IMG/VR virus record: IMGVR_UViG_3300027808_002535
Span: 1-64,000 of that record
DNA length: 64,000 bases
From: a virus
Taxonomy: Duplodnaviria > Caudoviricetes
Reading direction: 5' to 3' (one strand)
Shown: in pieces, positions 1 to 64,000 of the stretch
Numbering within the stretch: the first letter of the stretch is position 1
How the letters are laid out: every line of letters begins with the position of its first letter
Translations under genes and position numbers: made by a program
Notes under the pieces: model-generated
What the model was told of the DNA's origin: nothing
Seen by the model: the letters and a program-made list of their open reading frames with translations, nothing else
The model's database searches: none

Positions 1-2
1 AA

Positions 3-1568
3 AGAACTCTATGGGGTGTGGTTGACGAAGATTTCAATATTAAAACAACTAGAACCGAGCCTGGAATTGATGCCGACATTAGTATAATAAGCGCAGACGA
101 CATATGGATGGAAGCAGGCGACGATATTGATCTTAAGGCAGACGGCACGGTTCGTATTACATCTGATAATGCTGCCGCCGGCCCCCAATGGCAATTTGGC
201 ACAGATGGTAATATAACATTCCCAGACAATACCATCTCAACTGGCAAGGGCATTACTATACCCGTAGATCAATCATTAACTGTTAACCTTTCTGCTAGCG
301 GGCCCGGACCCGAAGGGCTAAATAACACCTTTAAGATTAATCCAGAATCTATCAAGTTGCCAAATGGCAATGGCGTTATTTTTGCAGGAGATGAAACAGC
401 CGCAAACGAATGGGATTTAGATTCGAGTAATAAACGATTGAGTTTTCCAGATGCTGGCGACGGAGTTTATCCTAAGATACTCTACAGTGACCCTATCAAC
501 GACGACATTGGTATGGAGTTGCTGACTTTGGCCAAATCTATAAAGATAACAGCGGCATCAAATAAAAGTTGGACTTTTGGCACAGATGGTGATTTAACAT
601 TGCCAACTAGTAATTCAGGTGTTGGAATTATTCAATCCCCGGCTGGAATATGGCTTGATGCCAACGGAATGCTATTGCAATTTAGCAGTAACGGATCAGT
701 TGATTTCCCGTCAGTCAACGGAACCACTAGCCTTATTCGTTCTACTACTAGTACCACAATTAATTCAAATGGTAAGGAATGGTATTTTGGTCAAGATGGC
801 AAACTAACTGCTCCAGGAAATCTCCAAGTTGATGGCGGCAAAATAATTCTAAACTCAGCTGGTAATGCTTATGTTGAGTCAGTTGATTACGGAGTCAATA
901 GTGCCAACAGCGCAGTAAATATCTTTGGCGGACCTTACCAGAAAATTAAACTACGAGCTGGCTTTGGTACTGAAGCAACTTGGACGTTTGACACTGATGG
1001 TGACTTAACTGCTCCAAGAAATATCATATTAAACAATCCAGTTACCACTGTAACTGAAACGGAGACAGGAACTATAGCAGACTCTAATGCTAATCCGTTT
1101 ACATTTAGAATTTTGAAATCGGCTAATCCACAGTTGGTAATTCCTTTTGCTGATCCTAATTTCGTATTGAAATGGACTGCTGGTGATGCTGGGTCGTTGG
1201 CAGCGGCCGCACAAGCACCTGGTGGTCACGGAGTTAGTAGTTTAGTCAGCGACGATGGAACTTATTGGAACTTTAATAGCTGGTATGGATTGGGCGGGAA
1301 TAGACCAAACACTGGTACAGTATTCACTGTTGAGTATGGTGTTGTAGACAGTGATACAACTATATCTACAACTGAGACTAATTTAATAATTGAAGCAGAC
1401 GCTAAACAATGGACATTTGGCACAGACGGTGACTTAACATTGCCAGCAGGTGGGGATATTGTTGACAGTACAGGAGCAACAGCATTTGTTTCTTTAGCTA
1501 CTCTCAAACAAGTTGTTGCAATGAGTACAGACTTTGATGAATTCCGAACTAGAATTGCAGGTATGTAA
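3..1568 (+). CDS. Tail fibre/virion appendage-like protein with repeated WxFGxDGxLTxP motifs (5' end lies outside the window)
   Basis: Frame is open from the window start; Gly/Thr/Asn/Asp-rich; about 6 copies of W(T/Q/Y)FGTDG(D/N)LT(L/A)P; followed by a terminator. Confidence 0.6.
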   Translation, partial: RTLWGVVDEDFNIKTTRTEPGIDADISIISADDIWMEAGDDIDLKADGTVRITSDNAAAGPQWQFGTDGNITFPDNTISTGKGITIPVDQSLTVNLSASGPGPEGLNNTFKINPESIKLPNGNGVIFAGDETAANEWDLDSSNKRLSFPDAGDGVYPKILYSDPINDDIGMELLTLAKSIKITAASNKSWTFGTDGDLTLPTSNSGVGIIQSPAGIWLDANGMLLQFSSNGSVDFPSVNGTTSLIRSTTSTTINSNGKEWYFGQDGKLTAPGNLQVDGGKIILNSAGNAYVESVDYGVNSANSAVNIFGGPYQKIKLRAGFGTEATWTFDTDGDLTAPRNIILNNPVTTVTETETGTIADSNANPFTFRILKSANPQLVIPFADPNFVLKWTAGDAGSLAAAAQAPGGHGVSSLVSDDGTYWNFNSWYGLGGNRPNTGTVFTVEYGVVDSDTTISTTETNLIIEADAKQWTFGTDGDLTLPAGGDIVDSTGATAFVSLATLKQVVAMSTDFDEFRTRIAGM

Positions 1569-1589
1569 TAGAGCCCAGCTCACAATGAG

Positions 1590-1612
1590 AAAGCCCCGCA
1601 AGGGGCTTTTTT
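1590..1612 (+). terminator. Rho-independent terminator
   Basis: AAAGCCCC-GCAA-GGGGCTTT stem with GNRA loop followed by a T tract. Confidence 0.9.
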
Positions 1613-1651
1613 ACGACTATAATTTATATCAATTAAATGTATTATTTCTAA

Positions 1652-1657
1652 TAAATA
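1652..1657 (+). promoter_or_regulatory. Putative late promoter (TAAATA, T4 gp55-like)
   Basis: ATAAATA 28 nt before the ATG at 1680; the same motif precedes many genes in this window. Confidence 0.55.
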
Positions 1658-1679
1658 CTAGTTATATATTGGAGTTAGT

Positions 1680-2462
1680 ATGATATTAAATGAGGGCGGA
1701 GATGTATTTGCAGACACCGAAGAATATGACCAAAAAGAAGCCACCGCTTTACAGGCTGTTGTAGATAAGGAATTATCTTCTATGGGTCTATCATCCGTTA
1801 TGATTGGCAGCGGCTTTCATCCGACTCCAGGGCAAATGAGCGGAGACTTAGATCTACAAATAGAATTACAAGATATCATTGATCGTTTCGATGTACAACC
1901 TGACCCCACTGTTAAAAAAGATACTATAGAAAATGCTGCCCGCAGAACGCTGGCAGCACATCTACAAAGTAAAGGATATCAAACAAAACGAGCGGGTATA
2001 AATGTTTTTATGCGTGTTCCTTATCAAGGTAAGTTTTATCAAGTAGACTTGGAATGTATATACAAAGTAGCAAAAGTAAGCAAATATCATCAGCATAAAA
2101 TTCCTCAAGGTAGCACATACAAAGGAGTGGGCAAACAAATAATGATATCTATGTTGGCCAAAGAAAAAAATATGATGTGGAGTGGTTGGGAAGGTTTATT
2201 CCAACGTACTCCCGATAATAAAAAAGGCGACATGGTCGCCGATGACTTTGATGATATAGCAAAAGTATTACTTGGGCCGCAATACGGTGAAGAAGATTTA
2301 GGCAGTGTAGAATCTATATTGGCTGCGCTACCAAGTGCAAAAGCACAAGATTTATTGGCCAGAGCCAAGGCCGACAAAGCATGGAGAGAACGTGCGCCAC
2401 GTGTAGAAAGTCTGCGTGTTGGCACCAATGAATGGTTCCGTAATATGTTAAACAAATTATGA
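1680..2462 (+). CDS. Pol-beta-like nucleotidyltransferase, putative internal head protein
   Basis: IGSG...SGDLDL motif plus later QVDL acidic residue; N-terminus MILNE-GG resembles a prohead-protease site. Confidence 0.55.
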   Translation: MILNEGGDVFADTEEYDQKEATALQAVVDKELSSMGLSSVMIGSGFHPTPGQMSGDLDLQIELQDIIDRFDVQPDPTVKKDTIENAARRTLAAHLQSKGYQTKRAGINVFMRVPYQGKFYQVDLECIYKVAKVSKYHQHKIPQGSTYKGVGKQIMISMLAKEKNMMWSGWEGLFQRTPDNKKGDMVADDFDDIAKVLLGPQYGEEDLGSVESILAALPSAKAQDLLARAKADKAWRERAPRVESLRVGTNEWFRNMLNKL

Positions 2463-3118
2463 AAATAAACGACATTTTACGTGAGTACGATCGAGACTCT
2501 GCCAATAGTAAACAAATTATAGCAAAATTAAAACAGCTAGGGTACAAGAGTGTTGGCAGCGGCTATGATGCAACTGTATGGACCAAAGAAGAAGGCAGTG
2601 TTATTAAAATCATCATGCCGCAGGAGTTGTCTCGAGCAGAAGGAGACGCATCGTTTTTAGGGTTTTATGAGTTTTATACCACACATAAGAAGTCGCCATT
2701 CCTGCCAAGATTTATCAGCATTGGTGGCGCCGATCATACTGTGTTTACACTGAATGGAGTAGACTATAGACAAATATCAATGGAGAATCTTGAGCCCATT
2801 GTCAATAACAGCTTTATGGAACAGATGGTATGGGCACTCAGCGATTTGTCCATTATACCTTTTATGAAATGGAGAGACGCTAAAGAGCAACTGCTTGACT
2901 CTGAGTTTTGGACAAATTTTGAAGGACCGGGCAGAGAAAGCGACATCGTAAAAGGACTAAGTAATTCAGCAGTAGAGAAAATGTATGCAAGTTTATTTGC
3001 AGTAATGCAAGAGCTTTTTCAATTTGGAAAAAGTCAAGGACTGGGTTGGGATTTACACACTGAAAATGTCATGCGTCGTGGCGACACACCAGTTATCACT
3101 GACCCGTTTACCGGATAA
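2459..3118 (+). CDS. Protein-kinase-like fold enzyme
   Basis: VGSGYDATV Gly loop, VIKI lysine, DLHTENVM catalytic loop, VITDP. Confidence 0.7.
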   Translation: MKINDILREYDRDSANSKQIIAKLKQLGYKSVGSGYDATVWTKEEGSVIKIIMPQELSRAEGDASFLGFYEFYTTHKKSPFLPRFISIGGADHTVFTLNGVDYRQISMENLEPIVNNSFMEQMVWALSDLSIIPFMKWRDAKEQLLDSEFWTNFEGPGRESDIVKGLSNSAVEKMYASLFAVMQELFQFGKSQGLGWDLHTENVMRRGDTPVITDPFTG

Positions 3119-3122
3119 TAGT

Positions 3123-3551
3123 ATGCTAATTAAAGAATTAACAGAAAACGAAGAGACAACAAGAATCAAACTAGCTGACAATTCGGCCGCCAAGTCTTGG
3201 ATTCAAAAAGTCTATGATTTATATCCGCAACAGTTTCAAAACAATCACGTCATGCCCATGGGTGGTCAAGGCGATGATCAACAGTTTGCCATGTTTGAAC
3301 TTGTTCCAAGTTTTAGCAAACGTGGCGCAGTGGAAGTAAAATGGTTTCAAGCATATCCGCTACGTGCAGGAGTAGGCAGTCGTGCCATGAAAGAATTACA
3401 GAGCTTGGCCAGTGAAGATGGTATTGCACTTACATTATTCCCATGGGATAAAGGACAAGTCAGTCAAAGTAAGCTAACCAAGTTCTACCGAGGTCGGGGA
3501 TTTAAGCCCGCTGTCAAAGGCAGCAAAAGTATGCAATGGAGTCCTGAATGA
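3123..3551 (+). CDS. GNAT-family acetyltransferase
   Basis: RAGVGSRAM (motif A) and LTKFYRGRGF (motif B); start taken at MLIKEL. Confidence 0.7.
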   Translation: MLIKELTENEETTRIKLADNSAAKSWIQKVYDLYPQQFQNNHVMPMGGQGDDQQFAMFELVPSFSKRGAVEVKWFQAYPLRAGVGSRAMKELQSLASEDGIALTLFPWDKGQVSQSKLTKFYRGRGFKPAVKGSKSMQWSPE

Positions 3552-4696
3552 GATTATTGGAACTAAAAGAATTAATGGAAGCAGTGGATCCCAAGCTGGG
3601 TCGTGCTTTTAATCACTTAGAGGATCTTGTATTCTTCTATGGCAGTGCTGGTACCATTGAAGCATTGGAACATTTAAAAGATATGAACACAGAACAAGGT
3701 AGTGGCAGTGTGCGTATGAAGTGGGATGGTAATCCTCAAATCTATTGGGGGCGTGAGCGTGGTGTATTTGTTCCTCCGCATGGTCATAATCAGTGGAGTC
3801 GACGTGCAAAGCCTGCTAATCCAACGGATGTATCAGACTTTATTATGTCTAGTGGTAAAGCGGTTACTCCAGAAGAGGTTGCAGGCCGTCAGCAGTTTGC
3901 AGATAAGTTTGCTAGCTTGGCAACATTGTTTGAACCGGGTACTCCCAAAGATTTAGATGGTAACAGTACATTTTATGTATATGCTGATTCTCTATTTTTA
4001 AGTCCACCGGAGTTAGTGGATGGTGTTTATAGTTTCCATCCTAATCCAAAAAGTCAAACAACATATCATGTGCGAGCAGACAGTGATCTAGGACGTAGAA
4101 TTGCAGGTGCAGAAGTTATGGTTGTTGGCCATGCTTACTTTACTGAACACGGTGCTCCAGATTCGGCACAGATTCCCATCAAAGACTTTACAATGTTTAA
4201 TGCTAATCCAAAATTAATTGTATTAGGCCCTATATACAATGTAGCACCGGTTCAAGTTGATAATAGTATGATATCGCAAGTAGAGAATCACATCAAGCAA
4301 CATGCCAAGCAAGTTGATACATTCTTACAAGGTGTACCCGGATTAAGTGACTTAAAGCAGATCATTTATAACTATGTAAATCAAAGTGCAAAAGCAAAAC
4401 AGTTAGATAATTTAAGCACACCGCATTTCTTTCAATGGATGACCAGTAAAGTCAGTGTGCCAAAACAAGCAAAGATCAAAGAATTAGATTCAGCACAGAA
4501 CAATGTATTAGAAGAAATATTTAAAATTGTTCGTGCTGTACAAATATTAAAAGACCATGTCATTGACCAAATTGAAGCAGGACCAAAAGCAGATATCTGG
4601 GATACAAATGGCGAAGGCCGTGTGCGTTATGCAGATGGCAATAAACAATTCGGCAACGTGAAGTTTGTACCGAGAAAAAGGTGGACACCAGGATGA
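3548..4696 (+). CDS. Conserved phage protein with KWDG motif (DUF6267-like; possible RNA-ligase-type nucleotidyltransferase)
   Basis: HLEDL, MKWDG (KxDG adenylation-like motif), GEGRV and KFVPR near the C-terminus. Confidence 0.55.
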   Translation: MRLLELKELMEAVDPKLGRAFNHLEDLVFFYGSAGTIEALEHLKDMNTEQGSGSVRMKWDGNPQIYWGRERGVFVPPHGHNQWSRRAKPANPTDVSDFIMSSGKAVTPEEVAGRQQFADKFASLATLFEPGTPKDLDGNSTFYVYADSLFLSPPELVDGVYSFHPNPKSQTTYHVRADSDLGRRIAGAEVMVVGHAYFTEHGAPDSAQIPIKDFTMFNANPKLIVLGPIYNVAPVQVDNSMISQVENHIKQHAKQVDTFLQGVPGLSDLKQIIYNYVNQSAKAKQLDNLSTPHFFQWMTSKVSVPKQAKIKELDSAQNNVLEEIFKIVRAVQILKDHVIDQIEAGPKADIWDTNGEGRVRYADGNKQFGNVKFVPRKRWTPG

Positions 4697-6453
4697 AAAT
4701 AAATCAAGTATTAGTAGAATCAACAGGTGCCACAGTGGCATTTGCCTTTGGCAGATTTAATCCTGCACATCAAGGACACATAGAAGTATGGCGCACAGTG
4801 GAACAAGCTGGCGCAAATTGGTTCATTGGAACTAATGCCACTACTCTTGGTCCTAACGATCCACTGACCTTTGAGCAAAAGTCTGCTTGGATGACGGAGA
4901 TATATCCCGCCATTCAAGGACATATTGTAGCACAGACCAGCGTATTGACATTGGCAGCTTATATCTTTAAGAAGACACGTAAAAATGAACGTGCCACAGT
5001 TGCGTATATCACCGATGCCGCTGACTGGGCTTGGAGTGGTAAATTATTAAATCAATACAATGGTGTAGAAGGTGCTCACGGTTATTATAAGTTTGCACAA
5101 ATCATTCATGAGCCAAGTCCCCGTGTAAGTAGTGCCACAGCATTGCGTGATGCGGCTCGTGCTGATGACAGAGTTGCGTTCTATCACGCCAGTGGCACAG
5201 ATCCTAAATCAAAGGTCGCAGGACTAACATACTTTGACACAGTTAAACAAGCAGTTGAGAAATATCCATTACCAGTTAAACGTGTTAAGAAGGTTAAAGA
5301 GCAAGGTGTGGCGGAAGGTGATGTTTTGCCATTTAAACGTCCTGGATTAATGCAACAATTAAAAAAATTAGTTATACCAAATAAAGAAAAATCGCCAACA
5401 AAAAAACAATCTCCTGTATATAATCCAAAAGAATTTAGAAATGACGAACCCAAAGAAGGTGTGGCGGAAGGCTCGGATACAGAAACTAACTATGATGGCA
5501 ACTTATTAGTGTCATTGATACAGAATTATACTCCACAAAGTTATGCTGGCGATCAAATCAAACAAGATCTCAGTGACCCTGCCTCATTGCCCTTTCACCT
5601 GGCCGATGTAGTTGGCTTGATAGATGAAATATTTTATGAATCTTTGGAAAATGGCAGCGAAGGTGTTGTTCTCCCTGATGAGAAACAAGACTTGAGATTT
5701 TTCTATCAGGCGGCTAAGAAATCTCAAAAGCAAGGCATGGCGGAAGAACAACAAACAGTAGCCAAGACTTGGGATCAAATGACAAGTCAAGAGAAACTAA
5801 GTGGTGTTAAAGGTCGCACAGTATGGAATGAAAAGACACAGAGATACTATACAGTATTTGATGTTCCTACAAAACAAGAAACAGATGAAGGCTGGCTTAA
5901 AAATACTGCCGCAGGCCTTGCTTTAGGGGCAGCCGCCATTGGTGGTGCGCAGGCCGGCACTTCTATGGATGATCCTAGTTGGCATTCAGGTCAATACGCA
6001 AGTCATGTAAAATCTGATCAAACTATACAAAAACAAACAGGAAGCCCTTCTGTCAATCAAAAGAGAATTTCAGATGTTACTGGACCAAATGCTGATGGCG
6101 AATATCGTATAACAGTAACACAAAATGGAAAAATTGCCAGTCAATATATAACTAAAACGCCACCACCCGATTGGATGATGAAAGAACAAGATTTGGACGA
6201 AGCAAGTTTAGCAACTATGCGTGATTACTTTGCTGGTGATCTAAATGCTCAAGATCCTACCACATTGGCAAAACAACGTACTTGGTTTGATAAAAACAAA
6301 GATAAAAACGGGCGACCCACTGTAGATAAAAGATTTAGAAGTCCGGAACAATTTCAACTATGGTTAAAACAAAACAAATTAAAACAGATTTCCAGTGCCA
6401 ATGAATCTACAAATGACAAAGGTTGGTCTTTGACTAACAAGAAACAACAATGA
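4693..6453 (+). CDS. HxGH cytidylyl/nucleotidyltransferase-like domain fused to a mosaic C-terminal tail
   Basis: FGRFNPAHQGH and VSSATALR motifs; C-terminal segments separated by GVAEG/GMAEE linkers. Confidence 0.75.
   Translation: MKINQVLVESTGATVAFAFGRFNPAHQGHIEVWRTVEQAGANWFIGTNATTLGPNDPLTFEQKSAWMTEIYPAIQGHIVAQTSVLTLAAYIFKKTRKNERATVAYITDAADWAWSGKLLNQYNGVEGAHGYYKFAQIIHEPSPRVSSATALRDAARADDRVAFYHASGTDPKSKVAGLTYFDTVKQAVEKYPLPVKRVKKVKEQGVAEGDVLPFKRPGLMQQLKKLVIPNKEKSPTKKQSPVYNPKEFRNDEPKEGVAEGSDTETNYDGNLLVSLIQNYTPQSYAGDQIKQDLSDPASLPFHLADVVGLIDEIFYESLENGSEGVVLPDEKQDLRFFYQAAKKSQKQGMAEEQQTVAKTWDQMTSQEKLSGVKGRTVWNEKTQRYYTVFDVPTKQETDEGWLKNTAAGLALGAAAIGGAQAGTSMDDPSWHSGQYASHVKSDQTIQKQTGSPSVNQKRISDVTGPNADGEYRITVTQNGKIASQYITKTPPPDWMMKEQDLDEASLATMRDYFAGDLNAQDPTTLAKQRTWFDKNKDKNGRPTVDKRFRSPEQFQLWLKQNKLKQISSANESTNDKGWSLTNKKQQ
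5302..5318 (+). repeat. QGVAE linker repeat, copy 1
   Basis: CAAGGTGTGGCGGAAGG. Confidence 0.85.
5455..5471 (+). repeat. QGVAE linker repeat, copy 2
   Basis: GAAGGTGTGGCGGAAGG. Confidence 0.85.
5731..5747 (+). repeat. QGMAE linker repeat, copy 3
   Basis: CAAGGCATGGCGGAAGA. Confidence 0.85.
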
Positions 6454-6707
6454 GACGAGTAAATCAAACTTATACAACTATTGATGTTATCGTAGACGAT
6501 TACGATGAAACAATCATTGCCAAGTTAAAACAACGTTATCCTGCTTTATCTATAGCAAGAGTAAATGCCACTAGATTTAATAAAGATTCAACTAACTTGT
6601 TAAAGTTTTATATATATCATTGGCTACACAATGATTACAAAACTGTGATCTTTGATATACATAATTATTACAATAAATATAAGATTACAACGAAAGTCGT
6701 ATCATGA
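6450..6707 (+). CDS. Hypothetical protein
   Basis: 85 aa ORF with ATGA overlaps at both ends. Confidence 0.5.
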   Translation: MRRVNQTYTTIDVIVDDYDETIIAKLKQRYPALSIARVNATRFNKDSTNLLKFYIYHWLHNDYKTVIFDIHNYYNKYKITTKVVS

Positions 6708-9364
6708 AATACTTAGAACTAAAAGAACAATTACTCAACGAAATAAACATGAGCCCCAGTGCTCTACGTCGTGCTGCCAAAGATATCGGCGCCAAGGCAG
6801 GCATGGAATTTGAAATGATTGTTCCGGGTGCTGCCGAAAGTGATGAAGGTGATGACTACCAAGAACCAGACTACGAACAAGATGAAAGCGTTCGCAGTAT
6901 TCAAGATGCCTATGATTTCTTCTACGATGGTGATTTTAATAGTCGTAGAGATGCAGAACGCCTACGTGATCAAATGACAGATAACTATACTGATTGGCTG
7001 GGCACTCAATCTGGAGATCGATGGGAATCAGATAAAGAAGAAATGATATATGATTGGCTGCGCTATAATGCCGCGCCCAGCGATGTATTTGGTATACTAG
7101 AAGTAGCTGCCAGCGCCAGCGGAGATTATCCTGATCCCTCTAAAGAAGATTACAGAAATGCTGCCGCCAAAGTCTCAGAAGATAGAATAGATCCATGGTA
7201 TGACGATGCTTATCAAGATTTTACTAACAATTTCTACAGAGATGCAGACATGGAAAGTGAATGGCTCGAACATGAAGCTATGGAAAGTATGGTTGACGTG
7301 GAACAGAATTATAACATTGTTTGGCCACATTATCATAATCCAGATACCAGCGGAGGTGACGTTAGTATACAAGATGCCGCTGATAGTTTTAGTCGTGCCA
7401 TTGGTAAAGAAGTACAAGCCAGCGACAATTATCACAGCCGTAGTATAACAAGACCCAGTGCCACAGAATTACACTATGTTGTAGAACCTGATGGCAGTTT
7501 AGAAGCAGATGAGTCCGGAGACGGCGGCTTAGAATTTGTCAGTCCAGCATTGCCCATTGATGAATTATTGGATGACTTGAAAAAAGTTAAAGCATGGGCA
7601 GATAAGTTTGGCTGTTATACAAATGACAGCACGGGCTTACACATCAATGTCAGTGTTCCAGCTTGGCAGGGTGACTTACAAAACTTAGATTATGTCAAAC
7701 TTGCTATTCTAATGGGCGACGAATATGTTTTAGAAAACTTTGGTCGCAGTGGTAACACTTATGCCAAAAGCGCATTAAAGATTGTTAAAGATAATATCAC
7801 ACAGCGTCCAGAAGATGTCAAACGTTTGTTAGACACTATGAAAGAGCACTTAAACACCAGTGCCGCAAAATTAATACACAGTGGCAGCACAAGCAAGTAT
7901 ACCAGTGTTAATACCAAAGACGGATATATCGAATTCCGTAGTCCAGGCGGCGATTGGTTAAACAGTAACTTTGACAAGATTGAAACAACATTGTTGCGTT
8001 TTGTTGTTGCCATGGATGCTGCCGCAGACGAAACAAAATACAAAGAAGAATACGCCAAGAAACTTTATAAGTTATTAGCAGGCAATGACAAAGATACTAC
8101 AAATACCATGGTTTATTTTGCCAAGTATGCCGCAGGTGAATTACCTCAAAGTGCATTGAAGAGTTTTATTAAACAAGCACAGTTTGAACGTAAGGCAGGC
8201 AAAGAACCCAACGGTAAGAAAATGTGGTATCGTGTTGATTTGAATGGCCGTGGAAAGAGTGGTGCCAGCGTTGAAGTTGTTGCTACATCAAAAGAAGAAG
8301 CATTACAAAAAGCAGCCAGTAGCTGGAACCAGAAATTAAGTGCATTAGCCGCTGCCGCTGTTTATCCAGTTCGCCCATTTGACGATAATGCTGACAACTG
8401 GGAAGTATATGACGGAAATACCGGAAATACACTGGGTACATTTAAAAGTGCAGACGCCGATGGAACAATGGACAACTATGATGCAACTAGCGCAGATTAT
8501 AGAAGCTGGCGTTATGCCAATGGTATTAGTAACACTTCTTCAGTGAACTTATATCGTCGTCCTAGATTTGACAAGAACCGTTATGAATTGTTTAACTTGG
8601 ATAGAAATAGAAGATTGTCATCTCCGGTTCCTATAGATGTTACAACAGATGAACAAGCACTGACTTTCTTAGATGATTATATTAATCACGGCCCGCATGA
8701 ACTACAACCAAGCCAAGCAAAACGTATGTTTGGTATAAGACGTTGGGGTGATTCTGTTGCTGAACCTATACTAGCAAATCCATTCCGTGCCACAGCAGGT
8801 GAGCCACAACCAGCTGGTAGTGTCGGTACAGTACCTTTAGCACGTGAACCCTTACCTAGTAGACTCATGACGCCTTTTGTTTGGAGGGTTTTCGGATCAA
8901 ATGATTCTCCATATCAAAGACAGGGTGTAGAAGTTGTTGCTTTTGATGAATTTGAAGCGATGCAACAAGTTAGACGTGAATGGAATTTAAACACAAATGG
9001 GGCAACTGAAGCAGAGTTTTTTAGAGCTAATGGATGGCGTGCAACTCCTGATCGTCCTGCTAGTTCAGGAAGGCCTGGCGCTGTAAGACCTATTCCCGGC
9101 GTTATTGATATTGAGCCTGATATAGAACAGAACTTTACACCTGTACCAGGTAGCACAACAGACTTACAGCAACAACGTGCAACACCTGGTACGTTTACAG
9201 GTGCTTGGAAAGTAATGAATGTCGACACTGGACAAGAATTATATAGATTCAGCGGCATTGGTAATTCGCAGTCAGATGCTAATGGTGTCGCTTTACAATG
9301 GATAAGACAACATGCCCCGAACACAGACTTGGTACAAATTGAAGTTGTGCCCATAATGAGCTAA
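6704..9364 (+). CDS. Putative amidoligase (COOH-NH2 ligase-type) with acidic insertion and repeated C-terminal modules
   Basis: GMEFE, EPDGSL, GLEFVSP, STGLHINVS, KY.SVN and YIEFRSPGG motifs. Confidence 0.75.
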   Translation: MKYLELKEQLLNEINMSPSALRRAAKDIGAKAGMEFEMIVPGAAESDEGDDYQEPDYEQDESVRSIQDAYDFFYDGDFNSRRDAERLRDQMTDNYTDWLGTQSGDRWESDKEEMIYDWLRYNAAPSDVFGILEVAASASGDYPDPSKEDYRNAAAKVSEDRIDPWYDDAYQDFTNNFYRDADMESEWLEHEAMESMVDVEQNYNIVWPHYHNPDTSGGDVSIQDAADSFSRAIGKEVQASDNYHSRSITRPSATELHYVVEPDGSLEADESGDGGLEFVSPALPIDELLDDLKKVKAWADKFGCYTNDSTGLHINVSVPAWQGDLQNLDYVKLAILMGDEYVLENFGRSGNTYAKSALKIVKDNITQRPEDVKRLLDTMKEHLNTSAAKLIHSGSTSKYTSVNTKDGYIEFRSPGGDWLNSNFDKIETTLLRFVVAMDAAADETKYKEEYAKKLYKLLAGNDKDTTNTMVYFAKYAAGELPQSALKSFIKQAQFERKAGKEPNGKKMWYRVDLNGRGKSGASVEVVATSKEEALQKAASSWNQKLSALAAAAVYPVRPFDDNADNWEVYDGNTGNTLGTFKSADADGTMDNYDATSADYRSWRYANGISNTSSVNLYRRPRFDKNRYELFNLDRNRRLSSPVPIDVTTDEQALTFLDDYINHGPHELQPSQAKRMFGIRRWGDSVAEPILANPFRATAGEPQPAGSVGTVPLAREPLPSRLMTPFVWRVFGSNDSPYQRQGVEVVAFDEFEAMQQVRREWNLNTNGATEAEFFRANGWRATPDRPASSGRPGAVRPIPGVIDIEPDIEQNFTPVPGSTTDLQQQRATPGTFTGAWKVMNVDTGQELYRFSGIGNSQSDANGVALQWIRQHAPNTDLVQIEVVPIMS

Positions 9365-9365
9365 T

Positions 9366-11741
9366 ATGAGACTACTAGAATTAAAAGAAGACAAATCATA
9401 TCAGCCGCCTAGCATTGATGTGGGCGATGAAGTTCTTGTGGGCAAGTTTAAAAATCGCAGAGCAGAAGTTAAAGGGTTTACAACTGATGACAATAATCAG
9501 CCTGTGCTAAAAACTTCCAAAGGTGATCAACATTTATTCAAGCCACGTATCGCTAAACTCATGCCCACGGATGTCAATGAAGATTCCGGTAACAGCCTTC
9601 AAACTATTATTCAATCCTTTGTCAATAGTCCTATAGGACAAAAATACAAACAACACGATTGTAAAACTGTGACCAGAGCATTTGTACGATGGGCAGAACA
9701 AAATAAAATTCCAACGCAGGTAGTTTCATTGGCTCCTCCCAGTGCTGATTTTATTGCCAAGAATCCACAGTTCCAAAGTAAGAAAGGTAAGCCTGGCCAG
9801 GGCAATGGCCACATCATGCCCATAGTGAATGGCAGTGCCATTGACTTCACTGTTAGACAATTTGGTGTGAAAAGACCTTTTGAAAATCCATTAGTAACGT
9901 CAACGTCAATTAATAGTCTGCAATCAGTATACGGCAAATTTGGATATTTTACAGACAACCCCAACTGGTTTCCAGGAGGCAAGTCTCATTGGATTGGTGC
10001 ATTGAACGCAATACCACCAGCAATCTTTAATCAAAATTTTGGCGATGAAATACTAGAGCATACCATGGCAGAAGGCTTGGATGAAGATGCCGTTCGAGCA
10101 GAAGCACAAGCAGCCTACATGCAAGGACAATGCATGATATTGGCCGTTGCTATAAATCAACTCAATCCTAAAAGATATCCAATAGGCTATATATGGGAAT
10201 ACAACGCCGATGCAGGCGTACCGGACATGCAACTGGATGATGACGAGTGGGAAAATCTAAATCCACAAGAACAAGAAGAAATCTCAAAAGATATCAGCCG
10301 CCACTCGATAGTACATGCCTATGTACGTGATAGAGATACCAACGAATACATAGATGCACGTGGTCGTCACAGAGATATACCGAATTTGTGGGGCAGACTA
10401 GGTGTCACACGATTTGAAGAATTTCCAGGTACGGCTCGTGAGTTGATAGACATAACAGTAAACGGAGAATGGGATGAAGTTGGTGAACAGGTCAATTTCA
10501 AACGTGGTCAACCTGCGTTTGATTCCATGGCAGGACCTGCTGGTGTTAAACAAGCACAAGACTATTCTGTAAAATATTTGAATATAGATCCGGGTCCAGC
10601 ATCACAATCGACACTGAAAAAGCCCGTCTGGATGAATCCAGGAGATCCGTTGCCACCCAGTAGCCCAAATGGCACTTGGGTCATTCTAGGGCCTTATAAA
10701 AATGTTTTATACAGATTTTCCGCTAGCAATGAACAACGAGCCAGTGCTATGAAAGATCAGTGGTGCAAAGAAAATAACATAGATCCTGATTCTAATCGTT
10801 TTTGTAGATTGAAGTATGATGGTAATGTTCTCCTGGGTCAGCCCATCAAGAAACAAGGCATGGCGGAAGCTAGAAATAGTTTATTTGCTTTTGTGAAGCA
10901 ACAGTTTCCAACTTGGCCTGATTATGTATTGAAAGACTTCTTATATGCACAAGCCAAGGGCATCCGTGACCAAGCAGAGTTAGATGATTTTCTAAAAAGA
11001 AATAAACAAGATTTTGGTAATTGTAAATGGACACTGACTAAACTGCCTATAACATTTGATATCTTTACACCAAAGACTCAGCGTATGCTTGCTAGTCGAG
11101 AAGGCGGTAGTTCCAATCCTTTTCAAGTGCCGCGTGATGCTGAAAGACACGCACTACAATCACAAATGATTCAGCAAAAGGGTGTGAGTGCAGAACCAAT
11201 TATTGTTGCTAAATTATCAAACGGTTATGATTTGATTGAAGGTTGGCATAGAACTATTCAGCATCTAAAAACATTTCCTGAAGGATACACAGGCCCTGCT
11301 TGGGTCTGCACTGGAGCCACATACAAAAGTGAAAGCGTAGAACAAGGTGTGGCAGAAAACTTCGCAGACGGTCGAGTAAAAGGTAAAAGCAGTCCTGGAC
11401 GTGTAAAACGTAGCGGTGCAAGCTGTGACGGAAGTGTATCTGATCTAAGATCAAAAGCAAAAAATGCAAGTGGTGAACGTGCTAAGATGTATCACTGGTG
11501 CGCTAATATGAAAAACGGCAGAGCAGATGAATCTGGGATGTTAGAAGGTTTAAATGCTCTATGGAAAAATATATTAGAAGCGGGCGTATTCAAAGGCTAT
11601 CCTTGTACCAAGGATTGTAGTGGGCATGCCGCTGGATATAAGTGGTCCGATGACAGAGATATTACAGATCCTAACTTATGTCCCTACAGTAATAACAGTT
11701 TCTGGGAAGGCTGTTTAGCTCACACCGATGAACAAGAATAA
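9366..11741 (+). CDS. Mosaic polyprotein: two putative Cys-His-Asp (papain/transglutaminase-like) modules, a ParB/Srx-like module and small Cys-containing modules
   Basis: DCK..GH..IDF; GQC..VHA..YID; PIIV..LIEGWHR; modules separated by MAEG/QGMAE/QGVAE. Confidence 0.55.
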   Translation: MRLLELKEDKSYQPPSIDVGDEVLVGKFKNRRAEVKGFTTDDNNQPVLKTSKGDQHLFKPRIAKLMPTDVNEDSGNSLQTIIQSFVNSPIGQKYKQHDCKTVTRAFVRWAEQNKIPTQVVSLAPPSADFIAKNPQFQSKKGKPGQGNGHIMPIVNGSAIDFTVRQFGVKRPFENPLVTSTSINSLQSVYGKFGYFTDNPNWFPGGKSHWIGALNAIPPAIFNQNFGDEILEHTMAEGLDEDAVRAEAQAAYMQGQCMILAVAINQLNPKRYPIGYIWEYNADAGVPDMQLDDDEWENLNPQEQEEISKDISRHSIVHAYVRDRDTNEYIDARGRHRDIPNLWGRLGVTRFEEFPGTARELIDITVNGEWDEVGEQVNFKRGQPAFDSMAGPAGVKQAQDYSVKYLNIDPGPASQSTLKKPVWMNPGDPLPPSSPNGTWVILGPYKNVLYRFSASNEQRASAMKDQWCKENNIDPDSNRFCRLKYDGNVLLGQPIKKQGMAEARNSLFAFVKQQFPTWPDYVLKDFLYAQAKGIRDQAELDDFLKRNKQDFGNCKWTLTKLPITFDIFTPKTQRMLASREGGSSNPFQVPRDAERHALQSQMIQQKGVSAEPIIVAKLSNGYDLIEGWHRTIQHLKTFPEGYTGPAWVCTGATYKSESVEQGVAENFADGRVKGKSSPGRVKRSGASCDGSVSDLRSKAKNASGERAKMYHWCANMKNGRADESGMLEGLNALWKNILEAGVFKGYPCTKDCSGHAAGYKWSDDRDITDPNLCPYSNNSFWEGCLAHTDEQE
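10059..10075 (+). repeat. Degenerate MAEG linker repeat, copy 4
   Basis: CATACCATGGCAGAAGG. Confidence 0.55.
10854..10870 (+). repeat. QGMAE linker repeat, copy 5
   Basis: CAAGGCATGGCGGAAGC. Confidence 0.85.
11343..11359 (+). repeat. QGVAE linker repeat, copy 6
   Basis: CAAGGTGTGGCAGAAAA. Confidence 0.8.
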
Positions 11742-11758
11742 AGAATAAATATACTATT

Positions 11759-13195
11759 ATGCGATTATTAGAACTTAAAAATTTATTAGAAGGTCCGAAC
11801 TTAGCTCCGTCAGAGTTGATTAAACCTAACAGCAGGACAAATGTACCTAGGATAGATATATTTGCCAGGAAAGTCACTGCCGGCGAGCCATTTCCAACAG
11901 TAGACGGACGATCAGTAATTATTGACAAAACAGAAATTAAACGTATTAGAGATTTAATGGCGCAAGGTCAGTTTGGCGGTAAAACAATTTCAGTTAACAC
12001 TGATCAAGGGCCAATATCATTATCCAATCTAAAGAAAACCGGAGAGTTTGGTGCGTTGGCCGGCGATGTTGCAGATAAGATTGGCAATAGAGGTGATATA
12101 TCTGAGGGTATTCTTGGCGCGGCATTATTTGCTAAAATGCGAGCAAGAGTTAATGGAAAAATTAAAACTATCGCTCCTGGTGATATTTGGGGAGTTATTG
12201 ATAGTTTACAATTACAAAAAACTGTTAGAGGTAAAGATAAAGAAGATACCTGGGGTGAATACACTGTTAAAGTAAAAGATGTTAACCAAGCAACTGTTAA
12301 AGACAGTATTGTCTTCACATTAAAATTAAAAGAAGGTCCATTCAAAGAAATTATGGATACTACAAAACGACCTTTATTGAATAAAGAAATTAGTGGCGCT
12401 GTAGAGTATGCAAATAGTGCAGATGCAGAAGAATTTGCTTCTTTCTTTTATTTAAATGGTAAACCTGATATTATTCATGTTATCACTGATGGCTTGAGTG
12501 ATCAGACAGGTAAGAAGTCTGACATTGAAGTTGTTGTCACTGATCCTAAAACTGGCAAGCAACACGAACAACGACTTAATATTAGTCTTAAAGCAGGCAG
12601 TGATCAAATTGCACAAGTGGGCGGCGGTACAACTATTGCCGATGATACCAAGGGCAGGACTGCATTTGAAGCTCAAGATGAATTATGGAGTAAATTAGGT
12701 ATTGATGTTGTACCTTTTAAAGAAGAATTTGAATCAATGACTGCAAAATCTAATTACGATTCTTTCATGGGTGCATTTCAATTTATGTACCACGAAGTCA
12801 CTGATTTGCTACGTAGTTTATTAAGCGGCAATTACGACGATGAAGAATATTTATATGTCAGCGATTTTATCAAGGCTATTAATTATTTTGCTACTTTAGG
12901 AAATCCTAATATTGTGTTAATTAACTTGGAAAAAGGTAGCTACTCTATTTCCAGCTTTGCCAACTTAGAATCACAGTTACAAGATATAGATCTTGATGCA
13001 AGATATGTAGAACAAGATGAATCAGGATTACCTATTGTAGAAGTATTTGACGCTAACAGCGGACAATTATTCCTAAGAATAAGATCATATCGTAAAAGCA
13101 AAGTTTCAAAGTCTGGCGAAGAGGGTTGGTACTTTAGAAACTACATTGAAACTGGTCCATTATTAAAGCAGTTAACTAGTATTAAGAAAAAATAA
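11759..13195 (+). CDS. Putative PD-(D/E)xK restriction-like nuclease, putative internal head protein
   Basis: GDISEG helix, then KSDIEV...ISLKAG; MRLLELK leader; TAAATA at 11746. Confidence 0.45.
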   Translation: MRLLELKNLLEGPNLAPSELIKPNSRTNVPRIDIFARKVTAGEPFPTVDGRSVIIDKTEIKRIRDLMAQGQFGGKTISVNTDQGPISLSNLKKTGEFGALAGDVADKIGNRGDISEGILGAALFAKMRARVNGKIKTIAPGDIWGVIDSLQLQKTVRGKDKEDTWGEYTVKVKDVNQATVKDSIVFTLKLKEGPFKEIMDTTKRPLLNKEISGAVEYANSADAEEFASFFYLNGKPDIIHVITDGLSDQTGKKSDIEVVVTDPKTGKQHEQRLNISLKAGSDQIAQVGGGTTIADDTKGRTAFEAQDELWSKLGIDVVPFKEEFESMTAKSNYDSFMGAFQFMYHEVTDLLRSLLSGNYDDEEYLYVSDFIKAINYFATLGNPNIVLINLEKGSYSISSFANLESQLQDIDLDARYVEQDESGLPIVEVFDANSGQLFLRIRSYRKSKVSKSGEEGWYFRNYIETGPLLKQLTSIKKK

Positions 13196-13231
13196 TACGT
13201 TATATTGACACAAATTGGCATAAATAAACAT

Positions 13232-13441
13232 ATGAAAATAAAAGAACTTATCAGCGAAGACGGCAGCGTTGGCGGCATTAGCAGTGGTGCTGTAGCTTCT
13301 GCTCCAGCCAGCAATTTATTTGCTGTGCCCATGAAACGCAACATGGCAATGACTCGCAAGCGTCCTAAAAAGGAAGCTGAAGAATTTAAAACTAAAAAAG
13401 ATAAGTCTAATGTTTTAGAAAATGGAAATAACAATGGATAA
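13232..13441 (+). CDS. Small putative internal head protein
   Basis: MKIKELISE leader, Gly/Ser/Ala stretch, basic C-terminus; TAAATA at 13221. Confidence 0.6.
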   Translation: MKIKELISEDGSVGGISSGAVASAPASNLFAVPMKRNMAMTRKRPKKEAEEFKTKKDKSNVLENGNNNG

Positions 13442-14339
13442 GCAAAGAGCCCGACAACTTTATGAACTAGCAGATCGTTTAAGCAAGTTAGACGTTAATA
13501 CTCTTTCAGAAGAACAACATCAACAACGTAATACAATGATTGCCAAGCTACAAGAAGAAGTTAAAACAATTAAAGAGTTTGCTCCTGACGATGGTTCAGG
13601 TGGTGAAGAAGATACATTACACAAATATGCCAGAATGTGGTATAATGGTAATGAAGCTACACAACAACAAGTTGAAAAAATATTAGACCGTATGGGTTGG
13701 GAAATCGGCGAATTAGAATCAGAAGAAGGCGGTGCCTTTGTTGTACAATCAGGTGACGAAAATGGTAATAGTTATATTGGCTTTGCAGTCGCTGATTTGT
13801 CAGAAGGTATTACTGATAATAAAGACTCTGGCGAATATGATCAAGAAGGCGATATGGCTCGACAAGATCTTGCCACTGCCGCTGATGCTGCCAGCGAACT
13901 ACGCAGTATATTAACCAGCGATGAGAACTTGCCAGAATGGGTTCAATCAAAGATTACTAAAGCAGTTGACTATTTAGATACTGTTCGTGATTATATGAAA
14001 AGCAAAGATCAAGATGTAACAGAAGCTTCACAGCGAGTTGATTCACTGGTCACTGACGCATTAAAAATAATGCGTGGTTCATCAATGAATGATGCTGTAC
14101 TAGCATTAAAAACTGTGCTTGGTGATAGAGAATACAATGGCCGTCGCGGTCATTACAATTTCTATGTTAGACAAATCATGGATATGTCGGGTCAGCAAGG
14201 TGTGGCGGAAGCAAAAAGGCCAAGCCCAAAACTTACGCCGGTTAATATTAAAAAATCTGACCAAGTCAGCGAAGAAATAAATACAGAAGCATACGAAAGA
14301 CTACAAAAGGTTTTCGCATTTAAGAATTACGAAAGTTAA
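13434..14339 (+). CDS. Acidic mosaic protein (prohead core/internal-protein-like)
   Basis: EYDQEGDMA..LPEWVQSKITKA motif; QDVTEA and QQGVAEA linkers. Confidence 0.6.
   Translation: MDKQRARQLYELADRLSKLDVNTLSEEQHQQRNTMIAKLQEEVKTIKEFAPDDGSGGEEDTLHKYARMWYNGNEATQQQVEKILDRMGWEIGELESEEGGAFVVQSGDENGNSYIGFAVADLSEGITDNKDSGEYDQEGDMARQDLATAADAASELRSILTSDENLPEWVQSKITKAVDYLDTVRDYMKSKDQDVTEASQRVDSLVTDALKIMRGSSMNDAVLALKTVLGDREYNGRRGHYNFYVRQIMDMSGQQGVAEAKRPSPKLTPVNIKKSDQVSEEINTEAYERLQKVFAFKNYES
14196..14212 (+). repeat. QGVAE linker repeat, copy 7
   Basis: CAAGGTGTGGCGGAAGC. Confidence 0.85.
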
Positions 14340-14341
14340 TT

Positions 14342-15841
14342 ATGAAACTATTTGAACTATATCAACAAAATACCCTACAAGGTACAAATAACTTAAAACA
14401 GATCTCTGAAGCTGTTACCAATAAAACAGGTGCAGTTATTACTGTAGGTAACACTCAAGTTAAACTGGGCATTAACAGTGCTAGGTACGTTCTTGGTTTA
14501 TATGAAACCGCAGTTGCCAATGGCACCAGCGAACAATTCTTAGAAGGCCTGGCCAATCTAAATCCAACAATGGTCATGGAAAACGATAACACAATGCGTC
14601 ACATTGTCAGCAAGTTCAAGCACGAAGTTAAAAACTTCTTAGCTGGACAAGAACTAAGCGATGACTTATATCATGCATTGTTTGATTACTACAGCGACCA
14701 TGGTGAAATGCCGTATGGTGTACAAAAAGCTCGAGACGGTGATCCATATGAATGGGTTCACATGCGCTTTGACCGTGACGTTCATGACTATGCTGGCGGC
14801 GGCAATCCTGATATTCCTGCATTACCAACAGCAACAATGCCCAGTATGCCACGTCAAGAAAGCATGTACGAAGCATCTACTATAAATGGTCGAGTACGAG
14901 ATCCTAAAGAACTAGTTTGGAAACAAACTAGCATGAGCTATGAAGAAGCTGTAGAAAAATATGGTAAAGACAAAGTCAGAAAAGAAGGTAAAAATCGTAT
15001 AGGCAACGAAGTAATTGCAGTACATGTTCCGCTGGGGGAAAGCAGTATGTACGAATCTAAAAAAACAAAAATGAAAGAAGGTTGGGACGAGATGATGGCC
15101 GGCGTCAAAGCCAGTGCTGAACAAGAAAAAGGTGCTACTGGTAAGTTTTCTAGATCAAAAAATCCCGATTCAGGCGGAACAGTTTATAGCCGAAAATATA
15201 ATTCAGACACTGGTCAAACCATTGAGCCAACTAAAGATCCAGAAGGCAAATCTCCGGTCAAACGTAGCGTAGGCCGTCCCAATGCTGGGGTTACAGGCTC
15301 GGATGAAGCAGGTACTAAATTCGGTGATTATTCTAGCTGGTATCATAAATCTAAACGCACACACGGCGATCGTAAAATTGTTGGCGGTAGAACTGGTGCT
15401 ATGGCAGTTACTGAAAAAGGTAAAAAATATTTAGTAGTCGGTAAGTGGGAAAATGACGAAGGTGTTATGTTTGATAAACCCAGTGAATTGGTTACATTAG
15501 ATGCATTGAAATCTTACAAAAGCGGCAAAGGCCGTCCAAAGAAAGTTCGTGAATGGATTGAAACTCTGCGTTTCGTCTCCGAAGGTGTAGCTGGTCCTAA
15601 AAATTGTTGGCCTGGCCATAGAAAAGTTGGCACACAACCCGGCACAGGCAAGAATGCAGGCAAGCGTGTCAACGACTGCGAAAAGATCGGTGAAGATTTA
15701 GACGCTGATCAAAAGCGTGTAGGACAAGTTGGCGGCGAAGAACGAGCAAAGAAGATTGGCACAGTATTAGGCACAAGTCCCAAGCAACATCCTTTCAAAG
15801 GACGTTTAGTAGGCGAAGATTTAGAAAAGAATAGTAAATAA
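14342..15841 (+). CDS. Mosaic putative internal head protein with AT-hook-like GRP motifs
   Basis: MKLFEL leader; ESMYE and SSMYE repeats; RSVGRPN and GKGRPKK; CWPGHRKVG..NDC motif. Confidence 0.6.
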   Translation: MKLFELYQQNTLQGTNNLKQISEAVTNKTGAVITVGNTQVKLGINSARYVLGLYETAVANGTSEQFLEGLANLNPTMVMENDNTMRHIVSKFKHEVKNFLAGQELSDDLYHALFDYYSDHGEMPYGVQKARDGDPYEWVHMRFDRDVHDYAGGGNPDIPALPTATMPSMPRQESMYEASTINGRVRDPKELVWKQTSMSYEEAVEKYGKDKVRKEGKNRIGNEVIAVHVPLGESSMYESKKTKMKEGWDEMMAGVKASAEQEKGATGKFSRSKNPDSGGTVYSRKYNSDTGQTIEPTKDPEGKSPVKRSVGRPNAGVTGSDEAGTKFGDYSSWYHKSKRTHGDRKIVGGRTGAMAVTEKGKKYLVVGKWENDEGVMFDKPSELVTLDALKSYKSGKGRPKKVREWIETLRFVSEGVAGPKNCWPGHRKVGTQPGTGKNAGKRVNDCEKIGEDLDADQKRVGQVGGEERAKKIGTVLGTSPKQHPFKGRLVGEDLEKNSK

Positions 15842-15856
15842 ACAGGATAACAAATC

Positions 15857-16297
15857 ATGGATGAATTAGTACAAGCAATGAAAAAGTCACTGGCAGATAC
15901 ATTTGCCTTTTATTTAAAAGCACAGGGCTTTCACTGGAACGTTGAAGGTCCTAATTTTCCACAATATCACGCATTGTTTGATACTATATACAACGAAGTC
16001 TACGGAAGTATAGATCAGTTTGCAGAAGAAATTCGTTCCTTGGATGCTTATGCTCCTGCTAGTTTTGCTCGCTTCAGTGAACTAACTAGTTTAGACGATG
16101 AAATACAAATTCTTAATGCACAAGGTATGTTAGCAAAATTATTAGCAGACAACGATGTTGTATTGTCTAGTCTTGAGCAAGCATATGAATTAGCAGAAGT
16201 TGCACACAATCATGGACTAAGCAACTTCTTAGCTGAACGTCAAGACGCACATAAAAAACATGCTTGGCAATTAAAAGCAACTCTAAAACAAAGATAA
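15857..16297 (+). CDS. dps: Dps / ferritin-like DNA protection protein
   Basis: FHWNVEGPNFPQYH..F, DQFAEEIR ferroxidase signature, KKHAWQL C-terminus. Confidence 0.92.
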   Translation: MDELVQAMKKSLADTFAFYLKAQGFHWNVEGPNFPQYHALFDTIYNEVYGSIDQFAEEIRSLDAYAPASFARFSELTSLDDEIQILNAQGMLAKLLADNDVVLSSLEQAYELAEVAHNHGLSNFLAERQDAHKKHAWQLKATLKQR

Positions 16298-16543
16298 ATG
16301 AATCCTTTAATTAAAGAGTTAGTTCGGATAGAACTAACTAAAAACCAAATACTTGCTCTTGACTCTTTTATCACAGATCGAGGTGAGGAAATATTCAAAA
16401 ACAGTAACTTACTCAAAGTCATCAACCGCAGTGACTTTGATGCTGTGCCCAACGAATTGGCAAAATGGGTGGTAGACAACGGAAGACGTCGTCCCGAACT
16501 TGCCGAACTTAGACAAAAAGAAATATCATTATTTACCAAATAA
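16298..16543 (+). CDS. Truncated GH24 lysozyme-like protein (C-terminal lobe only)
   Basis: LTKNQILALDSF..NSNLLKVIN..ELAKWV..G...L..LRQKE..LF resembles the C-lobe of phage muramidases; no N-terminal catalytic E-x8-D/C-x5-T region. Confidence 0.6.
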   Translation: MNPLIKELVRIELTKNQILALDSFITDRGEEIFKNSNLLKVINRSDFDAVPNELAKWVVDNGRRRPELAELRQKEISLFTK

Positions 16544-16546
16544 CAC

Positions 16547-16575
16547 TTGACTGATGATGCGTGATACTATATAAT
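16547..16575 (+). promoter_or_regulatory. Sigma70-type promoter for the replication genes
   Basis: TTGACT-N17-TATAAT. Confidence 0.75.
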
Positions 16576-16604
16576 AGTATAACACATTTTATTAAGGAGT
16601 GTTT

Positions 16605-16862
16605 ATGGAACCGCGTATGTTTTCTGGCGATGAAAAAGCCAAAATTAAAAAACTATTTGCTGAAGGCATTCAAGTCTTAAGTGAAGTTAATGCACTCAAC
16701 GAAGGACTAACTGAAACAGTTAAAGCCATCGCCGAAGAACTTGACATGAAGCCCAGCGTACTCAAAAAAGCATTGCGTATTGCTTATAAAAACGAGTTTG
16801 CCAAAGAACAAGATGCATTCACTGAAGTAGAAGAAGTATTGCAAGTTGCAGGTCATCTTTGA
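16605..16862 (+). CDS. Small helical dsDNA-binding protein (T4 DsbA/GapR-like)
   Basis: Helical protein with VKAIAEELDMKPSVLKKALRIA pattern; SD AAGGAG; upstream of DNA polymerase. Confidence 0.55.
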   Translation: MEPRMFSGDEKAKIKKLFAEGIQVLSEVNALNEGLTETVKAIAEELDMKPSVLKKALRIAYKNEFAKEQDAFTEVEEVLQVAGHL

Positions 16863-17098
16863 TTAAATTCCTAAAAGAACAAACTTGGCAATTCTGGTTT
16901 GAGTGGTTATGTACCGCCATTCTAATCTGGGGAGTTGCTCTGACCAGTTATAATGTTTATCCACTAAACATTTGGATCAGCGGCTTAGGCAATCTAGGCT
17001 GGTTTGTTCTCGGTATACTATGGCGCAAATGGAGTTTGATTATTGTTCAACTTATAGTTACAATAATCTATGTTGCAGGAATATATAATATACTATGA
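16859..17098 (+). CDS. Small membrane protein
   Basis: 79 aa with about 3 hydrophobic helices and a YPLN motif. Confidence 0.65.
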   Translation: MIKFLKEQTWQFWFEWLCTAILIWGVALTSYNVYPLNIWISGLGNLGWFVLGILWRKWSLIIVQLIVTIIYVAGIYNIL

Positions 17099-19740
17099 GT
17101 TATGTTGACGCAGTTTATGTAAAAGATAAAGACCTTATCAATGTTGTAGAACGAGTTGACGGAGTAAGGAAGTATAAAAGTTTCCCAGCACATTACTTGT
17201 TTTACTATCAAGATAATAAAGGTCAATACACAGGCATTGATGGTAAGAGACTGACCAAGGTTGCTGTAAATAGTAACAAGGCCTTTGATAAAGAAAAACG
17301 CATTTATAGTCACAAGCAACTTTATGAAAGTGATATCAAACCCGTCAATCGTTGTTTGGAAACAAACTATCTAAACAGTGATGCACCAAAAGTCAACAAG
17401 GCATTCTTCGACATCGAAGTTGCTTATAATAAGATTAAGGGCTTTGCCGATCCCAGCGATCCTTTTAATCCTATTACTGCTATCTCTGTACACTGTGGCT
17501 GGTTGGATAAATTAATCACATTGGCGATCAAGCCAGACAAAATGGCACAGGATCAAGCCGAAGCAATCGTTGCTAGATTTGATGACACTATTCTTTGTAG
17601 CACTGAAGAAGAAATGTTAGACATGTTCTTAAGTCTGATTGAAGACGCTGACATTGTCAGTGGTTGGAATAGTGGCGGATATGACATTCCTTACACAGTG
17701 AATCGTGTTATCAAACTAATGGGCTCTGATCATAGTCGTAGATTTTGTCTATGGAATGCCAAACCTAAAAAGCGTGAATATGAACGCTATGGCAAAATCA
17801 GTGCTACATACGATCTCATTGGTCGTGTTCATTTAGATTATCTTGACTTATATCGTAAGTTTACATATCATGAACTTCACACATATCGTCTAGACTACGT
17901 TGGTGAGATTGAACTGGGTGAAAATAAAATTCAGTATGAAGGTACACTGGATCAACTGTATAACAATGACTTTGAAAAGTTCATTGCTTATAATAGACAA
18001 GATACTATGTTGTTGTACAAGATGGATGCCAAACTACAATACATTGACTTAGTTAATGTATTGGCACATGCAAATACTGTTACGTTTCTTACAACAATGG
18101 GTGCGGTTGCTATGACTGACCAAGCTATTATCAATGAAGCTCATGGCCGAGGTGTAATGGTCATGGATCGTAAACGTGGCGATGGAATTGAAACACAGGC
18201 GGCAGGTGCTTATGTTGCTTATCCAGAGAAAGGCGTTCATGATTGGATTGGCAGTATGGACTTGAACAGTCTGTATCCTTCCCTAATCCGTGCGCTTAAC
18301 ATGAGTCCAGAAACTATTGTTGGACAAGTACGTCAACAACAAACTAAACCAGAAATTAAAGCATGGCTAGACAGTGGCAACAGCTTTGCTGACTATTGGG
18401 ACGGCAAGTTTGCTGTTCACGAGTACAATGAAATTGCCGCCAAGAACAAAGGCTATAACATTGTCATCGACTGGGAGAATGGTACTAGCACAGAACTTAG
18501 TGCGGCAGAAGCATATGACTTAATTTATCTACAAGGCAAGCCCTGGATGTTAACTGCCAATGGCACAATCTTCACTTATGAGAACCAAGGCGTTATTCCT
18601 GGCTTGCTGACTCGCTGGTATGCCGAACGTAAAGAGCTACAAGCCAAAGCCAAAGAAGCATATGGCACTGACATGTTTGAGTACTGGGACAAGCGACAGT
18701 TAGTTAAGAAAATTAATTTGAACTCGTTGTATGGCGCTTTGCTCAATGCTGGTAGTAGGTTCTTTGATCTTCGCCTTGGTCAAAGTACAACGCTATTGGG
18801 TCGTAGTGTTGCTCGTCATATGGCAGCACAAGTTAATAATGTGTTCACAGGTGAGTATGATCACAAAGGTAAAACTATTATCTATGGTGACACTGACAGT
18901 TGTTACTTTAGTGCTTATCCGGTTTACAAAGGACAGATTGACCGAGGTGAAGTAGATTGGACTCGCGATAAAATCATCGAGCTCTATGATATGGTTGCTG
19001 ATGAAGTTAATGCTACCTTCCCATTGTTTATGAATACAGCATTTAACTGTCCAACTAATTTGGGTGAGATTATTAAAGCTGGTCGAGAAGTAGTTGCCAG
19101 TAAAGGCTTGTTTATTACTAAAAAGCGTTATGCTGTTCTTATCTACGACAAAGAAGGTAAACGTAAAGACATTGATGGAAGTCTTGGTGAGATCAAGGCC
19201 ATGGGTCTTGATTTGAAGCGAGCAGATACTCCAGAGTTCATGCAACGTTTCTTGGAAAAGATTTTACTAATGGTTCTTAATGGTCAGGACAAGCAAGACG
19301 TTATTGATGCCATCAATGAATTTAGAACGGCATTTAAAGAGCGACCAGGTTGGGAGAAAGGTACTCCTAAGCGTGTTAACAACTTGACCAAACATACTGA
19401 AGTCTTTGAGAAGACTGGCAAGTGCGGAGTTGGACATGCTATGGCGGCTATCAATTGGAATAGGTTTAAGAAAGCACACGGTGACCAAGCAAGTTTGGAT
19501 GTTACGGATGGTATGAAAGTTATTGTCTGTAAACTAAAATCCAATCCAATGGGTATCACAAGTATTGCACATCCAATTGACGAAATGAGATTGCCAGAAT
19601 GGTTCAAGGACATGCCTTTTGACCATGGTGCGATGGAAGAAACAATCATCAACAATAAAGTAGAAAACTTAATTGGTGTTCTTGATTGGGATATTCGAGC
19701 AAGTGATCAAACAAACACCTTTGAAAGTTTGTTTGCGTAA
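17095..19740 (+). CDS. gp43: Family B DNA polymerase (T4 gp43-like) with 3'-5' exonuclease
   Basis: ExoI FDIE, ExoII GWNSGGYDIPY, ExoIII YNRQD, DLNSLYPS, KINLNSLYG, YGDTDS, KKRY. Confidence 0.97.
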   Translation: MSYVDAVYVKDKDLINVVERVDGVRKYKSFPAHYLFYYQDNKGQYTGIDGKRLTKVAVNSNKAFDKEKRIYSHKQLYESDIKPVNRCLETNYLNSDAPKVNKAFFDIEVAYNKIKGFADPSDPFNPITAISVHCGWLDKLITLAIKPDKMAQDQAEAIVARFDDTILCSTEEEMLDMFLSLIEDADIVSGWNSGGYDIPYTVNRVIKLMGSDHSRRFCLWNAKPKKREYERYGKISATYDLIGRVHLDYLDLYRKFTYHELHTYRLDYVGEIELGENKIQYEGTLDQLYNNDFEKFIAYNRQDTMLLYKMDAKLQYIDLVNVLAHANTVTFLTTMGAVAMTDQAIINEAHGRGVMVMDRKRGDGIETQAAGAYVAYPEKGVHDWIGSMDLNSLYPSLIRALNMSPETIVGQVRQQQTKPEIKAWLDSGNSFADYWDGKFAVHEYNEIAAKNKGYNIVIDWENGTSTELSAAEAYDLIYLQGKPWMLTANGTIFTYENQGVIPGLLTRWYAERKELQAKAKEAYGTDMFEYWDKRQLVKKINLNSLYGALLNAGSRFFDLRLGQSTTLLGRSVARHMAAQVNNVFTGEYDHKGKTIIYGDTDSCYFSAYPVYKGQIDRGEVDWTRDKIIELYDMVADEVNATFPLFMNTAFNCPTNLGEIIKAGREVVASKGLFITKKRYAVLIYDKEGKRKDIDGSLGEIKAMGLDLKRADTPEFMQRFLEKILLMVLNGQDKQDVIDAINEFRTAFKERPGWEKGTPKRVNNLTKHTEVFEKTGKCGVGHAMAAINWNRFKKAHGDQASLDVTDGMKVIVCKLKSNPMGITSIAHPIDEMRLPEWFKDMPFDHGAMEETIINNKVENLIGVLDWDIRASDQTNTFESLFA

Positions 19741-19753
19741 CTAAATAGAATAC

Positions 19754-19830
19754 ACGATATGCTTGGTGCATGTCGTATCAAAGGTCAACTTAATCATGTT
19801 TTGGTAACATGGATAGTTATAACAGTTGAC
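19754..19830 (+). other. Structured intergenic element: two hairpins with identical TTGGT loops
   Basis: ACGATATGC-TTGGT-GCATGTCGT and CATGTT-TTGGT-AACATG, the latter enclosed by GTCAACT...AGTTGAC. Confidence 0.55.
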
Positions 19831-19860
19831 ATACTAACCTAAATACGCTATACTAGCGTA
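19826..19860 (+). promoter_or_regulatory. Sigma70 promoter with embedded TAAATA and a palindrome over the -10 box
   Basis: TTGACA-N17-TATACT; TAAATA at 19840; TACGCTA-TAC-TAGCGTA at 19844-19860. Confidence 0.7.
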
Positions 19861-19872
19861 TAGGAGAAAATA

Positions 19873-20610
19873 ATGAAAGACGCAATTTTTGATATCGTGC
19901 GACACACAGCCAGCCTCGGCTTTTTTGACTTGGCAAAGATCACAGGCACTGATACTAGCACAGAAATATGGACCTGTGACGAAAAACGCAACGTGGTCCT
20001 AGAAGCTGAATTAAAGAATCCAGTGGCACCGTTAATCGGTGAAGTTGGTTTAGGTAACTTGAGTTTCTTAAATGGTCTCACTGGACTTTACAATAAAGAA
20101 GGCGTTGAAGTCGAAGTATCTACAGTAAGTAAAAATGGTGCAGATGTTCCAGATTACTTTATCTTTAAAGATGCTGATGGCAACAATGACAAGTATCGTT
20201 TAATGAGTAAAGAGATCATTGACACACAACTGCAACAAAGCAAGTTTAAAGGTGTTAAGTGGGATATTAGCTTTGAACCTAAGAAAAGTAAAGTAAGTGA
20301 AATGGCACAGAAGGCAGGCATCTATTCTGCACTAGAGCCAACGTTTACAGTAAAGACAGAGAACAACGAACTTGTTCTTATCTTTGGTAGCGACACAGGC
20401 GGCAGTCACTTTGGACGTATGACCTTTGCTGCCAATGTAACAGGCACAATGAAAGAAGGCTACGCTTGGCCCATTGACAAGTTTTTGAGTATTCTTAAAC
20501 TTGGCATGAGCGGCGAATGTAAAGTACAATTCTGTCAAGTGGCTTGTATGATTACCATCGACAGCGGCACTGGTGTTTATAACTACATCTTGCCAGGTCA
20601 TACTCGTTAA
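19873..20610 (+). CDS. Putative sliding clamp (gp45/PCNA-like)
   Basis: 245 aa, two-domain beta-rich pattern ending in YNYILP, directly after the polymerase; inferred from size, pattern and context. Confidence 0.55.
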   Translation: MKDAIFDIVRHTASLGFFDLAKITGTDTSTEIWTCDEKRNVVLEAELKNPVAPLIGEVGLGNLSFLNGLTGLYNKEGVEVEVSTVSKNGADVPDYFIFKDADGNNDKYRLMSKEIIDTQLQQSKFKGVKWDISFEPKKSKVSEMAQKAGIYSALEPTFTVKTENNELVLIFGSDTGGSHFGRMTFAANVTGTMKEGYAWPIDKFLSILKLGMSGECKVQFCQVACMITIDSGTGVYNYILPGHTR

Positions 20611-20619
20611 GGAAATAAT

Positions 20620-20847
20620 ATGACAACAAAAAAATTAACTCCGGTTAAACCAGAAGCATCAGAACCTGATTCAATTCAAGCGGCAATGTTATTGGAACTG
20701 CAAAAGCACACAGAATACATGCATCGCATGGATTGGAAACTATGGATGATTATGAATATGTTTCGCACTATTGGCGAAGAAAACGGTTATACATTCAGCG
20801 TTGTACATAGAGATGAAGACGACATAGATCCAAGTCGAGAAAGATAA
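20620..20847 (+). CDS. Hypothetical protein (DWKLW motif)
   Basis: ORF with SD AAGGA. Confidence 0.65.
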   Translation: MTTKKLTPVKPEASEPDSIQAAMLLELQKHTEYMHRMDWKLWMIMNMFRTIGEENGYTFSVVHRDEDDIDPSRER

Positions 20848-20848
20848 T

Positions 20849-21148
20849 ATGACAGATAATCAATCAGAAAAAATTGTATCTCTTCTTGAAAATATAGAAA
20901 AACATCTTCAAGCAATTGATTGGAAATTTTGGGATTTGCATCAACAGTTACAGTTCAATAAAGAGAAAACAAATCCCGACATGGAAAATACTGAAAAACC
21001 CATTGAAGAAGTAATTATCAACGATGAGCTAGAAAGTCTTGCAGAAATAGTCAGTGCTCCAGCTACTGCTACTGCTACTACTCCTGAGCCTGAAAGACCT
21101 GTTGTAAAGCACACGCTGAAGTATCCAAGCATCGAGGTTCTGAAATGA
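20849..21148 (+). CDS. Hypothetical protein (DWKFW motif), possible paralogue of the preceding gene
   Basis: Tightly packed ORF sharing L..I/L.KH....DWK.W. Confidence 0.65.
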   Translation: MTDNQSEKIVSLLENIEKHLQAIDWKFWDLHQQLQFNKEKTNPDMENTEKPIEEVIINDELESLAEIVSAPATATATTPEPERPVVKHTLKYPSIEVLK

Positions 21149-21519
21149 AAAAAATGATCTGGGTTACCTTTCGTAAGGAAGGCATACACAAGTATCCAGC
21201 GGCTCTAACTGATCCTAACTTGGCTACAGGAGATGAATATGATGTTAGCTTTCTTGGCTATCCTCACAGACACATGTTTCATTTCAAAGTAGCCATTGAA
21301 GTGTTTCATGATGATCGTGACATTGAATTTATTCAATTCAAACGCTGGTTGGAAAATCTTTATAAAGGTGCTATACTAGCATTAGACTTTAAAAGTTGCG
21401 AGATGATCGCAGAGGATTTATACACACAAATTAATGCTCGCTATCCCGGTAGAGCAGTGACAATAGAAGTAAGTGAGGACGGTGAAAATGGATGCCACAT
21501 TCAATTTGAACAGAAGTAA
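21145..21519 (+). CDS. QueD-like 6-carboxytetrahydropterin synthase (T-fold)
   Basis: IHKY..PHRHMFH His cluster, IEF, SCEMIA, EVSEDGEN; lies in a folE/queE context. Confidence 0.7.
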   Translation: MKKMIWVTFRKEGIHKYPAALTDPNLATGDEYDVSFLGYPHRHMFHFKVAIEVFHDDRDIEFIQFKRWLENLYKGAILALDFKSCEMIAEDLYTQINARYPGRAVTIEVSEDGENGCHIQFEQK

Positions 21520-21529
21520 GGTGAGAACA

Positions 21530-21889
21530 GTGCATAACAACAATAATTCTTATGTAAGTCGTGCAATGATTAATATCAACGATATCAAATATGATTTGTT
21601 GAAAATTAGTGAGATGTACGATGGAGTGTTACAAGATGGTCTTGGACACATGGCCGCAGACATGTTCTGCAAATATCTACAAGACATGTGCGACCAGAGA
21701 TGGATGCATAGTTTTGAAATCACAGAAATTGTGTTGAAAGAGCACAGTTATACATACGACATTAATATACAAATTACTAATGATCGTACCCCAAAGAAAT
21801 TAAAGATCCATGTGGGACTTTATAAGAGTGCTTGGACTAGCTTTGCCAGTACAATGAAAAGTACTGACACCGGCTATGTGCCAATTTAA
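21530..21889 (+). CDS. Hypothetical protein
   Basis: ORF with GTG start after AAGGTGAG; start uncertain. Confidence 0.55.
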   Translation: MHNNNNSYVSRAMININDIKYDLLKISEMYDGVLQDGLGHMAADMFCKYLQDMCDQRWMHSFEITEIVLKEHSYTYDINIQITNDRTPKKLKIHVGLYKSAWTSFASTMKSTDTGYVPI

Positions 21890-21930
21890 GTTTAACGACC
21901 TAAATAGTGTCTCCAACCTAGGAGAATTAT

Positions 21931-23469
21931 ATGTTAAGTAAAAAAAGTACAGTAGATTTAAAAACACGCAATAAAGACTATGCAGTCTTTTTGCCGAGTA
22001 TCAGCGGTTTTTATCAAACTTTTATCAGCAAGCAACAAAAAGAAGAATTCGTTCCTTTGAATAGAATTCCAAAAGAGTTTGAAAACGGCATTGAGGGTAT
22101 GAACTTCCTTAACAAGGAACAGGCATACTTTTACTACCCCGATGCGCTGTATTCTGCGGGTCATGCACAGTTGGATGTAACAAAGAGTTATGTCGAAGAA
22201 TCCATGGTTCAACAACGTGATAAAACTAATCCTGATAGTTTTATTCTTGGCGATTCTGGCGGATTCCAGATTGGTAAAGGCGTTATCAATTTTGACTGGC
22301 AGCACTTCTGGGAAAAGCAGGGCGATGCAGGTTATGTAGGAGCCGCGGATAAAACTCGTATGGCAATTCTTAACTGGCTAGAGTTCACTGCTGATTATAG
22401 CATGGTACTTGACTTGCCTACTTGGAGTGCCGCACCTATTAACCAAGCACGTACAGGTCTTAAAGACTTTGGCGATTGTCTACGTGGAACATTGTTTAAC
22501 AATGATTTCTTCTTAAAACATCGTCAAGGTAAAACTAAGTTCCTAAACGTTCTTCAAGGTGGTACCAACGAAGACGCTGATACTTGGTATGAAGCTGTAA
22601 AGCATTATCCATTTGAAGGCTGGGCTATGGGTGGCAATAACATGAAGGACGCAGACTTGATGTTACGACGACTTATTAAACTACGTGATGAAAAGTTATT
22701 AGAACCCGGTCGCGATGTTATTCACTTCTTAGGTACTAGTAAACTTGAACTGGCTTGTTTATTAACTGCTGTACAACGTAACCTGCGTGAACACGTTAAT
22801 CCTAATATGAAGATTACGTTTGACTGTGCAAGTCCGTTTCTAGCCACTGCTTATGGACAGGCTTACACACAGCACGTTCATCGTAATAATCGTTTTAGTT
22901 ACATTATGGATAAGGCCATTGATGATAGACGTCTTGCTGGCAGTGATATACCTTGGCCTTGGGGCAGTCCAGTAGGCGAACGCATGACCATGGGCGATGC
23001 TTGTTATTACAAGTCAGGCGACTTAAATAAAAATGGTAAGTTAAGTAGAACATCGTGGGATAGTTTTGCTTACTTCTTAATGATGGGTCATAATGTATAT
23101 CAGCACATTGAGTCTGTTCAACGTGCCAATGCGTTAAATGATACTGCTTGTATGTTACATAAACCAGATCCCGGACATTGGCATCCTACTAAAGGTACTA
23201 ACGGTGAACTTAGTAATTGGGTTCCACGCAATGTTATCTATATCACAGAGTTGGTTAATCGTGTGTTTACCAGTGAAACACCTTTTACTGAACTTGACAA
23301 GGCTGCTAAATTACTTGCTGACTTTAACGGCAAGAAGACTCTTAAGACTAGTGCCAGTGCTCATAACATTTTGTTTGCTGCCGAAGACAAAGGCAGTGAC
23401 AATGATGCGGAAGGCGCTGAAGATTGGGATGAGGAAGAAGCTGAAAACATTTTAAAAGAAGCACAATGA
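21931..23469 (+). CDS. tRNA-guanine transglycosylase / DpdA-like base-exchange enzyme
   Basis: LGDSGGFQ catalytic motif, MVLD, NVLQG, GWAMGG, IHFLG, TFDCAS; context of queD/folE/queE. Confidence 0.8.
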   Translation: MLSKKSTVDLKTRNKDYAVFLPSISGFYQTFISKQQKEEFVPLNRIPKEFENGIEGMNFLNKEQAYFYYPDALYSAGHAQLDVTKSYVEESMVQQRDKTNPDSFILGDSGGFQIGKGVINFDWQHFWEKQGDAGYVGAADKTRMAILNWLEFTADYSMVLDLPTWSAAPINQARTGLKDFGDCLRGTLFNNDFFLKHRQGKTKFLNVLQGGTNEDADTWYEAVKHYPFEGWAMGGNNMKDADLMLRRLIKLRDEKLLEPGRDVIHFLGTSKLELACLLTAVQRNLREHVNPNMKITFDCASPFLATAYGQAYTQHVHRNNRFSYIMDKAIDDRRLAGSDIPWPWGSPVGERMTMGDACYYKSGDLNKNGKLSRTSWDSFAYFLMMGHNVYQHIESVQRANALNDTACMLHKPDPGHWHPTKGTNGELSNWVPRNVIYITELVNRVFTSETPFTELDKAAKLLADFNGKKTLKTSASAHNILFAAEDKGSDNDAEGAEDWDEEEAENILKEAQ

Positions 23470-24353
23470 AAAAAGCTCTTATAATTGGCTTAGGTTTCGG
23501 CCAGGCTGTTTATCTGCCTGTGCTAACTCAACTTGGTTATGAAGTAATTACTGTTGACATGGATACATCTAAAGGCGCTGATTTTTCAGACATTGAAGAT
23601 GCTATTCGTGTTCACAGTAAATTTGATACCGTGAACATATGTACTCCAAACTTTACGCATATCAAATTAGCAAGAAAAGTTGCCGCATTAAGTAAAATAG
23701 TATTTGTTGAAAAGCCAGGTGTTGTTAATAGCGAAGCATGGCGATGGCTTTGTGCTGATTATCCCGGGACTCGTTTTATGATGGTTAAGAATAATCAATA
23801 TCGTGATACTATTACACAGTTTAAAACACTTGCAGATCAAAGTCATACTGTTAGGGTTGTTTGGAATAATAAAAATCGTATTCCAAATCCAGGTAGTTGG
23901 TTCACTACAAAGGAACTGGCCTTTGGTGGTGTTAGTCGAGATTTGATACCTCATATGTTAAGTTACTATGTGGCATTAACAGACTACACAAAAGGTAATA
24001 AACTATATGGTAACGCAATACAAAGACATGAACTCAAAGATCTTATTGATACTGATTATGGTAGCGTCAATCATGACGGCACTTACAATGTCGACGACTT
24101 CTGTGAATTTGAATTCAAAAACGGAGATACTACTTGGATATTAACTGCCAATTGGAAAGATGACAAAGCTGATGATGTTTATATTAGTTTTGACATGAAG
24201 AATTCTGCGGTTAGACATAAGTTAGGATTATGTCCAGAATCTGCATATAAGGCTATGATAGAAAACGCTGTTACAAACCTAAATAATGATATGTTCTGGA
24301 AAGAGCAATTACAACAGGATCTTTGGATTCACAGACAAATAGAAAACTTATGA
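23466..24353 (+). CDS. Gfo/Idh/MocA-family NAD(P) oxidoreductase
   Basis: IIGLGFG, ICTPNFTH, VFVEKP, GGVSRDLIPH. Confidence 0.88.
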   Translation: MKKALIIGLGFGQAVYLPVLTQLGYEVITVDMDTSKGADFSDIEDAIRVHSKFDTVNICTPNFTHIKLARKVAALSKIVFVEKPGVVNSEAWRWLCADYPGTRFMMVKNNQYRDTITQFKTLADQSHTVRVVWNNKNRIPNPGSWFTTKELAFGGVSRDLIPHMLSYYVALTDYTKGNKLYGNAIQRHELKDLIDTDYGSVNHDGTYNVDDFCEFEFKNGDTTWILTANWKDDKADDVYISFDMKNSAVRHKLGLCPESAYKAMIENAVTNLNNDMFWKEQLQQDLWIHRQIENL

Positions 24354-25255
24354 CACGCATACTACAAACAACTGGCACTGGCAATTTTATAGAAACTACT
24401 TGGATTAATCCAAAATGTGATGACAATGAAATTACTGTACAAAGTATTATGACAGGCATATGTCGCAGTGACATCGATATGATGGCGGGCAACTTTGGTC
24501 CTTTTCCTATTAGTATGCAGGGACACGAAGGCTTGGGTCGAGTAATTAAAGTAGGTAAAAACATCGAAGACACGGTCATCGGTGACTATGTTGCTACTAG
24601 GGGCGAACCAGCATATGCAGATAGATATAATGTTCGTAGTCGAGAATATGTAGTTGTTCCAGAAGCACTGCCAAAATATATATTAGAACCAGTTGCCTGC
24701 GGAATCAATATTATCCAGCAGCCTATTAGAGAAATTGCAGAACGTGCTGGATCAAGTAAACGTTTACTGATACTGGGCAGTGGTTTCCTTGCGTGGGTTG
24801 CTTTTAATGTTATTCTTATTCATCATTTAGATTTTGAAATTACAGTAGTGGGTAATAGCAATAAAGACTTGTGGGGAGAAGTTTTACATCAAGAATATCA
24901 AGGCACATTTGATGTGGTCATTGACTTGAGTAGTAGTAAAGATATTTTTGAGAAACCTATTCTAAATAATGAAGCACTAGTAATATTTGGAAGTCAAAAA
25001 CAAGTTAGCACAGACTTCAGCAATCTACTTTGGAAAGCCTGTACTATGATATTTCCTAGTCCAAGAACAGATGGCTTTTATCACTGTATGAAAGATGCGG
25101 CTTACTGGATTGAACAAGGTGATATTATAGTTGACAGTTTCTGGACAAAAGCGTATAATAGAGACACTGAATGGCAACAAGCATTTGCTGACGGCCTCGA
25201 CCGTCCTGCTGGTTATAGCAGAGGATACATTTATTGGAATGAAAATGGCAATTGA
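24350..25255 (+). CDS. Zn-dependent medium-chain (alcohol/polyol) dehydrogenase
   Basis: GICRSD, GHEGLG..VG, LEPVAC, ILGSGFL. Confidence 0.88.
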   Translation: MTRILQTTGTGNFIETTWINPKCDDNEITVQSIMTGICRSDIDMMAGNFGPFPISMQGHEGLGRVIKVGKNIEDTVIGDYVATRGEPAYADRYNVRSREYVVVPEALPKYILEPVACGINIIQQPIREIAERAGSSKRLLILGSGFLAWVAFNVILIHHLDFEITVVGNSNKDLWGEVLHQEYQGTFDVVIDLSSSKDIFEKPILNNEALVIFGSQKQVSTDFSNLLWKACTMIFPSPRTDGFYHCMKDAAYWIEQGDIIVDSFWTKAYNRDTEWQQAFADGLDRPAGYSRGYIYWNENGN

Positions 25256-25754
25256 TACAATGGGCCGTAAGGCCACAACTTATTTTATTGGTACAGAAGT
25301 AGAACGTACTGCAATGTATGGCGAACGTACATTGTTTGTAGTGGGAGTTCAGCCTGTGGATAAAATTGTTAGTCTACTTAATGAACATAGTCTGCGTCAT
25401 GTTTATCTTGGTACAAGTCAAAGTTTTACTCCTGCAGACTACGATGACTGGAAAGCATGGGATAAGATGATCATCGAATTGTTAGAGGCAGGTTACTGGG
25501 TAACACTTGACTTCGGAGTAGAATATGCTGATACATTCAACGAAGAAGGGTGGAGTGAGTATAATACGTTTATTCCGATGATCAGTGTTAAACTTCCGTA
25601 TATTAAATTATATAACTACAATGCCACGCTAAAGATTGATGATACTACATGGGGTCATAGTAACCCAGGCGTATGGTGTCATAGTCTACATGACTTGATG
25701 GATCGTCGAGTTTACACAGACTGGAAAGATTATGTCGGAGACGAAAATGTCTAA
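25245..25754 (+). CDS. Hypothetical protein
   Basis: Overlapped ORF in operon; F.G.EVE and NPGVWCH motifs. Confidence 0.65.
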   Translation: MAIDTMGRKATTYFIGTEVERTAMYGERTLFVVGVQPVDKIVSLLNEHSLRHVYLGTSQSFTPADYDDWKAWDKMIIELLEAGYWVTLDFGVEYADTFNEEGWSEYNTFIPMISVKLPYIKLYNYNATLKIDDTTWGHSNPGVWCHSLHDLMDRRVYTDWKDYVGDENV

Positions 25755-26847
25755 AATATTTTTAGTTGATTTAGAAGCAGTTAGCACCCGCTATACTGGA
25801 CAGTGGAAAGATCACGTTCCGCAATTACTTAAAGAGGCAGGACACGATGTTCAAGTTATCTCTGGCCCTACGGATATTCCTGGTGCCACTACTCCTGGTG
25901 CTTTCCTTAATTTTGGTGGTACCAATATTTATAAGTCTGCACAAGTGGAGCAGATGGGCCGTTTATTTTGTGACGGAGCAGTTCATGCAGGCGATCACTT
26001 TATCTTTACTGATGCTTGGCATCCAGGTATTATAAATTTAAAATATATGAGTGAGTTGCTGGGCATTCCAGTAGTCACACACGGACTATGGCACGCCGGT
26101 AGTTATGATCCGCAAGACTTTTTAGGACGTTTAGTTGGTAATAAGCCTTGGGTACGTAATGCAGAGAAATCATTCTTTTCAGCGTTTGATCACAATTATT
26201 TTGCCACAGACTTTCATATAGAAATGTTTAATAGAGAACTATTGAACAACGGGCATACTGTAGAAAATCCATGGTATGAAGAAGAACTAGACGAAATCCT
26301 AAGCGGAGAGTATTCTAAGTTTGTACGTACAGGTTGGCCCATGGAGTATATGGAAGATACACTCGCTCCATTCAAAGGTATGACCAAACGTGATCTTATT
26401 TTGTTTCCACATCGTATCGCTCCTGAGAAACAAGTTGAAATCTTTCGTGATTTAAAAACACATTTGCCACAATATGAATTTGTAGTATGTCAAGATAAGC
26501 AACTTACTAAAGATGAATATCACACATTGTTAGGCCAAGCCAAGATGGTATTCAGTGCTAACTTGCAGGAAACATTGGGTATCAGTTGTTATGAAGGTGC
26601 AGTAGTAAACGCAATCCCCATGGTGCCAGATAGACTTAGTTATACAGAAATGTATTACGACACATTTAAGTATCCAAGTGAATGGACTGAGAGTTTCGAA
26701 TCATATGACAAACATCGACCTAATTTATGTTTTGCAATTATGCAACATATGGATCATTATGAACATCGTTTACCGCAACTCCAACAGCAAACAGAAGACC
26801 TGACCAAGTATTTTTTTAGTGCAGATATTTTGTTAAAAAATTTATAA
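25747..26847 (+). CDS. GT-B fold glycosyltransferase (GT4-like)
   Basis: FPHRIAPEKQ, QETLGIS.YEG, PMVPDRLSYTE motifs. Confidence 0.8.
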   Translation: MSKIFLVDLEAVSTRYTGQWKDHVPQLLKEAGHDVQVISGPTDIPGATTPGAFLNFGGTNIYKSAQVEQMGRLFCDGAVHAGDHFIFTDAWHPGIINLKYMSELLGIPVVTHGLWHAGSYDPQDFLGRLVGNKPWVRNAEKSFFSAFDHNYFATDFHIEMFNRELLNNGHTVENPWYEEELDEILSGEYSKFVRTGWPMEYMEDTLAPFKGMTKRDLILFPHRIAPEKQVEIFRDLKTHLPQYEFVVCQDKQLTKDEYHTLLGQAKMVFSANLQETLGISCYEGAVVNAIPMVPDRLSYTEMYYDTFKYPSEWTESFESYDKHRPNLCFAIMQHMDHYEHRLPQLQQQTEDLTKYFFSADILLKNL

Positions 26848-26852
26848 TGTTT
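26796..26852 (+). repeat. Direct repeat copy 1 (glycosyltransferase 3' end plus desaturase start)
   Basis: AGACCTGACCAAGTATTTTTTTAGTGCAGATATTTTGTTAAAAAATTTATAATGTTT. Confidence 0.8.
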
Positions 26853-27287
26853 GTTATTTATTTTTTACTCTGGACATTAGTATTATATTGGATACACCGT
26901 GTTGCTCACGTTTTTCCATATCTAAAAGATATTCATAAAGAACATCATAGATATGTTATAAGGAATAAAGGATCCGGAATAGCATTAAGACATTTATTGT
27001 TAATCCATAAATCTAAAGATTACACTATAGATTTATGGATTACTGAGGTCGTACCTACTATCCTGTTTTCATTAGTAACAGGACAAGTATGGATATTAAT
27101 TGTTTATTATATTTGGGCGGCACTGTTTCAAACATCAGTAAAATATGATGTAAATTTTGATATTTTTCCTATCACATGGGGAGCCTGGACGTTGCTTCAT
27201 TATAGACATAATTCAAATAATTTCGGAAGCATATTTACTATATGGGATAGACTTTTTAAAACTAATAAAGGTATAAATCAACTGTGA
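26847..27287 (+). CDS. Sterol desaturase/fatty-acid hydroxylase-like membrane protein with partly degenerate His boxes
   Basis: YWIHRVAH, HKEHH, LHYRH, NFG..FTIWDRLF. Confidence 0.75.
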   Translation: MFVIYFLLWTLVLYWIHRVAHVFPYLKDIHKEHHRYVIRNKGSGIALRHLLLIHKSKDYTIDLWITEVVPTILFSLVTGQVWILIVYYIWAALFQTSVKYDVNFDIFPITWGAWTLLHYRHNSNNFGSIFTIWDRLFKTNKGINQL

Positions 27288-27340
27288 TTAAAATACAAAA
27301 TTATAAGTCGAGTCCAGGATGTATCAAAATGGTTCTAGAT

Positions 27341-27395
27341 AGACATGACCAAGTATTTCTAGTGCAGATATTTTGTTAAATAATATATAATGTTT
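27341..27395 (+). repeat. Direct repeat copy 2
   Basis: AGACATGACCAAGTATTTCTAGTGCAGATATTTTGTTAAATAATATATAATGTTT. Confidence 0.8.
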
Positions 27396-27827
27396 ATTTT
27401 ATACTTCTTTTCATGGACTTTTATGTTATACTGGGTACATCGTATTGCACACAAAGTTACACATGTTAAGAACTGGCACTGGGATCACCACAGCTATATA
27501 GTTAGACATGGAATGCAGGGATGGCATTGGAATAATTTATTTTTATTTAATGATACTTGGACTAGTACATTGGATTTATATGTAACTGAAGTAATACCAA
27601 CTTTGTTGTTTAGTTGGTTAACGGGTCAGTGGTGGATTTTTATCTTGTATTATGTATGGGCGGCTGTGCTTCAAGAAAGTCTGGAACATAATAAAAATAT
27701 AAACTTTTCTTTATTGACATCAGGCAAATGGCATTTAATACATCATCGACATCCTAATAAAAATTACGGATTATTTTTCCCAATATGGGATATATTATTT
27801 AGAACGCATAAACATGTGGACCAGTGA
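27390..27827 (+). CDS. Sterol desaturase/fatty-acid hydroxylase family
   Basis: YWVHRIAH, HWDHH, EHN, WHLIHH, NYG.FFPIWD.LFRT. Confidence 0.85.
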   Translation: MFILYFFSWTFMLYWVHRIAHKVTHVKNWHWDHHSYIVRHGMQGWHWNNLFLFNDTWTSTLDLYVTEVIPTLLFSWLTGQWWIFILYYVWAAVLQESLEHNKNINFSLLTSGKWHLIHHRHPNKNYGLFFPIWDILFRTHKHVDQ

Positions 27828-28719
27828 AAACAATTGGTATACGTGGAGTTATGGCGACACTCTTTGGGGCAGGCAAACCAGCAACTTGAGCTGGTACACT
27901 AGTTACAAATGTGCAAATGTACAACATGTTGGTTCGTTTAAAGAAGAAATGTTGGCGGCTGCTCGCAGTACCATGGATCATTACCCTGGTTTAAAGCCAT
28001 GTGTGTACTTCAGCGGAGGCTTGGACAGTGAACTAGTTTTGCGTTCTTACATCAACATAGGCGCAGATCCCATAGTAAATATCTTTAGATTTGAAGATTA
28101 TATCAACGAGTATGATGTGAGCTATGCTATTGTTGTCTGCGAATCATTGGGTATAAAATATAATATCATTGACTTTAATATAGCAAAGTTTTTTGAACAG
28201 GATGCAGAATATATAAGTGATATATCACAAATAGATAGACCCAGAGGTTTACCACAATTAAAGTTTTTAGATTACACAGAAGGATTTGCTGTACTGGGTA
28301 TTGGAGATCCAAGATGGTCGCGTAGCATAAAAGATAATACCCCGTGGATATTGCTGGATCAAGAACACGACACTGGCTGGGACAAGTATATCTTACACAA
28401 AAATATACCTGCTATTGCACAATGGTTTAAATGGACGCCACAATTAGTATTAGCATATACCGAACTACAATGGTTTAAAGATCTTATTATAAACAATAAG
28501 TGGCCGGGTAGAGAAGGTGTAACATCTACAAAAATTATAGGGTATAAAGAAGCGTATCCGAATTTATTGGAACGTACTAAAAAGACTGGCATGGAGCCTA
28601 TTGATAATTTAATAAATGAATTTGAAAAATTTCTAGAAAACAAAAACAATGGTCTAATTTATAGACAAGTAGTACCAAGAACATTAGATGAACTCATGAA
28701 AGAAATATTAAATGATTAA
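27814..28719 (+). CDS. PP-loop (adenine nucleotide alpha-hydrolase) ATP pyrophosphatase
   Basis: VYFSGGLDSE PP-loop. Confidence 0.7.
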   Translation: MWTSENNWYTWSYGDTLWGRQTSNLSWYTSYKCANVQHVGSFKEEMLAAARSTMDHYPGLKPCVYFSGGLDSELVLRSYINIGADPIVNIFRFEDYINEYDVSYAIVVCESLGIKYNIIDFNIAKFFEQDAEYISDISQIDRPRGLPQLKFLDYTEGFAVLGIGDPRWSRSIKDNTPWILLDQEHDTGWDKYILHKNIPAIAQWFKWTPQLVLAYTELQWFKDLIINNKWPGREGVTSTKIIGYKEAYPNLLERTKKTGMEPIDNLINEFEKFLENKNNGLIYRQVVPRTLDELMKEILND

Positions 28720-29035
28720 AATACAAAGTAATGGGTCAAATCCAGGTTGGTATCAAATAGATCAAAGTTATCAACTTCCAAATACAACAGGTGCTGTTCA
28801 ATGGAATGGCACTATGAAATGTTTTGAAGTCAGCTGTGGTGGTGGTTGGATGCGTATTGATAATACTGTTCAAATTACCAATACCTACGACATGAACATG
28901 ATTGCCCAATGGGCGATGAACAAGATGGCAGAAGAAGAAGAAACTAAGAAACTGCGTAGTAAATACCCAGCACTAGATGAAGCATATAATCACTTAGATT
29001 TAATTAAAGAATTAGTTACAGAGGAAATAAAATGA
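28712..29035 (+). CDS. Hypothetical protein
   Basis: Overlapping ORF in operon. Confidence 0.65.
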   Translation: MIKIQSNGSNPGWYQIDQSYQLPNTTGAVQWNGTMKCFEVSCGGGWMRIDNTVQITNTYDMNMIAQWAMNKMAEEEETKKLRSKYPALDEAYNHLDLIKELVTEEIK

Positions 29036-29955
29036 GAATTGGTATTATTGGTTACGGATTTGTAGGATCAGCAGTTGCGGCTGCTCATGATAGAAATATG
29101 TTGATGATCAACGATCCCGCTAAATTTGAGGAATGGCAACAATATACTGTAAAACAAATTAAAGAAAACTGTGGTTGGATTTATGTATGTTTGCCCACAG
29201 CACAAAAAGAAGATGGTGGATGTGACACTAGTATATTAGATGCTATGTTAGAACAACTCAAAGACTACGAAGGTTTTGTTATTAGTAAAAGCACAGCACC
29301 TCCTAAATGGTACAAAGACATTTTTGATAACTGTGGCATGAATAAAAAATACAAATTTAAATTTATTCACATGCCCGAATTCTTAACTGCTAAAAATGCT
29401 ATACATGATTATATGAATCCAAAAATTATTGTTATTGGCGGCAATCCAATACATACCAGTGTTATTACCACACATGTTATTAACAGTGATATGACGTATA
29501 AGAGTAAAGCCAAAATTGTTAGAACTGATATTGGTAGTGCGGCTGCTATGAAATACTATGCCAACAGTTGGTTAGCTACCAAAGTTGTTTATAACAATCA
29601 ATTTGCCAAATGGTGCGAGTCACAGGGTGTTGTATGGAATGATGTCACAGAAATTCTTGCTCAGGATAATAGATTGGGCGACACTCATTATAATGTACCT
29701 GGAGAAAACGGAGATGTTGGATATGCAGGTGCTTGTTTTCCAAAAGATATCGCTGCCATACTCAAAGTTGCCGATGATAATGGCGTAGATATGAGTTTAT
29801 TAAAATCTCAAATTGAAATCAATGATGCCATGCGTGAAACACAACGAATACAACGAGAAGAAGAAGCTGCCAGAATCAAAGCATTTCCGCAACGTCGTAG
29901 AAGAGATGAACTTCCTCCATATAATCCAAACGCTAATAACCGTAGAAGACGTTGA
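29032..29955 (+). CDS. UDP-glucose/GDP-mannose dehydrogenase family (lacks the C-terminal domain)
   Basis: GYGFVG, CLPT, SKST, PEFL, KYYAN..LA.KV, GYAGACFPKD. Confidence 0.88.
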   Translation: MRIGIIGYGFVGSAVAAAHDRNMLMINDPAKFEEWQQYTVKQIKENCGWIYVCLPTAQKEDGGCDTSILDAMLEQLKDYEGFVISKSTAPPKWYKDIFDNCGMNKKYKFKFIHMPEFLTAKNAIHDYMNPKIIVIGGNPIHTSVITTHVINSDMTYKSKAKIVRTDIGSAAAMKYYANSWLATKVVYNNQFAKWCESQGVVWNDVTEILAQDNRLGDTHYNVPGENGDVGYAGACFPKDIAAILKVADDNGVDMSLLKSQIEINDAMRETQRIQREEEAARIKAFPQRRRRDELPPYNPNANNRRRR

Positions 29956-29980
29956 CAAGACCTAAATAATCATGTATAAT
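29952..29980 (+). promoter_or_regulatory. Sigma70 promoter with embedded TAAATA
   Basis: TTGACA-N17-TATAAT; TAAATA at 29963. Confidence 0.8.
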
Positions 29981-29999
29981 ACTAACATGGAGACTTTAT

Positions 30000-30854
30000 A
30001 TGCAACCTATATTTAAAAAAGATGAATTCATTCACGGGACCATTTTAAAATTTAAACAAGACAAAATTGAGGAAGTAACAGACATGACTGATAAAAACGA
30101 ACTAACAACTCTGCAAAATATCATTGTTGGTGCAGAACAGCAGGACAACGACAAAGGCTATGAAGAAGCTTACCTTGGAGATCACTTGCGTTTTAAAATG
30201 AAACGTGATAACAAACGCTTCTGGGCAGGTGATAACATCAGTGAATATTTACATGAAGGTGATGTAGAGAAACTCATCGATGAAGCCGCATTGGCATTTG
30301 AAACTGTGTTGGATCGTTTACTTATTGACCGTGAGAATGATCCTAATAGTAAAGGCACAGCAAGACGACTTGCTAAAATGTATTTTAATGAAATTATGGC
30401 AGGTAGATATGAACCAGCACCAGACGCAACAGCATTTCCAAATGATTCAACAGACCGTTATGAAGGCATGCTCGTGGTTCGCAGTGAACTTCGTAGTATG
30501 TGTAGTCATCATCACCAACCCGTTACTGGGGTTGCTTATATTGGCATTATTGCGGCAGAGAAACTGATCGGCTTATCAAAGTACACAAGAATAGCACAAT
30601 GGTGTGCTCGTCGAGGAACACTACAAGAAGAATTATGTAATGACATTGCTAGGGAAATACAAAAAGCAACTGAATCAGAAAATGTAGCAGTGTACATTCA
30701 AGCAGTACATGGATGTTGCGAAAATAGAGGTATTATGGCACACAGTAGTTTGACGCAGACTACTGTACTTAAAGGATTCTTTAAAGAAGATCCGGGTGCA
30801 AAGAAAGAATTCTTTGATAATATTAAACTACAACAGGAGTTTGCACCAAGATGA
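30000..30854 (+). CDS. folE: GTP cyclohydrolase I (alternative start at 30084)
   Basis: SMCSHHHQP, GLSKY.R, LQEE, HGCCENRG, TT.L.G.F. Confidence 0.95.
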   Translation: MQPIFKKDEFIHGTILKFKQDKIEEVTDMTDKNELTTLQNIIVGAEQQDNDKGYEEAYLGDHLRFKMKRDNKRFWAGDNISEYLHEGDVEKLIDEAALAFETVLDRLLIDRENDPNSKGTARRLAKMYFNEIMAGRYEPAPDATAFPNDSTDRYEGMLVVRSELRSMCSHHHQPVTGVAYIGIIAAEKLIGLSKYTRIAQWCARRGTLQEELCNDIAREIQKATESENVAVYIQAVHGCCENRGIMAHSSLTQTTVLKGFFKEDPGAKKEFFDNIKLQQEFAPR

Positions 30855-31054
30855 AAGATCCAGTAATAGAATCCAAAGCCAATGAATTAAAGTCGTTGGT
30901 TGATCAAGTTAATCAAATTATGAGTGATCTACAAGACATGAATGTAGAAGTTAGAATTGCATATATTGATAAAAATGAATATAATCCTACTAATGAAAAA
31001 TTAAGACAAGGCATCAAACTTTGGAAAGTAGAAGAGCACAATGGCTACCTCTAG
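30851..31054 (+). CDS. Hypothetical protein
   Basis: ATGA-coupled ORF. Confidence 0.6.
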   Translation: MKDPVIESKANELKSLVDQVNQIMSDLQDMNVEVRIAYIDKNEYNPTNEKLRQGIKLWKVEEHNGYL

Positions 31055-31385
31055 TCCAGGTTACGGTGCCATACCGCCATTCGTGGGTGCCGCTATACCC
31101 GCAGGGCAGGTACTAACTACTAATGGAACAAATGGTAGTAGTTGGTCGACGCAACATACTAATGCTGTTCAAATTGGTAATCCTGATCCTGTTATTACAT
31201 TTAAATTAGACGGTGACATCGTAACCAAAGCAGGAACTATTACAGCAGATGATTGGATTTCTGTTATCAAAGTTATGAAACAGTTGATCATGGACATGAG
31301 CCAAGATGAGGAATTAGTATCTAAATATCCGTATATACGTGATGCGGCACATATATGGATGATTAACAAACTTAAAGGAGAATAA
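31041..31385 (+). CDS. Hypothetical protein
   Basis: Overlapping ORF in operon. Confidence 0.6.
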   Translation: MATSSPGYGAIPPFVGAAIPAGQVLTTNGTNGSSWSTQHTNAVQIGNPDPVITFKLDGDIVTKAGTITADDWISVIKVMKQLIMDMSQDEELVSKYPYIRDAAHIWMINKLKGE

Positions 31386-31386
31386 T

Positions 31387-31650
31387 ATGGCTACACGCAA
31401 AAAGAAATCAGACAGTGTTACTTTAGAAATGCCAGGCACTATTGGCGGCGCCAAAATAGTATTTGCAGAACCCGCAGTGGTCAAAGTCAAAGGTAGTCAT
31501 TTAACTATCACATACACTAACGATTATCCTGAAAAATTAGAATGGGACGATGAGGCATTGATACGTGATGTTCGTGCGGCATTACTAAAAGCAGAAAGTA
31601 ACGTTCCTACTACAATAGAATCTAAATCAAAGAAGAGCAAAGCAAAATGA
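31387..31650 (+). CDS. Hypothetical protein
   Basis: SD AAGGAG; basic termini. Confidence 0.65.
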   Translation: MATRKKKSDSVTLEMPGTIGGAKIVFAEPAVVKVKGSHLTITYTNDYPEKLEWDDEALIRDVRAALLKAESNVPTTIESKSKKSKAK

Positions 31651-32060
31651 AAACAACAGTAACTATATCAGATAACGAAGAATATGTAATGGAAGATTTT
31701 CCATGGCGTGATCCAATTAAAGAAAATGAACAAATGATAGTGTTTATAGACAACTATCCCGTGAGTGAAGCTGGACATTTTCTTTTTGTGCCTAAGACAA
31801 ATGACATCAGCGACATTGCGGATTGTTTGACTGCCGCTACCAAACAAGGTGCTGTCTTTATAGAAGAAGGCAGATGTGATGGATTTAACGTAGGATTGAA
31901 CTATGGAGAAAGTGCTGGACAGACTGTTGACTGGCCGCACGTTCATTTAATTCTCCGTGTTCTTGGTGATTGTGTCAATCCAAAAGGCGGAGTAAGAAAT
32001 GTAATTCCAGGTAAAGGCGATTACACAGCAGATGAAAACACAACAACTGATTTCTCTTAA
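31647..32060 (+). CDS. HIT-family nucleotide hydrolase
   Basis: YPVS..GHFLFVPK, GFNVGLNYGESAGQTVDWPHVHLI. Confidence 0.88.
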   Translation: MKTTVTISDNEEYVMEDFPWRDPIKENEQMIVFIDNYPVSEAGHFLFVPKTNDISDIADCLTAATKQGAVFIEEGRCDGFNVGLNYGESAGQTVDWPHVHLILRVLGDCVNPKGGVRNVIPGKGDYTADENTTTDFS

Positions 32061-32271
32061 TTTTTGGGAATCTAAACAGTTAGAATATTGGCTGGCTGAC
32101 AATTTTCCAGATTGTCGAGTTCGTTGCCTTTATGATACTTGGTCCGGACATCCAGAAGTAGTCGAATGGTATGCCATAGAAGGTGATATTCCACTTGACA
32201 TGGAGTGCCTTCTGAAGTTAAAATATGGTGACAAACTAAAAAGCTCTAACGCAGGAATAAGACATGGATAA
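32032..32271 (+). CDS. Hypothetical protein
   Basis: Overlapping ORF ending in ..LKLKYG.. Confidence 0.55.
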   Translation: MKTQQLISLNFWESKQLEYWLADNFPDCRVRCLYDTWSGHPEVVEWYAIEGDIPLDMECLLKLKYGDKLKSSNAGIRHG

Positions 32272-33124
32272 AATTAAAGTAAGCGAAATCTTTTATAGCG
32301 CACAAGGTGAAGGACGTTTTATAGGCGTACCCAGTGTGTTCTTTCGTACATTCGGCTGTAACTTTAAATGTGGTGGCTTTGGCCTGCCCGCAGGTCAAAA
32401 GACTACAGAACCAGATGACATAGGTGCCAAGGTTCATTTGTATAAAACATTTATGGACTTGCCTTTAGCACAAACAGGCTGTGACAGCTACGCTAGTTGG
32501 CATCCAGCGTTTAAACACCTAAGTCCTTATTACAGCATTGATGAAGCCGTAGATGAAATGCTTAAATTAACTCCTAATAATGCATGGAAGCAACGCAATG
32601 GTAATGACGTACATCTTGTTATTACGGGCGGTGAGCCATTGCTGGGATGGCAACAACTATATCCAGATTTGCTAAGTGAAAATAAGATGCGCGATCTCGA
32701 AAATCTAACCTTCGAGACAAACGGCACTCAGCACTTGCATGAAGACTTTAAACGTTTCTTGTCAGACTCCTATCACTTACGTAAAGATCAAATTACATTT
32801 AGTGTGAGTCCTAAACTAAGTGCCAGCGGAGAGTCGTGGAAGGATGCAGTCTGTCCCGAAGTAGTAGTAGAATATCAAACACGTGGCTTCACATACTTGA
32901 AGTTCGTTGTTGACAAGTTAGAAGACTTTAAAGAAGTAGATGCTGCCACAGCAGAATACAGGGATGCAGGGTTTAATGGGCCCGCGTTTGTCATGCCAGT
33001 GGGCGGCACAGACGCGGCATATTTTGCCAACAGCAAACATATTGCAGACATTGCATTAGAAAAAGGTTACAGATATAGTCCTAGACTACATGTAGACATT
33101 TGGAGTAACGGATGGGGGAAATAA
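32264..33124 (+). CDS. queE: 7-carboxy-7-deazaguanine synthase (radical SAM) with expanded cluster motif
   Basis: SEIFYSAQGEG, FFRTFGCNFKC..CDS, VITGGEPL, FETNGT, SVSPK, YSPRLH. Confidence 0.9.
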   Translation: MDKIKVSEIFYSAQGEGRFIGVPSVFFRTFGCNFKCGGFGLPAGQKTTEPDDIGAKVHLYKTFMDLPLAQTGCDSYASWHPAFKHLSPYYSIDEAVDEMLKLTPNNAWKQRNGNDVHLVITGGEPLLGWQQLYPDLLSENKMRDLENLTFETNGTQHLHEDFKRFLSDSYHLRKDQITFSVSPKLSASGESWKDAVCPEVVVEYQTRGFTYLKFVVDKLEDFKEVDAATAEYRDAGFNGPAFVMPVGGTDAAYFANSKHIADIALEKGYRYSPRLHVDIWSNGWGK

Positions 33125-33480
33125 TGAAAGCACAACAACCAGCAAAAGGTATAATGATCGACGCAGATTATGGCAATAGCAAATCATATACTATTGCCTG
33201 CGATTGTCATGACGGAGATCATCAGGTTCATATGTGGATTGAAATAAACAGTGACGACGATTTGAAAGATATTGAAATGACTTTTTATGTTAATACTACC
33301 ACACCATTCTGGAAACCAGGGTTTAGTAGGGCCAAGGCTGCTTGGGATATATTGGTTAATGGTTATAGAGAAGATCAACATTCATTGATCTTAAACAAAC
33401 AGGCAGCATTGAATGTTGCCAGTACTATTAATCAAGTAGTAAAAGAATTAGAGGAAAAGAAAAATGGAAGTTCAACCTAA
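33124..33480 (+). CDS. Hypothetical protein (CDC..H motif)
   Basis: ORF in operon. Confidence 0.65.
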   Translation: MKAQQPAKGIMIDADYGNSKSYTIACDCHDGDHQVHMWIEINSDDDLKDIEMTFYVNTTTPFWKPGFSRAKAAWDILVNGYREDQHSLILNKQAALNVASTINQVVKELEEKKNGSST

Positions 33481-33631
33481 AGATACGAGCAAGGGACATT
33501 TTTATGTCAGTCTTGTTAAAAGCGGATTACGTATTGCCGCTGGTGCGGCATTATGTATCTATGGCTTACCTATTGTAGGCGGATTGTTTATTGCCGCAGA
33601 GATACTAGGCATTGTCGAGGAACTTGTATGA
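33464..33631 (+). CDS. Small membrane protein (55 aa, below the ORF-track cutoff)
   Basis: MEVQPKDTSKGHFYVSLVKSGLRIAAGAALCIYGLPIVGGLFIAAEILGIVEELV; SD GAGG; ATGA-coupled to the next gene. Confidence 0.7.
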   Translation: MEVQPKDTSKGHFYVSLVKSGLRIAAGAALCIYGLPIVGGLFIAAEILGIVEELV

Positions 33632-33939
33632 AAGATTTCCTAAAAGGTCTGTTCAATAAAAAAGAACAACCTACAGGCAAAGAAGGTAAAGAACCTTGGG
33701 TCAATGTTGTTAACACAAACTTTGACGGAGAAAATCCAAATCAAGGCTTTATGGAACTTGAATGGAATAAACCATTTATTGAGTTCCTGCGTAAACATGG
33801 TTATGAAGGCGCCACTGACGAAGAAGTGGTAGACAAATGGTTCACTGATCTATGCAAGAACATTGGCGGCCAAATGGACGAAGAAGCCAAATTTGTCGCT
33901 GATGCTGACAAGTTACCAAAAAAGCGTAAGAAGGCTTGA
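33628..33939 (+). CDS. Conserved-looking hypothetical phage protein
   Basis: EPWV.V..GFMELEWN..F..L...GY.G.TDEEVVDKWF. Confidence 0.7.
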   Translation: MKDFLKGLFNKKEQPTGKEGKEPWVNVVNTNFDGENPNQGFMELEWNKPFIEFLRKHGYEGATDEEVVDKWFTDLCKNIGGQMDEEAKFVADADKLPKKRKKA

Positions 33940-33963
33940 CTTTAATTGATAATCGTGTATAAT
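33936..33963 (+). promoter_or_regulatory. Sigma70-type promoter
   Basis: TTGACT-N16-TATAAT with extended TG. Confidence 0.6.
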
Positions 33964-33968
33964 AGTGT

Positions 33969-34184
33969 ATGTCAGCAAAATTAAATTGGAACTTTGAAGT
34001 TAAATGGGTAGGTGATACTCATATATTATTAATCCTAACAAGAACCGATGACGACAACATTAAAAATGAAATGCTGATGACGGTTAAAGAGTATGCTGAG
34101 TTTATGAGCTTGCTACAAGAGTTCAACATACATTTTAAAGAAAAAATTGATCAACAACTTATACAAGAGTATTTAAATGGGTAA
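33969..34184 (+). CDS. Hypothetical protein
   Basis: ORF immediately after the promoter. Confidence 0.6.
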   Translation: MSAKLNWNFEVKWVGDTHILLILTRTDDDNIKNEMLMTVKEYAEFMSLLQEFNIHFKEKIDQQLIQEYLNG

Positions 34185-35166
34185 ACAATACATCCTGGTA
34201 GATGCCGCTAATATGTTCTTCCGTGCTAGACATGTTGTCCGCGGAGAAGATGCAGAAACTAAGGTAGGCATGGCTTACCACATTATGTTTAACAGCATTA
34301 ACAAAGTATGGCGTGACTTTAAAGGTAGCCACGTTGTTGTCTGCCTCGAGGGTCGAAGCTGGCGCAAAGATGCTGATAAAAACTATAAAGCAAATCGTAC
34401 TGCGGCACGTATGGCACTGAGTCCTAAAGAAGCAGAAGAAGATAAAATCTTTTGGCAAGCATTCGACGAGTTTAAAGACTATCTCACATCCAAATCTAAC
34501 TGTACTGTTCTACAGCATGAACGCTGTGAAGCTGATGATTTCATTGCTCGCTTTATTCAAAATCATCCAGAAGATGAACATGTGATTGTCAGCAGTGACA
34601 GCGACTTTTACCAATTACTTTCTTCAAACGTTCGTCAGTTCAATGGCATTAGTAAACAACTAATTACCGTTGAAGGCATCTTTGATGAAAAAGGGCGCCG
34701 CATTAAAGATAAGAAAACTAAAGAAGAACTGGCGCCGCCTGATCCAGAATGGTTATTGTTCGAAAAATGTATGCGTGGTGACAGCAGTGACAATGTCTTT
34801 TCTGCTTATCCAGGTGTGCGTGAAAAAGGCACTAAGAATAAAGTTGGACTACGCGAAGCGTTTGCTGATAGAGAAAACAAAGGCTTAAATTGGAATATGA
34901 TGATGTTGCAACGTTGGGTTGACCATAATAAAGTCGAACACAGAGTTCGTGATAGATATTTGCATAATAAGATGCTAATTGACTTGACAGAACAGCCAGA
35001 AGATATTAAACTAGCGTTAGACACAACTATTAGCGAATCCGTTAATAAACAAAGGGTACAGTCGGTGGGCTTACACTTTGTTAAGTTTTGTAGCAAATGG
35101 AATCTTGTCACTATCGCAGATAAAATGACAGATCATGGCGAATACCTCGGAGCAACATACCAATGA
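34177..35166 (+). CDS. rnh: RNase H / 5'-3' flap exonuclease (T4 rnh-like)
   Basis: LVDAAN, SWRK..YKANR, EADD, SSDSDFYQL, GDSSDN. Confidence 0.9.
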   Translation: MGKQYILVDAANMFFRARHVVRGEDAETKVGMAYHIMFNSINKVWRDFKGSHVVVCLEGRSWRKDADKNYKANRTAARMALSPKEAEEDKIFWQAFDEFKDYLTSKSNCTVLQHERCEADDFIARFIQNHPEDEHVIVSSDSDFYQLLSSNVRQFNGISKQLITVEGIFDEKGRRIKDKKTKEELAPPDPEWLLFEKCMRGDSSDNVFSAYPGVREKGTKNKVGLREAFADRENKGLNWNMMMLQRWVDHNKVEHRVRDRYLHNKMLIDLTEQPEDIKLALDTTISESVNKQRVQSVGLHFVKFCSKWNLVTIADKMTDHGEYLGATYQ

Positions 35167-35636
35167 TTTTAGCAAAAAGTGTAATTAAAGATAAGTTTTG
35201 GATATTAGAAGAAAATGCCAAACGGGTTGGCATGATGAACTTTAAAGATAATAACTATACTATTAATCTTAAACGCAAAGACATAGTGGCGTATAGTGCC
35301 AACGATCTCAAAGATCTTGGCATTGAGTTTGTCGTACGCGATTTAACGCATGGCGGACATCTTGAGGTCATGAGTTACCCAACAGACCAAGAAGAAGTCT
35401 TTAATGTAAAAGAGATCGACGGATTTCCGACATTTACTAAAAAAGCAGAAAGTAAAAGCACACACGTTGCGGGTTGGTATGGATTAAGATTTAAAAATGG
35501 TTGGTGTACTAGTTTATGTCCTAGATTATCCACTGTTAAGACTAATGTATATGTGGGACCTTTTAAAACTAAAATGGATCTAAAAGTTGTTTTAGGACAG
35601 AAAAAAGACGTAATTTTAGACGAAGACGATAGTTAA
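35163..35636 (+). CDS. Hypothetical protein
   Basis: ATGA-coupled; TKKAESKS..AGWY, CPRL..Y.GPFKT. Confidence 0.7.
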   Translation: MILAKSVIKDKFWILEENAKRVGMMNFKDNNYTINLKRKDIVAYSANDLKDLGIEFVVRDLTHGGHLEVMSYPTDQEEVFNVKEIDGFPTFTKKAESKSTHVAGWYGLRFKNGWCTSLCPRLSTVKTNVYVGPFKTKMDLKVVLGQKKDVILDEDDS

Positions 35637-35685
35637 AATAGTATATAACCTGTTTTCTGATAAATAATATATCGGAGAACATTAA

Positions 35686-36003
35686 ATGGCAAGACCTAAA
35701 CCTACTATATTATTAACACACGTGGATCCTAGCTCATATAAGAGCGAAGAAGTATTAGAAGCTGATGCTATCTATGCAGTATTTTATAAAGGCCGGCCTT
35801 TTAATCTTCGTACATTCCTAAACAGCTTACAGGATTATCCCGGGCCAAAGTACAAGAAGGTTAGCTTTAGTAATTCAGGACACGCATTTAATCTAATGGA
35901 AAAAATGAACAAGTTGTTCAAGTGTTCGGATTTTATTGTAGTAGAATTAAAAGAAGGGTCTTTAGTCAATGAGTCAGACCTTGTCAAAAAAGCAGTTAAG
36001 TGA
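35686..36003 (+). CDS. Hypothetical protein (MARPKP N-terminus)
   Basis: SD GGAG; TAAATA at 35661. Confidence 0.75.
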   Translation: MARPKPTILLTHVDPSSYKSEEVLEADAIYAVFYKGRPFNLRTFLNSLQDYPGPKYKKVSFSNSGHAFNLMEKMNKLFKCSDFIVVELKEGSLVNESDLVKKAVK

Positions 36004-36307
36004 AGCAATATTCGAACAACTTAAAAAGTCCGTAGGACAAGAATTAGAGTTCTTTCAAATATTTAAAAATGTCAAGGGTACCAGATTTACCAGTACAGGT
36101 TTTGAACTGGCTAAAAGTCTATGGCGAGTGTATCCAATAAAATTCAAACAAGAATATAGAGTATTAAACAAGACTCTACTGTTATTAGACGAACGCATGG
36201 ATTGGCCATATTACCTGAGCAAACGTCAATTAGTATTGTTCAGCGAAATGGATGCGTTCGAGTTTACATTATATTCGGGCGATATAAATTTATGGTCCAA
36301 TAAATGA
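35969..36307 (+). CDS. Hypothetical protein
   Basis: Overlapping ORF. Confidence 0.65.
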   Translation: MSQTLSKKQLSEAIFEQLKKSVGQELEFFQIFKNVKGTRFTSTGFELAKSLWRVYPIKFKQEYRVLNKTLLLLDERMDWPYYLSKRQLVLFSEMDAFEFTLYSGDINLWSNK

Positions 36308-36311
36308 TAAA

Positions 36312-36656
36312 TTATACAACTTCATTTTCAACTGTAATTGCGTGGCCATGTAATAAGTTGTATTCATCACGAGTATCTTTGAATGGTGTCATGCCTTGGG
36401 CGGCGATTATGGCGGCCTCTTCGTCAAAATAGTTCATCTTACTTTCGGCCGAGTTAAAGCTGTAAGCAGATATCAGTGTTAAGCCGTCTTCTGACTCGGT
36501 TCTTTCGAACGAAATAAGGCGCTCGGGCCCGGCAACCTGGGGACGTTGTTGTTTCGCCTGTGTCATTAGCTCTTGGTATACTTGACCCACAGCCGTATGA
36601 ATAAAAAATGGTGCATTTGCAGTTGGTCTTACAGTGGTGACTGTGAATTTGAACAT
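36312..36656 (-). CDS. Hypothetical protein
   Basis: SD AGGAG and TAAATA upstream on the minus strand. Confidence 0.7.
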   Translation of the reverse strand: MFKFTVTTVRPTANAPFFIHTAVGQVYQELMTQAKQQRPQVAGPERLISFERTESEDGLTLISAYSFNSAESKMNYFDEEAAIIAAQGMTPFKDTRDEYNLLHGHAITVENEVV

Positions 36657-36779
36657 AATTGTCTCCTAGAATATGTTTACTTTATTTATCTTTAAATTTA
36701 TTTTTTAGCGTTTTTAATGTCTTTTTCATATCGAGTCGTTAATAACTCGAATATTGACAAACTTTTAACATAATATTCT

Positions 36780-37691
36780 TCATTGACTTATGTTTAATTT
36801 ATTGTTGGTTATAAAATACTCAAGCAGTCTATTGCTTTTTAATACTGCATTAGTTGACCATACTTCAGACGTTGCTACTGGAAGTAATCCCAAGTTAAAC
36901 GCGGATTCCCTAAATGACTTGTTTGCAAAAACTTTATTTAAATCATCGACAATTTTTTTCTTATTGGTGCCGGACATCGTTTTTGCAACGACTAAACAAA
37001 TATAGCTTTGATACGGATATGATTCTTTAAATTGTGTGTCCCATGTCGGGATTCCTTTAATTCTAATATCATGACTGCTCAATAAGATATTAATTCTGTT
37101 ATCGCCAATAAAGCCTTTTATGGCGGCCAAATTTGCAAACGAACAATCAACATTTCCTGCCAACACATCAATTACTCCTCTGTTGCCGCCGGCAGCATAT
37201 GGAATAATTAAATGTTTCATCTTTAATTTCGTTAACAAGGATTCGGTTGCAATGTGTTCATTGCTGCCGTAACCGTTAACAGCAAAGCTCAAAGTCTTGC
37301 CGTTGTATTTTACAAAATCATCAATGTTCTTGAATCCTACATTCTTGCCGCAGACAAGAAGATTCGGCATGATTGCCACCGTGGCCAATATTTCTAAATC
37401 TCGTTCTGGATTATATTCCAAGTCTTTAAAAATCATTGGATTAGTTACATATATCTGTGACATTGTGGCGGTAATGACACTTTCGCCTTTGAGTACTTGT
37501 TTCATTGCAATCCTACCCTGAGCACCGGGTCGATTTTGAACAACATAGTTATTAGGTAAATCTTTGGCAATAAATCTGGTAATAGCATCACTCGGACCGC
37601 CAGGTGCATGATGAACGGTTAACTCTATGTTGTTTGCCATTGCCTGCGTTAGACTCAATAGCAAACTTAATGCAGTGATTAATTTTTTCAT
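36780..37691 (-). CDS. Bug/TctC tripartite tricarboxylate transporter substrate-binding protein
   Basis: Signal peptide; PGGPSD..R, VVQNRPGAQG.IA, HLIIPY..G, DVLAGNVD. Confidence 0.85.
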   Translation of the reverse strand: MKKLITALSLLLSLTQAMANNIELTVHHAPGGPSDAITRFIAKDLPNNYVVQNRPGAQGRIAMKQVLKGESVITATMSQIYVTNPMIFKDLEYNPERDLEILATVAIMPNLLVCGKNVGFKNIDDFVKYNGKTLSFAVNGYGSNEHIATESLLTKLKMKHLIIPYAAGGNRGVIDVLAGNVDCSFANLAAIKGFIGDNRINILLSSHDIRIKGIPTWDTQFKESYPYQSYICLVVAKTMSGTNKKKIVDDLNKVFANKSFRESAFNLGLLPVATSEVWSTNAVLKSNRLLEYFITNNKLNISQ

Positions 37692-37772
37692 TTCTATTAG
37701 ATTTGTGTTTATAAATGGAAACAAGCAGTTTCCCACACAATCATATTTATAGACCAGAGCCTTATTATACCG

Positions 37773-38687
37773 TCAATTTTTAATCAATCTAGTTACAATT
37801 TCCTTCCAATATTGTCTTTCATTAATATACCAATCGTTGTATTTTGCTACTGAAAGAGTAGTTGGTGTAATTAAATCCTTTTGATATGCTTCTAATGCTT
37901 TGCTACTAACTGTAGACTTTGCTAAAATTTTATTAATTTCGTTATATTTGTCAACGGGCATTTCGTTAGATGCAAATACAGCATAATTAGCCACTAACTT
38001 ATCAACTCCAGATATGCCTTGTTTAGTCAGGAGTAGTCCTTTGAACTCTTCTAAATCTCGAACACCGGTATATCCAATTACTGAAACTTCTTTAGCATCA
38101 ATAATGGGTTTAGCATCTATGACAAAGGTTACTGCGGCATCTACATGCCCGCCTGCAGCCGCTATTGTAGCATCGACCATACCTTTAAAATTTACAATGA
38201 CTAAGTTAGGATTCTTTTCTTTAAGAATTCTAGCTAAAATATCAGATATGCCGCCTATGCCACTAATACCAATACTTGGATTGGGTTGCTGAAGTAACTC
38301 GTTTATATTTTTATATTTTTTACTAACTACAGCCAAAGGGGCGCCACCGCCTTGCACTAATACTGGCTTAAATTTATCTAAGTCATGGATACCTGTCGTT
38401 TCTGCTGACGGTCTAATAAAGAAACTAGAACTCATCCCCACTACGGTATTATTCGGATTCTGTAACACATGATTGGCAGCAATGCTGCCGCCGGCCCCTG
38501 ATTTAGATTCGATAATGAAATTGTATTTTGATTGAGACTTATTAGCATCTTCTGCGATGTGTCTTAATGTTAGTGCTTGATTTGAGGAAATGTTAAATCC
38601 CCATAGTATAGAAATAGTTTCGGCTGCTGATGCCGCTGCCGCAGTTGCTAATGTGGCAATTGCCACGATTGTTTTAAATGTTTTCAT
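37773..38687 (-). CDS. Bug/TctC-like substrate-binding protein (divergent paralogue)
   Basis: Signal peptide; IESKSGAGGSIAA, VNFKG..DA..AAAGGHVD. Confidence 0.78.
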   Translation of the reverse strand: MKTFKTIVAIATLATAAAASAAETISILWGFNISSNQALTLRHIAEDANKSQSKYNFIIESKSGAGGSIAANHVLQNPNNTVVGMSSSFFIRPSAETTGIHDLDKFKPVLVQGGGAPLAVVSKKYKNINELLQQPNPSIGISGIGGISDILARILKEKNPNLVIVNFKGMVDATIAAAGGHVDAAVTFVIDAKPIIDAKEVSVIGYTGVRDLEEFKGLLLTKQGISGVDKLVANYAVFASNEMPVDKYNEINKILAKSTVSSKALEAYQKDLITPTTLSVAKYNDWYINERQYWKEIVTRLIKN

Positions 38688-39834
38688 TCATGTTTCCTAT
38701 TAAATATTTATTTGAAAAAGTTGTGAGGCCGCTAACTACTCCATCACGCTTGCCTGTCACAACATAGTTTTTTGCATTCTCTGCAACATAATTTATTCCT
38801 TCTTGCCATATTTTAAACTCAGGAGTGTCGTTGTATAGTGAAGAAAACCAGTCATCAAATTCATTGTTCCAATCTTTTGTAGACTTATCTGCTTGATACC
38901 AGGAATCATTCCACGTTGTGTATATAATTTTTCTATACATCCTTTCGTGTATCAGTCGGTGTTTTGTAAACAAATCTATCAAATCAACAGGGCTCCATAG
39001 TGGTTGATATTGGGGATATACTCTTAACCATTTTTTAATAACATGCGCCTGCTTGCACAATATTGGCAATGCGCTTGGTGCCCAATAAAAATACTCAACT
39101 GTAGCGTTATCATATTCAATCAAATGGTCGCTTGCACTGGCAATATTAGCACTCTTATCGCTGAATAGTATATAGAATTTATTCTTTTCTATGTAAGTTC
39201 TAGGCTTTTCTATTCCTAATATTACACATATACTCTTACTACGATCGAATTGATTTCTTACTTCTTTAAAATATGTGTAATTGTAACGAGTTGCACCACT
39301 AACATTTAATGGCTCACGACTAGTTTCTACCCATGACGCATTTCCTGCTTTTCTCAAAGTATCAAAAACGTTATCGCTTAAATCTAATACAGTAATTTTA
39401 GTTTTAGGACTTTGATCTTTTATATATTGTAACCTGCCGATAGTTTGTAATTCAAATTCTGCGCTTGCATTCCAACTTCCTCGAATACTAGTATCTAATA
39501 CAGTTAAGCGATTAGCTTTGGACATGTGATTAACAACTACCTCATCAATTAACAGTCCTTGCCGCAAAAATGATTCTAATATGTTGTGACTATCGCTACC
39601 TGCACTATAGCTTAAAATAACATAATCGTATTTCTCACGAATTTCCCTGGATCGTCGGTCATACAGTTGATCCAGTGTTTCTTCCGGCTCTATAGTCCAA
39701 TCAAATCTGTTAAATTCTTCGTTATTAAAATGCCAATTTAATGGTTTATTTACTTGGGAAGCATATACACATGCTTTAATCTTAGAATCAAATTCTAAAT
39801 TGTTACACGAATAATATCCTAGTGTCTTGTTCAT
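38674..39834 (-). CDS. PP-loop ATP pyrophosphatase-like protein
   Basis: YDYVILSYSAGSDSHN; G.EKP; EYFYW. Confidence 0.7.
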   Translation of the reverse strand: MNKTLGYYSCNNLEFDSKIKACVYASQVNKPLNWHFNNEEFNRFDWTIEPEETLDQLYDRRSREIREKYDYVILSYSAGSDSHNILESFLRQGLLIDEVVVNHMSKANRLTVLDTSIRGSWNASAEFELQTIGRLQYIKDQSPKTKITVLDLSDNVFDTLRKAGNASWVETSREPLNVSGATRYNYTYFKEVRNQFDRSKSICVILGIEKPRTYIEKNKFYILFSDKSANIASASDHLIEYDNATVEYFYWAPSALPILCKQAHVIKKWLRVYPQYQPLWSPVDLIDLFTKHRLIHERMYRKIIYTTWNDSWYQADKSTKDWNNEFDDWFSSLYNDTPEFKIWQEGINYVAENAKNYVVTGKRDGVVSGLTTFSNKYLIGNMNENI

Positions 39835-39880
39835 CTGTAGTTAAATTTCCTATATAGTATTTTTTGACAGAGTTAGGCAT

Positions 39881-41047
39881 CTATTCTGGCAACAATCCAG
39901 GAAGTAGGCCGGCGTCATAATATTTTCTAAATCGTTTTAATCCATCCCCGCTTTCAAGAACATGGTTCGATAATTTGGAACTTACATAATCCACACCTTC
40001 TTGCCAAACATTAACTGCTTTTGAATTAGAGTATCCATCTTTAAACCAAATATCAAATTCACTGTACCAATCAGACGTTGATTTATCTGCTTGCCAGTAA
40101 GATGCATCCCATGTGCTGTACAATAAACTTCTCAATATTGGTTCATGAATTAGCCTCGAGACTTGATATGTATTATTTTCTAGATGCCAAAATTTTTGCA
40201 TCTCTGGATTGGCGCCTAGATATTTTTTAATGACATGGCATTGCTTAATCAATAAAGGCACACAATTTGGACTCCAGTAAAAAAATTCAGCTGTACTGTT
40301 ATTATAATCTGTTAAATGTTCTGAAACAGTTTGTTGATTTGCCGACCTGTCAATGAAATTCATTATCACATGATCTTTATAAGGACCTTTTGTGGGAATT
40401 ATTATTTTAGGTTTTTCGACACCTATAATCATACACACGCTTTTTTCTTTGTCAAATCTTTTACGGACTTCAGTGAGATACAAATAGTTAAATCGTGTTG
40501 CACCGGCTGGGTTCAGTCCTTCCCTTTTACTAAGAATCCAACTAGCATCTCCGGTGTTCTCCATTAATCCAAAGAGATGGTCACTCATGTCTGCCAAGGT
40601 AATTTTTGTTTTGGGTATTTTAGGTGAAATCTCTTTTAATCTAGGCAGGGTCTGCAGATAATGTTCAGCATTGGCATTCTTCGCGTCTTTATTTGCTGGA
40701 TTTAAATCGACGAATTTTCCAGCTGCTTTTTCAAAATGGTTAACAAGTATTTCATCAATGTGTAGACCTTGGCGCACAAAGCTCATTAAAATATTGTGAC
40801 TATCGGCGCCGCCGCTGTAACTCAATATAACATAATCGTATTCATTTCTTAATTGTCTTGCTCGACGATTATATAACTCATCTAATGTTTCTTCTGGTTC
40901 TATTTTCCAATTATATGATTTAAAAATTTCATCATTGAACATCCATTCGGCGGGTTCATTTACTTCATTGCTATATAATAATGCTTTTATCTTAGATGAG
41001 AATTCTTGCCCGTTGCATACATAGTATCCTAAATTTTTGTTTATCAT
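39881..41047 (-). CDS. PP-loop ATP pyrophosphatase-like protein (tandem paralogue)
   Basis: YDYVILSYSGGADSHN; colinear similarity to 38674-39834. Confidence 0.7.
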   Translation of the reverse strand: MINKNLGYYVCNGQEFSSKIKALLYSNEVNEPAEWMFNDEIFKSYNWKIEPEETLDELYNRRARQLRNEYDYVILSYSGGADSHNILMSFVRQGLHIDEILVNHFEKAAGKFVDLNPANKDAKNANAEHYLQTLPRLKEISPKIPKTKITLADMSDHLFGLMENTGDASWILSKREGLNPAGATRFNYLYLTEVRKRFDKEKSVCMIIGVEKPKIIIPTKGPYKDHVIMNFIDRSANQQTVSEHLTDYNNSTAEFFYWSPNCVPLLIKQCHVIKKYLGANPEMQKFWHLENNTYQVSRLIHEPILRSLLYSTWDASYWQADKSTSDWYSEFDIWFKDGYSNSKAVNVWQEGVDYVSSKLSNHVLESGDGLKRFRKYYDAGLLPGLLPE

Positions 41048-41130
41048 TGACAGTACTTGGTAAATAATCTTATAATTTATTTAGTAAGCAAAAATGAAAT
41101 TTGTATTTAAAAATATTGTTAAATACTACT

Positions 41131-41856
41131 ATGAACAAACAACAGCTCAATGAACTGTTTTGTGGTATTGGCTACAAGGTTTTCAAAGATATAGTAGATC
41201 CTACTATTATCGATAACATTAATAAAAAAACTGAATTGCTAGTTCCGCATCGTGGCCATGCCATGGACCACAAGTATTACCCTGCTGATAAAGTAGCAGA
41301 ATGTAAAGACTTGGCTGTTTGGTGGAGCCAAGAACTAAGCGGGTGGCCAGAGGTTCAAGAAGTTACTCGTCGACTTATCAATACCGTCGGGATACTTTTT
41401 GACAAACCCGATTCATATATTGCAGACATTATTACCAATGAACCAGGTAATACACATATTAAACCGCATATAGACAGTCCATATCGTTTTCCCAAATGGT
41501 GGAACGAAAATGAATTATTAGGTGTACAATGTATTCTACCACTGTGCGAATTTACATCAAAGAATGGTGGTACCGGCTTATTGCCAAACAGTCATAATAC
41601 TCGCTGGGTGGTCAAAGACAGCTATGCTGGAAAATACAATGAAGAGTTTTTGGCAGGAGTCGAACAACCCAAAATGTCGACGGGTGACGCACTAATTTAC
41701 CATCCTCGCACACTTCACAGCACAATGCCAAATAACACTGATGTTCCACGCAGAGCATTACTTGTTCATATCACAAGTAAAGAAATGGCGAGACTATTAC
41801 AAGCAGAAGATACAATTTGGCAAGAAGAATTAAAAAAGATGTCAACGAAATACTGA
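41131..41856 (+). CDS. Phytanoyl-CoA dioxygenase-like 2OG-Fe(II) oxygenase
   Basis: PHID, NGGT.LLPNSH, GDALIY..RTLHS..PN.TD..RRA. Confidence 0.88.
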   Translation: MNKQQLNELFCGIGYKVFKDIVDPTIIDNINKKTELLVPHRGHAMDHKYYPADKVAECKDLAVWWSQELSGWPEVQEVTRRLINTVGILFDKPDSYIADIITNEPGNTHIKPHIDSPYRFPKWWNENELLGVQCILPLCEFTSKNGGTGLLPNSHNTRWVVKDSYAGKYNEEFLAGVEQPKMSTGDALIYHPRTLHSTMPNNTDVPRRALLVHITSKEMARLLQAEDTIWQEELKKMSTKY

Positions 41857-41924
41857 GCTGCCGCGTTATATATATGTAGGGACAAAAATGTCGCCACAAT
41901 TCATTAACCAAAAGGAAACTTAAA

Positions 41925-42212
41925 ATGAAAAATCTTATCGCTACTCTAATCGTTGCATTTGCCGCAACATCCGCTTTTGCACAAGCACCTGCCAAGACAG
42001 AAGAAGTTAAGAAGCCTGCTGCCGCAGTTGCCGCTCCTGCTACACCTAAGGAAATGCCCAAGGTTGACAAGCCAAAGACAAAAGCTGATAAAGCAGCCGA
42101 AGCAAAGGCAGGTAAGCCAGCCGACACTAAAAGTGCTACACCTGCATCAGCACCTGCTGTCAAAGCAGACGAAAAGGCTCCTGCAAAGCCTGCCGCAACT
42201 CCAGCCAAGTAA
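41925..42212 (+). CDS. Secreted Ala/Lys/Pro-rich low-complexity protein
   Basis: Signal peptide MKNLIATLIVAFAATSAFA followed by an A/K/P-rich region; SD AAGGA. Confidence 0.75.
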   Translation: MKNLIATLIVAFAATSAFAQAPAKTEEVKKPAAAVAAPATPKEMPKVDKPKTKADKAAEAKAGKPADTKSATPASAPAVKADEKAPAKPAATPAK

Positions 42213-42372
42213 TTTTGAGCTAGATGGCGGATGCTACAACTTTGAAAGTGAAGTAGAATTTCATCGTGGCTATCATAGACCCAGACTTGTCGACATAGAC
42301 GATGATGAAGTCAGTGATTATGTAGCAACAAGGTTGGCGCTGGCCCGTGAAAAGGCCATGCAAGCATACAGA

Positions 42373-42400
42373 GAAAAATGGGCTTAATTGCCCATTTTTC
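42373..42400 (+). terminator. Hairpin terminator (possibly bidirectional)
   Basis: GAAAAATGGGC-TTAATT-GCCCATTTTTC. Confidence 0.7.
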
Positions 42401-42405
42401 ATTTG

Positions 42406-42434
42406 TTGACATAAATTGATTTTGAGTGTATAAT
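42406..42434 (+). promoter_or_regulatory. Early promoter repeat
   Basis: TTGACATAAATTGATTTTGAGTG-TATAAT (17 bp spacer). Confidence 0.85.
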
Positions 42435-42440
42435 CACGTT

Positions 42441-42674
42441 ATGAACAAAGAAAAAGTAAACAATATCTTACAATGGACGGGTACATTTTTCATCCTTGCG
42501 ATGTATGTGCTGATGAACTTCTTTAGAGAATTGGGATTAGATCCTGTGTGCGGATTACTAGGTGGACTATGCTTTGCCGCTTGGGCATATCGTACAGTAA
42601 ATAAACCACAGATGTTGGTCAATGTCGTAGCCATTTCTGTATGCGTAATCGGTTTAGTCAAAGCCTTTAATTGA
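42441..42674 (+). CDS. Small membrane protein
   Basis: Three hydrophobic segments; ATG 6 nt after the -10 box, so possibly leaderless. Confidence 0.65.
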   Translation: MNKEKVNNILQWTGTFFILAMYVLMNFFRELGLDPVCGLLGGLCFAAWAYRTVNKPQMLVNVVAISVCVIGLVKAFN

Positions 42675-42699
42675 CACAAATTGGTTTTGGTTGTATAAT
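42671..42699 (+). promoter_or_regulatory. Early promoter repeat
   Basis: TTGACACAAATTGGTTTTGGTTG-TATAAT. Confidence 0.9.
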
Positions 42700-42729
42700 A
42701 AACACATCAACAGCAAAAAGGAGCCCCAA

Positions 42730-43011
42730 ATGAAACAAGACTACACCATGTACATCTACAAAAAAGATCGTCGTGCTAAAACAGGTGAGCGCCTGATTAG
42801 CACCACAGTGTGGCGAGACCGCGACGAAGCAGGCATGCGCCGTGAGTGCAATGAACTCTACAACCTTTACCCTGCAACCCGGGGCTGGAGGTTTGAATGC
42901 CACCCCACAATGAAGACAGTGAAGAATTTGATGACTGGTGCGGATGTGCAGATTGACCGGGACACTCCTTGGGCTTGCAATCCTGCCAGCGAAACGTATT
43001 GGTCAATGTAA
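42730..43011 (+). CDS. Hypothetical early protein
   Basis: SD AAGGAG; C-terminal VKNLMTG..DTPWACNPASETYWSM. Confidence 0.75.
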   Translation: MKQDYTMYIYKKDRRAKTGERLISTTVWRDRDEAGMRRECNELYNLYPATRGWRFECHPTMKTVKNLMTGADVQIDRDTPWACNPASETYWSM

Positions 43012-43049
43012 TTGACACAAATTGGTTTTGGCAGTATAATACATTATCG
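43009..43049 (+). promoter_or_regulatory. Early promoter repeat (41 bp identical to 43408-43448)
   Basis: TAATTGACACAAATTGGTTTTGGCAGTATAATACATTATCG. Confidence 0.92.
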
Positions 43050-43071
43050 TTAAACAAAACAGGAGTTCAAA

Positions 43072-43410
43072 ATGTCAGTAGATCTTAAAGAGTTAGTTGA
43101 AGCCGCTGTTTCACAAGGCCGAGTTGAAGCTCGTCGTAAGACGGAACAATTTCTGGCTAAACATGGTGATCGTGATGCCTGCGGTTTTGCTTGGGTTACT
43201 GTATTTGAAAAAGGTTCAACCAAATTGGGCAAGGCGCTGATAGCCAACGGATTTAGTAAATCTTACAGCGGTGGTCTCCAACTTTGGGATCCAAGTCAGT
43301 CTTTTACACAAAGCATTTCTGCCAAAGAAGCAGGTGCAGAAGCATTCGTAGCAGTGATGAAAAATACTTTCCCAGCCATGCAAGTTTATGCTGGTTCACG
43401 AATGGACTAA
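43072..43410 (+). CDS. Hypothetical early protein
   Basis: SD AGGAG; ACGFAWV..QS...KE.GA.AF..Y.GSRMD. Confidence 0.75.
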   Translation: MSVDLKELVEAAVSQGRVEARRKTEQFLAKHGDRDACGFAWVTVFEKGSTKLGKALIANGFSKSYSGGLQLWDPSQSFTQSISAKEAGAEAFVAVMKNTFPAMQVYAGSRMD

Positions 43411-43448
43411 TTGACACAAATTGGTTTTGGCAGTATAATACATTATCG
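43408..43448 (+). promoter_or_regulatory. Early promoter repeat
   Basis: Identical to 43009-43049. Confidence 0.92.
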
Positions 43449-43463
43449 CAACAAGGAGTTAAC

Positions 43464-43724
43464 ATGAAAGCACTTCAAAAATTTATCGACCAGAAGAATC
43501 ATTGGAACGCTATCTTCAAAGGTCCTCAATACGAAATCACTACTGCCGCTGGCCGCCAAAAAGTAGCAGATATGATTGATTCCGCTCTTAGCCCAGAGAA
43601 CTTGACCTGCGATGGTGAACTACCACGCACAGAAGTTAACCGTCGTTGGAAAGAATTGAATTCTGCCGCAAAACAACTTCGCCAGTTGGATCCCAATGTT
43701 AAGTTTTACGAATACGATTATTAA
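43464..43724 (+). CDS. Hypothetical early protein
   Basis: SD AAGGAG; LSPENLTCDGEL motif. Confidence 0.75.
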   Translation: MKALQKFIDQKNHWNAIFKGPQYEITTAAGRQKVADMIDSALSPENLTCDGELPRTEVNRRWKELNSAAKQLRQLDPNVKFYEYDY

Positions 43725-43733
43725 GGAAAAATT

Positions 43734-43892
43734 ATGAGTAGAATGTCAGAACTTACATTTGATATACAAGATATGCTAGAAGCTGGTTATTTGCCAGTGA
43801 CTATTGCTCGCCAACTTGAAATTCCTATTACTTGGGTCTTTGAGGAAATCGAACAAGAAGAACTAAGCCCATTTGAAACAATTAATTCTTAA
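43734..43892 (+). CDS. Small HTH-like hypothetical protein (52 aa, not in the ORF track)
   Basis: MSRMSELTFDIQDMLEAGYLPVTIARQLEIPITWV..; SD AAGGA. Confidence 0.6.
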   Translation: MSRMSELTFDIQDMLEAGYLPVTIARQLEIPITWVFEEIEQEELSPFETINS

Positions 43893-43897
43893 ACATC

Positions 43898-44131
43898 ATG
43901 AACAAATTTGATAAAGAAAATTTAGAATTTTTTATGCAATCTGACAAGGACACTATTCGAGATTGGTGCGAATGGGCTGATCAAGTTAACATGGCGTATG
44001 CTATGAAACTGATCCAAACTGAACTTTCTCGATTGGCTGTACACTCTTTGACACTGGACGATGACGTTGCTCACACTGATGACGCAGACCGTGCCATCCT
44101 AGAGATGCTAGAGAAATTTGACACAAAATAA
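43898..44131 (+). CDS. Hypothetical protein
   Basis: 77 aa ORF. Confidence 0.6.
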   Translation: MNKFDKENLEFFMQSDKDTIRDWCEWADQVNMAYAMKLIQTELSRLAVHSLTLDDDVAHTDDADRAILEMLEKFDTK

Positions 44132-44146
44132 TTTTGGTGTTATAAT
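44118..44146 (+). promoter_or_regulatory. Early promoter repeat
   Basis: TTGACACAAAATAATTTTGGTGT-TATAAT. Confidence 0.85.
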
Positions 44147-44167
44147 AACACTTTAATGGAGAGAATT

Positions 44168-44326
44168 ATGAAGCGAGAAATCATTACTGCTAAAGTTCCT
44201 AAACAGAAACGCCGTGCTGAGTTCTTGTTTCATAACGGTGCTTATCGCCCGCAGGTCGTTGCTAGCCAAAAAGTTTACAACCGTAAAAAATTGGCAAAAG
44301 TAGTAATTGACACAAAAGGTGATTGA
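44168..44326 (+). CDS. Small basic hypothetical protein (52 aa, not in the ORF track)
   Basis: MKREIITAKVPKQKRRAEFLF..YRPQVV..KVYNRKK; SD GGAG. Confidence 0.6.
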   Translation: MKREIITAKVPKQKRRAEFLFHNGAYRPQVVASQKVYNRKKLAKVVIDTKGD

Positions 44327-44361
44327 GCATACAATAGTGATACGGTGAATGGTTCACCGTA
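44307..44361 (+). promoter_or_regulatory. Early promoter followed by a 5' hairpin
   Basis: TTGACA-N17-TACAAT, then TACGGTGAA-TGG-TTCACCGTA at 44341-44361. Confidence 0.7.
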
Positions 44362-44396
44362 CACATGTTTTTACACACAGAGAAAGAGAATCTAAA

Positions 44397-44654
44397 ATGG
44401 CTACATCTAAAACTTTTACAGTAGTTGGCGTTTCAACACTTAATGGCAAAACTAAAGTTCGTTTTGCCAACGACTTTGCTAGTCGTATTAAGAACTTGGT
44501 CAAGAATGGTCACACTAATGTGGAACTGTTCGAGTTGCCTAGTGCAATGACTAAAGATGCCGCACTGGCGCACGTTAAGGCTAATAGCCTTTTTGCTATC
44601 CCTGCTGACACAGACGTCACAGCGGAAGACCTCGTAGCAGTAGCAGGCAAGTAA
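44397..44654 (+). CDS. Hypothetical protein
   Basis: FTVVGVS..KVRFAND..RIK.L.KNGH..ELP.AMTK. Confidence 0.7.
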   Translation: MATSKTFTVVGVSTLNGKTKVRFANDFASRIKNLVKNGHTNVELFELPSAMTKDAALAHVKANSLFAIPADTDVTAEDLVAVAGK

Positions 44655-44657
44655 TTA

Positions 44658-44692
44658 GGATGGGCACAGAAGTGTGCCCAATCCTTCTTTTT
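44658..44692 (+). terminator. Probable rho-independent terminator
   Basis: GGATGGGCACA-GAAG-TGTGCCCAATCC followed by TTCTTTTT. Confidence 0.65.
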
Positions 44693-44703
44693 AGGAAATC
44701 ATA

Positions 44704-44925
44704 ATGAGCACATTGCAGTTGCATGGTCGCCAATTTATGGTGTTTAATGCTAACAATAAAGAACATCGCAAATGGTTTGCCGACTTTAACGCAAGCCGCA
44801 AATGGGGTAATTGTCCTGTGCGGTTTGTACTTAACGACGCTCACGGTGACTTGATCACACAAATCCAACGAGAACTAATCCAGTTCTATGTTGACAAAGA
44901 ATTTAAAAACGTAGTAAAGAAATAA
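44704..44925 (+). CDS. Hypothetical protein
   Basis: SD AGGA; WG.CPVRF motif. Confidence 0.7.
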   Translation: MSTLQLHGRQFMVFNANNKEHRKWFADFNASRKWGNCPVRFVLNDAHGDLITQIQRELIQFYVDKEFKNVVKK

Positions 44926-44926
44926 A

Positions 44927-45040
44927 ATGACACAACCTGTAACAACACCTAAAGTCGGTGACCAAGTCCGTAGTTCAACTGGCGGCACTATCACATACAC
45001 TAAGACAGGTCTAATCCACACTATGTCAAAGAATCGTTAA
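44927..45040 (+). CDS. Very small hypothetical protein (37 aa)
   Basis: MTQPVTTPKVGDQVRSSTGGTITYTKTGLIHTMSKNR fills the gap exactly up to the next promoter. Confidence 0.5.
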   Translation: MTQPVTTPKVGDQVRSSTGGTITYTKTGLIHTMSKNR

Positions 45041-45069
45041 TTGACATTAAATAGTTTTGACGTTACAAT
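45041..45069 (+). promoter_or_regulatory. Sigma70 promoter with embedded TAAATA
   Basis: TTGACATTAAATAGTTTTGACGT-TACAAT. Confidence 0.75.
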
Positions 45070-45104
45070 AGACACATAGCAAAACATTTATAGGAGTATG
45101 CTAA

Positions 45105-46220
45105 ATGGCAAAAGTAAATAAAGGCGGAGTCGGCGAACCCCGTACAGTAAAGATAACAGAAGCAAAGCGTCTCGTTCGCCATGCTATGAAGAAAAAGCGT
45201 CCAGTATTCCTTTGGGGTCCTCCGGGCGTAGGTAAATCCGACCTTGCCGCTCAGTTGGCAGATGAAATGGGCGGCGCACTCGTTGACGTTCGTTTAAACT
45301 TGTGGGAACCTACAGACATTAAAGGTATTCCTTATTATAACGCAAAAGAAAATGTAATGAGCTGGGCTCCTCCAGCAGAGTTGCCTACTAAAGAGTTTGC
45401 CTCCAAGCATCCTGTGGTAGTGTTATTCCTGGACGAGCTTGCAGGTGCGGCTCCTGCTGTACAGGCCGCGGCTTACCAACTTATCCTTAACCGCAAAGTA
45501 GGCACATATGAACTGCCAGACAATGTAGTTATTATGGCGGCTGGTAACCGTATGACAGACAAAGGTGTTACTTATCGTATGCCTACTCCATTGGCTAACC
45601 GCTTTGTTCACTTTGAACTTCGTGTAGACTTTGCAGACTGGAATGTTTGGGCACTACAAAACCGTATCCACCCAGACGTGGTAGGTTACCTAAACTACCA
45701 AAAAGCAGACCTGTACAACTTTGATCCCACTGTACATGACCGCAGTTTTGCTACTCCACGTAGTTGGATGTTCGTCAGCGACTTGCTTGACGACGACATG
45801 ACAGACAACGAGCAGACGGATACTGTAGCAGGTTGTGTTGGTGAAGGTCTTGCAATTAAGTTTATGGCTCATCGTAAGATTGCCGCAGACTTGCCTACTC
45901 CTACAGACGTGCTGTCAGGTAAAGTTAAAGAGTTGAAGACCAAAGAAATTAGTGCTATGTATAGTTTGACAACTGGTATGTGCTACGAGTTGAAAGACGG
46001 CTACGAGAGTGCTAAGAAGTCAGGTAACCTAAATACTTGGCATACTAACTGTGAGAACTTTATCCAGTTTATGATGGATAATTTTGAGGCAGAGATGGTT
46101 ATTATGGGTGCTCATACAGCACTTAAGAACTATAACTTGCCCTTTGACCACAAGAAGTTGAAGAACTTCCCGGACTTCTTCAAACGCTATGCTCACTTGG
46201 TAGTGGATGTCAGCAATTGA
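45105..46220 (+). CDS. MoxR-like AAA+ ATPase
   Basis: GPPGVGKS Walker A, LFLDE Walker B, AAGNR, PLANRF, TPRSW. Confidence 0.92.
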   Translation: MAKVNKGGVGEPRTVKITEAKRLVRHAMKKKRPVFLWGPPGVGKSDLAAQLADEMGGALVDVRLNLWEPTDIKGIPYYNAKENVMSWAPPAELPTKEFASKHPVVVLFLDELAGAAPAVQAAAYQLILNRKVGTYELPDNVVIMAAGNRMTDKGVTYRMPTPLANRFVHFELRVDFADWNVWALQNRIHPDVVGYLNYQKADLYNFDPTVHDRSFATPRSWMFVSDLLDDDMTDNEQTDTVAGCVGEGLAIKFMAHRKIAADLPTPTDVLSGKVKELKTKEISAMYSLTTGMCYELKDGYESAKKSGNLNTWHTNCENFIQFMMDNFEAEMVIMGAHTALKNYNLPFDHKKLKNFPDFFKRYAHLVVDVSN

Positions 46221-46572
46221 TATTGAAGACGAGCTCAAGGCTCACTTGGAATATATAACTATAGACAAGGAAAGGGGTATCCCTTTCCGGTCTGAAATGT
46301 TAGAATTGGTCTACGGTAATATGGATTATGTTAGAAGTGTGTTTGGTCCAGGTGAACTTACACGAGACAGTATCATTGACTATTTTGACCTTGCAAGGAC
46401 TACTTGGTCGGAGATAGACTACACAGATGGTCGAACAAGAAACGAGTTAATCAAATGGTGCAGATCAATGAGTATCAAACCCTTGCATTACTATGCACCA
46501 TTGGGTACCAAGACCATTTGGTTTAAAGAACCAGAGTCAGCTTTTCTTTGCCGTTTAAAATTCGGACTTTAA
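46207..46572 (+). CDS. Hypothetical protein
   Basis: Ends ..IWFKEPESAFLCRLKF. Confidence 0.6.
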   Translation: MSAIDIEDELKAHLEYITIDKERGIPFRSEMLELVYGNMDYVRSVFGPGELTRDSIIDYFDLARTTWSEIDYTDGRTRNELIKWCRSMSIKPLHYYAPLGTKTIWFKEPESAFLCRLKFGL

Positions 46573-46601
46573 TTGACATTAAATAAAGTTAAGTGTATAA
46601 T
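46573..46601 (+). promoter_or_regulatory. Sigma70 promoter with embedded TAAATA
   Basis: TTGACATTAAATAAAGTTAAGTG-TATAAT. Confidence 0.8.
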
Positions 46602-46622
46602 AGATACATACAGGAGCACAAT

Positions 46623-47816
46623 ATGAAATTTACAACTAAAGATAGACTTACTAAAGCCCGTGTTAAGATGTTGCTTAAACATCCTTTCTGGGGTAACTTA
46701 GCAACTCGTCTTAAATTGGTAGAGAACAGTGACTGGCTGACAACTGCCGCCACAGATGGTCGCCACTTTTACTATTGCGAAAAGTTTATTGAAAGTTTAG
46801 ACGATGAAGAACTAGTGTTCTTGTTTGGACACGAAGTCGGACACATTGTCTATGACCACATGGGACGTCGTGGAGATAGAGATCCACAGTTATGGAACAT
46901 GGCAGGTGACTATCTTATCAACGACATGCTTATCCAAAACAATGTTGGTAAGAAGATTACTAAGGTGCCAATCCTGTGGGATCCTAAATTCCGTGACATG
47001 ACCACAGAAGAAGTCTATGACGACTTGTTTAAGAACGCTGTTAAGATACAAGTTACTTTGGACATGCACATGGACGGCAGTGGTGAAGAAGGCGAAGATG
47101 GCAAGGGCAGTGACGGCAAGAGTAAGTCCAGTGGCATTAAGATTGACGAAGAGACTGCTAAGAAAATGCGTGATGAAATGAAGGAAGCTATCCTGCAAAG
47201 TGCTCAAGCGGCAGGCGCAGGTAACGTCCCGAGCGGTATCAAACGTCTTATTAATAACTTTACTGCTCCCAAGATGCGTTGGCAAGACCTGTTGCGTATA
47301 CAATTAGAATCCAGTTTAAAAAATAACTATAGCTTTATGCGTCCTAGCCGCAAGGGCTGGCATACCGGTGCAGTATTGCCCGGCATGTTGCCAGCAGAAG
47401 AATTGGATATAGTAGTTGCCATTGACATGTCGGGCAGTATTAGCGATGAGATGGCACAGGATTTCTTGTCAGAAGTCAAAGGTATGATGGACTTGTACAA
47501 CAGTTACAAAATACATGTATTTTGTTTTGATACAGAAGTATATAATCCTGTGACATTCAGCGATGACTATGGAGATGATATCAGTACCTACGAAACAATG
47601 GGTGGCGGCGGAACAGACTTTGACGCTTGCTGGAGATACATGAAAGACAACGACATTGAGCCCAAACAGTTTATTATGTTTACGGATGGCTACCCGTATG
47701 ACAGTTGGGGCGATGAAAACTACTGCGACACGTTGTTTGTTGTACATGGTAATGAACAGATAGAAGCACCTTTTGGTGTAACTGCACATTACACATTTGA
47801 CAACGAAACAGTTTAA
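46623..47816 (+). CDS. HExxH metallopeptidase-like plus vWA domain protein (DUF2201-like), MoxR partner
   Basis: TAATDG, HEVGH, MIDAS DMSGS, GGGTDF, FTDG. Confidence 0.9.
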   Translation: MKFTTKDRLTKARVKMLLKHPFWGNLATRLKLVENSDWLTTAATDGRHFYYCEKFIESLDDEELVFLFGHEVGHIVYDHMGRRGDRDPQLWNMAGDYLINDMLIQNNVGKKITKVPILWDPKFRDMTTEEVYDDLFKNAVKIQVTLDMHMDGSGEEGEDGKGSDGKSKSSGIKIDEETAKKMRDEMKEAILQSAQAAGAGNVPSGIKRLINNFTAPKMRWQDLLRIQLESSLKNNYSFMRPSRKGWHTGAVLPGMLPAEELDIVVAIDMSGSISDEMAQDFLSEVKGMMDLYNSYKIHVFCFDTEVYNPVTFSDDYGDDISTYETMGGGGTDFDACWRYMKDNDIEPKQFIMFTDGYPYDSWGDENYCDTLFVVHGNEQIEAPFGVTAHYTFDNETV

Positions 47817-47829
47817 TTTTATTATTTTT

Positions 47830-47857
47830 AAATAGGACCTTCGGGTCCTATTTTTTT
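47830..47857 (+). terminator. Rho-independent terminator
   Basis: AAATAGGACC-TTCG-GGTCCTATTT followed by a T tract. Confidence 0.92.
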
Positions 47858-47904
47858 GACTGTGTGCAGGAAGTGTGTTATAATAAGAACATATGCTATA
47901 AATA
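47856..47904 (+). promoter_or_regulatory. Sigma70 promoter followed by a full TATAAATA late motif
   Basis: TTGACT-N17-TATAAT (47856-47884); TATAAATA at 47897-47904. Confidence 0.65.
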
Positions 47905-47943
47905 AAATAGGTATATAATATATCAACCTTAAGGAGAATTTAA

Positions 47944-48210
47944 ATGAACTTGACAGATCTATCTACACTATTAGCCGCAATCGATGTCGCAGTTAAACGT
48001 GGTGCTTTCAGCGTACTAGAAATTGGTGCAGTTGGAGAAACAGCTACTAAGCTAAACAACTTCTTGTTAGAAGCTAAAAAGCAACAAGAAGAAGCCGCTG
48101 CCGCTGCCGCTCAAGCTGCCGCAGAAGGTCAAGCACCTACTGAAGCTGTATCAGAAGCACCTGCTCTGGAAGCAGAAGTTGCCGCTGAAGCACCTGTAGA
48201 ACAAGCCTAA
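47944..48210 (+). CDS. Hypothetical protein with Ala/Glu-rich tail
   Basis: SD AAGGAG; IDVA..RGAF...E...VG. Confidence 0.75.
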   Translation: MNLTDLSTLLAAIDVAVKRGAFSVLEIGAVGETATKLNNFLLEAKKQQEEAAAAAAQAAAEGQAPTEAVSEAPALEAEVAAEAPVEQA

Positions 48211-48223
48211 TTAGGAATTAACT

Positions 48224-48805
48224 ATGCCTAAGTTTACTAAACATGTAGGGCAAGTTGTTAGCACTGGTAAGAAATGTGTTGTTGTATTTAGAACAATACC
48301 CAATGACACATCTTCTTGCCTTGTTATACAAACAGAAGATATTCCAAATCTTTATCACGATGACTTAATCAACGCTGTTGAAAGTGATAGTGCCCAAGAA
48401 GACATGGATTTCTACAAATATGCTCAACGTATACAATTTCATGATGGAAGAACTATCTTAGAAGGTAGCCACCAAAGTGGTTGGATGATCAAATATCTAA
48501 CCAGTGAAATTATGATGTTGCCGACATTAGAACATAAAATTCTACTCAGTGATCTTAACCAAAAATTAGATCAGGCAGGTAGAACAACCAGTGGTGACAT
48601 TAGTCAACCAGCACCAGAAGGCAAGCCTGCTGGTATACTGGATGAAAAAGATATTGCTAATCAAATGCGTGGACAAGCTGCCTTCTTTCGTAAAGAAGCA
48701 GAACGGTTGCTTAAAGAAGCAGACAATTTAGATCCAGCGGCGACAATAGCCACGCAGATTGCTGAGGCTTCGAAGCCTAAGCGAGCATACAACAAAAAAA
48801 AGTAA
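48224..48805 (+). CDS. Hypothetical protein
   Basis: SD AGGA; KHVG..VVVFRT. Confidence 0.75.
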   Translation: MPKFTKHVGQVVSTGKKCVVVFRTIPNDTSSCLVIQTEDIPNLYHDDLINAVESDSAQEDMDFYKYAQRIQFHDGRTILEGSHQSGWMIKYLTSEIMMLPTLEHKILLSDLNQKLDQAGRTTSGDISQPAPEGKPAGILDEKDIANQMRGQAAFFRKEAERLLKEADNLDPAATIATQIAEASKPKRAYNKKK

Positions 48806-48821
48806 GTAAGGAACCCGAGAC

Positions 48822-49133
48822 ATGGCTATTAGGAAAAAGGATAGAAGTTTTGAAGAAATCCTTAAAGATGTTGTCATGGAAGAAGTTCCTATAGAATATA
48901 TAACACACATTCAACTTACACTTATAAATGGAGATGTTCTTGAATTCAATCAAGAAGAATTAGCGGGTTTAAAAGATGCCGGCGAAATTCTCAAAGCACA
49001 GGGTCTAGAGCACTTGCGTGATAATATTCAAGACATTGAAGTTTTTATTGATAGCAGTAAAATCAAGAATCGCGTCATAAAGTATGTACGTGGTATATTA
49101 ACCAGCCAATTTGGAGATGAGAGGCAGGCATAG
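48822..49133 (+). CDS. Hypothetical protein
   Basis: SD AAGGA; EEVPIEYI motif. Confidence 0.7.
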   Translation: MAIRKKDRSFEEILKDVVMEEVPIEYITHIQLTLINGDVLEFNQEELAGLKDAGEILKAQGLEHLRDNIQDIEVFIDSSKIKNRVIKYVRGILTSQFGDERQA

Positions 49134-49154
49134 TGCTAAATATATATGAATTAA

Positions 49155-49499
49155 ATGTTCATACTTATGTCAATAAAACCTGCTTGCCTTAATAAAACAA
49201 CAAGCCCATTTGTGAAATCAGACGGGTCACTTCTCCCATGTTGTTGGGCAAGTACGAGTTCTGACACTATTGAATTTCTAGGCAAAGAAAAATATTCACA
49301 ATTAAATTTATATCATCATACTGTTGATGAAATTTATTCATCCGATGCTTATAGATTAATAAAATCAAAAATATTAAGCGAAAATTCGTTTGATATATGC
49401 AAACGATGGTGTAATGCAGAGCGGCGATCACAGCGGCAAGACTACCTCATAGATTCATCGGAAATAGACGACTACATTAATAAGTATATTATTTTATAA
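49155..49499 (+). CDS. Stand-alone SPASM/twitch-like Fe-S domain
   Basis: PAC..DG.LLPCC..NL....DEI.....C..C pattern. Confidence 0.65.
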   Translation: MFILMSIKPACLNKTTSPFVKSDGSLLPCCWASTSSDTIEFLGKEKYSQLNLYHHTVDEIYSSDAYRLIKSKILSENSFDICKRWCNAERRSQRQDYLIDSSEIDDYINKYIIL

Positions 49500-49503
49500 T
49501 TTT

Positions 49504-50175
49504 ATGTATAAATTAAAATCTCGCGAAATAGAATTAGAACTAACTTCAAAATGTACACTACTATGCCCTGAATGTGCTAGAACTATTGATAAAGAAGAAA
49601 CTAAAAACAAATGGAATTTTGGTGAGTTAGATATAGAAATTATAGAAAAATTAGCCAGCCAAACTCCTAGCATAAGAAAATTTAATTTTTGTGGTGGTTA
49701 TGGTGATCCAATTTACCATAGCAGACTATTTGATATAATTGATGTTTGCCATCGTTATAATAAATCAATTCACATAGAAACTGCGGGCAATCTTAGAAGC
49801 AAAGAATGGTGGAATAAATTGTCGTTAATCCTCAGTGAACGCGATTCTATTTGTTTCAGTGTAGACGGATTAAAACATAGTAATCACATTTACAGAATAA
49901 ATTCTAATTGGGATAGCATATTGGATGCCATGACTATCATGAGTGAATCGTTGTGTCATACGAAATGGAAATGGATATTGTTTAAATCTAATCAAGATGA
50001 TGTTTTGGAAGGTTACAAATTAAGCAAAAAACTTGGTATTAAAAATTTTGAGCTAGTGGAAAGCGGTAGAATACCTCTAGGGAATGAGCCCACTAAATCA
50101 GTAAAGCAGATTTTGGCAGAGTTAAAAGAATATAAAGAAATACAAGGACTTGACAACTATATTATTTTAAAGTAA
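49504..50175 (+). CDS. Radical SAM enzyme (core domain only)
   Basis: CTLLCPEC, GGYGDP, FSVDG, YRIN. Confidence 0.88.
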   Translation: MYKLKSREIELELTSKCTLLCPECARTIDKEETKNKWNFGELDIEIIEKLASQTPSIRKFNFCGGYGDPIYHSRLFDIIDVCHRYNKSIHIETAGNLRSKEWWNKLSLILSERDSICFSVDGLKHSNHIYRINSNWDSILDAMTIMSESLCHTKWKWILFKSNQDDVLEGYKLSKKLGIKNFELVESGRIPLGNEPTKSVKQILAELKEYKEIQGLDNYIILK

Positions 50176-50200
50176 AATAATACTTTTAAAGAAGTTATAA

Positions 50201-51085
50201 ATGACACTAAGAAAAGAGATTGATTTTGAAAAAGATGTAAACTATGTTCCAGTATTGGATCATGGTTTTGTAGGTCTAGTAGATCATATGGGCAGTGACA
50301 GCGCAATCGTTCAAGCCGCTCGTGTTAGTTATGGTGCTGGCACAAAACAAGTTCAAGACGATAGAAACTTAATACGTTATCTAATGCGTCACGAACATAC
50401 AACACCTTTTGAAATGTGTGAAGTAAAGTTCCACATTAAACTTCCTATCTTTGTTATGCGACAACTTGTACGGCATCGTACTGCCAGCATGAACGAATAC
50501 AGTGCTCGCTATAGTGTACTCACAGATGAGTTTTACATTCCTGAGTTTGAACAAATTCAAAAGCAAAGCACAACTAACAAGCAGGGCCGTGAAGAAGCTG
50601 AGTGGGGCTTTGATGAAAAGCGTGGCGTACAACATGCCTTCCAACGTAGCTTTCATAATGCATACAAAGAATATGAGAGTTTGCTGGGCAAGGAAGATTC
50701 TGGACTGGCACGTGAGTTGGCTAGAAGTGTGCTTCCAGTAGGCGGATATACAGAATTGTATTGGAAAGCCAACTTGAAGAACTTTCTGCACATGGCTCGT
50801 TTGCGTATGGATCCACATGCACAATGGGAGATCAGAGAGTTTGCAGGTGCAATGTATGACCTAGTCAAACCATTATTTCCAGAAGCTTGTTCGGCATTTG
50901 AAGACTACGCTGTTAACTCAGTTAAGTTGAGTACTGGAGAATATCAGCTTGTCAAGAGTTTAATCAGCAAAGAAAAATGGGCTACTATGGTTACAAAATA
51001 CGGCAATGACGAAAAAGCCCTGGGTCAAGACGCAGGGCTTGGTGTTCGTGAACTAAAAGAGTTTAAAGAAAAATTAGGCCTGTAA
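50201..51085 (+). CDS. thyX: Flavin-dependent thymidylate synthase
   Basis: AARVSY, H.TPFE, RQLVRHRTASMNEYSARY, ELARSVLP, HAQWEIR; upstream TTGACA-N17-TAAAAT. Confidence 0.96.
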   Translation: MTLRKEIDFEKDVNYVPVLDHGFVGLVDHMGSDSAIVQAARVSYGAGTKQVQDDRNLIRYLMRHEHTTPFEMCEVKFHIKLPIFVMRQLVRHRTASMNEYSARYSVLTDEFYIPEFEQIQKQSTTNKQGREEAEWGFDEKRGVQHAFQRSFHNAYKEYESLLGKEDSGLARELARSVLPVGGYTELYWKANLKNFLHMARLRMDPHAQWEIREFAGAMYDLVKPLFPEACSAFEDYAVNSVKLSTGEYQLVKSLISKEKWATMVTKYGNDEKALGQDAGLGVRELKEFKEKLGL

Positions 51086-51628
51086 AGGATCAATGCTGAT
51101 TTCATTTATATGAAACTCACCGGGTTGTTCTAAAATCCATTTAATGTAACTAGCCGCACTCCTGATAGGAATTGTTTTCCTATCAGGGTGTTTTGCTTGT
51201 ACATTACTTAAACTACCAAAACTAATCAATGTGACTCTGGGGTTCTTTGCCCATACTCCAGACATGCCTAGACTATTAGCGTAATCTCGTAATGCTTTCT
51301 TTTCAGCATTATAAAGCCAATCTGTGGCTTTCATCACTCTGTCAGTGGTACTACCTATACAAATAATCAAAGTTTGTTTGCCTGCTAGTTTAAGTTTCTT
51401 GTATACCGCTTCGAGTAACAAAACTTGATTAAACTTCCATAATGCACTATTAATAATTACTGCATCATAATCAACACTCATCTCGGCAAATACTTGTTGA
51501 TTCTCTGCTTTGGTTAAATCTAAATTATGAGTTGTTCTACTTACAAATGTTAATTCATGTTGTGTTAACTCTAAATTTAGTGCCTCTGCTAGACCAAAAT
51601 CTGGATTACCTGATATTAATATTTTCAT
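51074..51628 (-). CDS. Short-chain dehydrogenase-like Rossmann protein
   Basis: ILISG..FGL, DL, IINSA, IGS, YNAEK (YxxxK). Confidence 0.7.
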   Translation of the reverse strand: MKILISGNPDFGLAEALNLELTQHELTFVSRTTHNLDLTKAENQQVFAEMSVDYDAVIINSALWKFNQVLLLEAVYKKLKLAGKQTLIICIGSTTDRVMKATDWLYNAEKKALRDYANSLGMSGVWAKNPRVTLISFGSLSNVQAKHPDRKTIPIRSAASYIKWILEQPGEFHINEISIDPLQA

Positions 51629-52791
51629 AAGAATGTTGTATCTCCTGGGAATAAAGGCAGTTTAGTGCCTGGCGCACGTTTTGGAATCTTACTGTCGGCA
51701 CTGCTCACACAACTTGTTCCCCCACAGGGCATTGGTTTATCGTATAACTTGAAGCCGGTTTCGATGTGTCCTAATGGAACTTCACTGCAACTGTAACTAC
51801 GTTTTACTGTGCCATCTGGTTCACGGATAATAATACTTCGATAGCCACTACTACACTCCCAACCATTGAAGTTGTTAAAGTTGAATGCGTTAAAACGTTC
51901 TGCCTGATCCATGAACCATGGATTTCCTTCTTTATCAACAAACTCAATTTGATAATGCGGATCGATGTCAACTTGTTTTTTACGACTAGGATCAGCTTTA
52001 TCAATTATAAAAGTAGGTTTTGGACGTTGAACAAGACCTGCTGCCAATGCTTTTTCTTCTGTGTAAGCACGTTGCGGCATACCATTGTGTAACTTGGCCA
52101 ACATCTCGGGTGTATAACCGTCTACTACTCTACTTGCTGTAGGATCGCTTTGCGGCTTGAGCGTAACGTTAATACCTCTATTATGAAAATACAAACTTAG
52201 ATCATATATCTCATTGAACTGCTCCGGAACCATGACCATGTTAATAGTTATCTGTGTGTCATACTCTTGGCATAACACCAACTTGTCGGCAAACTCTTCT
52301 ACCTTTTTATCAGTGTCCACATGTTCGCGATGGCAACTTGCTGTGATACTAGCACGGTGAAAATTCTTAACGGCTGGCACATACTTTTCTTCAAACCATT
52401 TAAGAGGCCGGCTCATGTTCGATGTCATATGTACACTGGTATAGTTTGTATTAGCCGCATCATTGTTTAAGTGATTAAGGATATCAATGTAAGCAGGATG
52501 GAATGTTGGTTCGCCACCACTTAGACTAAAGTGGAAACTATTAAATCCGTTTTCCCTCGATTGACGTTTGATCTCATCCACAGTATGTAACATCAACGGA
52601 GTTGGACGATGGTCCTTGGTATCACTGCGGGCATAGGGCCAGCAATAACTACAACGATAGTTACAATAACGTCCCAATAGCCACGATACGGTAAACATAT
52701 CGCGGTATAGCATTGTCCTTTGTCCGACTCTAACTAGATCCTTAAACGGAATCTTAGTAAAGTCATAATCACTGGTTTTTAAATCACTCAT
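51625..52791 (-). CDS. Radical SAM enzyme with C-terminal SPASM-like domain
   Basis: CNYRCSYC, GGEP, FNGWEC..G..DG.V.R..C..PC...C. Confidence 0.9.
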   Translation of the reverse strand: MSDLKTSDYDFTKIPFKDLVRVGQRTMLYRDMFTVSWLLGRYCNYRCSYCWPYARSDTKDHRPTPLMLHTVDEIKRQSRENGFNSFHFSLSGGEPTFHPAYIDILNHLNNDAANTNYTSVHMTSNMSRPLKWFEEKYVPAVKNFHRASITASCHREHVDTDKKVEEFADKLVLCQEYDTQITINMVMVPEQFNEIYDLSLYFHNRGINVTLKPQSDPTASRVVDGYTPEMLAKLHNGMPQRAYTEEKALAAGLVQRPKPTFIIDKADPSRKKQVDIDPHYQIEFVDKEGNPWFMDQAERFNAFNFNNFNGWECSSGYRSIIIREPDGTVKRSYSCSEVPLGHIETGFKLYDKPMPCGGTSCVSSADSKIPKRAPGTKLPLFPGDTTFL

Positions 52792-53014
52792 TTTGTTCGT
52801 AGATAAATTTTACGTCCTTGCCCGGGCCAACGTCGCTGGGCATGCCGCCGTATTGCTTGACATACCATTCTATGGCTGCGATATACCAACCTTGACTGTT
52901 ATGTCTACTTTCTTTGTTAAAAATATAGATATTGTCGTTGGTTGCTGGCATTGTACTTATAATGCGAGCCGCTTCTAATTGTAATTTGCGTAATGGAAGA
53001 TCTTGTATATTCAT
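52784..53014 (-). CDS. Small hypothetical protein inside the radical SAM operon
   Basis: 76 aa, coupled on both sides. Confidence 0.65.
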   Translation of the reverse strand: MNIQDLPLRKLQLEAARIISTMPATNDNIYIFNKESRHNSQGWYIAAIEWYVKQYGGMPSDVGPGKDVKFIYEQNE

Positions 53015-53970
53015 TATACATATTTATTTTTTGTTGCCATCAAATCTGGCATACACCAACAAGTGTTATAAGGACAAATTACTCCGGAAATAGGTAAGTT
53101 CATAATATTTGATTCTTTCCAATTACCAAAATCTTCGTCGGTGCCTATCATACATCCGCTGCCCCTGCGTATTGTGCCATTGGCATCAAGTGTTATTTTA
53201 TCAACTCCTATACCACAGCTCCAATCTTTAAATTTGTTTTGTTCATCCACAAGTATCTGGCCTGTGACTTCTTGTAAGCGTTGTTGCCTTAAATATGTAA
53301 AACTAGACTTATATATACTCTTTCTGGACTTGGCTACTTTTCTGTTTGCTTGTATATAGTCCATTTGTTCTTGTGTATATAATACTTTGCTATCTGCAAC
53401 AGCTTCGTATCTGTTATCCACTAATTTTAATTCCAAACTGGTAAACTCTTTGACATTGTTTAATATGTACTCTCGAGCTTCGAGTACCTTATCCCAAACT
53501 GCTGGCCAAGCAAGAACCAATATAGTCTTGTATTCATTGTCCAAAGCATTTATACTTTCTACAAACTTCTCCACGCTTTTGACCTGTGTAGGATGATAAC
53601 TAAACACCACCGAAGATACTTGTGTGCCTATTCTACGCCAATAGTCTTCAGGCATTACTCCATTGGTAATAAATTTAATATTACTATCTGGACTATTCTT
53701 TTTAATTATATCTATGGCTTCGGGTAGTTTTTTCCATATAGCAAGTTCGCCGCCCAGTAATGTATATTCGAGTCGCCGGCCTTTTCCATAGTGTGATTGT
53801 AACTCGCGTGTAGTGTAATCAATGCTGTCTAAACTGGGCCAACCAAAACTACCATCATGTATTATGCTGGGACAATATTCACAGGCATAGTTACATACGT
53901 TGGTCATTGTCCAATCAATGATTACCCAATCAGGATCTGCCTGTATCCTATCAAACAGTAAAGTTTTCAT
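53014..53970 (-). CDS. Radical SAM enzyme with C-terminal SPASM-like domain
   Basis: CNYACEYC, LGGE, TNG, FKDWSC..G..C..ICPYNTCWC. Confidence 0.88.
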   Translation of the reverse strand: MKTLLFDRIQADPDWVIIDWTMTNVCNYACEYCPSIIHDGSFGWPSLDSIDYTTRELQSHYGKGRRLEYTLLGGELAIWKKLPEAIDIIKKNSPDSNIKFITNGVMPEDYWRRIGTQVSSVVFSYHPTQVKSVEKFVESINALDNEYKTILVLAWPAVWDKVLEAREYILNNVKEFTSLELKLVDNRYEAVADSKVLYTQEQMDYIQANRKVAKSRKSIYKSSFTYLRQQRLQEVTGQILVDEQNKFKDWSCGIGVDKITLDANGTIRRGSGCMIGTDEDFGNWKESNIMNLPISGVICPYNTCWCMPDLMATKNKYV

Positions 53971-55150
53971 ATAATTCCGGGCAGACATCCCGTAGACTTT
54001 GATTGCGTTTATTATCTAATAATGATGTAAACTTTTTAAAATCATGCCAATTTGCACTTGTTTTTGTCATAGTAAGATTTTTTTTCATATTATCCAAAAA
54101 GAATTTATTAGCAGTATCGTATTTTTGTTCTACATACTCTATTTGTGCAAGAGCTTTTTGTTTAATACTATCTGGTGCTGTGGCAACATGCAAGTATTGT
54201 GGGTGTGTAAGTAATCTATATTCTATCCACTCGACGGGTCGTTTAATAAGAGGTTCTGCCCAGTCGTAAAACTCTTTTACATTTAGCATATTGTATATTT
54301 GATAGCTGGCATTGGGACTGAATAAAAAGTTCTTGTACTCGTTTCTAAATTTACATAACATGTCTATTTTACCTGTGAGTTCTTCCCAAGTGCATTGTTC
54401 CCCGCCTCTCATATATTCGAATAACTTGCCCGTGCCATCTACACTGATATTAATATTAACTGATTTTGCTTTGCGTAAACGTAATAAATGTTCTTCCCGT
54501 AGCAAACTACCATTGGTTGTTATACTCAGTCTAACATTCTTTAGTATACCCGAATTGTCCAGAACATCAAATACATCCAGTAAATCATTGTTAATAAAAG
54601 GTTCTCCGCCTGTTACAGTTATCATACGAAGATCTGTTAATTGTGGCAATAAGTTGGTGACAAATGTCATTAAGTCATTTCTATTCTTTGTGTAGTCTAC
54701 ATATTCTTCTCGCTGGAATCCATTGTCTCTCAGCAACTTATCGTCATTGATCCAACTGTTGCTGAACATGCTGTTGCACATTCTACATTTAAAATTGCAC
54801 AAATTACTGGTGTTTAAAAACAAATGATATATGTTATTTCCAGTTTTGCTGTTTTCAAAGTCTTTACTGTCCCATATATCACCATTCCACCAACGCTCAT
54901 TATTTTTCCAATTAAGGCGCTGGCTCGCCACGCCCTGTTTCTCTCGCTCGTGACAGGTATTACAGCCTGGTAGATTCCAAACTCCATCCACCATGTCTGT
55001 GCGTAATTGCACAAACTTTCCGTTGTCCCAGACATTTTGGTCTGTCATTAGTCCCATGGGCGTTGAACTCATCATGCATCTACTTATAAAACCAGCAGGA
55101 TGTGTAGCTATACTTACAAATGGAATTAAACAAACTTTATCAGGTATCAT
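53951..55150 (-). CDS. Radical SAM enzyme with N-terminal twitch/SPASM-like domain
   Basis: CLIPF..RC..CNTC; CNFKCRMC; TGGEPF; TTNGS; SVDG..YMR. Confidence 0.9.
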   Translation of the reverse strand: MIPDKVCLIPFVSIATHPAGFISRCMMSSTPMGLMTDQNVWDNGKFVQLRTDMVDGVWNLPGCNTCHEREKQGVASQRLNWKNNERWWNGDIWDSKDFENSKTGNNIYHLFLNTSNLCNFKCRMCNSMFSNSWINDDKLLRDNGFQREEYVDYTKNRNDLMTFVTNLLPQLTDLRMITVTGGEPFINNDLLDVFDVLDNSGILKNVRLSITTNGSLLREEHLLRLRKAKSVNINISVDGTGKLFEYMRGGEQCTWEELTGKIDMLCKFRNEYKNFLFSPNASYQIYNMLNVKEFYDWAEPLIKRPVEWIEYRLLTHPQYLHVATAPDSIKQKALAQIEYVEQKYDTANKFFLDNMKKNLTMTKTSANWHDFKKFTSLLDNKRNQSLRDVCPELYENFTV

Positions 55151-56309
55151 TTAGTTCTGGTACTAGCTTGGATATAGCTTCATCTCTACTTGCATCTAAA
55201 GTTGTTGTGTACTTGACAAAAGCAGGCCATTTATTATTCCAGTCTTCTGCCATCATGTAATCTATTAATGACGTCACCCTTTTAATATGCAAATAAGGTT
55301 GCAGTCGTTGTATTGCCAGCTTTTTTAAATTTTCGGGCAGGATGCGTACATTTAAATAATCAGGGTGATCCAATATGTTTAAGTGTATATCAGTTATAGA
55401 CAAGTCGGTGAGATAATCAAAAAACTTGTCTAATTGTAATACATTGTATACCTGTACTGTACAATGAACTTGAAGATCTATCTTGCCCTGTTTACTCATC
55501 TCAATAAAAGTAGCAAGATTCTTTTCCACTAAAGCCCAGCCTGTGGGATATCTAATATATCTATTGAGATCACCATGAGCATCTATGCTTGCATTGATTT
55601 TAATCTTCTTAAAATGTTGCCAATAATTCACTAGTTTCTTGGGCAAATTAGTACAATTTGTATTGTACTTTAAAGTAATGTTTTTAGCAAGATCTAATTC
55701 AATTAACTTATCAAATAGTTTATATTGACTCAATGCCAAAGTTGGCTCGCCACCTGTTAGATAAATCTCTTCAATGGTATTTGCTAACTTTAACAAGTTG
55801 ACTGCAACTATGTCGTCATTGGGCCAATCCATGCTACTGAGACGTTTGATTTCAGAGTCGGTTAACTGTTGTTCGACTAGATGCCATTCGTCTACCCATT
55901 GATTACTAGCATATGGATTACACATGCGGCATTTTAAATTGCACAAGTTGCCCAAGCGTATATCAATATATTGTACTGTAAGTTCAGGAGTTGCAGTAGG
56001 TTCATAGTCAAACATATACTTTTCATTCCAGGCTAATCTTGAACTACGTACACCGCTGTCTTCCTCTCTAAAGCAACGTTCGCACATTGCAGGCCTTTGA
56101 TCTGTTAGTAGTTCACTGCGAATTTTCTTCATAGTGTCACTGTGCCAGAAATCTTGCATGTCAGGATCTGTGATCTTATACGCTTTGTTTGTTCCATTGC
56201 GTAAAATAAAGTTTTTTCCAGGCGTGCTATTACAGCATACTCTTAGGTTGCCGCTGGCGTTGGTTGCTAAATGCATCCATGGTAGGATACAGAATGTTTT
56301 ACTTTGCAT
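55140..56309 (-). CDS. Radical SAM enzyme with N-terminal twitch domain
   Basis: CILPW..VCC..CERC; CNLKCRMC; TGGEP; YIRYP. Confidence 0.92.
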   Translation of the reverse strand: MQSKTFCILPWMHLATNASGNLRVCCNSTPGKNFILRNGTNKAYKITDPDMQDFWHSDTMKKIRSELLTDQRPAMCERCFREEDSGVRSSRLAWNEKYMFDYEPTATPELTVQYIDIRLGNLCNLKCRMCNPYASNQWVDEWHLVEQQLTDSEIKRLSSMDWPNDDIVAVNLLKLANTIEEIYLTGGEPTLALSQYKLFDKLIELDLAKNITLKYNTNCTNLPKKLVNYWQHFKKIKINASIDAHGDLNRYIRYPTGWALVEKNLATFIEMSKQGKIDLQVHCTVQVYNVLQLDKFFDYLTDLSITDIHLNILDHPDYLNVRILPENLKKLAIQRLQPYLHIKRVTSLIDYMMAEDWNNKWPAFVKYTTTLDASRDEAISKLVPELNDT

Positions 56310-57039
56310 TTAATTCTTCTAATAATAAATCGTAACTTCTACACATGACTTCTGCATGTTTCGATCCTGGTGCGCCGTGTATAATCATATGAATTCTAGG
56401 TTCTGATCCCAGGTGTCTAACACTGTGACGTCTACCTATGTCTATTGCTCTTGCATCGCCTGGTAACCACGGTATCAGTCCAGCATCCTCCATGACAAAT
56501 TCAACTCCGTCTGGATTATTAATGGCAATATTGTATGCTGCCATTTTACGAACTTCATAGTCAGCATGTGGTTTAATATAGCCACCCGGCAATAAAAGCA
56601 TAAACCTAACACGATCAAAATGGTTGAAATTCCATGTATTTTTTAACCAATCAACAGTTACAGGACAAACGTCTGCAATATCAGTCCACGTATACACTGG
56701 TTGTTCTGTGAAGTTATATGCTTTACTGCGCCAGTCATCGGTGGTATATTTGTCATAGCCGTGAATTACAAGACTATGCCAACCAGGATGCTCGTTGCCT
56801 CTGTGTTTTACAAACTCATCCATTAAAGATAAAGCTTCGGCTTCTATTTCTTTTTGTGGCAACGGCAAGTCCAACTTAAGACTAGGGCAGTTGCTTTCTT
56901 TTTCTATCCAGCCAAAGTAATCTTTCATTAACTGCCTATCTGATATCCAATTAGAAAACTTTTTAGGGCGTGTATTTAATGAACTATAGTGTGAAAAGTA
57001 TTTCCACTCGTCGAAAAATTCTGTTACTTCGTTATCCAT
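56299..57039 (-). CDS. Aspartyl/asparaginyl beta-hydroxylase-like 2OG-Fe(II) oxygenase
   Basis: RVRFMLLLPGGYIKPHAD..HSVRH...PRIHMI. Confidence 0.8.
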   Translation of the reverse strand: MDNEVTEFFDEWKYFSHYSSLNTRPKKFSNWISDRQLMKDYFGWIEKESNCPSLKLDLPLPQKEIEAEALSLMDEFVKHRGNEHPGWHSLVIHGYDKYTTDDWRSKAYNFTEQPVYTWTDIADVCPVTVDWLKNTWNFNHFDRVRFMLLLPGGYIKPHADYEVRKMAAYNIAINNPDGVEFVMEDAGLIPWLPGDARAIDIGRRHSVRHLGSEPRIHMIIHGAPGSKHAEVMCRSYDLLLEELNAK

Positions 57040-58424
57040 GGTAATATCTCCAGTGTTTTAACTCGGTGTAAGAATTGATCTGGATCGTCAAGTATTTGTC
57101 TAGGAGTTTCATTCCTCCAACTTGACTTGATTCCTGGCCTGTTTTGATACAATTGAAACGTATCCATGCCAGCATCAGAAAATTTAACAACAATATCTTG
57201 TTCTAGTCTATACCTGGATACTGCACTGAACAACCATGCAGTGTTCTGATAGTGCAATATATTTGTTAAATGTACATATGTTTTTTCACCGACATGTTTA
57301 CTTACAAGTACATTCTTTACTTGATTAACATTAAATAAATTACACGGCTCAAATATTACATTTAAATTTGGCCATACATTTTTAATGAAATCTTCTAAGC
57401 CCTGTGGCATCATTTCATTTATAATTTCCTGCATTCTATCTAAATTGCGATCAGCTTTCATCATAGGTACCAGGTCTAATTCTGTAAACAAGCTGTACAA
57501 AGTTGTTTTAAAATTTGAATAGTTGCAGTTGATTTCTCGAAGTCGTCGTTGTATTGCCAATGAAACTGGACTAAAATCAAAAACTGTGACTTTGCCGCCG
57601 GGTTTTAATCCAGCTGTGTATGCCATGAGCAACGGAGTTATACCTCCTGCGGTACATATTACTCCCTGCATGTCTGTGTCTAATAATTTTTCCGGAGGCG
57701 ACTCTGTATTTGCCGCAAAGTGACCATAGCCTTGTAAACTTTCTAACACGTCTGAAATTTTGGAATGAAAGTCTTTGGCAACTTCTGGATATATATAATA
57801 CTTACTTTCTCTCATAGACTCATTGAAACTAACTACAGAGCTGCCAGACTTTAATGCAGTGTCGATTATGTTCCAGCCAAATCGTTTTCCTGCGTAATTT
57901 TCAATGGCATTGCCCTGAGCGATCCAATGTGGCGTATATCCATCATGCCAATTTTCTTCACTGCGTATTGGTTTAACCGTGGACCATGGGATGCTAAATT
58001 CTTCTTTGCCTATCAATGGTTGACCATTTGACCGCCACCAATCCATGTTAATAATAAAACATTGATGGTGCAATTCGTAGAACTTATCGCCTTTGTCTAA
58101 TATATGTCCTGCAACTGCAAAGTTGGGATTATTTTCTAGAAACTTTGGAAGTACGTGATAAAAATTATCATTCTTGCTGAGATTAGTGCCCATGGCTACA
58201 ATCATCAAATATTTTAATCCGGCAACATCTGCCCATTTTAAAATAGCATCCGGATCTTTATTGCACGTTGTTGGAAGATAATAGTTTTCATTTTCCTGAA
58301 CCCAGTATTCCGTTATGTTTTTAGACAGCGCAAGCGCAGTAGAGTCCTTGATATAATCAGTTATGTCCAGCCATGCCATACCGAAGCCGATTTTATTTAA
58401 GTGATAATAATCGTAGTATGCCAT
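57024..58424 (-). CDS. Hypothetical protein in the radical SAM operon
   Basis: 466 aa ORF; GHILD..YELHHQC, HDGYTP motifs; function not recognised. Confidence 0.7.
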   Translation of the reverse strand: MAYYDYYHLNKIGFGMAWLDITDYIKDSTALALSKNITEYWVQENENYYLPTTCNKDPDAILKWADVAGLKYLMIVAMGTNLSKNDNFYHVLPKFLENNPNFAVAGHILDKGDKFYELHHQCFIINMDWWRSNGQPLIGKEEFSIPWSTVKPIRSEENWHDGYTPHWIAQGNAIENYAGKRFGWNIIDTALKSGSSVVSFNESMRESKYYIYPEVAKDFHSKISDVLESLQGYGHFAANTESPPEKLLDTDMQGVICTAGGITPLLMAYTAGLKPGGKVTVFDFSPVSLAIQRRLREINCNYSNFKTTLYSLFTELDLVPMMKADRNLDRMQEIINEMMPQGLEDFIKNVWPNLNVIFEPCNLFNVNQVKNVLVSKHVGEKTYVHLTNILHYQNTAWLFSAVSRYRLEQDIVVKFSDAGMDTFQLYQNRPGIKSSWRNETPRQILDDPDQFLHRVKTLEILPWITK

Positions 58425-58427
58425 TAA

Positions 58428-59735
58428 TTATTTTCCTGTAAATGTTTCTTTTCTTTTTACATCTAATATTTCATTGAATTTTTGAAACTTTTCAAAACTT
58501 ACGTCATATTTATTTGTATCTATACACTCGTCTATCCAGCTTATTGCGTCAGCTATATGTCTCTTATTATTGATTTCTCTAATAGAATTTTCTTGCATTG
58601 ATTTAAACTTTACAATCAACTTTGACTTTGCCGCTGTCAGTCTTTCTATTGGCAGAACATTTGCATGTAAAAAAGTAGGCCATTGTAAACGGCTTGTGTG
58701 CCACATTATGTCAAAGTCAGTGTCTATTGCTTCAAATGTTTCAACTAAGTACTCTACATTAAGTGCAGATATACAAGTACTTGCCTTTATGTAATCTAAC
58801 TTATCACCCAAACTTTCTTTGGACTGTTGTATATTTTCTTTTATGTCGTTCCATACAGAACCGTGTCTAATATAAGCATTAAGTTCATCGTAGCCATCTA
58901 TACTGATTGTTAAACGCACTGACTTGAATTTTTTCCAAAGATTCAATACATTACGTCCTTTCTTTGCTTCAAGATCTGTTAAGTTTGTACTGTATTTTAA
59001 AATAACATCGCTGGGATCCTTGATACGATCCAGCATATTGTAATGCAACGGATCCATTAACGGCTCGCCGCCAGCAAATTCAAATTCTTTGATATCATCA
59101 ATAATCTCATATAAGTCCTGCACAAATGTATTGTGTGTCTCAAATAAATTTAACACAGGTTTTTTACGCAAGTCATTGCTGTCGATGATATTATTAATAT
59201 ATTCCTGTTCTCCAGGTTCATAAATTTCTTTAACAGCATCCCAGTCTTGTAGCCACGGTGTACTGTCCTTGGGCCAACACATACGGCATTTCAAATTACA
59301 AAGATTGCTTAATTTAAACTCGACAATCGGAATATTCCATGGTGATTCTTTTGTGCGTTTATATGTTGCAACTAAATGTGCATACTCTTGTGTTCGCTCG
59401 TAATTTTGACTTTGTCTTAAACTGGTAATACCTTTGTCTTCCATTGACCAACAAGCATTGCAATGAGGATCTCTAATACCTGATATCAGATTATTTCTGA
59501 CTATTTTATATTTTTTATGATTCCAAAGATCTCGGAATGCTATATTTTTAATATCCCAGATTTTAGTACTTCGACAGCACAGTCTAAATTCTCCATTGGT
59601 TGTGGTACTTGTGTGTATAAACGGCATTATACAAAATGTCTTATCATTTACATCAAAACCATGCTGTTCCTTAAATAACTCGCTGGGTCTATAATCTAAC
59701 AGGAATTGTTTTCCTTTTCCCTTAGCTTCACTCAT
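58428..59735 (-). CDS. Radical SAM enzyme with N-terminal twitch domain
   Basis: FCIMPF..LCC..CNAC; CNLKCRMC; AGGEP; SIDG..YIR. Confidence 0.92.
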   Translation of the reverse strand: MSEAKGKGKQFLLDYRPSELFKEQHGFDVNDKTFCIMPFIHTSTTTNGEFRLCCRSTKIWDIKNIAFRDLWNHKKYKIVRNNLISGIRDPHCNACWSMEDKGITSLRQSQNYERTQEYAHLVATYKRTKESPWNIPIVEFKLSNLCNLKCRMCWPKDSTPWLQDWDAVKEIYEPGEQEYINNIIDSNDLRKKPVLNLFETHNTFVQDLYEIIDDIKEFEFAGGEPLMDPLHYNMLDRIKDPSDVILKYSTNLTDLEAKKGRNVLNLWKKFKSVRLTISIDGYDELNAYIRHGSVWNDIKENIQQSKESLGDKLDYIKASTCISALNVEYLVETFEAIDTDFDIMWHTSRLQWPTFLHANVLPIERLTAAKSKLIVKFKSMQENSIREINNKRHIADAISWIDECIDTNKYDVSFEKFQKFNEILDVKRKETFTGK

Positions 59736-60066
59736 TGCTGATCCTTAATTTCTTAATATTATTTAATTCTGCTTTACTCAGCTGTATGTCGGCGGCGCAG
59801 GTACAATTTTCTTTGGTACAAATAATGGGCTCAGTGGGCACCGAGAAGCCGGTGTGTATATCTCCTAGCTTGCCGCCCACCTTACATATGGCTCTCCAAA
59901 CATTGCCGTCATTGTCTATGGTCAAATTTTGAACGCCGGCCCAGCACATCCAACCTTTGAAATTGTTTGTTTCGTTGGCCAGTAAATCATTGACGTTGCT
60001 TTCTTCGCTGGTGCCGTCTTCATAATGAACTACTATGTTTGCCCAATTAGTTACTTTACTTGTCAT
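59728..60066 (-). CDS. Stand-alone SPASM-like domain
   Basis: FKGWMCWAG..DG.VWRAIC..IICTKENCTCAAD. Confidence 0.8.
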   Translation of the reverse strand: MTSKVTNWANIVVHYEDGTSEESNVNDLLANETNNFKGWMCWAGVQNLTIDNDGNVWRAICKVGGKLGDIHTGFSVPTEPIICTKENCTCAADIQLSKAELNNIKKLRISNE

Positions 60067-60764
60067 TTTTTCTTATTCAACATAAAATCAAGTTCTTCTT
60101 GAGTATAGTAGTCGTCTTTACATTTACCATGCGATGTTTTTAATCCACTTAATCCCGGAACTGCCCAGGTTTTGGTCTCAGGATCCAGCCTTGGTCTAAT
60201 TCTTCTAATTACCCAATGCACATCATTTTCATTCATAATGTCGATTATCTCATTTGCTTCCGCCATTTTACCTGGAAGATACATCAAGTGGGTGTGCAGG
60301 TTTTGATTGTCACGCTCTTTAACAAGTTTATTTAACTCTACGATAGTGTTAATTATCTTGTCGTGATATGCAAATTCAAAATGATAACTAAAAATATAAT
60401 AAGTAATATACGGTAAACTATCAATATATTTTTGAAGTGGAACACTGCCGTTAGTAGTGACACTAATTTTATTAATACCATTGTTCTTTATTATTTTAAG
60501 AATGTCGATAATTTTTGGATGCACAAATGGTTCGCCACCAGTTAAACTGATACGGCATTCTTTGCCCTGTATTCGAGCAACATCTGCTATCTGCTTGACT
60601 GTTTTTTCAATGACATCTAAACTTAGATGCTGACTTTCTCTGTCATGTATGTCGCTACCACAGTAGCTACAATCATAGTTACAACGTTTACCTAGATTCC
60701 ATTCAATGCGTAGCCATTTATCTTTAGGCGCATGATTGTCTTCTACCGCAACCAGTTTATTCAT
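60063..60764 (-). CDS. Radical SAM core domain (its SPASM domain is in the next ORF)
   Basis: CNYDCSYC, TGGEP, TTNGS, SYH. Confidence 0.88.
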   Translation of the reverse strand: MNKLVAVEDNHAPKDKWLRIEWNLGKRCNYDCSYCGSDIHDRESQHLSLDVIEKTVKQIADVARIQGKECRISLTGGEPFVHPKIIDILKIIKNNGINKISVTTNGSVPLQKYIDSLPYITYYIFSYHFEFAYHDKIINTIVELNKLVKERDNQNLHTHLMYLPGKMAEANEIIDIMNENDVHWVIRRIRPRLDPETKTWAVPGLSGLKTSHGKCKDDYYTQEELDFMLNKKK

Positions 60765-63309
60765 TCCAATAATCCGTTAATTCGGGTATAACATTCAATA
60801 CGTTTTCCTTTCGAATTTTATCCAACTCTACAGTGAATTGTTTGAATGTATTCCACTGTGTTTCGTGAATTCTATTAGATTCCAAACTACGAACTAATAC
60901 CTCAAAGTCGGGTATTCCATACAATTGATCTGCCATCTTTTTTCTTAGTTCAGTAGGTAGTACCAATGGACTCAGATACATCGGACTATTACATATAGTT
61001 TCGAATGCATTTGATGCACTAACTTTTTCAAATTTTTCTTCCCAACTTTTTAATTTTTTATGCAACAATTTTAGATTTAATAAATTATAGGCTTGCATAG
61101 TAACATTAAATCCAATCTCAACGTTGGGTAATTTATTATACATGCTTATTACATTTTCTAGTTCGTCAATAGTAAACTTACCGCCACGTATATAACTATA
61201 CAGTTCACCCGTTCCTTCCACACTGAACATTAAACGTACATTTTTAAATTTTTCAAGCATAGATAAAATCTTCGGATTAACGATCGTGCCATTAGTTGTG
61301 TACTGTAAAGTGATAAATTCATTTTTCCCATATTTGATGAGTTCTTCCAAGTAGGGCACATGATTTTTTGCCATCATAGGTTCCCCTCCCTTAAAGTCTA
61401 TACGCTGTATATGTTTCATATGTCTTATAGGTTCTAATAGACTACTTAATTCTTGTTGAACTATTACTTGTTTTTCTGGATTATTTTCCTTTTCAAATTT
61501 AGGATTAATTTTTGCCAACATCAAGTCTTCCTCAAACCATTGATTACTGGCCCATGAGCCACACATGCGACATTTTAAATTACATACGTTACTAAGATTG
61601 ACATCCATCTGAGTCCAAAATAATTTCTCTTTGGTCAAAGGACGGTTATAATCATAGTCACTGGGTATTCCATTTGTAAACTTTTTGTTAAACCATTGTC
61701 TTCTACTGTTTCCTATTAAATCCTCACGTTCCCAACAACTGCTACATTCTTCTGGTCTTTCTCCTTTGAGGAACTGATTTCTTATTTTTATAATTTTTTC
61801 ATTATTAATAAAACTATCTACAATATTATCCTTACTGGCTGTTCCCAGAGACCCTTTAAACTGACAGCAAGGTTTAATATTATCATTGGCACTTATTGCA
61901 AGGCCGTGCCATGGCATTTTACAGAAGCTTTCATACTTTTCGCGTCGATATTCATTAAAATAAATTTCATAGTTACTGTAAATTTCTGGATCTAATTGTT
62001 CGAGACTTTCACCGCGTATTTCATCTAGCTCGTATGTATATTTGACAAATTCTTTAGGACCTTGCTTTGCAAGTCCCTTAACTTCAATTGGATTGTCTAT
62101 TAAATCTTCCAGTAATTTTTTTATGTCATTGATATATCTTGCTTCTGTTATAGCACTTTTGCCATTTTGGTCGCCGCGAAAAAAATCATATTTGTCAATA
62201 AGATAATTTATTTGATCAAGACTCTTTTGCAGTATTTTTCCATTTAACCATTGTACGTGCAAAGTTTTGGGCCCTACTAATATTCTGTGCTCCAGGCTAT
62301 GACGATGTTTGCTACTTGTTACCGGCGTTTCTTTATCCCAGCCATAAAATTTAATTATCCATTCGATAAATTCTGCAACGTTTAATGCATTAATGGCTTG
62401 GAAGGTCCCGTTAATGTTCATTTTATAAACGCCTGGCCTCGGTTTGTCACACCAATTTCTAATTAATTCTGCCTTCTCTATAATGCCATCCCAATCTATG
62501 GCACCTGCACTTCTAATATAGCTGAAATATCCTCTAGTACCATCTAAACTAAGATTGATGTTGACATATTTAAAACCTTCTAATGCTTCTAGATGCTTTT
62601 CTGTGATAACGCTACCATTAGTAGTAATCATTAATTCAATTTGTTTGTCCAAACCAGCATCACGCAACATGCCCAGGAATTCCATGAATTGCGGCACCAG
62701 GAATGGTTCACCACCTAATATCTCCACCCGACGTAAATCCTTGCCATTATCCACTAATTCTCGCAACTGCTCTGTAGACAATGTATGTTTTGTTCTATCA
62801 AACATAGAACTTGTTCTAGCATAAGGACTGCCTGCGCCGCCTGATGCAAAGCCACGTTTTTTAAGTTTTTCCTCGTCACCTATCCATGCGTTGCTATATG
62901 CACTGCTACACATTCTACATTTAAAATTACACAAGTTATTAAAAGCAATATCCAAGTGTACAAGTTTATTGCCCGTTAGATTATTATCCCAATCAATATC
63001 TTCCCACCGATCGTCAATTACATCAAGATTCTGCCAGTGAGTACGTTTGCTGGTTACATTTTTATCTTCCTTGCTTTGACAATTTTGGCAACCCAGTGTC
63101 CATTCTCCGTTGCGTTGGGCTTTTCTTAGATCTTGAAATGATTCGTTGTCCCATTGTTTAATAATAGAACCACTGTTAACATCACCCATTTCTGTTTCGC
63201 TCATATGGCAGCGAACCATTTTTCCAGTAGCATGTATTGCAATACTACTAACAGGTAGCATACATATTGTAGGACTCAGTAGTTTATTTTTATCGCCTTG
63301 TTCACTCAT
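60757..63309 (-). CDS. Tandem double twitch-radical SAM protein
   Basis: Two complete units: CQNC/CNFKCRMC/GGEP and PCC..CSSC/CNLKCRMC/GGEP. Confidence 0.92.
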   Translation of the reverse strand: MSEQGDKNKLLSPTICMLPVSSIAIHATGKMVRCHMSETEMGDVNSGSIIKQWDNESFQDLRKAQRNGEWTLGCQNCQSKEDKNVTSKRTHWQNLDVIDDRWEDIDWDNNLTGNKLVHLDIAFNNLCNFKCRMCSSAYSNAWIGDEEKLKKRGFASGGAGSPYARTSSMFDRTKHTLSTEQLRELVDNGKDLRRVEILGGEPFLVPQFMEFLGMLRDAGLDKQIELMITTNGSVITEKHLEALEGFKYVNINLSLDGTRGYFSYIRSAGAIDWDGIIEKAELIRNWCDKPRPGVYKMNINGTFQAINALNVAEFIEWIIKFYGWDKETPVTSSKHRHSLEHRILVGPKTLHVQWLNGKILQKSLDQINYLIDKYDFFRGDQNGKSAITEARYINDIKKLLEDLIDNPIEVKGLAKQGPKEFVKYTYELDEIRGESLEQLDPEIYSNYEIYFNEYRREKYESFCKMPWHGLAISANDNIKPCCQFKGSLGTASKDNIVDSFINNEKIIKIRNQFLKGERPEECSSCWEREDLIGNSRRQWFNKKFTNGIPSDYDYNRPLTKEKLFWTQMDVNLSNVCNLKCRMCGSWASNQWFEEDLMLAKINPKFEKENNPEKQVIVQQELSSLLEPIRHMKHIQRIDFKGGEPMMAKNHVPYLEELIKYGKNEFITLQYTTNGTIVNPKILSMLEKFKNVRLMFSVEGTGELYSYIRGGKFTIDELENVISMYNKLPNVEIGFNVTMQAYNLLNLKLLHKKLKSWEEKFEKVSASNAFETICNSPMYLSPLVLPTELRKKMADQLYGIPDFEVLVRSLESNRIHETQWNTFKQFTVELDKIRKENVLNVIPELTDYWNE

Positions 63310-64000
63310 AATTTAATAGCCTCGCCATTTCTGGGAATGTTTTAATAAAATCTTCATTTCTGGATTTATCTATAAAGAATATTTCTTTTTTTCTTCTAGA
63401 ATCTATATCGTTTGACCATGCATCTATACTGTTCATATAATCTAGTATTTCATCTATAGTATTGTGATACTTTTCGTCAACGGTTGCTTTGGTATTTTCT
63501 AAATATGTTGTTAGTTCTGTCTTTATTTTTGCATTCAACGTTCTTACATTATTTGGACTATCCATTGTTGTTACATAATGCGGAGTAAAAGATTTTATAA
63601 AAGGCATACGTTCTAACTCTTGTAAAAAATTACCCAATGTTGCTATATTAAAAATATTAACCGTTGTATCAATAGTAGAATAGTAGTTGGATTTGCTGAA
63701 AAAATACTCCAGGTTATTTTTTACTTCTTGCCATACTGCACCACTGCGCTGATAATCAAATTTATCGCCAACGTCATCTATGCTTAAACTCCAATGCACT
63801 GCTTTGAATTTATCAAGTATTTTTTCTTGTTCGGCAGTTGGGATAACAGTTCCGTTTGTATTATACCACAGCCATATCTTACTTGCATCATAACGATTTA
63901 TGATTGCTTTCAACATTTCGTAATGTTCTTCGATCATCAAGGGTTCACCACCCATGATATGTATTACTCTGACGTTTTCGAACATATCGATGTTCTGCCA
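63302..64000 (-). CDS. Radical SAM enzyme (C-terminal part; 5' end outside the window)
   Basis: MGGEPL, YNTNGT, LSIDD..YQR.G..W, as in the neighbouring paralogues. Confidence 0.85.
   Translation of the reverse strand, partial: WQNIDMFENVRVIHIMGGEPLMIEEHYEMLKAIINRYDASKIWLWYNTNGTVIPTAEQEKILDKFKAVHWSLSIDDVGDKFDYQRSGAVWQEVKNNLEYFFSKSNYYSTIDTTVNIFNIATLGNFLQELERMPFIKSFTPHYVTTMDSPNNVRTLNAKIKTELTTYLENTKATVDEKYHNTIDEILDYMNSIDAWSNDIDSRRKKEIFFIDKSRNEDFIKTFPEMARLLNYE

Follow-up and report, generated by a model that had tools for sequence, protein, structure and literature searches.

A short stretch of coding DNA, CAAGGTGTGGCGGAAGGC or, in its methionine allele, CAAGGCATGGCGGAAG, is the crossover point at which protein modules are gained, lost, swapped and re-ordered among related phages. 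It encodes the linker peptide (K/E/Q)-Q-G-(V/M)-A-E followed by Gly, and we found it in the window, that is, the first 64,000 nucleotides of a viral record of 74,911 bases that is 17% complete. The source is an uncultured jumbo phage from fresh water, within the T4 / Atu_ph07 / Rak2-like group. We consider it probable that the linker plays two parts, being both a cut site for the head protease and a crossover joint for the in-frame exchange of modules.

Five exact copies of CAAGGYRTGGCRGAA lie in the window, at 5302, 5731, 10854, 11343 and 14196, together with two degenerate ones at 5455 (1 mismatch) and 10059 (3 mismatches), all on the + strand. Exact matches averaged 0.01 in 100 dinucleotide-preserving shuffles, and five were never reached. 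All seven copies are read in frame as (Q/E/T)-G/T-(V/M)-A-E, encoding QGVAE at 5302, 11343 and 14196, EGVAE at 5455, QGMAE at 5731 and 10854, and HTMAE at 10059. They are spread over three ORFs (4681/4693-6453, 9366-11741 and 13422-14339) and have unrelated sequence on both flanks. The earlier note had described seven in-frame copies in three ORFs between unrelated flanks, and each element of this description was confirmed. It had also proposed a scan of the full genome, which returned no further copy with up to one mismatch on either strand of the 74,911-base record. At 11419, a match with two mismatches falls outside the reading frame and is due to chance.

The three ORFs, all on the + strand, are putative precursors, each composed of three to five independently shuffled modules. 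The four-module ORF at 4693-6453 opens with the leader MKINQVLVE (its listed GTG start is at 4681) and is divided into M1 (4693-5316), M2 (5317-5469), M3 (5470-5745) and M4 (5746-6450). Copy 1 (CAAGGTGTGGCGGAAGGT, QGVAE/G, 5302-5319, exact and in frame; here and below the slash marks the module border) joins the nucleotidyltransferase-like M1 to M2, and the blastn homology to three relatives, L095, L088 and L093, stops there at 5317/5318. Copy 2 (GAAGGTGTGGCGGAAGGC, EGVAE/G, 5455-5472, one mismatch, in frame) separates M2 (51 aa) from M3 (92 aa), and contigs from other lake runs start or lose their match at 5456/5460. At copy 3, an exact Met allele between M3 and M4 (CAAGGCATGGCGGAAGAA, QGMAE/E, 5731-5748), the homology to the three relatives begins at 5743/5745, and in one contig of run X11 position 5746 is connected to 10855.

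The ORF at 9366-11741 (leader MRLLELKE) comprises M1 (9366-10073), M2 (10074-10868), M3 (10869-11357), M4a (11358-11522), a basic mini-module with pI 10.5, and M4b (11523-11738). M2 and M3 form an insert of 1,284 nt, whose left end is the degenerate copy 4 (CATACCATGGCAGAA, HTMAE/G, 10059-10073, three mismatches), where L095 homology stops at 10073. Its right end is the exact copy 6 (CAAGGTGTGGCAGAA, QGVAE/N, 11343-11357), which precedes the basic NFADG..HWCANM module and where homology to L095, L088 and L093 begins at 11348/11350. Between the two inserted modules lies copy 5, an exact Met allele (CAAGGCATGGCGGAAGCT, QGMAE/A, 10854-10871), with protein matches to L008-L013 beginning at residues 490-497. 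The three-module ORF at 13422-14339 consists of M1 (13422-14024), M2 (14025-14210, 62 aa) and M3 (14211-14336). Upstream of M2 is a decayed variant with three mismatches (CAAGATGTAACAGAA, QDVTE/A, 14010-14024), and downstream is the exact copy 7 (CAAGGTGTGGCGGAA, QGVAE/A, 14196-14210), where L095 has a 453-nt insert of extra modules. The HSPs against L095 run to 14211 and resume from 14196, and this overlap places the motif at both ends of the insert.

Overall, the blastn HSPs with L095, L088 and L093 have 71 ends, of which 13 fall on a copy, compared to 0.94 expected (P 1e-11). These 13 cover five of the seven copies, and the remaining two match joints or loose ends in other lake-run contigs as well as protein-match ends, so that all seven mark a module boundary in some comparison. 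In L095, the joint combines parts of copies 10059 and 11343 into a chimera, and the same joint, 10065 to 11350 with 8 shared letters, occurs in contigs of runs X11 and X15. In a contig of run X5, one module is skipped from motif to motif, 10851 to 11341, with 7 shared letters. The contig joints from other runs aligned at 88% likeness and hence reflect architectures of related phages rather than rearrangement within one population. The orthologues of the ORF at 9366-11741 in L014 and L095 do not have M2 and M3, while in L009 the order is permuted, with M3 ahead of M2, and one module type has six different downstream partners. In L026, L031 and L106, the canonical QGVAEG stands ahead of the module that here follows the decayed QDVTE. 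The statement of the earlier note that the QDVTE variant brackets a module was thus borne out, and this module is mobile. The check that the note had suggested, whether breakpoints of module gain and loss fall at the repeat, also came out in favour of the repeat as a crossover point. Nevertheless, the other 58 of the 71 breakpoints lie away from the word, and many junctions carry other x-x-Glu sequences, which indicates that exchange can proceed without the word.

Conservation of the linker extends to silent positions beyond what codon usage predicts, as had been claimed. In the copies of the window, the Val codon is GTG in four of four cases compared to 12% genome usage (P about 2e-4), and the Ala codon is GCG in five of seven compared to 6-7.5% (P about 1e-5); the Gln CAA and Glu GAA codons are simply common ones (P 0.24-0.42). 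Over 93 distinct junctions from 90 related loci, we counted GGT in 77 of 93, GTG in 64 of the 77 Val linkers, GCG in 67 of 93 and GAA in 88 of 93, with conservation confined to positions -3 to +14 of the word. The leader MRLLELKE offers an internal control, as it is kept as a peptide while its Leu codons vary. The two co-varying alleles of the earlier note also proved real: the 93 junctions include 62 GGT-GTG, 12 GGC-ATG, 3 GGT-ATG and no GGC-GTG pairs (Fisher P 1e-11), so that the Gly codon tracks Val or Met. Such co-variation is not predicted by constraint on the peptide and is predicted by descent by copying. Orthologous linker copies have decayed at both silent and replacement sites (PIVAE, QGVVE, QGVTE, HTMTE, QDVTE), a pattern not expected if the DNA word itself were under strong selection; its uniformity would then rest on turnover.

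The same word is widespread in other viral contigs, where the exact 17-mer has at least 162 matches in at least 130 contigs, always in frame. Among the matches listed, they correspond to 156 distinct junctions, and 32 out of 32 spacings between them are multiples of 3. Megablast and tblastn searches against isolates gave no match in a cultured member, and our literature search found no paper describing this linker.

Several observations point indirectly to the linker as a cut site of a gp21-type protease. The linkers end in VAE or MAE, that is, hydrophobic-x-Glu, which is the sequence rule for prohead proteases of the T4 gp21 type (Peptidase S77). The biology of the T4 capsid-targeting sequence (CTS) and cleavage after Glu have both been described (PMC9026906, PMC5694885). 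In every one of 61 contexts, the residue just before the NFADG..HWCANM module is Glu, and P3 is V, I, L, M or F in 54 of the 61 compared to a background of 24%. In five contexts this module lies directly behind a CTS-like leader, and in small stand-alone relatives MRASEF(I/V)TE stands directly ahead of it. The gene block at 1680-15841 (+ strand) is rich in leaders of the form M-[KR]-x-x-[EDQN]-[LFIVM], which open 7 of its 10 ORFs (starts at 2459, 3548, 4693, 6704, 9366, 11759 and 14342) compared to 2 of the 82 ORFs that the record has outside the block (Fisher P 5e-7). These leaders are CTS-like in the sense of a likeness of pattern only, as seen from the T4 CTS sequence given in PMC8442874. 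Peptidase_S77 (PF03420, T4 gp21-type) is present in five of five long, near-complete and more distant relatives, whose DNA polymerases are 57-59% identical to that of the window and which contain few copies of the canonical word (0-5 per 289-355 kb). It was found in none of five closer sequences, namely this record and four fragments, all only 17-40% complete. The proposal of the earlier note that the linker is a protease site is thus supported indirectly, through the hydrophobic-x-Glu rule, the leaders and the module that always starts behind such a site. The T4 late-promoter word is not enriched (4 matches compared to 7.3 expected).

In the mechanism that we propose, the DNA word is the coding sequence of the linker between the modules of multi-module precursors. 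The CTS-like leader would take the precursors into the prohead, where a gp21-type (Peptidase S77) protease would cut them at the linkers into separate modules; cleavage and packaging are thus both predicted from sequence features. The general recombination machinery of the phage would likely cross over within the shared 17-18-nt word, and each crossover would re-form one intact linker. Copying of the linker together with its module would explain both the silent-site identity at more than 150 unrelated junctions and the later decay. A RecA/UvsX-like gene is present in three of four near-complete relatives, and 17-18 nt is short for homologous recombination. Tyrosine recombinase (PF00589) was found in none of five records, two of which are at least 97% complete, while the control was detected in 14 of 14 genomes. 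More tentatively, and with somewhat less than even confidence, we envisage a recombinase-free in-frame cassette system, in which a single 17-18-nt word is at once the homology patch between co-infecting jumbo phages and the capsid protease site. Exchange might then pass through linker-plus-module circles, and the lake clade would re-deal a common pool of packaged, host-directed mini-proteins gene by gene.

The linker could instead be only a cleavable or flexible peptide whose DNA has no mechanistic role, with random illegitimate joining, selection for in-frame and domain-preserving products, and nucleotide identity that hitch-hikes from a recent common linker ancestor. This account, which we judge unlikely, fits the decay of orthologous copies in the manner of neutral sequence, the 58 breakpoints off the word, the junctions with unrelated x-x-Glu and the negative recombinase search in five records. 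However, random joining would produce partial, doubled and missing linkers, whereas the junctions that we see each hold a single intact word, the crossovers lie within 7-8 shared letters and, among the matches listed, the exact 17-mer occurs at 156 distinct junctions. Many P4-P2 combinations are moreover tolerated before one and the same module, and under such a loose peptide rule the nucleotide identity is not forced by the protease. A still less probable reading is that the word is selected as nucleic acid, either for its G-tract GG-N3-GG-N1-GG-N2-GG in DNA or mRNA (possibly a two-layer quadruplex) or as another linear signal for recombination or ribosome pausing at domain ends. The two rare codons, GTG and GCG, are precisely the ones whose use places GG over a codon border; between the alleles only the first 'loop' changes, and the four GG tracts are kept in only 112 of 1024 synonymous versions, including the canonical one. 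Yet the four tracts occur in only 55 of the 93 junctions and in two of the seven copies of the window, GGT for Gly and GAA for Glu are not the G-richest choices, and the copies decay in orthologues. The potential to pair with the 3' end of 16S is unremarkable (rank 708 of 1024), and a conserved RNA helix is impossible since the flanks are unrelated.

Two further explanations concern the proteins themselves. To a similarly small degree, we credit the idea that they are not head cargo and that the linker joins domains of cytoplasmic proteins, either uncut or cut by another phage protease. A candidate for the latter is the metallopeptidase-vWA protein (DUF2201) at 46593-47816, which is paired in the window with a MoxR-type AAA ATPase, and zincin-like peptidases have been proposed to process polyvalent proteins (Iyer et al. 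2017, PMC5512222). Such a role would agree with a record, 17% complete, in which no S77 gene and no late-promoter signal were found. The hydrophobic-x-Glu rule and the T4-CTS-like leaders point instead to an S77 system, which all five long relatives have, and the NFADG..HWCANM module also exists as a small stand-alone gene product directly behind a leader. That the (A/G)TG of the linker is an internal translation start, from which each module is also made alone, seems to us hardly credible. Val GTG and the alternative ATG are both start codons and AAGG lies just upstream, but it ends one base before the codon and is thus too close for a ribosome-binding site. In addition, 13 of the 77 Val linkers use GTA or GTT, anti-SD pairing is below the mean of the synonymous variants, and elsewhere the same modules are joined with Leu, Ile or still different codons in this place.

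The preferred reading, a linker that both separates and exchanges modules, brings together features of several known systems. The T4 internal proteins IPI-III and Alt also begin with a short leader that matches in pattern (PMC8442874). They share with the modules described here a short motif ending in Glu, which is cut in T4 and predicted to be cut here, and a variable, non-essential-looking cargo, with S77 present in the long relatives. The T4 cargo proteins are however single units cut once behind the leader, whereas here unrelated modules are chained in one ORF through repeated internal cut-site-like linkers that are also conserved as DNA and are known from sequence alone. In phiKZ, 201phi2-1 and SPN3US, a gp21-related protease processes many proteins of the head and the ejection set, cleaving after the Glu of a three-residue motif. 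This motif has Ala, Ser or Gly at P3 and removes propeptides, and the available text of these accounts does not report it as a repeated joint of exchangeable modules or as conserved DNA (PMC5694885, PMC9026906). Polyvalent proteins combine disparate domains in one polypeptide, as the precursors may do, with predicted entry into the host along with the DNA and proteolytic processing (Iyer et al. 2017, PMC5512222). Peptidase domains (MPTase, assemblin-like) are proposed there within the polypeptide, while a Pfam search of the three precursors gave none at E up to 0.1; the main text of that paper does not contain the word 'linker', nor a stereotyped linker or DNA-level joint.

With regard to exchange, the closest parallels are cassettes. 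PeSL cassettes of T4-type phages were described by Arbiol et al. 2010 (PMC2839356) and reportedly also by Comeau et al. 2014. As in our case, a short conserved DNA element lies between variable units, which are inserted, deleted or replaced through crossovers in the element with no dedicated integrase (PMC2839356), and PeSL-like elements occur at the T-even IP loci (Repoila et al. 1994, as cited in PeSL papers). Crossovers within the element are seen here too, in the 13 of 71 breakpoints, the chimeric joint and the joints of 7-8 letters. PeSLs are intergenic, consist of a promoter and a stem-loop terminator, and move whole genes, and mini-circles have been shown for them. In contrast, the element described here is 17-18 nt long and part of translated ORFs, whose frame it preserves, and the units that it moves are protein domains. 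The promoter and terminator structure of PeSLs was not found around it: about 100 codons are open on both sides, there is no inverted repeat and conservation does not extend beyond 18 nt. Integron gene cassettes are also exchangeable units, each bounded by a recombination-prone site, but they are promoterless genes rather than protein domains in one reading frame. The linker is not self-complementary, its flanks are unrelated and it does not form an attC-type imperfect inverted repeat. The term 'integron-like' used in the earlier note is thus retained only as an analogy, since no integrase was found (tyrosine recombinase in 0 of 5 records), the word does not resemble attC and no excised circles were seen.

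In this reading, the T4 strategy of packing a few single proteins by means of a leader and a cut and the intergenic gene shuffling of T4-type phages appear fused at the level of domains, with one translated word acting in both. If true, this would show how giant phages diversify the proteins delivered with their DNA, and the combination of leader, linker and hydrophobic-x-Glu rule would give a sequence handle for such cargo in metagenomes. It would also supply a blueprint from nature by which a single gene could load T4-type capsids with several proteins. The linker further represents a rare case of silent-site conservation inside genes that can be tied to a recombination role, one open to testing by recoding.

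As for the modules themselves, the terms 'virion' proteins and 'injected effectors' describe predicted roles, as most modules have no recognisable function in family searches. M1 of the ORF at 4693-6453 gives a weak cytidylyltransferase-like match (E 4e-4), and the neighbouring ORF that starts at 6704 gives a likewise weak match to Amidoligase_2 (E 1e-7).

The repeat is a 17-18-nt in-frame word that encodes a QGVAE|G or QGMAE|G linker. Five exact copies of CAAGGYRTGGCRGAA are present in the window, at 5302, 5731, 10854, 11343 and 14196, against a mean of 0.01 in shuffled sequences, and a mismatch-tolerant search adds the copies at 5455 (1 mismatch) and 10059 (3 mismatches) and a variant at 14010 (3 mismatches). 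All of them lie on the + strand, with no others in the whole record. They are read in frame as QGVAE, EGVAE, QGMAE, HTMAE and QDVTE within three precursor ORFs (4681/4693-6453, 9366-11741 and 13422-14339), and the sequence on both sides of the copies is unrelated. The silent positions are conserved beyond codon usage: the linker Val is GTG in 4/4 copies, compared to 12% of Val codons (P ~2e-4), and the linker Ala is GCG in 5/7 copies, compared to a usage of 6-7.5% (P ~1e-5), while its CAA and GAA are merely common codons. These data confirm in all particulars the earlier observation of seven in-frame copies in three ORFs, with unrelated flanks and conserved silent positions.

The record that carries these copies is 74,911 bases long (the window being its first 64 kb), with a G+C content of 38% and a CheckV completeness of 17%. 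Among isolates, its family-B DNA polymerase is most similar to those of Sinorhizobium phage Phosso (49%), Agrobacterium phage Atu_ph07 (46%) and the Rak2-like jumbo phages (~42%); in five uncultured viral records, 289-355 kb long, the polymerase is 57-59% identical to it. The stretch 4681-14400 is present in 20 runs from lakes or fresh water, which belong to 16 studies. The relatedness of the polymerase, the freshwater runs and the 17% completeness identify the record as part of the genome of an uncultured jumbo phage that lives in fresh water and belongs to the T4-related group; its hosts are probably freshwater bacteria. We found no cultured close relative: when 4681-15841 was compared with 50,697 phage records by megablast there was no match, and tblastn with the last modules of ORF 9366 returned no isolate match.

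Two of the proteins were used to retrieve 90 related loci, 1.32 Mb in total, and we searched these for the word. The strict pattern has 47 occurrences there, all on the gene strand and none on the opposite one. After collapse by differing upstream and downstream neighbours, 93 distinct junctions were available for codon counts. The linker uses GGT in 77/93 of them, GTG for 64 of the 77 Val residues, GCG in 67/93 and GAA in 88/93; the next Gly is GGC in 43, and conservation ends sharply beyond 18 nt. The two co-varying alleles described in the earlier note are borne out, as the codon used for Gly goes with the residue that follows it (62 GGT-GTG, 12 GGC-ATG, 3 GGT-ATG and no GGC-GTG). Over IMG/VR contigs, the exact 17-mer CAAGGTGTGGCGGAAGG has at least 162 matches in at least 130 loci. 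The matches listed all read QGVAEG in open frames, with at least 156 distinct junctions; among them, 32/32 within-locus spacings are multiples of three and six have a stop within 11 codons after the 17-mer. In contrast, the leader MRLLELKE, common to neighbouring genes, is kept as a peptide and its Leu codons vary. The presence of the repeat in related phage genomes, which the earlier note had proposed as a check, is therefore family-wide, and the repeat is a real, highly non-random DNA word. 'Empty' terminal linkers, in which a stop lies 1-11 codons after a canonical linker, are seen in the related IMG/VR loci L125, L148, L157, L162, L212 and L230, and could be docking points or deletion remnants.

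The linker truly bounds modules and is a point at which they are exchanged. When the three ORFs are compared as proteins with their relatives, the matches start and stop at linkers, for example at residues 490/497-664/666 and 659/664-791 of ORF 9366 and at residues 1-203/209 and 351-402 of ORF 4693. Breakpoints among orthologues, another check proposed earlier, fall at the repeat more often than expected: of the 71 ends of blastn HSPs against three relatives, 13 coincide with a copy to within 3 nt, with 0.94 expected (P 1e-11), and these 13 ends cover five of the seven copies. The orthologue in the related loci L014 and L095 joins HTM(T)E straight to NFADG through a chimera of window copies 10059 and 11343, and the window therefore bears a two-module insert of 1,284 nt. 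L095 has a 453-nt insert at window copy 14196, flanked on each side by the word, L014 carries a tandem GVAEGVAE, and a further locus, L009, has the modules M3 and M2 in reversed order. Downstream of the module ARNSLFAFVK...SESVEQGVAE, six different partners occur.

Joints at the word are also found in contigs from four other lake runs, assembled with k = 31, which is longer than the word. Because these contigs matched the window at 88% likeness, they represent architectures of related phages and not rearrangement within a single population; nor can differences in depth from bin to bin be interpreted for contigs. They include a 10065>11350 joint with 8 shared letters (in contigs of two lake runs), a motif-to-motif skip of M3 (10851>11341, 7 shared letters), a 5746>10855 joint and a back-joint 11338>10066, together with loose ends at 5456/5460, 5746, 10855, 10869, 11357 and 14212. 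Against this reading are the joints 7559>8105, 8821>9104 and 13861>13938 and many loose ends off the word. We discarded the joints 5318>14190, 5320>14190, 5477>14192 and 11264>14193, in which one side had only 21 letters and which are probably the word matching another of its copies.

Most of the genes around the linkers begin with a leader of the form M-[KR]-x-x-[EDQN]-[LFIVM], which occurs in 7/10 ORFs in 1680-15841 and in 2/82 elsewhere in the record. This is the same pattern as the T4 capsid targeting sequence (CTS) printed in a passage of PMC8442874. Passages of PMC9026906 and PMC5694885 describe CTS leaders of 10-19 residues that load T4 internal proteins, and cleavage after Glu in a short motif by the prohead protease gp21 and its giant-phage relatives. 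The very basic NFADG..HWCANM module (window 11358-11522 and related loci L014-L086; 55 aa, pI 10.5) has matches in over 594 stretches of IMG/VR, within many different precursors, and none in the 50,697 isolate phage records. Glu stands immediately before the module in 61/61 distinct contexts, and the residue two positions before that Glu is V/I/L/M/F in 54/61, compared to a background of 24%; in 5 of the 61 the leader MRA(S/K/Q)EF(I/V)TE stands directly before the module. The patterns at the linker and at the leader make a prohead-protease site in capsid-targeted precursors a well-motivated hypothesis for the linker. The T4-type prohead protease, Peptidase_S77, is encoded in 5/5 long relatives; this record and four closer fragments, each 17-40% complete, gave no match to it. 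NFADG...HWCANM, which may be a DNA-associated internal protein, can also form a tiny gene of its own, with a CTS-like leader in front. The T4 late promoter TATAAATA has 4 matches compared to 7.3 expected, none of them before the block, and gives no support for late expression. At 45105-47816, a MoxR-type AAA ATPase adjoins a DUF2201 metallopeptidase-vWA protein, a possible alternative processing protease.

The peptide rule is too loose, with many P4-P2 combinations before the same module, to impose a single 17-mer on more than 150 junctions. Copies in orthologues have also decayed (PIVAE, QGVVE, QGVTE, HTMTE and QDVTE), which makes strong purifying selection on the word unlikely. Selection for GG tracts, four of which are created by the canonical codons, is a minor rival explanation; all four are present in only 55/93 junctions. 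We rejected an internal translation start at the linker, and also a Shine-Dalgarno-like pause site: when its 1024 synonymous versions are ordered by how well they pair with the 16S 3' end, which we took to be of the E. coli type, the word comes 708th. The best inference is that homology-guided recombination caused the conservation: copies would be born canonical, through crossover within the word or import of a linker with its module, and would then drift. RecA/UvsX-like genes are present in 3/4 near-complete relatives. A tyrosine recombinase was found in 0/5 records, and the 'integron-like' cassette array of the earlier note holds as an analogy only.

The closest known systems are the T4 internal proteins, which carry a CTS and are processed by gp21, and the PeSL cassettes, intergenic elements that mediate modular shuffling in T4-type phages (PMC2839356). 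Polyvalent proteins (PMC5512222) are alike in the idea of multi-domain injected proteins, and the word 'linker' is absent from that paper within its main text. No prior description of the linker was found in the literature searched.

On module functions, Pfam (E up to 0.1) returned only a borderline cytidylyltransferase match for 12 module pieces. PDB sequence search and ESM Atlas gave no named relative of M3, and we dropped its ParB-like look (GWHR), which was by eye only. Directly before the leader-bearing block, a 5'-truncated ORF (3-1568) contains several WTFGTDGDLT(L/A)P-type segments and has the look of a fibre or repeat protein; neither Pfam nor PHROG gave a match. Within the block, the leader-bearing ORF 3548-4696 belongs to family DUF6267 (E 2.6e-15) and contains MKWDG, by eye like the KxDG nucleotidyl-transfer motif of ligases. 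The leader-bearing ORF 6704-9364 (886 residues) carries an Amidoligase_2 domain (E 1e-7) and, at residue 685, a single SVAE site; its C-terminal part varies among relatives, with breakpoints at 8385, 8675 and 8826. Immediately downstream of the block, a Dps/ferritin-like protein (15857-16297, E 1e-23) lacks the leader.

Further on, two tandem fatty-acid-hydroxylase family paralogues (26847-27827) lie among sugar-nucleotide-type enzymes (GFO_IDH_MocA, ADH_N and UDP-glucose dehydrogenase), followed by GTP cyclohydrolase I (30000-30854), two adjacent TctC-family periplasmic solute-binding-like proteins on the - strand (36780-38687) and ThyX (50201-51085). At least nine radical-SAM ORFs, mostly on the - strand, occupy 49504-63309 and continue to ~72 kb of the record, a density that is unusual for a phage. 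One of them encodes 850 residues, in which two radical-SAM stretches are combined with a SPASM domain; an Asp/Arg beta-hydroxylase-like ORF lies in the same block.

Follow-up and report, generated by a model that had tools for sequence, protein, structure and literature searches.

An island of radical SAM enzymes in a freshwater jumbo phage, with a possible role in sugar tailoring

Introduction

Why does a phage carry radical SAM genes in a dense array, and on what kind of substrate could so many related enzymes act? The question is raised by one end of a 64,000-nt stretch of viral DNA (IMG/VR record IMGVR_UViG_3300027808_002535, positions 1 to 64,000; here called the window), in which an earlier note had seen an unexplained cluster of such domains. 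The source is an uncultured freshwater jumbo myophage, and its 74.9-kb contig is a fragment, 17% complete. The contig's DNA polymerase is nearest to those of Sinorhizobium phage Phosso and Agrobacterium phage Atu_ph07 (46-49%); the phage is therefore not a pelagimyophage.

High numbers of radical SAM genes in a phage have a precedent. A T4-like environmental viral genome with 12 of them (Nishimura et al. 2017, PMC5332604) likewise comes, to judge from the accessible part of that paper, from a large uncultured myophage and stands out for its number of such genes; that part treats the genes only as Fe-S clients, beside viral Fe-S assembly genes. Assembly genes of the PF01521 and PF01592 families were not found in the present contig or in its collinear relative, the 172-kb G001.

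Organisation of the locus

The array is real. An ORF motif scan of 4,733 aa gives nine CxxxCxxC motifs across eight ORFs, namely those starting at 49504, 51625, 53014, 53951, 55140, 58428 and 60063, and that at 60757, which has two; the chance expectation is a mean of 0.0375 (~0.04) and a maximum of 2 in 2,000 residue shuffles. Ten such motifs turn up when all six frames of the window are scanned, and nine of them fall at 49.5-63 kb. Each motif-bearing ORF, and the paralogue cut by the window edge, matches Pfam Radical_SAM above cut-off (Table 1). The array extends past the window; the contig as a whole contains 14 radical SAM domains, all intact, in 13 ORFs spanning 25.8 kb.

The cluster is a tightly packed, coupled multi-enzyme tailoring operon. 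Its minus-strand block, at first put at 13 kb, measures at least 23.8 kb (51074-74909) and continues as far as the contig end. The tight coupling noticed earlier is borne out: 21 of 23 gene junctions overlap, and the remaining two gaps are 3 and 6 nt. No transmembrane segment is predicted in 27 proteins (maximum KD19 1.48). ThyX is a convergent neighbour at the operon end and probably stands outside the pathway; among the 77 related viral loci, five have a ThyX next to their island.

Table 1. Features of the array within the window.
Position	Strand	Feature	Evidence
49155..49499	+	stand-alone twitch/SPASM-type Cys domain ORF, 114 aa	Pfam SPASM E 9.7e-6; NF033640 model positions 4-97
49504..50175	+	type C radical SAM core, 223 aa, CTLLCPEC, GGYGDP	Pfam Radical_SAM E 6.7e-8
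50201..51085	+	ThyX thymidylate synthase	TIGR02170 200.9 bits vs cut-off 87.9
51074..51628	-	short Rossmann/SDR-like protein, 184 aa, last gene of operon	weak NCBIfam SDR matches only
51625..52791	-	type B radical SAM, 388 aa, CNYRCSYC, C-terminal 4-Cys domain	Pfam Radical_SAM E 7.7e-13
52784..53014	-	conserved 76-aa protein without Cys	even conservation, 13 homologues aligned
53014..53988	-	type B' radical SAM, 324 aa, CNYACEYC, C-terminal Cys domain	Pfam Radical_SAM E 4.2e-8
53951..55150	-	type A N-terminal-twitch radical SAM, 399 aa, CNFKCRMC	NF033640 247.9 bits
55140..56309	-	type A N-terminal-twitch radical SAM, 389 aa, CNLKCRMC	NF033640 377.3 bits
56299..57039	-	Asp/Arg beta-hydroxylase-like cupin oxygenase, 246 aa	PF05118 E 6.2e-10
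57024..58424	-	466-aa protein, constant partner of the hydroxylase	no Pfam or NCBIfam match
58428..59735	-	type A N-terminal-twitch radical SAM, 435 aa	NF033640 305.3 bits
59728..60066	-	separate C-terminal Cys domain of split type B enzyme, 112 aa	FKGWMC...C...C..C.C
60063..60764	-	type B radical SAM core of split enzyme, 233 aa, CNYDCSYC	Pfam Radical_SAM E 6.5e-14
60757..63309	-	850-aa protein, two complete type A units fused	NF033640 530.5 bits in 2 stretches; two CxxxCxxC
63302..64000	-	C-terminal 232 aa of 424-aa type A enzyme	NF033640 152 bits (cut piece), 281 bits (whole gene)

Among the accessory genes, the proposed 2OG-Fe(II) hydroxylase is confirmed as Asp/Arg-hydroxylase-like, and it is paired with the 466-aa gene in other loci too. 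In the ESM Atlas, the 466-aa protein leads to viral 'hypothetical' clusters and to a 688-aa cluster carrying PF05118 (score 0.84). The SDR assignment of the 184-aa protein comes only from weak NCBIfam matches (27.5 bits against a cut-off of 300), with no Pfam match; homologues occur in 18 of the 77 viral loci.

Three radical SAM families

Where two architectures had been described, three families are found. Family A has eight domains with the twitch domain N-terminal; all match NCBIfam NF033640 at 247-418 bits over the full model length (cut-off 170 bits), and in the alignment all eight retain the four twitch Cys, CxxxCxxC and GGE. One gene of this family runs on from the window edge to contig position 64576, its CNLACRIC motif lying just past the edge, and the 850-aa fusion is also present in G001. 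Family B has three domains with CNYxCxYC and a C-terminal domain of 4-5 Cys, which the earlier note had called SPASM-like; it is twitch-sized and has no Pfam SPASM match. In the split type B enzyme, the Cys domain matches the C-terminus of NF038073 weakly and is 97% identical in G001, while the core is 96% identical (pN 0.023). Family C also comprises three domains, two of which are divided between separate genes, and includes the ORF at 49504, whose Cys domain is encoded by the ORF just upstream; this split is kept in G001, with 52% identity for the Cys domain. Its paralogues beyond the window lie at 69769-70449 and, fused, at 71219-72394.

The paralogues are mutually 23-33% identical, yet each is individually conserved in other loci; they are old and diverse. 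Type A shares with NF033640 (N_Twi_rSAM, twitch domain-containing radical SAM protein) the order of an N-terminal 4-Cys domain followed by the CxxxCxxC core, but here there are eight anciently diverged paralogues, one pair fused, alongside two other radical SAM families. A full-text search for the name or accession of NF033640 returned no paper, and none of the titles listed for its description concerns it. No cluster protein comes near the cut-off of any NCBIfam equivalog, NF033640 alone being passed, and the cluster does not map to any known cofactor pathway.

None of the copies looks inactive either. Their motifs are intact, and purifying selection is seen in 27 of 27 genes compared with G001 (pN 0.015-0.35, saturated pS 0.48-0.90). 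Pieces of the cluster occur in contigs from four RNA libraries of four studies (lake metatranscriptomes), at a depth of 1-6 vs ~20 for the genes at 46-49 kb; in these libraries strand is not resolvable and DNA carry-over is possible. There is no T4-type late promoter signal: TATAAATA occurs four times in the window, where 7.3 are expected, and not in the remaining contig.

A conserved core and its genomic context

The core set consists of GT2-like proteins (GTa and GTb), a methyltransferase-fold protein, and one conserved enzyme each of families A, B and C. BLASTP against 77 related viral loci found homologues of type B in 67 and of type C in 64; the methyltransferase-fold gene is present in 53 of the loci and GTa in 41, with the core genes in a recurring order. 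Among 74 genome loci, at least 23 carry the core too; these are all of Bdellovibrionota type and include Mb-size contigs. Its most conserved enzyme is the 388-aa type B protein (56-94% identity to 17 viral and Bdellovibrionota homologues, ~140 invariant columns). In other loci, the homologue of the 324-aa type B' protein belongs to a minimal cassette, usually right after the conserved type A gene. The remaining radical SAM copies behave as swappable accessories. With the 389-aa type A enzyme as query, the best match is 42-56% identical in 14 viral loci (L017-L030). Some type-A-only arrays (L155, L163) are placed among housekeeping genes.

The fold of the 284-aa core protein is that of a class-I SAM methyltransferase (E 3e-7 in Foldseek). 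GTa and GTb are GT-like: DxD is invariant in the alignment, and residues 1-121 of the model (pLDDT 85) resemble GT-A or nucleotidyltransferase folds at Z 5-6.8, a modest match, as the best Foldseek E is 0.27 and Z < 8 can reflect a common arrangement. Among their best 120 homologues, eight have GT2-type Pfam matches and one carries a GT name.

In cellular genomes, sugar genes lie close to type A genes. The type A genes adjoin two DegT/DnrJ/EryC1 sugar aminotransferases, a GT2 and GDSL genes in Halobacteriovorax marinus, and an NDP-hexose 2,3-dehydratase (E 3.5e-119) and a PKS (KS-AT) in Poseidonocella sedimentorum; GT2 and SIS genes are present in other Bdellovibrionota loci. BLASTP with seven sugar-gene queries, however, located such genes in just 12 of the 77 viral loci and 7 of the 74 genome loci.

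The most informative relative is G001, in which the window's minus-strand genes (type A, type B and others) are 61-97% identical and the split type C pair 52-56%. Its island is ~52 kb long, vs at least 25.8 kb here. Upstream on the same strand lie a carbamoyltransferase, a split transketolase-like pair, three NAD epimerase/dehydratases, an RmlC-like epimerase, a GDSL protein and more GT-like genes; still further upstream are a tail-fibre-like protein, a 2,851-aa virion protein and baseplate wedge proteins. The contig's own 25.8 kb of island contains no NDP-sugar gene, and the tail linkage is visible in G001 only, because the present contig ends first. As far as the accessible text of Zaragoza-Solas et al. 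2020 (PMC7029224) goes, the position of the G001 island after baseplate and tail-fibre genes recalls the host recognition cluster of pelagimyophages and cyanomyophages, in which radical SAM cassettes are not dissected there; the present phage differs in being a freshwater jumbo phage, with the tail linkage outside its own contig.

Proposed function

The observed gene content, conservation, selection and sugar-gene context are best explained by radical tailoring of a sugar-bearing product, a reading to which we give somewhat better than even chances and for which we infer the substrate class, chemistry and target. The contig region would be the downstream half of a large sugar-tailoring island. 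Its conserved core (the GT2-like GT-A-fold transferases, the methyltransferase-fold protein and the A, B and C enzymes) would make a fixed modified sugar or glycoconjugate, which exchangeable accessories may diversify: the other N-terminal-twitch paralogues, the cupin hydroxylase with its 466-aa partner, two SGNH-like proteins, a nitroreductase-like protein and the SDR-like protein. In each radical SAM enzyme, the [4Fe-4S] cluster at CxxxCxxC would cleave SAM; the resulting 5'-deoxyadenosyl radical would abstract hydrogen at an unactivated sugar C-H, with the 4-Cys twitch cluster handling an electron as in BtrN. Oxidation, epimerisation, dehydration and C-C or C-methyl bond formation are conceivable outcomes. 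Since all proteins are predicted to be soluble, the substrate is presumably cytoplasmic; it may be an NDP-sugar, or else a glycan attached to something that the phage makes. The leading candidate targets are virion proteins, tail fibres among them, because the island comes after tail genes in G001.

BtrN, a 2-deoxy-scyllo-inosamine dehydrogenase and the founding twitch radical SAM enzyme, offers a parallel, with a single twitch-size auxiliary [4Fe-4S] domain and a carbohydrate-type substrate. Aligned with the type A profile, BtrN residues 167-239 match positions 15-92 (E 0.006). This similarity is marginal, and the twitch follows the core in BtrN but precedes it in type A. The literature searched holds no assayed member or relative of families A, B or C, and the nearest solved structures are generic (8VPO, SkfB, anSME, viperin and NifB among them).

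Alternative readings

The earlier note had proposed tailoring of virion proteins or glycans, or of a RiPP-like product. The glycan part has gained from the GT2-like core and from the NDP-sugar genes in G001, Halobacteriovorax and Poseidonocella; the RiPP part has not. That the enzymes cross-link, epimerise or C-methylate a ribosomal peptide or virion proteins is distinctly unlikely, even though rSAM-SPASM RiPP maturases (8VPO, which we take to be a cyclopropylglycine synthase, SkfB and anSME) share a radical SAM core with an auxiliary Fe-S domain and give the best solved-structure sequence matches, for the type A core 8VPO (E 8e-8) and then SkfB. These scores are generic, and the weak matches to many NCBIfam peptide-maturase models all stay far under the cut-offs (e.g. 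33.7 vs 340 bits). Type A has no 7-Cys C-terminal SPASM, PqqD/RRE is absent at E <= 0.01 from the 28 cluster proteins scanned, and there is no leader peptidase, exporter or transmembrane segment. The small ORF at 52784-53014, conserved within the operon and once the only precursor candidate, loses that status: all 13 homologues are evenly conserved over the full length, with no Cys or variable core, pN is 0.065 vs pS 0.74 in the comparison with G001, and it is missing from the Bdellovibrionota cassettes, so that it looks like a phage-specific accessory rather than a precursor. Structural genes do precede the island in G001, and the Asp/Arg beta-hydroxylase family, by name, includes protein hydroxylases, but the core has GT-like and methyltransferase-fold proteins.

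Sugar chemistry could also serve a free small molecule (an aminocyclitol, pseudo-sugar or other secondary metabolite), made by phage or predatory bacterium against competitors or for host manipulation; we regard this as unlikely. BtrN-type twitch chemistry is part of aminoglycoside biosynthesis, and the alignment of the BtrN twitch to type A, the PKS and dehydratase neighbours in Poseidonocella and the solubility of every enzyme are all consistent with such a product. So is a cultured cyanophage reported with a radical SAM maturase, an inosamine amidinotransferase and a sugar aminotransferase, to judge from the accessible part of the source (PMC12801897). However, the cluster contains no recognisable exporter or self-resistance gene, the GT-like proteins in the conserved core suggest transfer onto an acceptor, the island is joined to the tail module in G001, and the cassette-like accessory turnover would be typical of surface-recognition loci. 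Least probable, and very unlikely in our view, is nucleotide or DNA hypermodification, in which a modified base or nucleotide that protects the phage genome would be the joint product of the GT-A/nucleotidyltransferase-fold proteins and the radical SAM enzymes. Radical SAM enzymes participate in known thymidine hypermodification; here ThyX abuts the island, FolE- and QueE-like genes are also in the window, and the type A and B cores resemble the nucleotide-using viperin and MoaA (E 1e-7 to 2e-3), with BlsE, a nucleoside-sugar decarboxylase, among the matches. Yet the viperin/MoaA likeness is confined to the common radical SAM core, far under family cut-offs, the product of ThyX is ordinary dTMP, and TGT/DpdA was not found in the 74.9-kb fragment, although this is just 17% complete. 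Bdellovibrionota chromosomes, moreover, hold the same core beside GT2, SIS and sugar aminotransferase genes.

Extent and composition of the array

Every radical SAM ORF named in the earlier note is present, and all score over the Pfam Radical_SAM cut-off. The motif CxxxCxxC occurs once each in ORFs 49504, 51625, 53014, 53951, 55140, 58428 and 60063 (named by start coordinate), and twice in 60757. These nine motifs in 4,733 residues compare with a mean of 0.0375 and a maximum of 2 in 2,000 residue shuffles; of the ten CxxxCxxC motifs that a six-frame scan finds in the window, nine fall in this stretch. The partial paralogue reported at the window end is a 424-aa paralogue cut by the window edge. 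The final 11 kb of the contig (the whole 74,911-bp record) contain three further N-twitch enzymes, one fused enzyme and a second split one, which brings the total to 14 radical SAM domains; these lie in 13 ORFs and span 25.8 kb. On the minus strand, one block extends from 51074 to the end of the contig; 21 of its 23 junctions overlap, and the other two are gaps of 3 and 6 nt. The PF04055 cut-off (29.5 bits) is exceeded by 12 of the 13 ORFs that carry the 14 motifs; a 491-aa type A gene reaches 27.7 bits on this model but 418 bits on NF033640 (see the next section).

Features of the island and of the remainder of the window (contig coordinates)
Position	Strand	Feature
6704–9364	+	886-aa protein, Amidoligase_2
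15857–16297	+	Dps/ferritin-like protein
17095–19740		B-family DNA polymerase
26847–27827	+	Fatty-acid-hydroxylase-family proteins
30000–33124	+	7-deazaguanine-type gene set
36780–38687	−	TctC-family proteins
41101–41856	+	PhyH dioxygenase
45105–47816	+	MoxR-type ATPase and DUF2201 protein
49155–50175	+	Split type C 49155/49504
51625		Type B, core
52784–53014	−	76-aa ORF
53014		Type B', core
53951		Type A, passes NF033640
55140		Type A, passes NF033640
56299–57039	−	Hydroxylase
57024–58424	−	466-aa protein
58428		Type A, passes NF033640
59728–60066		Cys domain belonging to 60063
60063		Type B
60757		Type A, both halves pass NF033640
63302–64000		Type A, cut by window edge
64569		Type A, core
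69126–69809		227-aa Cys-domain protein
69126–70449	−	Split type C 69769/69126 (7127–8450 in locus L015)
71219–72394		Fused type C, 391 aa, core
72391		284-aa methyltransferase-fold protein, core
73238–73960		GTa, core

Three enzyme families

The array had been described as having two architectures; motifs, Cys-domain layout and the NF033640 score resolve three families, A, B and C. Type A consists of enzymes with an N-terminal twitch, which like SPASM is an auxiliary Fe–S Cys domain. NF033640 (N_Twi_rSAM) has eight full-length matches on the contig, at 247.5–418.3 bits against a curated cut-off of 170; the gene at the window edge scores 152 bits as a cut piece and 281 bits when whole. A four-Cys twitch domain precedes the CxxxCxxC core with its GGE motif, and the N-termini carry Pfam SPASM matches. 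Pairwise identity among the eight domains, two of which are fused in an 850-aa protein, is only 23–33%. Residues C7, C25, C76, C79, C123/C127/C130 and G186-G187-E188 are invariant in all eight.

Type B proteins (51625, 53014 and 60063) combine CNYxCxYC with a C-terminal domain containing 4–5 Cys, in which Pfam SPASM has no match; in 60063 this domain is a separate ORF. Type C (49504 and, beyond the window, 69769 and 71219) is marked by C(T/N)xxCP(E/Q)C and G(G/N)YGDP. A Cys domain with five invariant C-terminal Cys follows the core in the fused form. In the split forms the Cys domain is a separate gene, located downstream of the core at 69769/69126 and upstream of it at 49155/49504; gene order is therefore permuted between paralogues, and at the level of whole genes the three type C paralogues resemble a natural permutation series. 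The split forms are also retained in G001, a collinear 172-kb relative, and are therefore not assembly errors. The G001 counterpart of the 227-aa Cys-domain protein is present as two ORFs of 117 and 108 aa (locus L168, 3043–3731).

Intactness and expression

G001, which is 48% complete, has 18 Radical_SAM matches. Across 27 genes compared with it, non-synonymous differences amount to 0.015–0.35 per site, against synonymous differences of 0.48–0.90, near saturation; every copy is therefore under purifying selection. Only NF033640 passes a curated NCBIfam cut-off. The cofactor-pathway equivalogs (MoaA, PqqE, NirJ/AhbC/D, QueE, MftC and the tungsten maturase) all score far below theirs, the closest being MoaA (67.9 vs 284), W_rSAM_matur (56.5 vs 380) and PqqE (19 vs 381). 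The scores thus point to no single known cofactor pathway, and the substitution pattern speaks against inactive copies, the two objections foreseen in the earlier note.

RNA contigs of at least 95% identity are scattered over 46000–64000 in four metatranscriptome runs from four studies. They cover 24, 17, 20 and 18 of 30 bins at low depth and are silent on strand and DNA carry-over; bins without RNA contigs do not count as evidence of silence. Depth in the RNA-library contigs is greater over 46–49 kb (up to ~21) than over the radical SAM cluster. The T4-type late promoter motif TATAAATA occurs four times in the window, against 7.3 expected, and not at all in contig 62000–74911; sigma-70-like and terminator-like sites show no excess over chance. 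Neither the contig nor G001 has a match to the Fe–S assembly families PF01521 and PF01592.

A conserved core with variable accessories

With the type A alignment as query, a scan of IMG/VR matched at least 701 stretches; at least 672 were confirmed, and 77 loci were kept. One order of genes resembling those of the contig recurs in these viral loci: GTa (a GT2-like protein), type B (51625), the 284-aa protein, type C (71219), type A (64569) and type B' (53014). Around this fixed core, the extra type A copies, the hydroxylase with its 466-aa partner, the 60063/58428 pair, the SDR-like gene and the 76-aa gene are variable. Conservation of the core enzymes across loci is far above the identity between paralogues; type B 51625, for example, is 56–94% identical to 17 homologues.

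A genome scan confirmed at least 343 stretches, from which 74 loci were kept; 64 are titled Bdellovibrionota, several of them on Mb-size contigs or whole chromosomes, and at least 23 of the 74 contain the same core. A tree of 49 type B proteins places the 23 Bdellovibrionota rows in two groups outside the viral clade, so that the sharing between phages and Bdellovibrionota is old. Recent phage–host gene exchange as the source of this link is rejected for the type B enzyme by the same separation. The only two 'bacterial' rows within the viral clade are MAG contigs of non-Bdellovibrionota phyla, with phage-like DNA. In two Bdellovibrionota loci (L125, 4799–6004; L130, 4096–5364), a ~400-aa protein with thrombospondin type 3 repeats adjoins the methyltransferase-fold core gene; it could be an acceptor protein or a mere neighbour.

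The cluster has no megablast match in 50,697 phage records, nor does the type B core have a tblastn match in cultured-phage records. Type A finds cultured phages at only 21–24% identity; of the 41 records matched, 39 are Vibrio phages, and no Campylobacter phage is among them. GTb, the other GT2-like core protein outside the window, matches Ralstonia phage RsoM2USA only (42%), adjoining a type-A-like gene; all genes there are labelled 'hypothetical'.

Core and accessory proteins other than radical SAM enzymes

GTa and GTb themselves have no match in a Pfam search, and their DxD motif is invariant in 27/27 sequences. In the structural model (pLDDT 85), the N-terminal 120 residues match GT-A and nucleotidyltransferase chains with Z 5–6.8 (VIA-align); Foldseek alone gives only a weak match (best E 0.27). 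In this very large family, 6,590 of 8,000 scored candidates pass E 1e-5. Its best matches are mostly ~530 aa, about twice as long as GTa or GTb, and may thus be tandem fusions; among the best 120 homologues, eight have a GT2-type Pfam match (PF00535 or PF13641) and one has a GT name. The model of the 284-aa protein adopts a class-I SAM methyltransferase fold (E 3e-7). PDB profile searches with GTa, GTb and the 284-aa protein returned nothing below E 0.019.

The 466-aa protein and two proteins presumed to be SGNH-like, from GDS(F) and HF..H motifs spotted by eye, have no Pfam match; in the ESM Atlas, the former falls in viral hypothetical clusters only. None of 27 island proteins has a hydrophobic stretch of transmembrane strength, so the chemistry is presumably cytoplasmic.

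Genomic context and possible products

In G001, the genes upstream of GTb on the same strand encode one more GTa, one more GTb and two further radical SAM enzymes, together with a carbamoyltransferase, a split transketolase-like pair, a GDSL protein, an RmlC-like 3,5-epimerase and three NAD-dependent epimerase/dehydratases. Still further upstream are a tail-fibre-like protein, a 2,851-aa virion protein and baseplate wedge proteins; the island lies directly downstream of these baseplate/tail-fibre genes, on the same strand. Synteny with glycosyltransferase or structural genes beyond the window was proposed earlier as a check: GT-like genes are present on the island's own contig, and structural genes next to the island are seen in G001 only, since that contig ends at 74,911, before that point. 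As in host recognition cluster islands, GT-like core genes occur together with cassette-like accessory variation around a fixed core in the 77 viral loci.

In bacteria, four type A genes of Halobacteriovorax marinus (L148 scaffold) are interleaved with two DegT/DnrJ/EryC1 aminotransferases, a GT2, GDSL proteins and another radical SAM gene, type A genes of Poseidonocella sedimentorum (L106) adjoin an NDP-hexose 2,3-dehydratase and a PKS, and other Bdellovibrionota loci have GT2 and SIS genes close by. The association with sugar genes is not universal: seven sugar-gene queries (BLASTP) have matches in 12 of the 77 viral and 7 of the 74 genome loci kept, and some type-A-only arrays sit among housekeeping genes.

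An interpretation as a radical SAM sugar-tailoring island, with putative substrate, chemistry and target, is cautiously favoured. The earlier suggestion of a RiPP-like product, with the 76-aa ORF as candidate precursor, would make these enzymes rSAM–SPASM peptide maturases. RiPP maturases are indeed among the nearest solved structures, which are generic, but the defining parts are lacking. A profile search of 28 cluster proteins for the RRE (PqqD-like, PF05402) gave no match at E ≤ 0.01. The 76-aa ORF, the sole small ORF (at least 50 aa), is evenly conserved in 13/13 homologues, has no Cys and is absent from the Bdellovibrionota versions. The C-terminal 7-Cys SPASM is absent as well: type A has only its N-terminal 4-Cys domain, and the C-terminal domains of type B and fused type C have 4–5 and five Cys, respectively. 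A free metabolite is an unlikely product. Modification of nucleotides or DNA is also unlikely; ThyX lies next to the island, and the similarity to viperin and MoaA is at core level only. TGT/DpdA (PF01702) has no match in the 74.9-kb contig, itself a ~17% complete record.

Should the product of sugar tailoring be a glycan of the virion or surface, phage host recognition would gain a new layer, and carbohydrates a new radical chemistry. A more elaborate version is possible, if doubtful: the N-twitch paralogues could form a combinatorial 'radical glycan editing' toolkit, in which each cassette performs one C–H functionalisation on a sugar made by the GT/methyltransferase/radical SAM core. Giant phages would apply it to tail fibres or virions, and predatory Bdellovibrionota to their own surface, with cassettes swapped to change or hide the recognition glycan. 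Such a toolkit would represent a new class of carbohydrate-modifying radical enzymes, and an invention common to two kinds of bacterial predators.

Radical SAM enzymes are costly catalysts and sensitive to oxygen. Fourteen of them in one operon of an oxic-lake phage, under purifying selection, amount to heavy investment in an unseen product. Families A, B and C have no assayed member in the literature searched, yet they are abundant (at least 672 viral and 343 genome stretches). A full-text search for the name and accession of NF033640 found nothing, and searches combining 'Bdellovibrio' and 'radical SAM' found no title on this family among the matches listed. Nishimura et al. 2017 (PMC5332604) mention 12 radical SAM genes in a T4-like environmental genome, and Zaragoza-Solas et al. 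2020 (PMC7029224) mention radical SAM cassettes in a host recognition cluster linked to the tail fibres of pelagimyophages; neither goes on to analyse the cassettes, and the supplementary tables may list the genes. Given the fixed core and its occurrence in cultivable Halobacteriovorax and Poseidonocella, the chemistry is experimentally reachable; H. marinus and P. sedimentorum are cultured species and possible entry points.

Source phage and other genes

CheckV completeness of the 74,911-bp record is ~17%. The B-family DNA polymerase is 46–49% identical to those of two jumbo phages, Agrobacterium phage Atu_ph07 and Sinorhizobium phage Phosso; identity to its counterpart in a 349-kb Vibrio phage is 45%. 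Near-identical DNA occurs in many lake and freshwater metagenomes, with 76–97% of sampled words in 11 DNA runs from 10 studies, a count that excludes three runs that may be the source of the record. From this kinship and occurrence, the phage is an uncultured freshwater jumbo phage.

Metabolic genes are abundant in the remainder of the window. The 7-deazaguanine-type set comprises GTP cyclohydrolase I (PF01227), a HIT-domain protein and a QueE-like radical SAM protein (PHROG 2076) whose ORF is without CxxxCxxC. The two TctC-family periplasmic solute-binding proteins (PF03401) are adjacent on the minority strand, an unusual auxiliary pair. The gene for the MoxR-type AAA ATPase precedes one for a DUF2201 metallopeptidase/VWA protein, and the fatty-acid-hydroxylase-family proteins are two in tandem; a PhyH dioxygenase is also encoded. 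The Dps/ferritin-like protein is a possible iron store for a phage with many Fe–S enzymes, and the neighbour of the amidoligase-domain protein is a 590-aa protein with cytidylyltransferase-type PHROG matches.
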